A stretch of DNA of 32,000 nt. It comes from Trichodesmium erythraeum IMS101. GTDB lineage: Bacteria; Cyanobacteriota; Cyanobacteriia; Cyanobacteriales; Microcoleaceae. The DNA lies in the NCBI RefSeq assembly GCF_000014265.1, contig NC_008312.1, positions 5,580,001 through 5,612,000 of the forward strand. The letters are read 5' to 3'. Positions 1-32,000 of the stretch are shown piece after piece (within the stretch, counting starts at the first letter, position 1; every line of letters begins with the position of its first letter). The notes below the pieces were generated by a model, which was given only the letters and a program-made list of their open reading frames with translations, was not told the origin of the DNA and did not search any database. Made by a program: the position numbers and the translations under genes.

Positions 1-2314
1 AAGCTAAGGCAACAAAAGTATACCGCCAGTCACCACTGTAAGTTTCTCCACCTACCCAAGCTTTTGTTGGAGGCTTCAAAAAAGGTACTAACAATAGACC
101 ACATAAAATCATAATTGTAACTAGGGCACTACGAGGAACAGAAAGAAACTCATTAACTTGGTCAAGGTCGATAACTAACTCATTTCCTGAAAATGGTATT
201 GCTAAATAGGTTAGATAAACTAGTAAGGCTACAAGAGTAAGACTAAAAGTAGCAGGTAAAGTAAAATGTAGTAAGGAGCGTATCATACTACGTCGAGGTA
301 AGATTCCTGGTTTAGCCCATATTGGAATACAAAAAGTAGGAAATCCTACTGATATTAGAGTTACAACTGCACTATGTTTATTTAATAGTGGGAAAGTACC
401 ACCGATAAATCCACCAATAAATCCTGTAGAAAAAATTAATATACTTACGCAGAATACCCTAATCATAAATAATTTCAATACATCTTGTATACTATTACGA
501 ATACGTTGTCCTTCCAAAAAAGTATGGGGCAAAGAGGCGAAAGAATTATTCAACAGGACAATATCTGCCACGCTACGAGTCGCCTTACTACCTCCTTCCA
601 TAGCGATCGCTAAATTAGCTTCTTTCAAAGATAGAACATCATTAACCCCATCTCCGATCATAGCTACATAATGACCTTGTTTCTTAAAACTATGGATCAG
701 TTTAGCTTTTTGCTTAGGAGTGACAGAGCCAAAAATTGTCTTAGATTTTGCTGCTTGAATAAACTGATCTTCGTCTAGTTTAGCTAATTCAGAACCAGAA
801 ATAACTTGGATATTAGAACTAAGTCCTGCTTGCAAGGCCAAAGTAGCTACAGTCTGAGGATTATCTCCAGAAATCACTTTGATTTTTATTCCTACTTTTG
901 AAAAACCTTCTATAGTCTCACGAGCTTCCGGCCTAAGTTCATCTTGAAAGCTAATAATTCCCAAGGGAAAAAGTTCTGTAGGTAATTGTAGTTTTTCTAA
1001 ATCCTGGTCTAAGCTACTGATGTTGGGGTTATAGGCAAATAAAAGTACCCGGAATCCCTTTTGTGCTAATTTTTGAATTTGCTGAGTAAATTTCCTACTA
1101 AGAGGTGTAACTTCAGCTAATATTTCTGGAGCACCTAGAATGTATGTCCCAGATGGTGAATTTTGCTCTTCAGTGGCAAAGCTCATACCACTCCATTTAC
1201 GAGCTGAAGCAAAAGGAATTTCAAAGGTTAGAGAACGTTTAGGTCTTGGAAAGACCCTTTCTAGAGCTTCAATAGTTTTATTTTTAGAAGTGGTACTGGC
1301 TGCATATTCACCTAATATATTTTCCAACTTGATTTCATCAATTCCTATGGGATAAATTGCTTGTAAACTAATATGGTTAGTGGTTAACGTTCCAGTTTTG
1401 TCCAAACATAAAATATCTACATTACTTAATGATTCAACAGCATTAGCTTGCTGAATTAGGACTTCCTGTCCCACCATTTTGACTGCACCCAAAGCATAAG
1501 CAAGAGTGATGGCTAAATAAAGTCCACTTGGTACTAAGCCAGCAATTACAGCAGCATATTGAACAGTGTCAACAAATTTATAAAATCCAAAGTACCAGTT
1601 AATGGAAACTAGTATCCAGAGAAAGCATGATAAGAGTAAAAAGACTCTGATGACTAGGTTAATTTCCTGTTGGAGAGGGGTATAAATTTGGCGAAATGCT
1701 CTGGCACTAACTGTTAGTTGATAGGCAAAACTTTCGGTTCCTACTTTTTGGGCTTCATAATGAGCAGTGCCACTGACACAGAAACTACCAGAATAAACTG
1801 GCTGGCCTGCTTGTTTAGGAACTAGATCTGATTCTCCTGTTAGGAGTGATTCGTCTACTTCTATTTGCCCTTTTCCTACTACTTGTCCATCTACTACTAT
1901 TTGATCTCCAGAATGGACTACTAATATATCTCCTACGACGATCTCACTGGGATCTATGTTTTGTTGTTTAGTTTCTCTTATAACTGTAGCTAATGGTCTA
2001 GCTAATAAGGCAATTTGATCTAATTTTTGTTTCGCCCATATTTCTTGGCAAACACTGACTATGACACCACCTAAAATAACGATGATTACCAGGAAAGCAT
2101 CACCATAACGAGAAAGAGAAATTAAAACTAGGCTAATGCTAAGGAAAACGGTATTAATAAAGGTAAATAAGTTTTCTTTTAATATCTGGCGGTAGGAGCG
2201 ACTTGTGTCTAGTTTGATATTATTTCCTCGACCGACAGCACGAAGATTTATGACTTGGTCTTTTGTGAGACCGTGAATAATTGAGGTATTGTGAATATTT
2301 TGGCGATCATTCAT
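1..2314 (-). CDS. Cation-transporting P-type ATPase (HAD/P-type superfamily). N-terminal ~770 codons only; the gene runs off the window start.
   Basis: Absent from the ORF track because the frame is open to the window edge. The minus-strand ATG is the reverse complement of 2312-2314 and reads MNDRQNIHNTSIIHGLTKDQVINL... The phosphorylation motif CLDKTGTLT is in frame (Asp codon at 1400-1402). The hinge motif GDGVND is in frame at 638-655. I spot-checked the frame as stop-free from 121 down to position 2. Confidence 0.85.
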   Translation of the reverse strand, partial: MNDRQNIHNTSIIHGLTKDQVINLRAVGRGNNIKLDTSRSYRQILKENLFTFINTVFLSISLVLISLSRYGDAFLVIIVILGGVIVSVCQEIWAKQKLDQIALLARPLATVIRETKQQNIDPSEIVVGDILVVHSGDQIVVDGQVVGKGQIEVDESLLTGESDLVPKQAGQPVYSGSFCVSGTAHYEAQKVGTESFAYQLTVSARAFRQIYTPLQQEINLVIRVFLLLSCFLWILVSINWYFGFYKFVDTVQYAAVIAGLVPSGLYLAITLAYALGAVKMVGQEVLIQQANAVESLSNVDILCLDKTGTLTTNHISLQAIYPIGIDEIKLENILGEYAASTTSKNKTIEALERVFPRPKRSLTFEIPFASARKWSGMSFATEEQNSPSGTYILGAPEILAEVTPLSRKFTQQIQKLAQKGFRVLLFAYNPNISSLDQDLEKLQLPTELFPLGIISFQDELRPEARETIEGFSKVGIKIKVISGDNPQTVATLALQAGLSSNIQVISGSELAKLDEDQFIQAAKSKTIFGSVTPKQKAKLIHSFKKQGHYVAMIGDGVNDVLSLKEANLAIAMEGGSKATRSVADIVLLNNSFASLPHTFLEGQRIRNSIQDVLKLFMIRVFCVSILIFSTGFIGGFIGGTFPLLNKHSAVVTLISVGFPTFCIPIWAKPGILPRRSMIRSLLHFTLPATFSLTLVALLVYLTYLAIPFSGNELVIDLDQVNEFLSVPRSALVTIMILCGLLLVPFLKPPTKAWVGGETYSGDWRYTFVALA

Positions 2315-2841
2315 GGCATTTGGACTTAAGATCAAAAAGTTTGTTTAATACCAATTATGAAAAATATTGCTACATTATTTTTTTTTGTCTTCAAAAAACT
2401 TAATTGTAGGCATTGTTTGATGATGAAAAGTAATATTACTAATTTATAGAGAAGTTATAAGTAAGGTTAAGTTTGATAAATAACCTTTGGCTTTTTTGAT
2501 TATGATCAACTTTAGTGATATAGAAATTTTAAATGATTCGATTTAGATTTGCTATATTTTGATAGTATTAGATTATGTCTAATTTGATTCTGGGGGTAAC
2601 AAGCAAGTTATAAAGTAGATATAATAATAATTTGAGATAATAAATTGAATAATAATTTCATAAAATAAAAGAAAGCTTATTAAGAATGGGGTCGTGGCGA
2701 TCACCAATTTACTAAGTGCTAAAGTGCTACTACCTGATTTGATTACTTTTTCATTTAAGCTAATGGGTAAAATAGTTAAAAATATAATCAAATAAAAGAT
2801 AATTTGTAAACTTTACCAAAGTCTTGATTACTTAGTTTTTA

Positions 2842-4248
2842 GCAATTACTTCTTTCCCGCTAGAAGATTAACAATTATATAGTATAAATATTACAAAAGC
2901 CAATTAGAGCAGCAAAACAATAAAACCTTTATCCGATATAATGGTTCAATGATCGCGATCTTAGACACTGAATTACGGCAAAAACTATAATACAAACCTC
3001 AAAAAGAATATTTATCAGAACAATTATTGGTAGTTATTTATACTTTAATCTAGCCATGCTAAAAGTACGCAAATATGCCGAATTATATTTTGCATTTGTT
3101 CAGGTGTCTGAAGTTGATTAAATTGAAAAAAATTTTCTAATTTATCTTAAAATTGTTGAATATTTATATCCCAGGAAAGGTGATGCAACAGTTTAAGTCT
3201 TAAAATATGAATAATATATTCAACTCAATTAAAATTAGGAAAATATGTTGGAGTATGAATAAAATCTACAACAATTTTATCTGAATATTTGAGCATTAAT
3301 GAGATGAAATTTTAATTGAGATTTCATTTTATTTTTATCTGTCGAGTCCAGATCTAAAATAATAGTCAATTTATCAAATCATTCTGTTAAAAAATCTTGA
3401 TCTCATTGTAAAAAGTAATCCGAAACTTCCTCTGCTTTAGATTTTTCTTTTAATTTTAAAGACTCTTGAGCTGTAAAGGCATCAACTGAAATCATTCCAT
3501 TCAGTTTATTTCTACATCCCTTCTCATTACTGGCTACTTCAGGACCTGTCTTTTTTTTTGCCTATCCGTAAAAAATGCTTGGGCGCTCATAAACAGCAAA
3601 TTCATCAAAAAATACTATTTTTTCTTTCTTTATTTTAGATACCAATTTTTTGAGACTTAAAATAAATATCTTTTACTGTTATTGGCTGGTATTAGGATAA
3701 TTTCTATGGGCTTTTTGAGCTGATAAATTTAATTCATTGAAAATTTCATATATTCTTGTTGTTTTCAGTTTTACTCCCCATCTTAATTCAATAACATTAC
3801 TAATAATTTTACCAGCTCCATTTGTTTCTATCTACCACATAATCTCTGGGTAATTCTTCCAGTATCATTATTTTTAATTCCTATTTCTGTTTTATATTTA
3901 ATCTTGATGATACTTGGTGAGTGATTAGTTATATTAAATTCTTTAACCCTCCTTCTAAAAATTTATCTATCCAAGTAGATAAAGTTTGGTAATGACAATC
4001 TAATAAATCTGATACTTCTGCTCTATTTTTTCCTTCATACAAGTATTTAATTGCCAATAATCTTTTCCTTAAATATTCTTTTTGACACTTGTAGTAAAAT
4101 TATGACCACAATTCTAAATATAATTGGCGATCGCCTAACCTAAAAGTTCTATTCCCTAAAGATTTAATCATGATTCATTCCTTATTATTTATCACGTAAT
4201 ATATATTATTACATAATAGGTAATTTTCTAGCGGGAAGAGAGTAATGC
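2842..4248 (-). mobile_element. Decayed IS630-family insertion sequence with recognisable terminal inverted repeats
   Basis: The left end GCAATTACTTCTTTCCCGCTAGAA (2842-2865) is the imperfect reverse complement of the right end TTCTAGCGGGAAGAGAGTAATGC (4226-4248). The interior carries a fragmented IS630-type transposase on the minus strand. Confidence 0.65.
3040..4171 (-). pseudogene. IS630-family transposase pseudogene with multiple frameshifts and stops
   Basis: The minus-strand ATG (reverse complement of 4169-4171) gives MIKSLGNRTFRLGDRQLYLELWS*. A shifted frame then reads KEYLRKRLLAIKYLYEGKNRAEVSDLLDCHYQTLSTWIDKFLEGGLKNL, a typical IS630 N-terminal HTH. Further on, FDEFAVYERPS...NKLNGMISVD is DDE-core-like but interrupted by stops. 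No ORF of 60 aa or more survives. Confidence 0.6.
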
Positions 4249-4420
4249 AATCAGATGAATATAAAATAGAAATTAGGGCGTTCCTGAAGCGCGGGCATGA
4301 TTTTGAAAAAGATCGATCACCAATATAAGTCATACCAATTTTATTAGCCTACATTACTTAATCTTGGTAAGATTATATAATTTCATTATTGAGTATGATG
4401 TGTAGCTATACTCAAGTAAA

Positions 4421-4447
4421 TTGACATTAAAATTATTCGGATATAAT
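4421..4447 (+). promoter_or_regulatory. Candidate sigma70-type promoter of the lysozyme-peptidase gene
   Basis: TTGACA at 4421-4426 and TATAAT at 4442-4447, with a short 15-nt spacer. It lies about 60 nt upstream of the GTG start. A GAGGA Shine-Dalgarno sits at 4493-4497, 8 nt before the GTG at 4506. The AT-rich context makes chance matches likely. Confidence 0.3.
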
Positions 4448-4505
4448 GTAATTATATTGAATTAAATAATACTGTAAACAGATGTTTTTACTGAGGATAT
4501 AAACT

Positions 4506-4670
4506 GTGGACGAAAAAAATCTAATTCCTCAAAGCGGCCTTGATTTAATTAAGGAATTTGAGGGGTATGGGAAAGAACTTCCTGATGGCCGAGCACAAGC
4601 GTATGCCGATCCCATTTATGGGTGGGAAGTTGCTACAATTGGCTATGGAACTACCAAGTATCCCAATGGT
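4506..4670 (+). CDS. Exon 1 of 4: GH24 (phage-type) lysozyme / C39-like peptidase fusion protein. Spliced product 465 aa.
   Basis: GTG start with SD. The translation MDEKNLIPQSGLDLIKEFEGYGKELPDGRAQAYADPIYGWEVATIGYGTTKYPNG carries the GH24 signature (EFEG catalytic Glu, AY.D..G..TIGYG). The track ORF continues as VRLVGH*, which is read-through into the intron starting GTGCGAC at 4671. Confidence 0.85.
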
Positions 4671-5265
4671 GTGCGACTCGTTGGCCATTAAACCTTGAAC
4701 TAGGATATAAATGGCTGTTCCAAGTCAACACATGAGGATAATCTCGACTTGTGAATAACTCTTATGACCTTGTAGGTGAGATTCCTACTGCCTTGTTGTT
4801 GGGTTGACAGCGTAGGCCACAGGGTAGAGACTGAACATCAATCCCTGAAGCTGGTCTAAACGAGGTCAAAGCTTTAACTACCAAATAAGTGAGACTTCTA
4901 GCAAAGACTGACAAGTAGACGAACAGAAAGGTAATAAAACTCTCGTCAGATATGACCATTCCAAAGGTAGTTATGGAATGTAGGACGAATGTCAGAGGGT
5001 CTATGGATAACAATATGCCATTGTTGTTATCAAACAACTGTAAAGAACCCTCCGGGAGATTTTACCCTACTAAATCAGTCGTAACAAAGGCATAAGGGAA
5101 CGAGGAAACCTCTTTAAGACACCTAAGTATATAGGTCGATAACTTAGGAAGCCATTCAAGGTAAATCTACGCAAAAAAATCGTAGGTCTTAGGGAGAGTA
5201 GGATTGGGTAAAAAGTATAATTAGCAGACGTACCCACTGTTAAACGTGATGTAAGGTAACAATTA

Positions 5266-6115
5266 GTGATGAATAAGGCTAAAACACTAAAAAGACATAA
5301 TGGTAATTCTAAACCATTTTTAAGTGTGGCATGGGATACAGACGATACACCTTTACAATTCTCTGTATGTCTCAATCTTAAGTGGCAAGACATAGAATGC
5401 AAGGGTGTTCTCAAGAATGTATTTAAGTTGCAAAAGTTAATTTACAGAACATCCAGCTGTGGCGAAATCCCCAATATGCCTGAATACTAAAAACTTCTGA
5501 CTTCTAGTTATTACCCTAGGTTACTAGCTGTTTGGTGCGTGATACAGGACAAACAAGATCAAAAAACTGCTGGAGTGGATGGGATGAAAAATTTACTTTC
5601 ACTACAGGGGAACTTCACTGTAAGGTTTACTTATTTAAAATTACACATACATAGCAATATTGTAGCGGTATGAGTAATGAGTGAAAACTATGTGAAGAAA
5701 TAGCTTGATCTTCCTTGCGATGTTGTTGCCTGAATAGCGAAGATAATTTACAGACTGCGGTTTGCGGTATATGGGTAAAACACCGAAGCTAGCTCCAAAG
5801 CTTATACAATTCCACAGGTAAGTTTGGATAAGTTTAGTAGAACTGTAAAAACCGAAGTTAAAAAACTACTTAAAAGTTAGAAAAATAGTTACGCATTTTG
5901 TGGGTTAACTTTAAGACCAATTGACCTAATAGAGGTAGAGAATATAATGCCTGGGTCTAAAAGTGGTGACAACAAATGTAAGAATAAATGATTGTTGCAC
6001 AAAATTGCCACGATACTAAAACTGTCTTAGATTACAATAGTTGTCTAAAACTGAAGTTACAGGAATTACCTGATAATTATTTATGGATGGATGACGCTAA
6101 GACAGGGATGTACCC
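5266..6115 (+). pseudogene. Remnant of the intron-encoded RT/maturase in intron 1
   Basis: MMNKAKTLKR...FKLQKLIYRTSSCGEI matches the N-terminus of the intact IEP at 7676 and then stops. ...KTAGVDGMKN follows in another frame. The central RT and X domains are deleted. A degenerate HNH tail is present (YAFCGLTLRPIDLIEVENIMPGSKSGDNKCKNK*LLH). Confidence 0.75.
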
Positions 6116-6138
6116 TTGAATTAGGGCGTTTAGGAGAG

Positions 6139-6172
6139 AAGCCGTGTGAGGTGAAAGTCTCACGCACGGTTT
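6139..6172 (+). ncRNA. Domain V of intron 1
   Basis: AAGCCGTGTGAGGTGAAAGTCTCACGCACGGTTT has the AGC triad, a GAAA tetraloop and a 2-nt bulge. The closing pair is A-U here and G-C in intron 2, a compensatory change. Confidence 0.8.
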
Positions 6173-6215
6173 TGAAGACGAGTCTGGTAAGGTAACTTAC
6201 TGGGCTTAGTTTAAC

Positions 6216-7082
6216 AGTAAAGTTCAAAGAAACGATATTATTACTTCTGTTGAAGCACAGAAGTATTTAGCCTGGGAAGTTGAAGAAATTTGTAAACCTG
6301 CCTTAGAAAGAATACCTACTTGGTCTCAGATGAATCAAAATCAAAAGGGAGCACTTTATAGTTTTGCCTACAACTTGGGTGCAAATTTTTATGGTGGAGC
6401 GAATTTCCAGTCTATTACAAGGGTTTGTGATACTGTTTCTAGGTGGAAAGATCAAGGTTGGATAACAGAGCAATTTGAAAAATATCGAAACCCTGGTTCT
6501 GCTGCTGAAGAGGGTTTGCGGAGACGCAGACATGCTGAAGCTAAACTATTTTGTAAGCCTGCAGAAAATATTGAGTTTCATCAAAATAAAATGGAGGAAA
6601 CAATGGAAATTACTACTGTAAGTTTTACCAATTCAACTTGGTTAAAATCCAAACCTATACAATCTTCAGAATTGTCGAACAATCAGAAGATATTTGTCAG
6701 ACAGGAAGACAAAATCAAGGTAAAGGGAGTATTTCCAGATGCTAAACAACATACTTTACTTACATTAGAAAAGTCAAAATTAGCAGCTGATGGAAAGACC
6801 TCTCTTGAAAAAGTTTATGCTTATACACCTCACCTAAAATTAGAGCAACCACAAAATGAGCGGGTGAAAAAGCTAGATGTGCCTTATTTCTCTCAATTAG
6901 ATAATTCAACTTTGCTTTTTGGTGCAGGAAGTCGCCAGTGTAATTTAACTTCTTGTTCTATGTTCTTAGCGGCTTTAAAGCCACAGTTAGTAAAAGAATC
7001 AAAAATTGATAATTACGAAGAATTTGAAAGTTTTTATGGGGAAAAATTAGTAAAATATGGTGATACCACTAACCATGATGCA
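6216..7082 (+). CDS. Exon 2 of 4: rest of the lysozyme domain, a linker or middle domain, and the N-terminal half of the C39-like peptidase domain
   Basis: In frame with exon 1: ...YPNG|SKVQRNDIITSVEAQKYLAWEVEE...MNQNQKGALYSFAYNLGANF...GLRRRRHAEAKLF (GH24). Later LDVPYFSQLDN...RQCNLTSCSMFLAAL looks like a C39_2-type catalytic Cys region. Length is 867 nt (289 codons). It ends ...NHDA just before GTGCGAC at 7083. Confidence 0.85.
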
Positions 7083-7675
7083 GTGCGACTCGTTGGCCAC
7101 TAAACTAGGAAACTAGGTATACATGGCCGTTCCAAGTCACCACATGAGGACAACCTCGACTTGTGAATAACTCTTATTACCTTGGTGGTGAAATTCCATC
7201 CGCCTTGTTGTTGGGTTGACAGCATAGACCACAGGGTAGCGACTGAACATCAATCCCTGAAGCTGGTCTAAAAGCGGGAAAATACCAGTTACCGAGGAAC
7301 GATACCGCAAGCAAAGGCTGACAAGTGGACGAACAGGAAGGTAATAAAACTCCCGTGAGGTCGAACCATTCCAAAGGTAGCTATGGGATGTAGGACGAAA
7401 GTCAGGGGGTCAACGAACATAAGTATTGCTTTGCTTATGTTAACAATCATATAGCACCCTCCGGGGGAGTTTACCCCACTTAAGTTGGCCGTAATAAAGG
7501 AATAAGGGAACGAGGAAACCTCTTTAAGACACCTAAGTATATAGGTCGAAAACTTAGGAAGCCATTCAAGGTCAATCTGCACAAAGTTGCAGGTCTTGGG
7601 GAGAGTAGGATTGGGTAAGAAGCTCATTGAGCAGACGTACCCACTGTTAGACGTAATGTGGAGTAATAATTAGCA

Positions 7676-9340
7676 ATGAATAAAGCTAAAACCCTAAAAA
7701 GATGTTTGGGAAACCCTAAACCATTTTTAAGCGTGGCGTGGGATACAAACGATATACCAAACCCATGTAGTGTTAATCCTAATTTCAAATGGAAAGACAT
7801 CAATTGGAAGAAGGTAGAAAAGTATGTATTTAAGTTGCAAAAATTAATCTACAGAGCATCCAGCCGTGGCGAAATCCGCAAGGTGCGTAAATACCAAAAA
7901 CTTCTGACCAAAAGTTATTACGCTAGGTTGCTAGCTGTTAGGCGCATAACTCAGGACAATCAGGGTAAGAAAACTGCGGGTATAGATGGTATAAAAAATT
8001 TACCCTCTATGCAGAGATTTAACCTGGTAGACTTATTAAAGAGACATCGCTTCAAAGCAAGCCCAACCCGTAGAGTCTGGATACCAAAACCAGGAAAGGA
8101 TGAAAAGCGACCGCTCGGAATCTCTACAATGTACGACCGTGCATTACAAGCCCTGGTAAAGCTAGGTAGGTCACCAGAATGGGAAGCACACTTTGAACCT
8201 AACAGCTATGGCTTGAGACCAGGACGGTCAACACATGATGCTATTGCAGCAATCTATGTCAGCATCAACAAAAAACCAAAATACGTTCTAGATGCTGACA
8301 TATCCAAATGTTTTGACCGAATTAACCATGATGCGTTGTTGAGAAAAATAGGACGAACACCCTACAGACGCCTAATTAAACAATGGCTCAAATCCGGGGT
8401 ATTCGATAACAAACAATTCTCAGACACTCTGGAAGGTACACCACAGGGAGGGGTGATATCAACCTTACTAGTAAACATCGCCTTACACGGGATGGAAAAA
8501 TGTCTAGAAAAATACGCCGAAACTCTACCGGGTAAAAAGCGTGACAATAAACAGGCATTATCCTTAATACGCTATGCTGACGACTTCGTTATCCTACACG
8601 AAGACATCAAAGTAGTAATGCAGGCAAAAACCGTAATACAGGAATGGTTAAACCAGGTAGGATTAGAGCTAAAGCCAGAAAAAACCAAGATTGCTCACAC
8701 CCTGGAAGAATACGAAGGAAATAAACCCGAATTTGACTTTCTGGGGTTCAACATCAGGCAATATGAAGTTAAGTCAACCAATCAAGGATTCAAAACAATA
8801 ATCAAACCATCATCCAAGAGTGTCAAAACTCATTATCGGAAACTGGCGGATAGATGTGACAAGAACAAAACCGCCCCCGCAAAAGCTTTAATAGCTAAAC
8901 TCAATCCGATAATAAGGGGATGGGCCAATTACTTCTCCGCCATAGTTAGTAAGAGTACATTCAATAAGTTGGATATGCTTTTGTGGAAAAGGCTAGGTCG
9001 ATGGGCAAGTAGGAGGCACTCGAACAAGTCGGCCAAGTGGGTTAAAGAAAAGTATTTCCCTCGCTACAAAGAAACCAGGAACTGGATACTTAATGATGGC
9101 GAATATATACTCAACCAACACCTTGACGTGCCTATAATAAGACACGTCAAAGTGAAAGGTAATAAATCCCCATTAGACGGTAACTGGACTTATTGGAGTA
9201 GTAGAATTGGCAAACATCCAGGCGTAAGGAAAGAAGTCACAACGCTGCTAAAACGGCAGAAAAATAAATGCGCATTTTGTGGGCTAACCTTCAGGTCAAA
9301 CGACCAAATGGGAAGTAGACCATATAAAACCAAGATCTGA
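7676..9340 (+). CDS. Group II intron reverse transcriptase/maturase (IEP). RT and X domains are intact. The C-terminal HNH domain is frameshifted.
   Basis: 554-aa ORF with RT motifs (KTAGIDG, RPLGISTMYDRALQ, PQGGVIS, RYADDFVIL), the maturase/X motif (IRGWANYF) and the start of the HNH domain (CAFCGL). The rest of the HNH domain continues in the +1 frame, from the GGG run at about 9310-9312 to the stop at 9519-9521: EVDHIKPRSEGGDNTYKNKQLLHRHCHD. Confidence 0.9.
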   Translation: MNKAKTLKRCLGNPKPFLSVAWDTNDIPNPCSVNPNFKWKDINWKKVEKYVFKLQKLIYRASSRGEIRKVRKYQKLLTKSYYARLLAVRRITQDNQGKKTAGIDGIKNLPSMQRFNLVDLLKRHRFKASPTRRVWIPKPGKDEKRPLGISTMYDRALQALVKLGRSPEWEAHFEPNSYGLRPGRSTHDAIAAIYVSINKKPKYVLDADISKCFDRINHDALLRKIGRTPYRRLIKQWLKSGVFDNKQFSDTLEGTPQGGVISTLLVNIALHGMEKCLEKYAETLPGKKRDNKQALSLIRYADDFVILHEDIKVVMQAKTVIQEWLNQVGLELKPEKTKIAHTLEEYEGNKPEFDFLGFNIRQYEVKSTNQGFKTIIKPSSKSVKTHYRKLADRCDKNKTAPAKALIAKLNPIIRGWANYFSAIVSKSTFNKLDMLLWKRLGRWASRRHSNKSAKWVKEKYFPRYKETRNWILNDGEYILNQHLDVPIIRHVKVKGNKSPLDGNWTYWSSRIGKHPGVRKEVTTLLKRQKNKCAFCGLTFRSNDQMGSRPYKTKI

Positions 9341-9526
9341 AGGTGGTGACAACACATATAAAAACAAACAACTGTTGCACCGACATTGTCACGACAGTAA
9401 AACTGCATCAGACAAAGAGACATATCCTGAATTCAGGCCAAGGGAAGTTCCCGAAGGATATCAATGGGTTGATGATATGTTGATTCTGAAGCAGGATGTA
9501 CCTATGAAAAAGGACGTCTAAGAGAG

Positions 9527-9560
9527 GAGCCGTGTGAGGTGAAAGTCTCACGCACGGTTC
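9527..9560 (+). ncRNA. Domain V of intron 2
   Basis: GAGCCGTGTGAGGTGAAAGTCTCACGCACGGTTC is a canonical 34-nt domain V hairpin with the AGC triad, a GAAA loop and a CG bulge. Confidence 0.85.
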
Positions 9561-9603
9561 TGAAGACGAGTCGGGTAGGGTAACTTACCTGGCTTAGTTT
9601 AAC

Positions 9604-9648
9604 CAGACTAAAGCATTAAGAGATTTCGGAGTAGAAACTTATTTTTCT
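9604..9648 (+). CDS. Exon 3 of 4: a 45-nt micro-exon (15 codons) inside the C39-like peptidase domain
   Basis: CAGACTAAAGCATTAAGAGATTTCGGAGTAGAAACTTATTTTTCT encodes QTKALRDFGVETYFS. It is in frame with both neighbours and is flanked by the intron 2 3' end (..TTTAAC) and the intron 3 5' end (GTGCGAC at 9649). Confidence 0.8.
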
Positions 9649-10246
9649 GTGCGACTCGTTGGCTAATAAACTAGGAAACTAGATATAAATGGCCATCCCT
9701 AGTCAATATATGAGGATAACCTCGACTTGTGGATAACTCTTATGTCCTTAGTGGTGAAATTCCACCGCCTTGTTGCTGGGTAGAAAGCATAGGTCACGGA
9801 GTAGAGACTGAACATCAATCTCCGAAGCTGGTCTAAATGCGGACAAAGCTCTAACTATCAAAAGAGTGAGTTTGCTAGCAGAGGCTGAAATGTGGACGAA
9901 CAGGAAGGTAATGAAACTCTCGTTAAAGTTGACCATTCCGAAGATAGCTATGGAATGTAGGGCTTATAGAGTCAGGGGGTCAATGGATGACTATGTAGAA
10001 AAGTAGTCATTAGCAACCATACAGAACCCTCCGGGAGAATTTACCCCGCTAAATCAGTCGTAATAAAAGGCGTAAGGGAACGAGAAAACCTCTCTAAGAC
10101 ACCTAAGAATATAGGTCGAGAACTTAGGAAGCCATTCAAGGTCAATCTACGCATAGGGTTGTAGGTCTTAGGGAGAGTAGGATTGGGTAAAAAAGCATAT
10201 CTATGCAGACGTACCCACTGTTAGACGTAATGTAAAGTAATTAATA

Positions 10247-11990
10247 GTGATGAATAAAGCTAAAACACTAAAAAGAAAGCCTTGTAATTCAAAGCCCTTT
10301 TTAAGCGTGGCATGGGATACAGATGATATAACGTCCCAAGTGAGTGTCAATCCCAATCTCAAGTGGAAAGACGTTAATTGGAAACGGGCCCTGAAGAATG
10401 TATTTAAGTTGCAAAAGTTAATTTACAGAGCATCCAGCCGTGGCAAAATCCTTAAGATGCGCAAAGACCAAAGGCTTCTGAGCAAAAGTTATTACCTAAG
10501 GTTACTAGCTGTTAGGGGTGTGACTCAGGATAATCAAGGGAAGAAAACTGCGGGTGTAGATGGGATGAAAAAACCTTTCTCCAATGCAGGCATTTAACTT
10601 GGTTGACTTATTAAACACAGGCTACCTTAAAGCAAGTCTCACCCTAGAGTCACCGATACCAAAACTAGGTAAAGATGAAAAACGATCGCTAGGCATCCCA
10701 AGGATGTATGATAGGGGGTTACAACCCTTGATTAAGTTTGGTATGGAACCTTTTGAGGGAGGCACATTTTGAACCTAATAGCAAAGTATGTTCTGGGTGC
10801 TGATATATTTAAGTGTTTTGACTGGATATACTATGATGCACTGCTAAGAAAAATTGGTAGAACATCATATAGATAATTAATCAAAAAATGGTTAATGTCT
10901 GGAGTGTTTGACAACAATTAATTTGACCTACTCCTCTTGTTACCCTCCTAATGAAGGGATGGGGTTGGTTAACCAAAGGTAGGGGTTGTCTGACCTCTAA
11001 AGTGCAAACATAGTCCTACACTTTATGGAATAAAGGCTAATGGAATTTGTCGAAAAACTCCCTCTAAAATATTCAAGTGGGAAAACAGACAAAATGAGAT
11101 TAACGACACAGCCTATCCTTAATAGGCTATCCTGATGACTTTGTAATCCTACATGAGGACATCAAAGTAGTGCTACCAGCAAAAGCCTTAATACAGGAAT
11201 GGTTAAACCAAGTAGGATTATATCTAAGACTAGAAAAAACTAAAATTGCCCACACTCTTGAAGAATATGAAGGGAACAAACCCGGATTTGACTTCCTGGG
11301 TTTCAATCTTAGGTAAGGTCAGGTAAAGACAGCTAAAAATGGATATAAAACTTTGATTTAACCATATGCAAAGAGTATGAAAACTTATTATCGGAAACTA
11401 GCAGATATATGTGACTCTTGTATAACTGTACCAGTTGAAGTTTTAATAGCAAAACTAAATTTGGTAATTAGAGGATGGGCTAACTACTACTCAACCATAG
11501 TCAGTAAAAAGGTATTCCATAAAATGGATATGCTTCTATGGAAACCCATAAGGCACTGGGCAAGGTCGTTGGTATCCAAATAAGAACCACACTTGGGTAA
11601 AGAAAAGGTATTTCCTAAAAATTGAGAATGATAACTAGATTCTTGATACCGGCAAATATATGTTAGATAAACACTCAGATGTACATACTTAGTTGGGCAT
11701 ATTAAGTTAATGGGTAATAAAGCTCCCTATGATGGTGACTGGAATTATTGGAGTACCAGAACAGGTAAATATCCAGGGGTAAGGAAAGAAGTCTCAACGC
11801 TGTTAAAACAGCAAAAGAATAAATGCGCATTTTGTGGATGACACTTTTGACCAACGGATATAATTGAGGCTGACCAAATCATTCCTAGGTCTAAAGGCGG
11901 TAACAACACCTATAAAAATCAACAGGTGTTAGACCTAAATTGCCACGACGTTAAGAGTGCCGAGGATTTAAAAGGAGTTAACCATTAGGA
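10247..11990 (+). pseudogene. Decayed intron-encoded RT/maturase in intron 3
   Basis: Track ORFs 10247-10597, 10584-10772 and 11377-11583 each match successive parts of the 7676 IEP (MMNKAKTLKR..KTAGVDGMK; LGIPRMYDRGLQ; IRGWANYYS). They are separated by frameshifts, stops and a small deletion near 10780. The HNH tail carries stops (CAFCG*HF*PTDIIEADQIIPRSKGGNN). Confidence 0.8.
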
Positions 11991-12051
11991 CTCATTAGGT
12001 CTAAGGTGAAATTTTAAGGATGTACCCATGACTTTGGGGCGTTTAGGAGAG

Positions 12052-12086
12052 GAGCCGTGATGAGGTGAAAGTCTCACGTCCGGTTC
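12052..12086 (+). ncRNA. Domain V of intron 3 (aberrant)
   Basis: GAGCCGTGATGAGGTGAAAGTCTCACGTCCGGTTC is 35 nt. Relative to intron 2 it has an extra A in the 5' arm, and CACGCACGG has become CACGTCCGG. By hand pairing this gives a U-C mismatch in the lower helix. Confidence 0.6.
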
Positions 12087-12141
12087 TGAAGACAAGCAGA
12101 CTCTATAAAGGGCAACCGGAAATGGGTTTACTTAGTTTAAC

Positions 12142-12462
12142 TATACACTCTCTATTGCTGATTTAATACTTTGTCTAAAGGCTGGGTATCCAGTAGTTAT
12201 AGGAGTAGCTTATAAGAGTAGCGGACATATAGTTGTAGCAACAGGATTTGATCTGGATAAAGAGCAAGTTTTTGTTCATGATCCTTATGGTATCAGGTAT
12301 GGTGCTAGTAATAATTATGAAATAGGTGCTTATGCTGCGTATGATCCTTATAGTTTTACCCTTCTTGAGCAAATATGGGTTGATATGGGCTCTGAGGCAG
12401 GATGGGGAAGAGTTACTCTTGCTGTAGATAATAAAAAGACTGGTTTGCCTGATAACCTCTAA
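12142..12462 (+). CDS. Exon 4 of 4: C-terminal half of the C39-like peptidase domain
   Basis: YTLSIADLILCLKAGYPVVIGVAYKSSGHIVVATGFDLDKEQVFVHDPYGIRYG...WGRVTLAVDNKKTGLPDNL*. The GH(I/V)VV..G.D and V.DPYG motifs fit the His/Asp half of a C39_2-type papain-like fold. The TAA stop is at 12460-12462. The track shows only an antisense ORF here (12175-12372). Confidence 0.8.
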   Translation, partial: YTLSIADLILCLKAGYPVVIGVAYKSSGHIVVATGFDLDKEQVFVHDPYGIRYGASNNYEIGAYAAYDPYSFTLLEQIWVDMGSEAGWGRVTLAVDNKKTGLPDNL

Positions 12463-12722
12463 AAATAAGCTCTAAAAATAATATTTGCCTTCTAAGGTTA
12501 TTGATGGTTATTGAGCTATTATACTTATCTAAAAATACCAGTTTTTAAGGGGAAATAAGGGTTTGAGAACCTTTTGAAGAAGAAGCCTATTAGGAATTTA
12601 TTTTCTCTAGGCAGAACTTAGGCATAAACTGAGTTATGACGCAAGATTTCGTCATTTGAAAGCTAACTATTTGGGCAGTCAACCCTATTTATTGGTTAGT
12701 TTGCTTAAGTCCTAATCAAATT

Positions 12723-12769
12723 AAATTTATCTACCTGTATTTTCAGGTAGATAAATTTATTTATTTTTT
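12723..12769 (+). terminator. Rho-independent terminator, probably for the intron-containing gene
   Basis: A perfect 15-bp stem, AAATTTATCTACCTG (12723-12737) with CAGGTAGATAAATTT (12744-12758), and a TATTTT loop, followed by the T-rich tract ATTTATTTTTT. Confidence 0.6.
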
Positions 12770-13047
12770 GATGAAAATTAGGATGCTATTGGGCTACAGA
12801 AAAATTAAAAGTTAAAAGTAATTGCTCAATGAATTTTCAGCTTTGAAATGCTACGGGAACAGTATTTTTCAATGTGCTATACCAAGTATTCTTTCCTAAT
12901 AATTCAACAAAGGGACTTGGAATATCACCAAAGATACTACAAACAGTAAAATTATACTCCAAGGAGTAAAAATAAGGCTCAAAAGTAGAGATATTAATGC
13001 TATTCCTGCTGTTACTACTTTGACAATCATATATAGTAATCCGATCA

Positions 13048-13419
13048 TCAATCGCGCTGAATAGCTAATGATTGTAAAATCCCTTCAGTTTCTTCCAGAG
13101 GACTGAGGCCTTCTCTTAATAAATTTTCTCTCAAAGATAATTGGCAGGCATCCTCATCATTGAGAGAGCGGATAACTACAGGGACAGAAGTTAGTCCAGC
13201 TATTTTTGAAGCTCTTAAACGCCTTTCACCTGCAACCAACTCGTATAAATTGTTGTCGGTAGATCGTGCTAATAATGGTTCAAGTACGCCAAACTGAGAA
13301 ATAGAAGTACTGAGTTGACACAGTGTTTCTTCGTCAAAATAAGGATGTGGTTGAGAGGAAGGTAGAACAATTTTAGCTATGGAGTCTCTTTTTGTCCTAT
13401 TGAATCTTGCTTCTGGACA
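13048..13419 (-). pseudogene. ParB N-terminal-domain gene fragment with no usable start and a truncated C-terminus
   Basis: The open minus-strand frame reads ...IAKIVLPSSQPHPYFDEETLCQLSTSISQFGVLEPLLARSTDNNLYELVAGERRLRASKIAGLTSVPVVIRSLNDEDACQLSLRENLLREGLSPLEE... This is the classic ParB box pattern (GERR.RA). The frame opens right after a stop and ends about 120 codons later, without the HTH or dimerisation domains. Confidence 0.6.
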
Positions 13420-13510
13420 TTATGTGATATTTCTGATGCAGAGGTGTGTTTTGTGTCAAGTATAAAGTTGTGGAGGGAATTCGTTGAGTCATTTCTATGA
13501 AGCTTTGGAT

Positions 13511-13795
13511 TTAGAGGAGTTGGATTGAAGAAGACTTAGTTTTTTGAGTAGAGGGTTTTATTTCTATTCCCGCATTAGAAAAGACTTCTTTGAATAATGA
13601 TTCAAACTCAGATGGTGAGGAAGCAGCTATAGAACTCGACGTATAAAAAGCAGTGATGTTTTGTCCAGGAGCATCAGCCAGGCATTGTCTTTGATAGATG
13701 AAAGTTGACAAAGTGGAAATGTCCAATTCTCCTAAAACCTGCTGGGATCCTCTGAGGCGAATCAAGCTATGAAGTCTAAAATTTGGCCAAACATA
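13511..13795 (-). pseudogene. Possible ParA-like C-terminal fragment (tentative)
   Basis: ...TFIYQRQCLADAPGQNITAFYTSSSIAASSPSEFESLFKEVF resembles the C-terminal ..I.qR.a.adA...G........s.aa.E...L..E. region of ParA/Soj ATPases, and it sits directly upstream of the ParB fragment. The upstream part is replaced by the IS relic. Confidence 0.3.
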
Positions 13796-13861
13796 AAATT
13801 CTTTTCAGTTAATAGTTAGGCGATCGCTAGCCAAGAAAAAAGGTTAATCAAGGCAGGAGGA

Positions 13862-14625
13862 GGAATAAAAAAGTCTTTCAGCAAGACAGAAGAGATAATG
13901 TTGACCTTATATTATTTGCATCATGTACCAAAATTTCAGCGACTAGGAGCAATATTTGGAGTTAGCTCATCAACAGCAAATAATATTTTTCAGGATTTGG
14001 ATAGATATTTTGAGGTAATTATTACCATCTAGTTTACTAGAGGAATTCTCGGAAAAAGAAAACGAATATTTATGGATAAAAGAGGCTTTGACAGAAATAG
14101 AATTGATAGTTGATAGTATAGAGCAGGATAGGGAAAAGCAAAAAAAAATGATGATAAACAGAAAAAGTATTATTCAGGAAAGCCAAAAATTTATAGGGTT
14201 AAAAATCAAATAGTAATCACAGAAAAGGCAGAAGAAATTATAGATGTAATAGTAGGAAAAAGAGGTCGAGAAGGTGATATAAAGTTATTCAAAAAAACAC
14301 AAAAAAAAGTTTGATATAGAAGAAATACTTCAAAGAGACAAGGGGTATCAATGTGGTCAAAAAATTAACAAGCTAAACAAAAAAAATAAGCCATAAAATG
14401 CCAGAATAAGTAAAGAAATAGAATCAAAAAAAAGATAAAAAAATAATATTTGTAAGATAAAAAAAATAATATTTGTAGAAAAGATTATAAGACTGATAAA
14501 AATATTTATATTGGCACGAGAAAGATTGAGGTTGAAAGAGACTAATTATGACAAGTAATTTTAAAATATATGATTTAGTAAGATGAATAAGAGGAGAATT
14601 TATATTATTATAAATCATAAGTTTT
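13862..14625 (+). pseudogene. IS5-family (DDE_Tnp_4 / Harbinger-like) transposase pseudogene
   Basis: The plus-strand frames read KKSFSKTEEIMLTLYYLHHVPKFQRLGAIFGVSSSTANNIF..., ...IDS**YRAGQ..., KKYYSGKPKIYRVKNQIVI...GKRGREGDIKLF and ...IIFVEKIIRLIKIFILARERLRLK. They follow the order of DDE_Tnp_4 motifs but are interrupted by many stops and A-run frameshifts. Confidence 0.55.
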
Positions 14626-15811
14626 GCTCTAAAAAAAAGAAATAAATAACCAGATAAACATGGTGAATAATTAACAGTAACTATCTGTAATACTATAAAG
14701 CCCGTAAAAAATGACTATCTGGTGGAGCTGGCGATCGCTCCCCAAAAGATATTTACAGTAAGGGAAGTGATAATTTTTGGAGATGTCTATTAATAATTTT
14801 GACATAGTAACTAAATGCAGCTTCTCTTAAACTGGAAATATAGAAACTTTCATATTTTGTATTGTTTAAACGCCAGGGTATTTGAGCAGGTTCTTTTAGG
14901 TTAATGGATTCAGGAATGACAAGTAAATATTTGATAGGATGTGTCTTTTTAGATTTAATTTATTCAGTTATAACTTTTGATAAAATCAAATAGTGGCAAC
15001 CAATGAGTAAAAACAGAAGAACAAAAGCAGATTTTTTGGGTTCTTAACGTTGATTGTTTTTTGCATTCTATTATGTCGAATGCTTGCACCAGGATATAAC
15101 TAACTAACTAACGATAGGAGTATAACCTTCTATTAATTTATGGTTTTAGGGTTACATAATTTATGACTAAAGTTTTGATTAATATAAGAGTTCAACTGTT
15201 TGTAATAAAGACGAGTTTTTACACCATAAACTTGAAAAAATATTGAGGTTTTGGAATTATTTACCTTTCAGTAATAGACAAAATTGCTGATAAATTACTA
15301 ATTTTATTAATAAACAAAGTAATAAATGAGGGTAAGGTTTTCAGCAATTTAGTTCCTGATGCTTTGTATTTTTTCAGCAATTGTTGTAAAAATTTGTTGT
15401 GTTGTAATAATGTAGTATTTAGTGCTTTATCTACATAAATTTTATTGATTAATTGCAGAGATTAAGGATTTAATACTGTTAATTAAATCAGTTCTATTTT
15501 ATCTACTTAAAATTCTTATTTAAGCAACCAATTTAATACTATTTTTCTTTTCGATTCTAGTTTACAATAACGTTATATGGAGTCAATTTTTATGATATTT
15601 TACCTACTCTTTGAGATGGCTTAGAAAATATTTTTTCGAGTTTTTTTTAGAAATATATAAATTCTTAATAGTGGTATAATTTCAATATCATAATTTTAGA
15701 TAATTGTAGATAAAAATTGAGACATTTTAATAATTATTATGGAGAATCATTGTAATTATAATATATAATATAAATAAAAAAATTATTGGCAACAAATACT
15801 GTCAAAAATAA

Positions 15812-17071
15812 ATGCTTAGAATACACAGATTAGTAGAAATATTTCCACCTATGACTCCAGAGGAATTTGAGAGTCTAAAAAAAAGTATTCATCGTAACGG
15901 TCAACAAGTACCTATTAAAGTTTTAAAGTTAACTAATGAAATTATTGATGGAAGACATCGATACCAAGCTTGTCAAGAATTAAATATTGAACCTTTAATT
16001 GAATGGATTGAAGATGATTTGAAAGAAAAAAGGTTACGCTCTCTAGTTGTTAAACTTAATCTGGATCGGAGGCATTTAACACCTTCTCAAAAAGCTTGGA
16101 TTGCTGCTAGTTTTGCTGATTTAGAAAGAGGACAGTTTCATGGAAATAGATATACTGAAACCTTACATTCTAATATCGGCAATTCTGCCAATACTAAACT
16201 ACCTCTAGGGCAAACTCAATCTGCAATTGCTAAATGGTTTGGTTCATCTGAAAGAGCAATTCGACAAGTAAAAAAAATCAGACGTGAAGCTCCTGAATTC
16301 AATAATTATATATATATGGGAGAGGTGAAAATTGATGATGCTTACTGCTTACTATCTGAAGTTCCAGAAGTGAGGCAGCAGGTATTAAAGAGGTTCAATG
16401 AAGACAAATCTTTGAATAAGAAACCAAAAAAGCTTTGCCAATATAAAAATGACATACTTAAAGAACAAGCTCAGTCTAATATAAAGAAGGCGATCGCTAA
16501 TAACTTTTTAATAGAAATATCAGAATCATTGTTAGTACAATTAGGAGAAACTTGGCAACTTGGTAGACATCAATTAAGTTGCTGTGACTCTTCTACATGG
16601 AATCCTCCTTATGCAAAACTAGCCTTTGCCGACCCACCATATAATTGTGGAATAGCAGAATGGGATTTCCATTTTAAATGGAAGCATGACTGGTTAATCA
16701 ACAAAGCTGATTTAGTGTTAGTCACACCAGGGGATGAATCTTTAGCAGGATTCCTCAAAAAAACTGAGATGCCTTATAGATGTACAATTGCTCACTGGAT
16801 AAAAAATGGTATGAGCAAGGGAGCAATGGGCTATGGTAATCATATATTGGGATTAGTATTTTGTAAGGAATCTACTCCTTACAAAGTTACAGGAGTCAGA
16901 AACCAAAGTTTTTCTACTGGTGTAATTAAATTAGACGAGACTAATGAGACTAGTCATCCTGGCAGAAAACCTTTAGATTTTTTAGTAACTTGGATAGAAA
17001 AGTTAACTAAACCAGGGGATTTTATTATTGATCCGTTTTTAGGCAGTGGTACTACTTTATTTGCAGCATAA
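15812..17071 (+). CDS. ParB/Srx-like N-terminal domain fused to an N6/N4 DNA methyltransferase (beta-class motif order). It ends at an in-frame TAA that cuts off the last 34 ancestral codons.
   Basis: N-terminus: EIFPPMTPEEFESLKKSIHRNGQQVPIKV...IIDGRHRYQACQEL...NLDRRHLTPSQKA (ParB-N/Srx-type). C-terminus: motif IV DPPY at 16631-16642, then HPGRKPLDFLVTWIEKL and motif I DPFLGSGTT at 17030-17056. After the TAA (17069-17071) the same frame continues ATNRTCYRVKMSPKYFTEIIGRW... to the TAA at 17174-17176. Confidence 0.8.
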   Translation: MLRIHRLVEIFPPMTPEEFESLKKSIHRNGQQVPIKVLKLTNEIIDGRHRYQACQELNIEPLIEWIEDDLKEKRLRSLVVKLNLDRRHLTPSQKAWIAASFADLERGQFHGNRYTETLHSNIGNSANTKLPLGQTQSAIAKWFGSSERAIRQVKKIRREAPEFNNYIYMGEVKIDDAYCLLSEVPEVRQQVLKRFNEDKSLNKKPKKLCQYKNDILKEQAQSNIKKAIANNFLIEISESLLVQLGETWQLGRHQLSCCDSSTWNPPYAKLAFADPPYNCGIAEWDFHFKWKHDWLINKADLVLVTPGDESLAGFLKKTEMPYRCTIAHWIKNGMSKGAMGYGNHILGLVFCKESTPYKVTGVRNQSFSTGVIKLDETNETSHPGRKPLDFLVTWIEKLTKPGDFIIDPFLGSGTTLFAA

Positions 17072-17272
17072 GCAACTAACAGAACTTGTTATCGAGTAAA
17101 GATGTCTCCTAAGTATTTTACAGAAATAATAGGTAGATGGTTAGTATCAAATAAAGAAAAATCTGTTAGGATTTAACAAATTAAAGTAATCATGTGCTAG
17201 TGTATTTTTACAACTAAATAAGGACTTCAATCTACTCAACAGAAGGATTTAATTAATAACTTCCATCCTAGA

Positions 17273-18328
17273 ATGGAAGAGTTAATGAGAAAAATACAGG
17301 AAAGCAAAGATAAAGATAACATCAGAGAATGTCTCTTACAAAACAAGCATATTTACGAATATAAAGGTGAAGCTAGTGAAGAAGAAGTATTAGGAGTTGA
17401 TGCAGCTACAGCTTTTTGTGACTATGGAGAAATATCAACGGCTTTAGCTACAGGAGTTGTTTCTTCTACTTCAGAAAATGTCAAACCAGTGTATAAATAT
17501 AAAGCTGTTTATGGTACATCTAGTGAAACTTTTTCTAGGGCAACTAATTACTTAAGATGTTGGTCTGAATTAGCTGCATTAAAATATGCTACAGAACAAG
17601 ACACTTGGGTTTTGTATGATGGGAGCTTTACAAGTATTAATTTTGAAATGGGCAAATGGGCATCTGTAATGCCAAAAGAAGGAGATATATCTCGTGATTT
17701 TGTGGAATCAGAACTACTAACTGACTTATTTGTTGAGTCTATTAAAAGTGAAGATTCGGATTGGTTTACAGTATTTGGAGATAGAAAATTAAATAAGGTA
17801 ATTTCAGTTGGGAAAAGAGGGATTAGTAAATACTACTCAACGAATGTAATTAAAGATTTTGAGATAGAAGATACTGCTTTTCTCCCCTCTGATAAATTTA
17901 TTTTAGGCACAGTTTTGCAAGCTAATGAGTATACAAAATCTTTGTCTTATGAGCAAGTATTTGTCAAATCACATGGCTCAGGAACGCCTGGTTATGGTCA
18001 TCCAGGATTAAAGTCTGAAGACCGTTTTAATTCAATGCAAAATGACGTGGAAAGAACATATAAAAATTTACAAATTTTGCATTTTAAACCCTGGCCTTGG
18101 TCGCCTGTTTTGAAGATAGAATATAATAAGGAACGTTGCGAGTTAAATGATGTATTAGCAGTTATAAAAGGGCAAACTAAGACTCGTTCAATTCTTGAAC
18201 CAATGGCTTTGTATTTAGCGGATTTATTAGCTAAACAAACTCAATCAGTAATGAATTTTTATGGTGATATAAATACTCGCCGTTATCCTAAACTATTTTC
18301 AGCATATCGAACATCAAAAAGAGGTTAA
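17273..18328 (+). CDS. NurA-like nuclease (tentative family assignment)
   Basis: 351 aa. The ordered acidic motifs resemble the NurA RNase-H-like fold: LGVDAAT, RCWSELAAL, WVLYDGSFTS and the C-terminal EPMALYLADLLAK. Its stop is 1 nt before the start of the HerA-like gene, the usual nurA-herA arrangement. Confidence 0.55.
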   Translation: MEELMRKIQESKDKDNIRECLLQNKHIYEYKGEASEEEVLGVDAATAFCDYGEISTALATGVVSSTSENVKPVYKYKAVYGTSSETFSRATNYLRCWSELAALKYATEQDTWVLYDGSFTSINFEMGKWASVMPKEGDISRDFVESELLTDLFVESIKSEDSDWFTVFGDRKLNKVISVGKRGISKYYSTNVIKDFEIEDTAFLPSDKFILGTVLQANEYTKSLSYEQVFVKSHGSGTPGYGHPGLKSEDRFNSMQNDVERTYKNLQILHFKPWPWSPVLKIEYNKERCELNDVLAVIKGQTKTRSILEPMALYLADLLAKQTQSVMNFYGDINTRRYPKLFSAYRTSKRG

Positions 18329-18329
18329 A

Positions 18330-20006
18330 ATGACAAACATTGTTGAGATTGCTTCAATCAATAGTTATAAAGGTGGAAAATTAAATGTAACTATTCGTTC
18401 TCAGGCAACCAGAAAGAGCTTAACTGGTAAAATGTGCGAATTTAAAATCGAAACATCAGACCAAGGTACACTTAGAGTATTATGTCGAATCAACTCAGTA
18501 GATATGGCTAACCCTATCCATGAGAATCGTGGTTTTCAACAAGCGATCGCCGATCAAGGCAAACTCCAATATTATTCTGGTGATTGTGATGTAGTAACAG
18601 CAACAGTTGAAATTATTTCATGTATAACAGCAGATAAATTGATACCTACAAGTATTGCTTGTCCTCCACAGTCGGGAACGCCTTTAAGGGAAATAAAAGG
18701 AAATAGTATTATTGACTTTCAACCTGAGAAACAATATAAAGGGACAATTGGAAATTTAATTGATGCACCTGAGATGCCCATGTCAATAACAGTTCGACAC
18801 TTTGGTGCTTATGACAAAGGAGGTTATGGAGAAGCAAAACATAGTGTAGTTTTTGGTCAAAATGGTTCTGGAAAAACTGTTATTGCCTTGGCTAAAATAG
18901 CCTGTGAATTGGTTCAAAATCCGCAAATGGGTTGCTTAATTCCTGATACAGCAGGGGATATTGCTAAACATGGTTCTCATGATAGAGGTGATTTTAAGTT
19001 TAGTTTTTTAGAGTTGCTGGATAAAGGAGGTAGATTAGCCGAACAAATTAATATAGAAGATATTCGTCTAGTTTCCAAAACTTTTTTCAAGCAAATGTTA
19101 ACGCCTATCATCCGACAAAAACTTAATACGATGCCAGATAATGCTACGCGTTTAACAGACAAAATTACCGAAAGCTTATTTGATAAAACAGTTGATATTA
19201 CTAAGGCAACACCTGATGTAATTTTAAACATGATTGTTGAGAATGTAGCGACCGTTTTTTCAACTAAAGCTAAACAAAAGGAAAAAACAGAACAAGCTCA
19301 GGAGCTTACTCAACAACCCCTTAAAAGAGAGTTTATCAAAACTTATAATGCCAACGTCGTTCATTTTTTTGAAGGAAAGTATGCTTTGCCAGAACTCGTT
19401 GATGGTTTTCTTGATAGAGGGCGGGTGATTTTACTCAATATGTCTAAACTATCGGAGCAAGCACAGCGCAGTGTAATGTATGAGATATTTGCTTATGTAA
19501 AATCAAAGTCGGAAAAGGACTATAAAGCTTTTAGTAAAACCCGAAATGGCTTAATTGTTCTTGATGAAGGACCTCGGTGGTGTCCGCAATCAGGTGGAGA
19601 TGAAATAACCAGTACAATAATAGACGCTTACAATACTACCCGAAAGCTGGGTATTGGTTGGATGATTATTTCTCAAAGAATTACTGCTATTGATAAAAAT
19701 ATCTTAGCACAAGCTCATACAAAATTTGTCGGGCGTGGAATGGGTATAGGTGCTGATGCTGAATATATTAGTACTTTATTTGGTAAAGAAGGGTTAGTTA
19801 TGTATGATTCATTAAGACTTAGGGGAGGTTATTTCTGGTTAGCAACAGGACATCAGGTTAACTATGGTCAAGGTTCTCAATATATGGCTTTTGATTCTTT
19901 TGGGGGAAATGCAACAGCTAAGATAATTAAAGCTAATCCTCATATTTGGCAAAATCAAGAAGAGATGTCTTTAGTTGTGGGAAGGGATGATAAAACTTTA
20001 TCCTAA
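18330..20006 (+). CDS. HerA-like (DUF87 / FtsK-HerA superfamily) ATPase
   Basis: 558 aa. The N-terminal region looks like a beta-barrel (HAS-barrel). Walker A, HSVVFGQNGSGKT, lies at 18855-18878. Walker B, LIVLDEGPRW, lies at about 19551-19577. ISQRITAIDKNILAQAHTKFVGR matches the HerA QRP..i...vlsq.. segment. The gene is translationally coupled to the upstream ORF (TAAAATG). Confidence 0.75.
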   Translation: MTNIVEIASINSYKGGKLNVTIRSQATRKSLTGKMCEFKIETSDQGTLRVLCRINSVDMANPIHENRGFQQAIADQGKLQYYSGDCDVVTATVEIISCITADKLIPTSIACPPQSGTPLREIKGNSIIDFQPEKQYKGTIGNLIDAPEMPMSITVRHFGAYDKGGYGEAKHSVVFGQNGSGKTVIALAKIACELVQNPQMGCLIPDTAGDIAKHGSHDRGDFKFSFLELLDKGGRLAEQINIEDIRLVSKTFFKQMLTPIIRQKLNTMPDNATRLTDKITESLFDKTVDITKATPDVILNMIVENVATVFSTKAKQKEKTEQAQELTQQPLKREFIKTYNANVVHFFEGKYALPELVDGFLDRGRVILLNMSKLSEQAQRSVMYEIFAYVKSKSEKDYKAFSKTRNGLIVLDEGPRWCPQSGGDEITSTIIDAYNTTRKLGIGWMIISQRITAIDKNILAQAHTKFVGRGMGIGADAEYISTLFGKEGLVMYDSLRLRGGYFWLATGHQVNYGQGSQYMAFDSFGGNATAKIIKANPHIWQNQEEMSLVVGRDDKTLS

Positions 20007-20691
20007 CCCTGAGTTTTAAAATTCAGATAGGGGGATAATTAAGGTTACACATTTTCTAGGCATAAAAATTCTTATTTGCGTAGCATGACAAACGGCAAGG
20101 TTAGTCTAGGTATAATATATATCAGATATAGTAGCGCTACTTCCTTTTCTCTCAAGTTTATTACTTCAGAGACTTCCCTTTCAAATTTTGGTACAGACTC
20201 TCAGAAAATAAATGTTTGAATTCCAAATAATTGACTATTGACTACAGAATTTATTGATAGCAATTCTATTTTATTTATGTATAAAAAACCTTACTGTTTT
20301 TAGGAAACAAACAACAGGCAATAGGCAACAGGCATGATTTTCAAGTTTTTTATCTACTTTTTTATTTGTCACAACCTATTTAGGATTGCTATATAAAAAA
20401 AATAGATTTATTTGTTTGAATAAATAAACTAAAATCTACTGCAATCAATAGATGTGGAGGTTTTTATTTTAACTGACGTTTTTCGTATAAAATTTATTCT
20501 ATTTGACTTGAAGTGATTTTGCATAAATTTAACCTCCTTAGTCTATGTAAGCAAAAAAATATAAAATATAGTATAATAAAAATACCTAGAGAAATGCTAC
20601 CAACATTTTTCTAGGAAGTCAAGTAAATCCTCAGAGACTTAAAGCTGACTAGGCAATTTATCTGAGGCTCTATAATTTAAATATAGCATAA

Positions 20692-21420
20692 ATGCTACAA
20701 AAAACAAAAAAAGCTGTAGTTACTACAGTTAAAGTTGGTCATATCGAATTTGAAGGCTTAATGCTGCCAAATGGTAGCTATGCAATAGCCATAAGTCAGT
20801 TAGACGCTCTTGGTTTGATCCGACAAAACAAAGCATCAAAAGTTCTGAAAGCTTCGCTAGGAAATAGTTTCCAATTCGACAAAACTATTTCCGAACTAAA
20901 CCCTAGAGCGGTTAATATAATCTCGTTATTGGATTTTGAAAAGCTATTAATCAAGTTAGACAGAAAGGGACATAAACCTGCGCAAGATTTAAGAGATGAG
21001 TTAATTGGTTTATCTTTTAAGCAGGTGTTATCTGAGGCTTTTAGGCAAAAGTTTGAGAAAGATGAGAATCAACAATGGCTCAAAGAGCGTCAAGATGGGA
21101 AATATATGCGACGTACCTTCACTGATTCAATAAAAGACTACATTGAAAATAATCCACAACTATCAAATAACGATAAAACCTGGATATATTCAAATGCTTC
21201 GGATACTCTTAATAAGCTAATGTTTGGGCGAACTGCAAAACAGCTTTGTAAGTCTTATCAATGTAAGAAAGACCAACTTCGTGACCAGTTTGAGCGCAAA
21301 GATATAATAGGCATCCGACGGCTAGAAGAGCATGCAATGAACCTTGTAGATCGTCAAAATGTCCACCCCGTTCAGGCTGTTAAAGAAGCTTTTAGTTTCT
21401 GGGATGGTGCTAGGGTCTGA
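20692..21420 (+). CDS. Phage-associated P63C-domain-like protein (hypothetical)
   Basis: 242-aa intact ORF. The N-terminus VKVGHIEFEGLMLPNGSYAIAISQLDALGL and the central RRTFTDSIKDYI...SNASDTLNKLMFGRTAKQL resemble my memory of P63C-type phage proteins. No search was possible. Confidence 0.4.
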   Translation: MLQKTKKAVVTTVKVGHIEFEGLMLPNGSYAIAISQLDALGLIRQNKASKVLKASLGNSFQFDKTISELNPRAVNIISLLDFEKLLIKLDRKGHKPAQDLRDELIGLSFKQVLSEAFRQKFEKDENQQWLKERQDGKYMRRTFTDSIKDYIENNPQLSNNDKTWIYSNASDTLNKLMFGRTAKQLCKSYQCKKDQLRDQFERKDIIGIRRLEEHAMNLVDRQNVHPVQAVKEAFSFWDGARV

Positions 21421-22126
21421 TTTCTGTAATTGTTGCTTTTGCTGTGGGCATTAAATTTAATTTGATCATATCTTCATTAACAGTTCTCAACTTAAAGGAG
21501 AAAATTCTGCTCAAGAGTCAATAGCTAATATTGTAGGGGTAACTCGGAGTAGATGATATCAAATCTCACAAGCGATAACAGAAGGGGGATATAAGCAAAT
21601 CAAAAAAATGTTAGTTTTGTTTGTAGAGAGTATAAACAAAACTAACATTCCCAAAAAGAGGCTTTCTCTGAGTTACCTGAGGAAGTTAAATGGTTTATTG
21701 AGGAGTAGATTCCAAACTTCCATGAATAGAGAAAGGGGAAAATATAGAGGAAATAGCCCAACAAGTAGAGGTTATGATAGCAAGTTTTGGAGAAAAGATT
21801 CTAGAGCATATCCCAATAAAGACTCTTTTACCCCTAATAAAGTTGTTTTTGGCCCCAATGCCCCCTGCTTTTTGGGAGAATTTGCGATCGCAACTAGACC
21901 CGATACCTATTTGATGTCCTAAAATATTTAAAAATCTAAGTCCTATTATTGATAGGCCTGCTTTGTTATGGCTTAATAGACTTCTAAGTTAGGCTCGCAC
22001 AAGATCCCTATTATATGCGCCGAAAAATATCATATCCTCCCGTAAGGGAGCAAATCTCCTCTATTAAATAATACTAAAATATACTTGTAGTATTATTTGA
22101 CTAATTAGCCATTTAAATAACTAACA

Positions 22127-22346
22127 CTATTCTGATTCAGCTTTTTTATCCAATAAAATCTGATAACCTTTCTGAACTATTTGAGTATTAGGATGTTCAT
22201 CTCCCAACAGCCTCTTAAATATTTCTAATGCTTACAAATACAAAGATTCTACTTCTTTATACCTTCCTTAATTATCATAAAGTGATGCCAAATTATTGAA
22301 GCTACTGGCAACATCAGGATGTTTATCTCCCAACAGCTTCTTATTT
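22127..22346 (-). pseudogene. 3' fragment of a TPR-repeat (TPR_10/12-type) protein gene
   Basis: The minus strand reads KKLLGDKHPDVASSFNNLASLYDN*GRYKEVESLYL*ALEIFKRLLGDEHPNTQIVQKGYQILL...*. These are canonical TPR repeats with two in-frame stops and no upstream continuation. Confidence 0.6.
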
Positions 22347-22466
22347 TATGATTTTGATACCATTTGATACCATACTATACTATTATTTTTATTATTTTAG
22401 ATATGTGTAATTAATTTTGTGTACCTATCTTATAAGTATTGCTTTGGATCAAGCTCAACTACAAAC

Positions 22467-22520
22467 AAAAAAAAGAGAGGAAATCAAAGCTTAATATTTA
22501 AAGTCTCTCTTTTTTTTTTA
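22467..22520. terminator. Weak bidirectional terminator-like structure downstream of mutS
   Basis: The A-run plus AGAGAG (22467-22479) can pair with CTCTCT plus the T-run (22505-22519) across a long loop. It lies about 80 nt 3' of the mutS stop. Confidence 0.25.
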
Positions 22521-22598
22521 CAAAAAAAATTACCTCTGGGTTATTTTTAATTGTTTAATTTTTACCTCTGATAACTGGTAATTATTAACTGATAAACT

Positions 22599-25304
22599 TC
22601 ATAATAAACTATCTCCAAATTCTTCACTAAAAATATCTAACTGCTCCACAGTTATAATTTCTTCCTCTTCTTTTTTATTAATTCCTTTTCGTAAACCAAT
22701 AGCTATTTTGCTATGGTTTTCAATTTGCTGCATTACCTGTCTTGCTCTTGCAATTACTGAATCTGGTAAACCAGCTAATCTTCCCGCTTCAATACCATAA
22801 GACTTATCCGCCCCACCAGGTTGTACTTGATGCAAAAATACAATTTTATCCGGCAATTCTTTCACTGTTACCTGATAGTTTGCCACATTATCCAAAATAG
22901 AAGAAAGTTCATTTAATTCGTGGTAATGAGTAGCAAAAATTGTCCGAGACAAAATTTCCGTTGCCAAATATTCTGCCACTGACCAAGCAATCGAAATTCC
23001 ATCAAAAGTTGCCGTTCCCCTGCCAATTTCATCCAACAAAACCAAAGACTTTTCCGTAGCATGATTCAAAATATTTGCCGTTTCATTCATCTCCACCATA
23101 AAAGTTGATTGACCAGTAGCTAAATCATCCACAGCTCCCACACGAGTAAAGATGCGATCGCTCACCCCTAAAACAGCAGAGCTTGCCGGAACAAAACTGC
23201 CAATTTGTGCCATTAATTGAATCAATCCTACCTGCCGTAAATAACAACTTTTACCACTAGCATTAGGACCAGTTAAAATAATTAAATCCGGCGCCGAATA
23301 GGGAGTAATTCCCGAATTATTTTTCTCTAAATTTTTACTTCCCAATATAGCAGTATTTGGTACAAAAAACCCAGCAGGTAAATATTTTTCTACCACCGGA
23401 TGACGACCTTCAATAATTTTCAATTCTCGGCTATCAACCATAGTAGGACGGACATAATTTTGATAAATTGCTACATCTGCCAAACCACATAAAATATCAA
23501 GAGCTGCCACAGCGCGGGAAACATTTCTAATCTCTTCTGCATATTCCCCTACTTCATTTCTTAAATCAACAAAAATATCATATTCCAGCTCATTCAAATC
23601 ATCTTGTGCCGTTAAAATTCTAACTTCTCTTTCCTTTAATTCCTCAGTAATATAACGCTCCTCATTCGTCAAAGTTTGCTTCCGAGTATAATCATCCGGA
23701 GCCAAATTTGCCTTTGATTTAGAAATACTAATGTAATAACCAAAAGCCTTATTATAACCAACCTTTAAATTAGGAATTCCAGTCCTTTCTCTCTCCGTTG
23801 TCTCCAAAGAAGCAATCCATTTTTGGTCTTCTTCTGCTAACTTCCGCATCTCATCTAATCGTTCATTTATACCAGGGCGAATTAACCCTCCTTCTTTTAA
23901 CTTTTGAGAAGGAGACTCAACTAAATTGGAATGAATTTTTTTTCCCAATTCTTGTAATATTGGTGGTATTTTTTGCAACACCTTTAAATAAGGAGAATTA
24001 CCTTGAGAAACGAAAGTAGAAAGTTCAGGAAGTTTCGTTAAAGAGTCAGCTAAAAAAACTAAATCTCTAGCATTTGCCGTACCAGCACCAGTACGGCCAG
24101 TTAAACGCTCTAAATCGTAAATTTGACGTAATACTCTTTGAATATCTTGACGTAGATCATTATTTTGTATCAGCTCGTCAATAGTATCATGTCTAGCACG
24201 AATACCCTTCAAACTAAGAAGTGGTTGTTGCAACCAACGTCTTAAAGCACGCCCACCCATTGCAGTACTAGTCTTGTCAACTACCGACAACAACGAACCT
24301 TGATAACTACCATCCCGCACCGTTTGAGTAATTTCTAAATTCCGCCGACTCTGGTGATCGAGAATCAAAAAATCTGCCAAAGTATAGCTACGCAAACGTT
24401 GTAAAGGAACTTGATTTTCCTTTTGGGTTTCTTCAAGATATTCCAGTAAACCTCCCGCAGCACGCACCCCCAAAGGAAGACGTTCGCAACCGAGACCTTC
24501 GAGGGATGCCAGTTGAAATTTCATCAACAGTCGCTCCTTTGCCTCCCCCAAACTAAAAGGTTGTTGTGGGCGCAGAGAATAGCAAAAAGAATGAGGGAGA
24601 TATTCCGGTAAATGATCCGATCTTTCTCCTGGCCGTAACATAAAACCTATATCTGGTGCTTTAGTCGGAAATAGCACCTCCGAAGGTTGCAAACGCATTA
24701 ATTCTTGGGTTAGCTGGTCTAAACCTTCAGTTTGAGTCGTGAGAAACTCTCCAGTAGAAATATCCGTGTAAGCAAGTCCCCAATAATTTTTGGCAATAAC
24801 GACTGCAGCTAAATAATTATTGTAGCGTGCTTTCAGCATTCCATCATCGGTAAGAGTGCCGGGAGTAAGGATGCGAGTAATTTCACGCTTGACTTGACGG
24901 TTTTCTTTTTTAGCAATAGCAGAGTCTTCTACTTGATCGCAAACGACCACCGCATAACCTTTTTCTACTAAGAAAGTAGCATATTTTTCTACCGCATGAT
25001 GAGGTACACCAGTCATGGGGACTCTACCAATTTCTTTGCCAGCGTGTTTAGTGGTTTGTACTAGTTCTAATTCTTGCGCGATCGTAACAGCATCCTGAAA
25101 AAAACACTCAAAAAAGTCACCTACTCGAAATAGTAAAAGAGCATGAGAATATTGTTGTTTAACTTCCACATAACGTTGCATCATTTCTGACAGTTTGCTA
25201 ACGTCAATTTTACTATAATCAGCATTAGTAGGAAGAGAATTTTCTAGTTCCTCTTCTTTGGGTTGTGCAGATTTTGGAGTAGATGTAGATGCGGAATATT
25301 TCAT
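22599..25304 (-). CDS. mutS: DNA mismatch repair protein MutS
   Basis: 901-aa ORF. The N-terminal mismatch-binding region has [16 protein letters not shown]. Walker A is [22 protein letters not shown] and [15 protein letters not shown] motifs are present, and the C-terminus has an HTH region. Confidence 0.95.
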
Positions 25305-25999
25305 AGATATTAAATCGTTTATTGAATTTTATTTAGTCTAATTGTCATTAGACTGTATCAGAAAAATTGTGTGTTACTTTAGATAATAGGAAATAGGAAA
25401 GAAATTACAGAGAAATGTCCTTTAGTATAGGAATTACCCACGCCGAACAAGGAACCAGGTTTATTGCTCTGATTATTTTTTGGCACAACCAAAATTGCCC
25501 ATCATAATCAGGTTTTTGTGTAAATCCTAAGAGAGTAGATGGGAGAGTAGATATTAGTATGATGGGACATCTAATACTTTAAGTGAATGGAATATACTTT
25601 TTTATGCCGATACTACCAGTACTTTGAGATTTTTGAAACTGAAAATATCTTAAAACCAACTATTACCAAGGAATACATCATTCTTGGCTAAAAATTAGAT
25701 GAAATCTAGATACATCAAGAAAACAGCTAATTTAATTGAAAAACATTTCTTAATAACATTTTGACCTTATTTTTAACCTATTTTTTCCTAAAGTCCCACT
25801 ACCAAATTTGATATTACCGCAAACTCCAAATTAATATAGTCCAATTTAAGGAGGTAAATATTTTTTACGTGTTGCTAAATTTAGGGATGAATATAATTAG
25901 GGCGGGCATTCTACCTGCCCAAAAATATAACGAACAACATTTGACCATGAGCATAATTTGTGTCAATGCCTTGAGAATTCATCAGCAAGCCCTAAATAG

Positions 26000-26026
26000 A
26001 AAAAGAGGCCATCATGGTCTCTTTTT
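26000..26026. terminator. Bidirectional intrinsic-terminator-like hairpin
   Basis: AAAAAGAGGCCA-TCA-TGGTCTCTTTTT forms a 12-bp stem (one G-U pair) whose arms incorporate an A-run on one side and a T-run on the other. No adjacent annotated gene end is nearby: apcC ends 640 nt away and mutS starts 700 nt away. Confidence 0.3.
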
Positions 26027-26665
26027 GAAAATTCAGATTCTCTTTGTAGCTAAAGGCCTGGAGATTCTCCTCAGAATAGGATTACCCATTTGCATTCCCC
26101 AACTATAGGCGTTTTATCTTCCAGGGGCAAAATCTTGAGTCCACTTAAATTCAACACTTTGCAACGTTTAATCTAGAGGTGGTTCTGATTTATATAACTG
26201 ATATAAAACAGCACTTGTTTATGATATTTCAATATTTACAAACTACTTTTGTTCTAGGTAAAGCATTTACTGGTCTGAGCGATCATCTTGATTCCATCTT
26301 TGTACTCTTGTACTGGTCATTTATGAAATAATTACCAGTTTTTTTTAATAGCCCCAACCACTATTCCTATAGTTAAATAATCGTAAATATATGCCTTAAT
26401 ACCATTTATGATGTGACTACTTTATTCCTACTTGAGGGAAAGCGCATATATTAACTCCTAATATTTCAATAGCTTCTCTTGAGTTGACAAATTTTACCAC
26501 AATTATGACGAATGAATTACTAGCACACTCGAGACTCTTAGATTAGTAAATTGTCAACTAAGTTATAGCTATCTTCAAAGATTTGTTTTATTGGAAAAAC
26601 TGGTTGACCTATAAAATTTTACTATAAAATTTTAGGGGGAAGCTTTGAACCCAATTATTGGTAAT

Positions 26666-26869
26666 TTAAAGTAACCCAGTATTTGCCCCTTGTTTACCAG
26701 TAGCCAACTCTACCTTGACAATTTTTCCACCCATTTTCATAATTCTTTGCTGTTCTTTGAACCAGTTATCATAAGGAACAAGCTTGGTAAAGTAGGTATT
26801 TTGTAGTTCTCGTTGGGTACGGATCCGAGTTTGACTAGGAACGCAAGCTGTGATCTTAAACATTCTCAT
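26666..26869 (-). CDS. apcC: Phycobilisome core linker polypeptide ApcC (Lc 7.8, CpcD-like domain)
   Basis: The 67-aa sequence MRMFKITACVPSQTRIRTQRELQNTYFTKLVPYDNWFKEQQRIMKMGGKIVKVELATGKQGANTGLL is essentially the canonical ApcC sequence. Confidence 0.93.
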   Translation of the reverse strand: MRMFKITACVPSQTRIRTQRELQNTYFTKLVPYDNWFKEQQRIMKMGGKIVKVELATGKQGANTGLL

Positions 26870-28745
26870 GGTAAAAATTTCTCCTAATATTTGGTCAAGG
26901 TTTTCTTATTTCCTTACACTGATTTCTTTGTTACAAATGCGCTTAGAAGCTCTTAAATATATAGTTTATAAAAATATAGTTACACAAGACAGAATATCCT
27001 GCATGACAGGTATTTTCTTGACTGTGTGAACTACAACAACTATTATCCCATGCTCAGAGACATCAGGAAGCTGCTTTTCTCATAATGTTCAATAATTTTT
27101 CACATTACTATTTGATTAATCCTTTACTGTCGATACTTTATGCATTCCTCTTTTTACAATTTTTCCCTAAAAAAAAAGTGCCTTGATTTTTTGTGCTTTT
27201 CAAATGAAAACCGAAGAAAATCGTTATCTATAAAACTTGCTTTTGAGGTATGAGGTATAGGCATAATATTCTACAATAACTATTACATTTATCTCTACCC
27301 AATACGGCTTTATAAGATTAAATTTAATTAACTTAATTATAAGGGATACAGACAAAATATGAAATATTTCTTTTCCCTAAGTTTACCTTTTGCTTCTCGT
27401 CTTCATCTTGGCCTCTTATCAAAGTTACTCTATATCTGATTAATCAGGATATCAATAATCATTCATATATGCTTTACTGAAATAATCATATATGAATGAA
27501 TTCTTTTTTTAATATCAGCCTTTTCAGTCCTAAGCTTAATTAATGTTTCTAGAGTTAAGATTTTAGGAAGCTTTTAAATTTATTATAGTATTGATTGATA
27601 AATTTTAATAGTCTACCATTTATCAAGAGCGGTTTAATTCCGGCTTGATTAAAAATTTCAGCTCTAGAGCCCATAAAAATATAGCTAAATTGTTTAATCC
27701 GAAACCAATACTGTGGCAACGATTTTTCTTTAGCTCCTATTGTTTTTAAGTAGCTTCATAAATAACTTTAATTGACTTTATAGTTAAGTCTAGGAACGAG
27801 AGGAACTTGTTAGGAATATGAAGTGGGTACTAAGATTTTTAAATAAATCCCAGTTTGGATCATATGAATTATTCCTTGCTTAAATTGCCTCTAGCTGGTG
27901 GCTTGTATCGTCAAATATCGAACATTGCTTCTAGTTTTTTTATTTTAATATCTAAAAACCTTGACTGTTTCTCTTTAAAAAATTCATTCGTTGCTAAAAA
28001 ACTCTTCGGAGTTTCTCTCTAAAATCATCAATAAAAGTTGAGATACTTTAACTAGCATTGCTTAATTGCTTGATAGTCTCCTTGAGATTGCAGTGTTTTT
28101 TGTAGATCATAATAGTGACTATAAGTATTTTCAAATATCTATGACTGACGAACTAAATAATTAGTCTAGCCACATAGAGATTTATATATCAAGAAACTAA
28201 GTCAATCAATTTAAGCCAAAAACAGATGATTTTTATGAATCATAAGTCTTTCAACTAATCTGATAAATCAAGATGTTAAAATTACTAAAGGAGCCAAGCA
28301 CTTAAAAATTTTTATAATTATTTATTATTTAAGTATCAGCCAATTTAACTATACTATTAAACATAAATTCTAGAGATATTAAATCTTGTAGAATATTGAG
28401 TATATCCTTTGTACAAATAAACGAAGATATTTAACATTATTTGACTATATTTGACTATATTTATGTAAACTTTTAATCTACCAGATTACTAGCACCAAAC
28501 ACCATAACTCTAGTAAAAAATCCACTAACGTTACTAAATAACCTCAAACTCAAGTCTAACAATATCCAAGGCAGGGAGCCATAGAATAAATGCTAGTGTA
28601 CTAAAACTTATATGTTCATTCAATAAGCCTTTGGTAATCTAACACTCAATCTAGGTTTCCCTAGCCTAGAAATAAAAAATCAATTAGAACAAAAAAGAAA
28701 ATCAACTCTTTTTTCTATTTTCTATTTTGATGACTGGTTGCTAAA

Positions 28746-29231
28746 TTAGCTTAAACCTGAGCATATATAGTCAAAGTAAACACCCATTTCCCTGCCAGCA
28801 TCAGGACCAACTAAACTAGCAGTAACTTCCTTCATAGCTTGAATAGCCTGCACTGTAGCACCAATGGGTACACCCAGAGAATTATAAGTTTCTTTTAGAC
28901 CATTTAATACGCGCTCGTCTAAAATAGAGGGGTCTCCTGCCAGCATAGCATAAGTAGCATAACGTAGATAATAATCCAAGTCACGAATGCAAGCAGCATA
29001 ACGACGGGTAGTATACATATTACCACCAGGACGAGTAATATCAGAGTAAAGTAGAGCTTTGGCTACAGCGTCCTTAACTATACCTGCAGCATTAGCGCTA
29101 ATAGTAGTTGCAGCTCGAACCCTTAATTGGCCTGTTTGAAAGTAGCTAGAAAGTCTACCTAGAGCATCATTATCAAGGTATTTACCTTGAACGTCAGAAG
29201 AATTGATAACCGCGGTAATTGCGTCTTGCAT
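28746..29231 (-). CDS. apcB: Allophycocyanin beta subunit
   Basis: 161 aa. [20 protein letters not shown]... with the chromophore-site region [16 protein letters not shown] and the C-terminus [10 protein letters not shown]. Confidence 0.95.
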
Positions 29232-29371
29232 TGTTGATTGATTTCCTTAAAATTACTGAATCTGGAAAATTATTAAATAATTAAAGGCCATGAATTTAGA
29301 TGTTTAATCATAGACTTAAACTTGATATTTCAGGAAGTTTTAAATTGTTCAAATATTCCTTGATCATCAAA

Positions 29372-29405
29372 TTTTATCTAACATCTATTTTTATCTAACA
29401 TCTAT
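29372..29405. repeat. Perfect 17-bp tandem duplication in the apcA-apcB spacer
   Basis: TTTTATCTAACATCTAT occurs at 29372-29388 and again immediately at 29389-29405. Confidence 0.9.
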
Positions 29406-29419
29406 AAAGATATTTAGCC

Positions 29420-29905
29420 TTAACTCATAGCACCGATAACATAGTCAAAGTAAGTAGCAGCTTCGCTACCTGCTTCATAATCTAAAAGTGAACAAGTGAC
29501 AGTTTTCATGCAACGAACACCTTCAGCAACAGCTTCAATAGGAGTTCCTAAAGACTTATACATTTCACGAACGCCTACAAGTCCGATCTCTTCAATAGGA
29601 GTAACATCACCAGAGACAATACCGTAAGAAATTAAACGCAAATAATAATCAAGATCCCGTAAACAAGTAGCAGTCATCTCTTCACCGTAGGCATTACCAC
29701 CAGGAGAGACAACATCCGGACGCTTTTGGAATAGTTGTTGACCAGCTTCCTTAATAATTTTCTCACGAGATTCAGTCATAACTTGAGCAATCCTAACACG
29801 GGTTTCTCCAGCCTTGACAAAGTCTTTGATTCTCTCTAATTCACCGGGACTCAAATAACGAGCCTCGGCATCTGCATTAACAATTGATTTAGTAACAATA
29901 CTCAT
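29420..29905 (-). CDS. apcA: Allophycocyanin alpha subunit
   Basis: 161 aa. [27 protein letters not shown]... with [17 protein letters not shown] and the C-terminus [10 protein letters not shown]. Confidence 0.95.
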
Positions 29906-30489
29906 GCTCTCTTCCTATAAAGTTAAGGTAAAAGGTTGCTTGACATACTCCTAACGTTGTCCATAGTCAGGCAACATGGAGTTCTTCGACTCAATGTATT
30001 TGAATCATTGTTTATACAGAGGTAATGCCGTCCCTCTGTGTTTTTCTAAAACATTATAGCTTTTATTCCTCGGTTCCTTTACAGGAAAACATGGAATTTA
30101 TGGCCTAGATCTTAAAAATGAGTTAGCTAGTAAGAAGGAAAAATACTTTCTTACATAACTACCTTCAGCAAGTATTTTGAGGCATTTTGTTCACTTTCTC
30201 ATTATTTCCTTAATAGTTTGTAATATTTCCACAGAAATTTCTAGTTTTTCGGGCCAAAAATCTCATAATAACTTGACATATGACAAATATTCAAAAACTA
30301 TTGGTAATATATGCCCTTTTTATTTCATTGGAGGGGGCAGACAAAAGGTCATAGGCCTACTGGTAAGTCAAAACTTATAGTTGTTTGAATTAAGATTGAG
30401 ACAAAAATTGAGTAGAATAATTTTAAGTCAACTAGAAACTATTTTTCATCATACCTTACAGTTTAGACTTCAGACAAAAAGTCATAAAT

Positions 30490-31150
30490 TTTGTATAAAA
30501 TGGTGGTAAGATTACTGTAGTAGCTCATTTATTTGGAATAGGAGGAGCTTCGATATATAGATGGTTATCTCGCCCAAAATTGTCAGCAACTAAGGTAAAA
30601 TGTTGTCGAAGAAAATTAGATTGGAAAGAATTAGAAAAAGATGTTAAACCAAATCCAGAGTTTAAATTGGCAGACAGAGCTAAAAAAATTGGAGTTAATC
30701 AACCAGCTATATTTTATGCTTTGAAAAGAATTAAATTTCCTTGAAAAAAACAACTTCGTTATCGGGAAATAAATAGATGAGAAAGGATAAAATATTATCA
30801 GCTTTCCCTCTAAATTTTATCAAAAAATCTAGAAGTAAAAGCTTTGTATTTATAAATAAATCAGGATTTGAAGATAATCAAGACTGTATTTATACCTGGT
30901 CAAAAAAAGGGAAAAAAGTTTATGGCGAGCAAGAGGAAAAACGAGGTAAGAGAGAAAATTTAGTAGCCGGGAGAAGAAAAAAGGAAAAAGATTTAATAGC
31001 ACTAATTAGATTTAAATGATCCCTAAATACCGTGGTATTTGAAAAATGGTTAGAGCAACATTTATTACTACCATTAACAATTCCTAGTGTACTAATTATG
31101 GATAATTTACCAGTTCACAGAAAAAACCTTATTAGAGAAAGTGCTGATTA
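30490..31150 (+). pseudogene. IS630-family transposase relic, frameshifted and 3'-truncated
   Basis: The plus-strand frames read GGKITVVAHLFGIGGASIYRWLSR (HTH), ...KLADRAKKIGVNQPAIFYALKRIK, ...YGEQEEKRGKRENLVAG... and VFEKWLEQHLLLPLTIPSVLIMDNLPVHRKNLI (DDE region, D-N..H). Stops separate the pieces. Track ORF 30777-31019 is one of them. Confidence 0.6.
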
Positions 31151-31569
31151 ATTTTTTTAGTCATAAAAATCTCAAAATTCCTAGGGGTAAGAATTAGAGT
31201 TCGAGACAGTATCTCAAATTTGTACCTCAATAAATAATAAGTAGTTGACAAAGATTTAGCAATTGCTGTATATTTGAGGTGTTAGGTATAATATATGAAA
31301 CTCATCTCTACTTAAGGTTTAGAAAATTTATACCAATGTCAAGTAATTGCAAAAAATATCATTTGGTTTATTCTATCCAGGTAAAATTTTTTTATTAGAG
31401 GGTAAATTCAATTAAAAGAATAATGAAAACCTATACATATATCATCTAGTAACTAAGCAAGGTTGATACTGATAACTAATAAATGAAATGACTAAGTTGA
31501 AGTCAAAGGTAAAAAGTAAGATATGAAAAAAAAGTCAGGTATCTTGCTTCCCAAACTTCTGTTGATAGA

Positions 31570-31840
31570 TCAAAAAAACGCGAGGTAAAATTAACCACTC
31601 GCGTTTATGAAATTCACAATAGATTAAAACCTCATTGTTAGACTTTGTAATACTTTTGATATCTTCCCCAGTTGGAACGGAGGGTGTGAGCTTTATCATA
31701 ATTATATGTAACCGAAGCTCAAGGGCGGGTTGAAGTTTTACAGAATGCTGCAATTAAACTCATGCAGCAAGACTTGATACTAATCTTACCCTTACTTCCA
31801 CGTCTTTTTTTTTATTTCAGACTGCCCGCCCGCGACTAAT
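31570..31840 (-). ncRNA. Candidate structured small RNA of unknown family
   Basis: On the minus strand a TATAAT-like box (reverse complement of about 31848-31853) precedes GTCGCGGGCGGGCAG. GGGCGGG can pair with CCCGCCC about 85 nt downstream. This encloses a 7-bp hairpin, TGCTGCA..TGCAGCA. The unit ends at the terminator at 31576-31606. The overlapping 72-aa ORF reads through the terminator stem and looks non-coding. Confidence 0.3.
31576..31606 (-). terminator. Rho-independent terminator on the minus strand
   Basis: A perfect 9-bp stem, AAACGCGAG (31576-31584) with CTCGCGTTT (31598-31606). On the minus strand the stem's 3' arm runs into a U-run of about 8 (complement of the A-run at 31572-31578, which overlaps the arm). 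Confidence 0.55.
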
Positions 31841-32000
31841 TAAGTATATTATAACATATTTATTCAAAAAAAATAACTAAAAAGTCGCCGGCTTATGGGG
31901 GAAGCTTTAAACCCAATTCTTCGGTAACTGATACTAGATATCCGATCTAGAGCCAAGAAATCAAAAATTTACTCCAAGATATTTAGGAAACTGCTGCTAC

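Follow-up and report, generated by a model that had tools for sequence, protein, structure and literature searches.

Three paralogous group II introns in the cell-wall hydrolase gene Tery_3633 of Trichodesmium erythraeum IMS101

A 32,000-nucleotide stretch of Trichodesmium erythraeum IMS101 DNA (hereafter 'the window') was proposed in a first-pass annotation to carry a single lysozyme/C39-peptidase gene, with three homologous group II introns interrupting its coding sequence. The same annotation speculated that dependence on triple splicing could act as a post-transcriptional gate on a potentially lytic protein. The locus raises the question of whether these segments indeed form one gene and, if so, whether the introns serve that gene or are simply tolerated by it.

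The locus is the cell-wall hydrolase gene Tery_3633. The window ORF at 6330-7103 is 100% identical to ABG52698.1/Tery_3633, and further matches to IMS101 are the protein encoded by intron 2 (IEP; ABG52699.1) and MutS (ABG52710.1). This same locus was listed by Pfreundt et al. (2014, Sci Rep 4:6187; PMC4143802, Table 2) with three group II introns under the host name 'phage related lysozyme'. Their maturase assignments for introns 1, 2 and 3 (no, yes and possibly) fit the introns described here, and the published gene does not differ in kind from that in the window. Split RNA-seq reads (18, 8 and 3 for introns 1, 2 and 3) in that table indicate splicing in vivo, such that the outcome of the split-read test suggested for the predicted junctions was already in print, and intron 2 had been predicted even earlier (PMC4143802). 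The triple-intron arrangement and its splicing in vivo have thus been known since 2014, and the novelty implied by the first-pass annotation does not hold. Its statement that multi-intron hosts are housekeeping genes is likewise inaccurate, because Tery_3633 and a second lysozyme gene, Tery_4178, both carry introns (PMC4143802), and intron hosts in Trichodesmium are therefore not only housekeeping genes. In the main text of PMC4143802, as far as it is drawn on here, the host is called a lysozyme with no mention of a C39-like peptidase domain, and there is no discussion of EBS-IBS pairing, of the frameshift in HNH or of intron 2 being lineage-specific. The published split-read counts are low, and a single read is unable to cover all three junctions.

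One reading frame across four exons

Removal of the three proposed introns (Table 1) yields a 1398-nt ORF in which 465 codons run uninterrupted to the terminal stop, and all of the proposed coordinates were confirmed. The exon lengths place every intron in phase 0. As had been claimed, translation of unspliced RNA would end with VRLVGH-stop in introns 1 and 2 and VRLVG-stop in intron 3. Eight uninterrupted homologues of 465-469 aa span all three junctions without insertion or deletion, which bears out the reading of this locus as one GH24/C39 gene that carries three homologous group II introns.

Table 1. Features of the Tery_3633 locus (window coordinates).
Feature	Coordinates	Strand	Description
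Promoter-like element	4421-4447	+	Putative; TTGACA 4421-4426, TATAAT 4442-4447
Shine-Dalgarno-like GAGGA	4493-4497	+	Putative; 8 nt upstream of GTG start
Exon 1	4506-4670	+	165 nt, 55 codons; N-terminal part of GH24 domain; invariant Glu19, Asp35, Thr44
Intron 1	4671-6215	+	1545 nt; 5' GTGCG; RF00029 6137-6215, 58.1 bits
Intron 1 EBS2 GATAT	4949-4953	+	Pairs 5/5 with exon 1 -13..-9 (GTATC)
Intron 1 EBS1 GCCATTG	5017-5023	+	Nt 4-10 of 10-nt loop 5014-5023; pairs 7/7 with exon 1 -7..-1 (CAATGGT)
Exon 2	6216-7082	+	867 nt, 289 codons; remaining GH24, linker, N-terminal half of C39-like domain; Gln296-Cys297
Intron 2	7083-9603	+	2521 nt, full-length; RF00029 9525-9603, 60.9 bits
Intron 2 EBS2 GGTCG	7359-7363	+	Pairs 4/5 with exon 2 -13..-9 (TAACC)
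Intron 2 EBS1 TGCTTTG	7427-7433	+	Pairs 6/7 with exon 2 -7..-1 (TGATGCA)
Intron 2 IEP	7676-9340	+	554 aa (ABG52699.1); RVT_N, RVT_1 and GIIM (maturase) domains by Pfam
Out-of-frame rest of HNH domain	9309-9521	+	WEVDHIKPRSEGGDNTYKNKQLLHRHCHDSKT...; by three-frame translation
Exon 3	9604-9648	+	45 nt; 15-codon micro-exon (QTKALRDFGVETYFS) with introns on both sides
Intron 3	9649-12141	+	2493 nt; RF00029 12050-12141, 47.8 bits (lowest of three)
Intron 3 EBS2 AAGTT	9926-9930	+	Pairs 5/5 with exon 3 -13..-9 (AACTT)
Intron 3 EBS1 AGAAAAG	9997-10003	+	Pairs 7/7 with exon 3 -7..-1 (TTTTTCT)
Exon 4	12142-12462	+	321 nt, 106 codons and stop codon; rest of C39-like domain (C-terminal half); invariant His388, Asp406

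The joined protein matches the Pfam families Phage_lysozyme (PF00959, residues 29-163, 63.8 bits versus a cutoff of 22.3) and Peptidase_C39_2 (PF13529, residues 275-408, 59.4 bits versus a cutoff of 24). Among nine homologues, Glu19, Asp35 and Thr44 are invariant; we take these to be equivalent to Glu11, Asp20 and Thr26 of T4 lysozyme. In the C39-like domain, Gln296-Cys297, His388 and Asp406 are invariant among homologues, with Cys297, His388 and Asp406 as a catalytic-type triad. From these features, we infer that the product is a two-domain cell-wall hydrolase that combines a GH24 muramidase with a papain-like C39-type cysteine peptidase. The catalytic-type residues are divided among exons 1, 2 and 4 as originally described, so all three splicing events are needed for a functional protein. 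No obvious export signal was found in the 465-aa protein.

Public annotation wrongly breaks this locus into three or four short genes, labelled 'hypothetical', 'lysozyme' or 'C39 peptidase', which should become one 465-aa product. The annotated Tery_3633 gene belongs to the exon 2 region, exon 4 is annotated separately in T. erythraeum genomes as a 102-aa 'C39 family peptidase', and a 61-aa read-through product of exon 1 is annotated in several Trichodesmium genomes. The promoter-like element precedes the start codon by ~60 nt; its 15-nt spacer made it escape a promoter scan that demands 16-18 nt. On a larger scale, the gene lies between a P-type ATPase gene upstream and a small conserved 68-aa gene downstream, and the intron-less orthologues in Okeania and in a related MAG share this synteny. 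The synteny favours a chromosomal gene over a prophage gene; a prophage endolysin was rejected on this basis and because no phage genes are adjacent.

Intron anatomy and a proposed splicing route

All three introns share the start GTGCGACTCGTTGGC and the end TTAGTTTAAC, as first described. Each opens with GTGCG(ACTCGTTGGC), which matches the 5' boundary consensus GUGYG, and each ends in ...TTTAAC, in agreement with the 3' AY of domain VI. The claimed domain V was recovered in every intron with the Rfam covariance model RF00029 (group II domain V/VI; gathering score 40), whose matches end exactly at the proposed 3' splice sites (6215, 9603 and 12141).

Each intron also carries EBS1 and EBS2 elements complementary to its own 5' exon. 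EBS2 was located by a covariation scan together with matrices of cognate and non-cognate pairings. Combined EBS1 and EBS2 pairing with the cognate exon amounts to 12/12, 10/12 and 12/12 for introns 1, 2 and 3, whereas non-cognate combinations average 4.7; with nine intron family members at different sites, the permutation p is < 1e-5. The weakest exon pairing is that of intron 2, where EBS1 forms one internal U-U mismatch and two G-U pairs. Candidate EBS3 columns are also present.

Only intron 2 has an intact RT/maturase ORF. Its IEP scores 336 bits with NCBIfam TIGR04416 (group_II_RT_mat; cutoff 300), and a frameshift causes it to stop inside the HNH motif; independent assemblies give the same 554-aa product. 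Among PDB entries, the T.el4h maturase/RT matches best (6me0_C, E = 2e-101, residues 37-537), and the IEP, which includes an RVT_N domain, is closest to this IIB protein. The ORF of intron 1 is largely deleted, leaving a stop-ridden remnant and no maturase. In intron 3, an RT/maturase/HNH pseudogene is recognisable, with stops and frameshifts throughout, and domain VI carries an insertion.

We consider it very probable that Tery_3633 is a vertically inherited chromosomal hydrolase gene colonised by three paralogous group II introns and dependent on a triply spliced mRNA. The inserted retroelements would be of the chloroplast-like/IIB type, and the whole gene would be transcribed as a single precursor. 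Each intron would fold as a ribozyme and recognise its own 5' exon by pairing EBS1 (loop nt 4-10) with exon positions -7..-1 and the EBS2 5-mer with positions -13..-9. Every excision would leave an in-frame junction, such that the 465-aa enzyme is encoded by the triply spliced mRNA only. Intron 2 is expected to provide an RT/maturase whose endonuclease domain is dead. Introns 1 and 3, having lost their ORFs, would most likely rely on a maturase acting in trans, supplied either by the intron 2 protein or by related introns, of which the rest of the genome holds many.

Intron-free sites, selection and the question of a gate

Other Trichodesmium MAGs lack intron 2, and their empty site 2 reads ...CATGATGCA followed directly by CAGACTAAA..., exactly the ligated junction that was predicted; exon 3 is directly continuous with exon 2 in two of these contigs (L004 and L005). 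The agreement of intron boundaries, homologues and this empty site is far above chance expectation. In another Trichodesmium MAG, a homologous GH24-C39 gene carries an intron of the same family at a fourth site.

In a comparison of IMS101 with a Trichodesmium MAG, 8 of 1460 positions differ in the ribozyme cores of introns 1 and 3 and 36 of 1409 in the dead ORF remnants (Fisher p = 1e-5), making the cores ~five times slower. Deletions of 331 and 838 nt are confined to the ORF remnants of introns 1 and 3. The exons carry 16 substitutions in 1398 nt (p = 0.007 versus the ORF remnants). Both lineages keep an intact ORF and every family-invariant residue, and the long-range dN/dS of 0.33-0.36 equals that between two intron-less orthologues. 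These comparisons indicate that the exons and the ribozymes of the ORF-dead introns are under purifying selection, and thus that the gene is in use.

The T. erythraeum genome is known for gene decay. If Tery_3633 were likewise turning into a pseudogene, its introns could be tolerated as parts of an unimportant gene and its splicing could be residual. Consistent with this, the classical dN/dS within Trichodesmium is 0.8, a value that derives from just 16 differences and that, taken alone, is compatible with relaxed constraint. The GH57 neighbour gene of relatives is lost here, just a remnant persists of the 68-aa gene downstream, and split-read counts are low (PMC4143802). However, decay would not explain why exons and ribozyme cores change more slowly than the adjacent dead ORF remnants, why deletions spare the ribozymes while EBS-IBS pairing is maintained, or why the reading frame is intact and the long-range dN/dS equals that of intron-less orthologues. 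We regard ongoing decay as highly improbable.

It was also considered whether the need to splice three times, in two cases with a maturase made from the same transcript, might be used by the cell to delay, limit or condition production of a potentially lytic hydrolase. Partial splicing would yield no enzyme, given the spread of catalytic-type residues over three exons, and the split-read count drops with each successive intron (18, 8, then 3; PMC4143802). However, Okeania and other relatives have orthologues that lack introns, and these, together with the empty site 2, show that the gene works without the introns found here. Iron availability affects the Tery_3633 transcript level (PMC5776111), although this Fe' response concerns transcript abundance rather than splicing; as the sole datum related to the post-transcriptional gate put forward initially, it leaves that proposal a speculation. 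An intron in the second lysozyme gene Tery_4178 (PMC4143802), the fourth-site intron and the coordinated expression via a shared maturase proposed for dnaN/RIR (PMC12584367) would all suit a regulatory role, but variation of the intron set between lineages is expected of opportunistic insertions. Moreover, the danger of the protein is itself assumed, for it has no obvious export signal and a conserved chromosomal context. A gate of this kind seems very unlikely to us.

Similarly unlikely is the broader notion that GH24-C39 genes of the Trichodesmium/Okeania lineage are recurrent, non-random hosts of one intron family, with maturase-dependent multi-step splicing co-opted to restrict the hydrolase to particular states. 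If true, iron status or a programmed lysis of filaments or colonies could, for instance, define such states. The observations behind this notion are the three Tery_3633 sites, the fourth MAG site and, irrespective of its family, the Tery_4178 intron.

The intron anatomy instead resembles that of ordinary selfish retroelements, with selection on the host gene keeping their ribozymes in working order. We favour colonisation of a gene in use, and we infer that the introns are tolerated selfish elements without a dedicated regulatory role.

Comparison with known multi-intron systems

Bacterial protein-coding genes with several group II introns are rare, and they offer a living model for the origin of spliceosomal-type gene structure and of trans-acting splicing factors. 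For Trichodesmium this was appreciated from 2003-2015 onwards, and for Tery_3633 itself from 2014. Our additions are modest: purifying selection, a lineage-variable intron set that affords a natural intron-plus/intron-minus comparison at site 2, and a corrected annotation. Smaller additions are the matching of EBS1 and EBS2 to their own 5' exons, the intact RT/maturase with a frameshifted HNH motif, and the fourth intron site.

The T.el4h family is known for proliferation to many genomic sites, not for triple interruption of one ORF. Among relatives of solved structure, the T.el4h group IIB intron RT/maturase of Thermosynechococcus (PDB 6me0, 6mec) stands closest to the intron 2 IEP; both are cyanobacterial and share the RT-X-D-En architecture, but the En domain of the intron 2 IEP is frameshifted. 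The nearest parallel in the same organism comprises dnaN, with four ORF-less introns, and nrdJ/RIR, whose RIR-intron maturase aids splicing in trans (Meng, Wang & Liu 2005, as outlined in PMC12584367 and PMC4649490). As in Tery_3633, several related group II introns occupy one protein-coding gene, and ORF-less introns are presumed or shown to need the maturase of a related intron. In contrast to the replication gene dnaN, the host here is a cell-wall hydrolase gene, and unlike in the dnaN/RIR system, the candidate helper maturase lies within the same gene, in intron 2.

Gene structure and spliced product of Tery_3633

Joining the four exons of Tery_3633 (see the table) produces a 1398-nt ORF of 465 codons that contains no internal stops. 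All three introns are in phase 0 because the length of every exon is divisible by three. Each intron begins with GTGCGACTCGTTGGC and finishes with TTAGTTTAAC, and the ribozyme portions of all three can be aligned throughout. Ligation is predicted to create the junctions CCCAATGGT/AGTAAAGTT, CATGATGCA/CAGACTAAA and TATTTTTCT/TATACACTC, which encode the peptides ...KYPNGSKVQR..., ...TTNHDAQTK... and ...ETYFSYTLSIADL..., while read-through into introns 1, 2 and 3 would yield VRLVGH*, VRLVGH* and VRLVG*. A search of the whole window with Rfam returned six matches, each to a model of group II intron domain V or V/VI. Those to RF00029 (gathering score 40) terminate exactly at the three proposed 3' splice sites. 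A nested (twintron) arrangement was ruled out, as intron-derived sequence in the window is confined to these three introns.

The spliced product carries a Phage_lysozyme (GH24) domain at residues 29-163 and a Peptidase_C39_2 domain at residues 275-408, both well over the curated Pfam cutoffs. Database searches recovered uninterrupted homologues of 465-469 aa with 77-81% identity, including those of Okeania sp. SIO3I5 and Trichodesmium sp. MO_231.B1, as well as more distant two-domain relatives. In a nine-sequence alignment, no insertions or deletions occur at any of the three junctions, and family-invariant residues are distributed over exon 1 (Glu19, Asp35, Thr44), exon 2 (Gln296-Cys297) and exon 4 (His388, Asp406). 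The first-pass annotation, which had proposed this joined ORF with its three phase 0 introns and the same read-through peptides, is thus borne out, including in two of the checks that it had named: a covariance-model search and a comparison with uninterrupted homologues.

Public annotation divides this one gene into three fragments, and the 15-codon exon 3 is absent from all annotated products seen at the locus. Many Trichodesmium MAG annotations break it up in the same way. The three products matched by exact-sequence look-up are all from Trichodesmium erythraeum IMS101.

Features of the Tery_3633 locus and its surroundings (window coordinates)
Feature	Position	Strand	Remarks
P-type ATPase	5-2335, running off window	minus	conserved (88% amino-acid identity)
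Exon 1	4506-4670
61-aa hypothetical protein	4506-4691		public annotation; fragment of Tery_3633 gene
Intron 1	4671-6215		1545 nt; RF00029 58.1 bits, 3' limit 6215
Exon 2	6216-7082
257-aa Tery_3633 'lysozyme'	6330-7103		public annotation, fragment of one gene; ABG52698.1, 'hypothetical protein Tery_3633' (exact-sequence look-up)
Intron 2	7083-9603		2521 nt; RF00029 60.9 bits, 3' limit 9603
RNA-directed DNA polymerase	7676-9340		ABG52699.1 (exact-sequence look-up)
Remaining endonuclease domain	9309-9521		WEVDHIKPRSEGGDNTYKNKQLLHRHCHDSKT...; frame different from that of the intron 2 ORF
Exon 3	9604-9648
Intron 3	9649-12141		2493 nt; RF00029 47.8 bits, 3' limit 12141
Exon 4	12142-12462
102-aa 'C39 family peptidase'	12154-12462		public annotation; fragment of Tery_3633 gene
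Remnant of 68-aa gene	12899-13027	minus	C-terminal 43 residues only, 77% identity
419-aa ORF	within 15812-21922	plus	ParB-like N-terminal match; DNA-methylase match solely at extreme C-terminus, possibly truncated
351-aa ORF	within 15812-21922	plus	no family found
558-aa ORF	within 15812-21922	plus	HerA/Zot-like P-loop ATPase
242-aa and 104-aa ORFs	within 15812-21922	plus	no family found
MutS gene	22599-25304		ABG52710.1 (exact-sequence look-up)

Genomic neighbourhood

The intron-less lysozyme/C39 gene of Okeania and of a related MAG is preceded by genes for a P-type ATPase and a GH57 glycosidase, in that order, and followed by a 68-aa gene. The window retains the ATPase and a remnant of the 68-aa gene, and this synteny indicates that Tery_3633 is chromosomal and vertically inherited, and its conservation with intron-less orthologues ruled out a prophage endolysin. 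At the place of the relatives' GH57/DUF3536 gene (893 aa in Okeania SIO3I5 and Trichodesmium sp. MO_231.B1), the window holds 2.2 kb without ORFs (2336-4505), in which tblastn found no trace of that gene. The match to the 68-aa gene looks like a decayed small gene.

Further downstream, the run of same-strand ORFs may constitute a mobile or defence-type island. Two stretches, 12463-15811 (~3.3 kb) and 25305-28745 (~3.4 kb), contain no ORFs of at least 85 aa, no tRNA and no Rfam matches, in keeping with the roughly 40% non-coding content of the IMS101 genome. In the second of these, related contigs have an annotated 67-aa CpcD-like gene, which by position corresponds to 26666-26869 on the minus strand.

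Exon recognition, coding capacity and history of the introns

Intron 1 retains only a stop-ridden ORF remnant and intron 3 a recognisable but multiply broken ORF. The ORF of intron 2 has an intact RT/maturase portion; its 554-aa product (IEP), found in several independent assemblies, carries RVT_N, RVT_1 and GIIM Pfam domains and passes the NCBIfam model TIGR04416, 'group II intron reverse transcriptase/maturase' (336 bits versus a cutoff of 300). Its nearest solved relative is the protein of the cyanobacterial IIB intron T.el4h (6me0_C, E = 2e-101). The ORF stops within the HNH motif, and the remaining endonuclease domain lies in another frame. Therefore, the IEP should have kept maturase function and lost endonuclease function.

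Exon recognition was evaluated with the three window introns plus six family members (80-88% identity) that occupy different insertion sites in Okeania and other Trichodesmium MAGs. A search of genome contigs with the 14-mer GTGCGACTCGTTGG was unspecific, in that the matches listed were mostly chance occurrences in unrelated phyla, with about 12 useful cyanobacterial loci and none from IMS101 among them. EBS1, which is complementary to exon positions -7 to -1, occupies nt 4-10 of the 10-nt loop at the tip of an 8-bp stem. Covariation analysis assigned EBS2 to a variable 5-mer flanked by conserved sequence at intron positions ~277-283, with exon positions -13 to -9 as its partner, and an initial guess of ~219-226 was given up. 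Pairing was scored in a fixed register, as RNAduplex comparison of exon ends with all of domain I was ambiguous at AU-rich sites and a whole-hairpin EBS1 test was too permissive. For introns 1, 2 and 3, pairing with the cognate exon amounts to 12/12, 10/12 and 12/12 positions, compared with a non-cognate mean of 4.7, and the matching across nine sites is significant by permutation (p < 1e-5). The poorest match is that of intron 2, for which the ideal site is CGACC-N-CAAAGCA and the real site TAACC-A-TGATGCA. Two family members in Trichodesmium sp. MAGs (contig L019, position 312; contig L097, position 691) have ribozymes that look intact and pair EBS1 with only 3/7 and 2/7 nucleotides of the 5' flank; possible reasons are ectopic insertion, insertion into another element or chimeric assembly.

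The three introns are roughly equidistant, with 80-82% pairwise identity in the ribozyme core; they are homologous but not recent within-gene copies. At intron positions ~190-240, intron 2 matches the Okeania copies, and introns 1 and 3 have another version in common. In contigs of other Trichodesmium MAGs (among them MAG_R01 GCA_023356555.1 and GCA_028982485.1), this gene contains introns 1 and 3 but not intron 2, and the empty site 2 (contigs L004, 2828-2890, and L005) is identical to the predicted ligated junction. Intron 2 products are present in the T. erythraeum genomes IMS101, GBRTRLIN201 and 21-75; several non-IMS101 Trichodesmium MAGs lack this intron, and there the gene is left without any maturase of its own. 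Given its sole intact ORF, poorest site match and restricted distribution, we infer that intron 2 arrived last, the alternative being precise loss from other lineages.

A GH24-C39 homologue with an intron of the same family at a fourth site was also observed in Trichodesmium sp. jk18x7bins.61 (JAJEAQ010000066.1, reverse strand 1073-2400). This gene has 61% amino-acid identity over the GH24 domain and is uninterrupted at site 1. Its intron lies between ...RDNDRDPS and RTCFSSSCAM..., directly upstream of the catalytic-Cys motif and independent of sites 1-3. This intron family appears to have settled in GH24-C39-type hydrolase genes more than once.

Selection, interpretation and relation to published introns

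Substitutions were counted between IMS101 and a Trichodesmium MAG allele. The within-genus classical dN/dS of 0.8 is based on just 16 differences and has no power; therefore, the dead ORF remnants (36/1409 substitutions, 2.56%) were taken as the local neutral reference. Relative to these, both the ribozyme cores of introns 1 and 3 (8/1460, 0.55%; Fisher p = 1e-5) and the exons (16/1398, 1.14%; p = 0.007) change more slowly, and nonsynonymous sites taken alone likewise differ from the remnants (p = 0.008). Large MAG intron deletions of 331 and 838 nt (introns 1 and 3) lie wholly inside the ORF remnants, and the longer-range dN/dS (0.33-0.36) does not differ between the intron-bearing lineage and an intron-less orthologue pair. 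Both splicing competence and the coding sequence are therefore visibly under selection, which argues against a decaying pseudogene.

The evidence best supports a conventional account, in which selfish group II retroelements have inserted into a functional but non-essential lysozyme/C39 gene, with their ribozymes kept because splicing failure would inactivate the host gene. The first-pass annotation had suggested that the need for three splicing events could act as a post-transcriptional gate on a potentially lytic protein. A small opening for this idea is left by the fourth-site intron of Trichodesmium sp. jk18x7bins.61, and an intron also occurs in Tery_4178, a further lysozyme gene (PMC4143802). 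Such a gate is very improbable, however, and is weakened by intron-free alleles that appear fully functional and by intron content that varies from lineage to lineage.

On the conventional account, the ORF-less introns 1 and 3 probably rely on related, trans-acting maturases, as demonstrated for the T. erythraeum dnaN and RIR introns (Meng et al. 2005, cited in PMC12584367 and PMC4649490). The triple-intron arrangement and the key splicing experiment proposed for it are already in the literature; the feature is real and was correctly described, but it is not new. Using split RNA-seq reads, Pfreundt et al. (2014) reported 17 group II introns spliced in vivo in 10 host genes (PMC4143802), and Tery_3633 is also treated as an intron host gene, with a transcript responsive to iron availability, in PMC5776111. 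In Table 2 of PMC4143802, Tery_3633 ('phage related lysozyme') appears three times, with maturase no, yes and possibly, and 18, 8 and 3 split reads, the maturase-'yes' intron being flagged as previously predicted. These maturase assignments agree with the ORF states of introns 1, 2 and 3 observed here.

Follow-up and report, generated by a model that had tools for sequence, protein, structure and literature searches.

NurA and HerA form end-resection complexes in archaea and Deinococcus. The TdpABC system of thermophiles (An et al. 2025, Nat Chem Biol 21:1160) is reportedly phosphorothioate-based, with the modification coupled to a HerA-like/NurA-like nuclease. ParB-fused DNA methyltransferases carried by phages and plasmids are usually solitary anti-restriction enzymes. 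In ICEth1 of Thermus thermophilus HB27, a NurA-like gene, the HerA-like tdtA, and a PF01555 methylase gene are co-transcribed (Blesa et al. 2017, PMC5365140; PMC7767461), and DNA donation (transjugation) depends on both TdtA and its NurA-like partner, the methylase being nearly dispensable (PMC5365140, PMC7767461). The initial annotation of the locus studied here knew of no described system in which NurA–HerA is paired with a dedicated ParB-domain methyltransferase; as a statement on methylases in general this is wrong, as the ICEth1 operon shows. TdpABC already links a DNA modification to such a pair, and the two precedents weaken the novelty of the pairing.

The locus lies in a window of 32,000 nucleotides of the Trichodesmium erythraeum IMS101 genome. 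Three co-directional open reading frames (Tery_3640–3642, positions 15812–20006 of the window) encode, in turn, a beta-class DPPY methyltransferase fused to a ParB/Noc-like domain, a nuclease that is a divergent NurA, and a HerA ATPase of full length. They were found exactly where the initial annotation had placed them, and its assignments for all three products hold by profile search, Foldseek, or both. A single base separates the stop codon of gene 2 from the ATG of gene 3, which is preceded 6–9 nt upstream by GAGG. The AT-rich flanks noted earlier are real, as are a ParB fragment (13051–13419) and transposase relics (13820–14311); a phage-type regulator ORF and a fragmentary lysozyme also occur in the window. 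The trio is best read as the relic of a mobile, modification-linked NurA–HerA cassette.

Gene 1 (Tery_3640; 15812..17071, forward strand; 419 aa) joins a ParB/Noc-like N-terminal domain, which contains the DGRHR motif, to an N6/N4 DNA methyltransferase of the beta class in which DPPY precedes FLGSGTT. It matched the Pfam N6_N4_Mtase model at 44.9 bits (cutoff of 26.7); the ParB_N match was weak in Pfam (E 0.0047) and clearer with NCBIfam parB_part (1.7e-9). The family profile of gene 1 matched MboIIA, CcrM, DpnA, and PvuII, and its N-terminal portion (20–183) matched Noc. Gene 1 also matched phrog_498 (3.8e-27) and ParB-like phrogs. The methylase family shows no variation in its catalytic motifs, DPPY and FLGSGTT, or in the residues past motif I, which argues for real methyl transfer.

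Gene 2 (Tery_3641; 17273..18328, forward strand; 351 aa) gave no match in direct searches of Pfam, PDB, PADLOC, and PHROG. Its AlphaFold model (pLDDT 82), however, returned NurA structures as all of its top ten Foldseek matches (E 1.5e-9 to 5e-8), the family profile matched Pyrococcus furiosus NurA at 1.2e-6, and 32 of the 52 members of the wider family matched the Pfam NurA model. The catalytic residues D51, E105, and D126 of PfNurA align with D43, E99, and D116 of gene 2. Seven residues of the family are invariant over 52 divergent relatives, and the core of gene 2 retains D43, E99, D116, K181, E219, E309, and D317; a near-invariant proline at position 223 is replaced by serine. By its fold, profile match, and conserved D43/E99/D116, gene 2 is a NurA nuclease. 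Gene 3 (ABG52707; 18330..20006, forward strand; 558 aa) is an intact ORF for a HerA-family ATPase that has a beta-barrel at its N-terminus, a helical insert, and the Walker motifs A (GQNGSGKT) and B (LIVLDEG); its model (pLDDT 89.7) has HerA proteins as the top Foldseek matches, from 4e-23.

The initial annotation had presented the trio as a candidate defence cassette and missed two lesions, which were located using an intact relative, 98% identical (L013), as the reference. Gene 1 ends at a premature in-frame TAA at codon 420 (17069..17071, forward strand), where both copies of this segment in L013 have GAA (Glu420). The 34 codons and old stop that follow (17072..17176, forward strand) are still in frame and would encode the post-motif I region; ten family-invariant methylase residues lie beyond the TAA. 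Compared with L013, this dead tail has seven nonsynonymous changes and one synonymous change, and family-invariant residues are altered at three sites (G428R, E430K, and C436F). The second lesion is a deletion of 610 bp relative to L013, with a junction of short microhomology at 17239..17246 (forward strand); it removed the duplicated 3′ segment of the methylase, a spacer with a GGAGG ribosome-binding site, and the NurA start codon with approximately 17 codons. Gene 2 has therefore lost its native 5′ end, and its product has 351 aa compared with 376–385 aa in relatives. Both lesions also occur at the same locus of another Trichodesmium (L014), which is degraded further than the IMS101 copy. 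At another locus (L012), NurA is without its N-terminal catalytic part, and the methylase and HerA are intact. With a nonsense codon in the methylase gene and the start of the nuclease lost, the cassette is very probably non-functional in IMS101; this copy is a decaying relic and thus no working defence system as it stands.

The co-occurrence of the three families extends well beyond IMS101, to approximately 11 distinct genomic contexts and two gene orders: methylase–NurA–HerA (L001–L008, L010–L013, L028, and L029) and NurA–HerA–methylase (L015, L016, and L030). Over the 11 loci compared, the pairwise identities obtained for each of the three proteins are correlated with one another (r 0.94–0.99), and the DPPY, FLGSGTT, Walker A/B, and NurA motifs are retained in nearly all; the NurA motif patterns were unmatched in the two most divergent loci (L015 and L016). 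The settings are mixed, and trios that stand alone occur in unrelated surroundings. L005 is Tn7-like cargo adjoining Dam and GmrSD; L003 lies on a plasmid that also bears Mrr, integrases, and AIPR; L011 follows a pair of tyrosine recombinases; L015 has TIR-KAP and NACHT genes as neighbours; and L001, L002, L007, and L012 lie among ordinary chromosomal genes. The L002 trio, from Nostoc sp. PCC 9305, is intact. Some loci have the look of cargo tied to defence or to mobile elements, but L016 and L030 are prophage-like and lie in prophage early regions, as does the next most related clade (L017, L018, and L115–L117). Neighbours in these seven loci include ERF, RecT, Gp157, DUF1376, YqaJ/Sak, and terminase genes. 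The phage-borne relatives sit after a cro-like switch and upstream of terminase; phage replication genes are normally placed after such a switch. The trio is unclassified in PADLOC 2.0, which has no model for NurA of the gene 2 type.

The component that accompanies NurA–HerA varies among relatives, being a ParB-methylase, a gamma-like methylase, DruA (GNAT-like), or a protein of 123–131 aa. In a larger sister clade, DruA, the signature protein of Druantia, takes the place of the methylase. In four more distant loci (L017, L018, L033, and L116), NurA–HerA is followed by a methylase of a different class, with motif I before DPPY and without a ParB domain, so the methylase link is recurrent; no methylase was present in L115 and L117.

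The identities of the domains, the joint inheritance of the three genes, their mobility, and the damage to this copy are shown by these data. We tentatively favor the joint reading that the IMS101 trio descends from a mobile three-gene cassette, known mainly from filamentous cyanobacteria, and is now decaying, and that the ancestral role was, most likely, modification-linked DNA degradation in conflicts among mobile elements, phages, and hosts. In intact copies, the NurA-type nuclease and the HerA-type hexameric ATPase would be expected to form the usual complex, with the HerA motor feeding double-stranded DNA into NurA. The ParB-fused amino-methyltransferase is a dedicated third gene inherited with this pair, its ParB-like domain probably aiding loading on or travel along DNA. 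Under the restriction-modification-like logic that we infer, methylation would label the carrier's DNA as self, and NurA–HerA would degrade unlabelled DNA in which ends or nicks are accessible; the complex, the target of the methylase, the protection of self DNA that methylation would give, and any action against phages are predicted features. Two considerations count against this role: NurA–HerA is not known to sense methylated bases, and host DNA, being circular, requires no shielding from an end-dependent nuclease. The prophage early-region loci and the Thermus operon of the same three families, which serves DNA donation, also speak against a defence reading. A candidate defence role for the cassette is plausible.

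The Thermus operon, in which donation needs TdtA and NurA but hardly the methylase, points to a serious though less likely alternative, in which the trio would process DNA on behalf of a mobile element or phage instead of serving defence. NurA–HerA would then cut and pump or resect element or host DNA for transfer, replication, or recombination, the methylase would be a ride-along anti-restriction or element-marking enzyme, and the IMS101 copy would be an element remnant. The replication-gene position of the phage-borne relatives, the prophage-like L016 and L030, and the ParB and lysozyme fragments, transposase relics, and phage-type regulator ORF in the window are consistent with this. However, in at least eight cyanobacterial contexts just these three genes are present, with no phage gene and no gene for conjugation or replication within 10 kb, which is unexpected for part of a larger machine; L115 (RecT) and L116 (YqaJ exonuclease and Sak) already encode their own recombination genes; and searches of 50,697 isolate phage genomes returned no match and those of 72,556 plasmids only two remote ones.

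That the third component is exchangeable, with DruA as a parallel in the sister clade, would also suit a sensing arrangement, in which the ParB-methylase is a DNA-binding or sensing subunit recruiting or licensing NurA–HerA rather than marking self. ParB-like domains are also associated with further systems of DNA modification or defence, among them DndB, DpdB, and GmrSD (PMC10853773, PMC12839542). The family-invariant methylase residues argue for catalysis instead, and we consider this arrangement improbable. Least credible is cellular double-strand-break end resection with the methylase as an unrelated neighbor, despite archaeal HerA–NurA complexes and Deinococcus HerA being among the best structural matches: the gene lists examined for the trio loci showed no mre11 or rad50, the genes are patchily distributed and mobile rather than core-genome, the methylase has diverged in step with the pair and kept its place through the change in gene order, and Trichodesmium populations freely lose the trio genes.

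Among described systems, the tdtA operon shares with the window a NurA-family nuclease, a HerA/FtsK-family hexameric ATPase, and an N4/N6 methylase (PF01555, ~410 aa), a likeness at the level of protein families, and its genes are likewise tightly spaced or overlapping on a mobile element. Its order of NurA–HerA–methylase is that of L015, L016, L030, L017, and L018, whereas the window copy and those nearest to it start with the methylase. The operon begins with the type IIG restriction-methylation enzyme Tth111II, which has no counterpart in the window trio, and its methylase is described only as a pfam01555 member, with no ParB domain mentioned, whereas that of the window is a ParB fusion. 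TdpABC likewise combines one DNA-modification gene with TdpA, which is a HerA-like hexamer, and TdpB, its NurA-like partner (PDB 8wet, 8wfd). TdpA gave the highest TM-scores to gene 3 among the matches listed (0.63, E 3e-17), and TdpB matched gene 2 significantly in the structure search (E 7.8e-5); by sequence, the relationship is distant (profile E 7e-4), and TdpC mediates backbone phosphorothioation rather than base methylation by a ParB-fused beta-class enzyme. The archaeal and Deinococcus proteins (PDB 9x1m, 2ygk, 3tai, 4d2i, 7wrx, and 7f6d) share the folds of both partners, the D-E-D residues of NurA, the barrel and Walker motifs of HerA, and adjacent, apparently translationally coupled genes, but identity is ~10–16%, and the window cassette is mobile and patchy, with a dedicated methylase and without mre11/rad50 linkage. 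The HerA proteins of the anti-phage systems Sir2-HerA and DUF4297-HerA were the strongest sequence-profile matches (9c1m, 1.4e-14; 8wiv, 3.8e-11); these systems also pair a HerA-family ATPase with an adjacently encoded effector, which is Sir2 or DUF4297/Cap4-like rather than NurA, and have no modification gene. Phage and plasmid ParB-fused methyltransferases (PHROG 498, 67, and 4715) have the same fusion architecture as gene 1, whereas the window-type fusion co-diverges with a NurA–HerA pair.

The three ORFs that the initial annotation had placed in one co-directional cassette were recovered at 15812-17071 (gene 1, methylase, Tery_3640), 17273-18328 (gene 2, NurA, Tery_3641), and 18330-20006 (gene 3, HerA, the gene after Tery_3641), all on the + strand. 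Their products were exact matches of ABG52705-ABG52707, and the MutS protein of the window was an exact match of ABG52710. The stop codon of gene 2 and the ATG of gene 3 were one base apart, with GAGG just 5' of this ATG. The 1-nt spacing fits translational coupling, and it was the sole hint for the predicted binding of a HerA hexamer to a NurA dimer.

Gene 1 matched Pfam N6_N4_Mtase (PF01555) with 44.9 bits (cutoff of 26.7). As DPPY (motif IV, near residue 275) precedes FLGSGTT (motif I, residues 409-415), the proposed assignment to the beta class of methyltransferases was retained. A profile built from 12 family members matched MboIIA at 1e-16, and also CcrM, DpnA, RsrI, and PvuII. The ParB-type domain proposed for the N-terminus was only partly borne out. 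The match to NCBIfam parB_part had an E-value of 1.7e-9, yet it was under the cutoff of that model, and the match to Pfam ParB_N was weak (E-value of 0.0047, 17.4 bits, below the cutoff of 26.3). Several ParB-like PHROGs matched gene 1, and positions 20-183 of the family profile matched the ParB-family protein Noc (7ng0) at 1.6e-4. When 11 loci were compared, nine had a DGRHR motif (DGxHR-type), and L015 and L016 did not show this pattern.

Direct sequence searches with gene 2 gave no match in PDB, Pfam, NCBIfam, PHROGs, or PADLOC, a narrow 20-sequence profile gave no match in PDB, and a fold search in BFVD returned generic RNase H matches only. Among 5.8 billion clustered proteins, 22 close homologues were retrieved, and the named ones were all cyanobacterial. 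The AlphaFold (AF2) model built on the homologue alignment (pLDDT of 82, pTM of 0.83) was compared with PDB using Foldseek, and the ten best matches were all NurA (E-values of 1.5e-9 to 5e-8, TM of about 0.5). The best were Thermococcus HerA-NurA (9x1m_G), Sulfolobus NurA, and Pyrococcus NurA, with 2ygk and 3tai/3tal/3taz included, and the list continued after NurA with Endonuclease V (EndoV) and TdpB. The family was widened by a full-database profile search to 141 representatives, 52 of which were aligned. Of these 52 relatives, 32 each matched Pfam NurA (PF09376) as single sequences (best E-value of 8e-14), and the widened profile matched Pyrococcus NurA (PfNurA, 3tai) at 1.2e-6. In the profile alignment, D43, E99, and D116 of the window protein were aligned to the catalytic D51, E105, and D126 of PfNurA, whose numbering was corrected for the 20-residue tag in 3tai. 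D43, D116, K181, E219, E309, D317, and R346 were invariant in all 52 relatives, and E99 was at least 90% conserved. UniRef names Tery_3641 a 'NurA domain-containing protein'. Given the matches to the RNase H-like NurA fold, the family profile matches, and the aligned catalytic D-E-D, gene 2 is, as judged from the predicted structure and the profiles, a divergent NurA, as the initial annotation had proposed.

The HerA assignment of gene 3 was modestly backed by the sequence of the single protein and was upheld by a family profile and the predicted structure. The single protein was under the cutoff for Pfam DUF87 (PF01935; 21.2 bits, cutoff of 23.2) and matched NCBIfam HerA at 1.2e-7 and PADLOC HerA at 1.2e-10, while a 30-member profile reached the HerA chains in PDB (1.4e-14 to 6.6e-9). 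In the AF2 model (pLDDT of 89.7), residues 6-154 were all beta-strand, and a RecA-like core carrying a helical insert came next. Foldseek matches covered the full length (~540-650 aligned columns) and came from Thermococcus (9x1m_A, 4e-23), Sulfolobus (4d2i, 7e-21), and Deinococcus (7wrx, 8e-21); the HerA proteins of DUF4297 and Sir2 systems and TdpA (TM of 0.63) were also matched. Walker A (GQNGSGKT) and Walker B (LIVLDEG) were intact and were kept in all 11 loci.

Co-occurrence of the three families beyond IMS101, which the initial annotation had set as a test, was observed in about 11 distinct neighbourhoods with two gene orders. The order methylase-NurA-HerA was found in a Hapalosiphonaceae cyanobacterium, Nostoc PCC 9305, another Nostoc, a Nodularia plasmid, Chroococcidiopsis, several metagenomic cyanobacterial contigs, and other Trichodesmium. 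The order NurA-HerA-methylase was found in Leptolyngbya sp. Heron Island J and two metagenomic loci (L016 and L030), and their methylases belong to the gene 1 family. When identities were compared pairwise over 11 loci, those of the three proteins were strongly correlated (r of 0.94-0.99). The modification and nuclease genes were inherited together in about 11 contexts. The catalytic motifs of all three proteins were kept in nearly all 11 loci; the NurA motif patterns were not matched in L015 and L016, which are the most divergent of the 11. On these sequence comparisons, the three genes are a real, mobile, and co-evolving unit. In L005, the Tn7-like cargo copy, an extra ORF of 205 aa (11202-11819) was located between NurA and HerA, as was also the case in L006; it had no Pfam match on record and no PADLOC match.

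The initial annotation had regarded it as evidence against a defence role if the trio were always found within prophage or conjugation modules. The contexts of the trio were instead mixed, comprising defence- or mobile-element-like, plain chromosomal, and prophage settings. The cassette was Tn7-like cargo between Dam and GmrSD in L005, was carried by a plasmid with Mrr, integrases, and AIPR in L003, directly followed two tyrosine recombinases and DUF6262 in L011, adjoined an ISL3 transposase in L007, and lay amid TIR-KAP and NACHT genes in L015. Three loci (L001, L002, and L012) were surrounded by ordinary chromosomal genes. Phage-type settings were found for L016 and L030, which were prophage-like, and for an intermediate clade of relatives described below. 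Embedding of this kind was not consistent, although these loci leave the objection some weight. None of 50,697 isolate phage genomes gave a match in tblastn with HerA, two remote matches were obtained among 72,556 plasmids, and a repeated IMG/VR scan added no contigs.

The AT-rich flanks, the parB fragment, and the transposase relics that had been noted near the cassette were all found again. The GC content was 0.24-0.29 at 14-16 kb, compared with ~0.35 within the genes. A chromosomal-type ParB fragment of 123 aa with a GERRLRA box was encoded at 13051-13419 (- strand), and a 63-aa ORF inside it matched ParB_N at 1.5e-10. Broken DDE-transposase-like pieces were present at 13820-14311 (+ strand) and a lysozyme fragment at 6330-7103; together with the ParB fragment, they suggest that remains of a mobile element surround the cassette. 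At 7676-9340 (+ strand), the ORF of a group II intron reverse transcriptase/maturase (RVT_N, RVT_1, and GIIM) was complete, with a second, truncated RVT_N fragment ~1 kb downstream (10247-10597, + strand). An ORF of 242 aa 3' of the cassette (20692-21420, + strand) matched the PADLOC candidate PDC-S22 at 2e-12 and phrog_2657 ('transcriptional regulator') at 1.4e-16. It was conserved in Trichodesmium loci only and was deleted in L014, the same locus in another Trichodesmium; it was rejected as a member of the conserved unit owing to this restriction to Trichodesmium.

Across the window (1-32000), the coding density was very low, with a handful of ORFs of at least 70 aa, and the intact housekeeping genes, such as mutS (22599-25304) and two phycobilisome genes (28746-29905), were set apart by long non-coding or pseudogenised stretches. 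Such a low density agrees with earlier accounts of the Trichodesmium genome. A promoter and terminator scan gave site numbers no higher than in shuffled sequence and so carried no information.

The IMS101 copy was compared with L013, a 98%-identical intact Trichodesmium relative from a marine metagenome. The gene 1 ORF closes at an in-frame TAA (17069-17071, codon 420), and the same frame runs 34 codons further, which the initial annotation had overlooked. The L013 codon at this site is GAA; its methylase has 454 aa, and all other homologues have 454-473 aa. Ten family-invariant residues (A419 to W443) were at or beyond the stop codon, and three invariant residues were replaced in the dead tail (G428R, E430K, and C436F). 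Nonsynonymous and synonymous changes relative to L013 were 7:1 in the tail and 6.5:4.5 before the stop. The catalytic domain of gene 1 was therefore incomplete, the region after motif I being cut off by the stop. Given the known features of the AdoMet-binding fold, the loss of this region very probably leaves the truncated enzyme inactive.

The relatives of gene 2 have 376-385 aa and start with a conserved N-terminal segment that is missing in the window. Relative to L013, the window carried a 610-bp deletion with short microhomology at the junction (17239-17246), which took away a duplicated methylase 3' segment, the spacer including the GGAGG ribosome-binding site, and the start of NurA with ~17 codons. 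Gene 2 was thus incomplete, with ~25-27 conserved N-terminal residues deleted. The rest of the gene showed 12 nonsynonymous and 0 synonymous changes, and the near-invariant Pro223 was lost. The gene 3 ORF was complete, with only 2 nonsynonymous and 3 synonymous changes. The IMS101 copy of the cassette is very probably dead.

Three stages of decay were observed for this locus in Trichodesmium populations. L013 represents the intact stage, save that the 3' end of its methylase is duplicated in tandem; the IMS101 window represents a stage with the methylase nonsense codon and the NurA 5' deletion; and L014, at the same site adjoining mutS, has both IMS101 lesions, more methylase stops, and a herA that is mostly gone. 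As both lesions are present in L014, it gives no order for the two. The duplication in L013 (507 bp, 1035-2050) comprises the methylase 3' end and the spacer with its ribosome-binding site and creates a methylase-fragment ORF of 116 aa. The single copy of this segment in L014 has variants typical of the second L013 repeat, which suggests recombination between repeat copies. A Trichodesmium MAG (L009, 3736-4389) has a second NurA that is more divergent (66% identical) and is broken into two ORF fragments; it appears to be another decaying family copy in the genus. In a Chroococcidiopsis MAG (L012, 8479-12404), the methylase (462 aa) and HerA (543 aa) were intact, and NurA (241 aa) was without its N-terminal catalytic region. 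This is an independent NurA loss at the methylase-NurA junction. Loss of NurA with the methylase kept would be tolerable for a restriction-modification-like module; with so few cases, the pattern proves nothing.

Two further groups of NurA-HerA pairs were retrieved. The intermediate clade (L017, L018/L019, L033, and L115-L117) has HerA proteins with 33-45% identity. A methylase was located 3' of HerA in L017, L018, L033, and L116, and a 123-131-aa ORF took its place after HerA in L115 and L117. This PF01555 methylase belongs to another, gamma-like class: its motif I precedes DPPY, and it lacks a ParB domain. The clade sits in temperate-phage early regions, after a cro-like switch and upstream of the terminase, with DUF1376, ERF, RecT/Gp157, or YqaJ/Sak as neighbours. 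In these operons, none of the annotated genes was recognised as a conventional replication gene.

The larger sister clade comprised at least 552 metagenomic matches, with HerA about 24-27% identical and without a gene 1-type methylase. This family includes L020-L026 and L038-L106, for example L022 (5548-9737). A DruA/DUF4338 gene was found beside the pair in 46 of the sampled loci, usually directly upstream of NurA. The PADLOC DruA1 model matched one sister-clade example at 6e-112. A published interpretation sees DUF4338 as GNAT-like (PMC10853773), and no description of a DruA-NurA-HerA module was found in the literature. As DruA occurs beside the sister-clade pairs in place of the methylase, the third position beside NurA-HerA is exchangeable. 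That DruA, the signature protein of Druantia, accompanies these pairs circumstantially supports a role in conflict for the whole NurA-HerA lineage. Large PF01555 methylases just downstream of some sister pairs were considered as partners and rejected; they probably belong to neighbouring restriction-modification systems, given that the only one checked (L048) was a type III methyltransferase in PADLOC.

The most likely ancestral function of the trio, held tentatively, is DNA degradation that is linked to modification and carried out by NurA-HerA as a machine; the joint inheritance of the modification and nuclease genes and the defence-like settings of several loci are consistent with it. A serious rival, somewhat improbable in our view, is that mobile elements and phages use the trio as a module for DNA processing or transfer and that the methylase rides along. 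The phage early regions of the intermediate clade and the prophage-like settings of L016 and L030 are compatible with such a module, as is the integrative element ICEth1 of Thermus thermophilus HB27, in which DNA donation in transjugation requires the HerA-like TdtA and the NurA-like protein (PMC5365140) and loss of the putative methylase had only minor effects on transfer (PMC7767461).

For intact cassettes, modification-linked degradation could be taken further, to a new class of modification-dependent immunity, which we consider unlikely. Here, a ParB-type nucleotide-driven clamp would carry the methyltransferase along the carrier DNA to place a self mark, and a processive NurA-HerA shredder would destroy DNA without the methyl mark. 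The same effector would be reused with DruA or gamma-like methylases as other third components, within a family of defence systems that is far larger and unclassified.

If intact cassettes restrict unmethylated DNA, the ancient NurA-HerA end-resection machine would have been recruited more than once as an effector of modification-based immunity, the cases being methylation (the trio) and phosphorothioation (Tdp), and the widespread ParB-methylase fusion would gain a defined partner. The analysis links three topics usually kept apart, namely the Thermus transjugation genes, the NurA-HerA pairs of phage early regions, and the DruA-NurA-HerA family, and suggests one exchangeable nuclease-motor module moving between mobile elements and host defence. 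The Trichodesmium locus adds a further case of genome-typical gene decay, with three stages in natural populations.

Among classified systems, PADLOC 2.0 contained no model for the NurA partner and did not classify the trio, a question the initial annotation had raised; gene 3 matched HerA and, at its ATPase core only, mad8 (4e-17). Membership in MADS was rejected, as no other mad gene was matched and MAD6-8 (mad6, mad7, and mad8) are mandatory in the detection model of its authors. Membership in Druantia, which calls for DruA or DruE, was not supported; DruA was found only beside sister-clade pairs and in no methylase trio locus.

The novelty premise of the initial annotation did not hold, because the ICEth1 operon already pairs NurA-HerA with a methylase. 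This operon has four co-transcribed genes, encoding a type IIG restriction-methylation enzyme (first), a NurA-like protein of 377 aa, the HerA-like hexameric ATPase TdtA of 568 aa, and a PF01555 methylase of 410 aa that overlaps tdtA by 4 bp (PMC5365140). Judged by architecture alone, the likeness is close: NurA-like, HerA-like, and PF01555 methylase genes are co-directional, tightly spaced, and carried by a mobile element. The gene order of ICEth1 is that of L015, L016, and L030 and is permuted in the window. In contrast to the Thermus operon, which is headed by the type IIG gene, no large restriction gene precedes any trio. No Thermus entry was present in the cluster look-up of the NurA representatives, and a homologue search gave unnamed metagenomic proteins only. 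In TdpABC of thermophiles, one DNA-modification gene (phosphorothioation) is coupled to TdpA and TdpB (PMC12914056 and the reference in PMC13223576). In structure, TdpA is related to gene 3 and TdpB to gene 2, whereas the modification enzyme TdpC phosphorothioates and gene 1 of the trio encodes an AdoMet-type methyltransferase. Among known systems, the ICEth1 tdtA operon and, at the level of concept, TdpABC already exemplify the type to which the trio belongs; new in the trio are its ParB-fused methylase, its cyanobacterial clade, and its methylase-first order.
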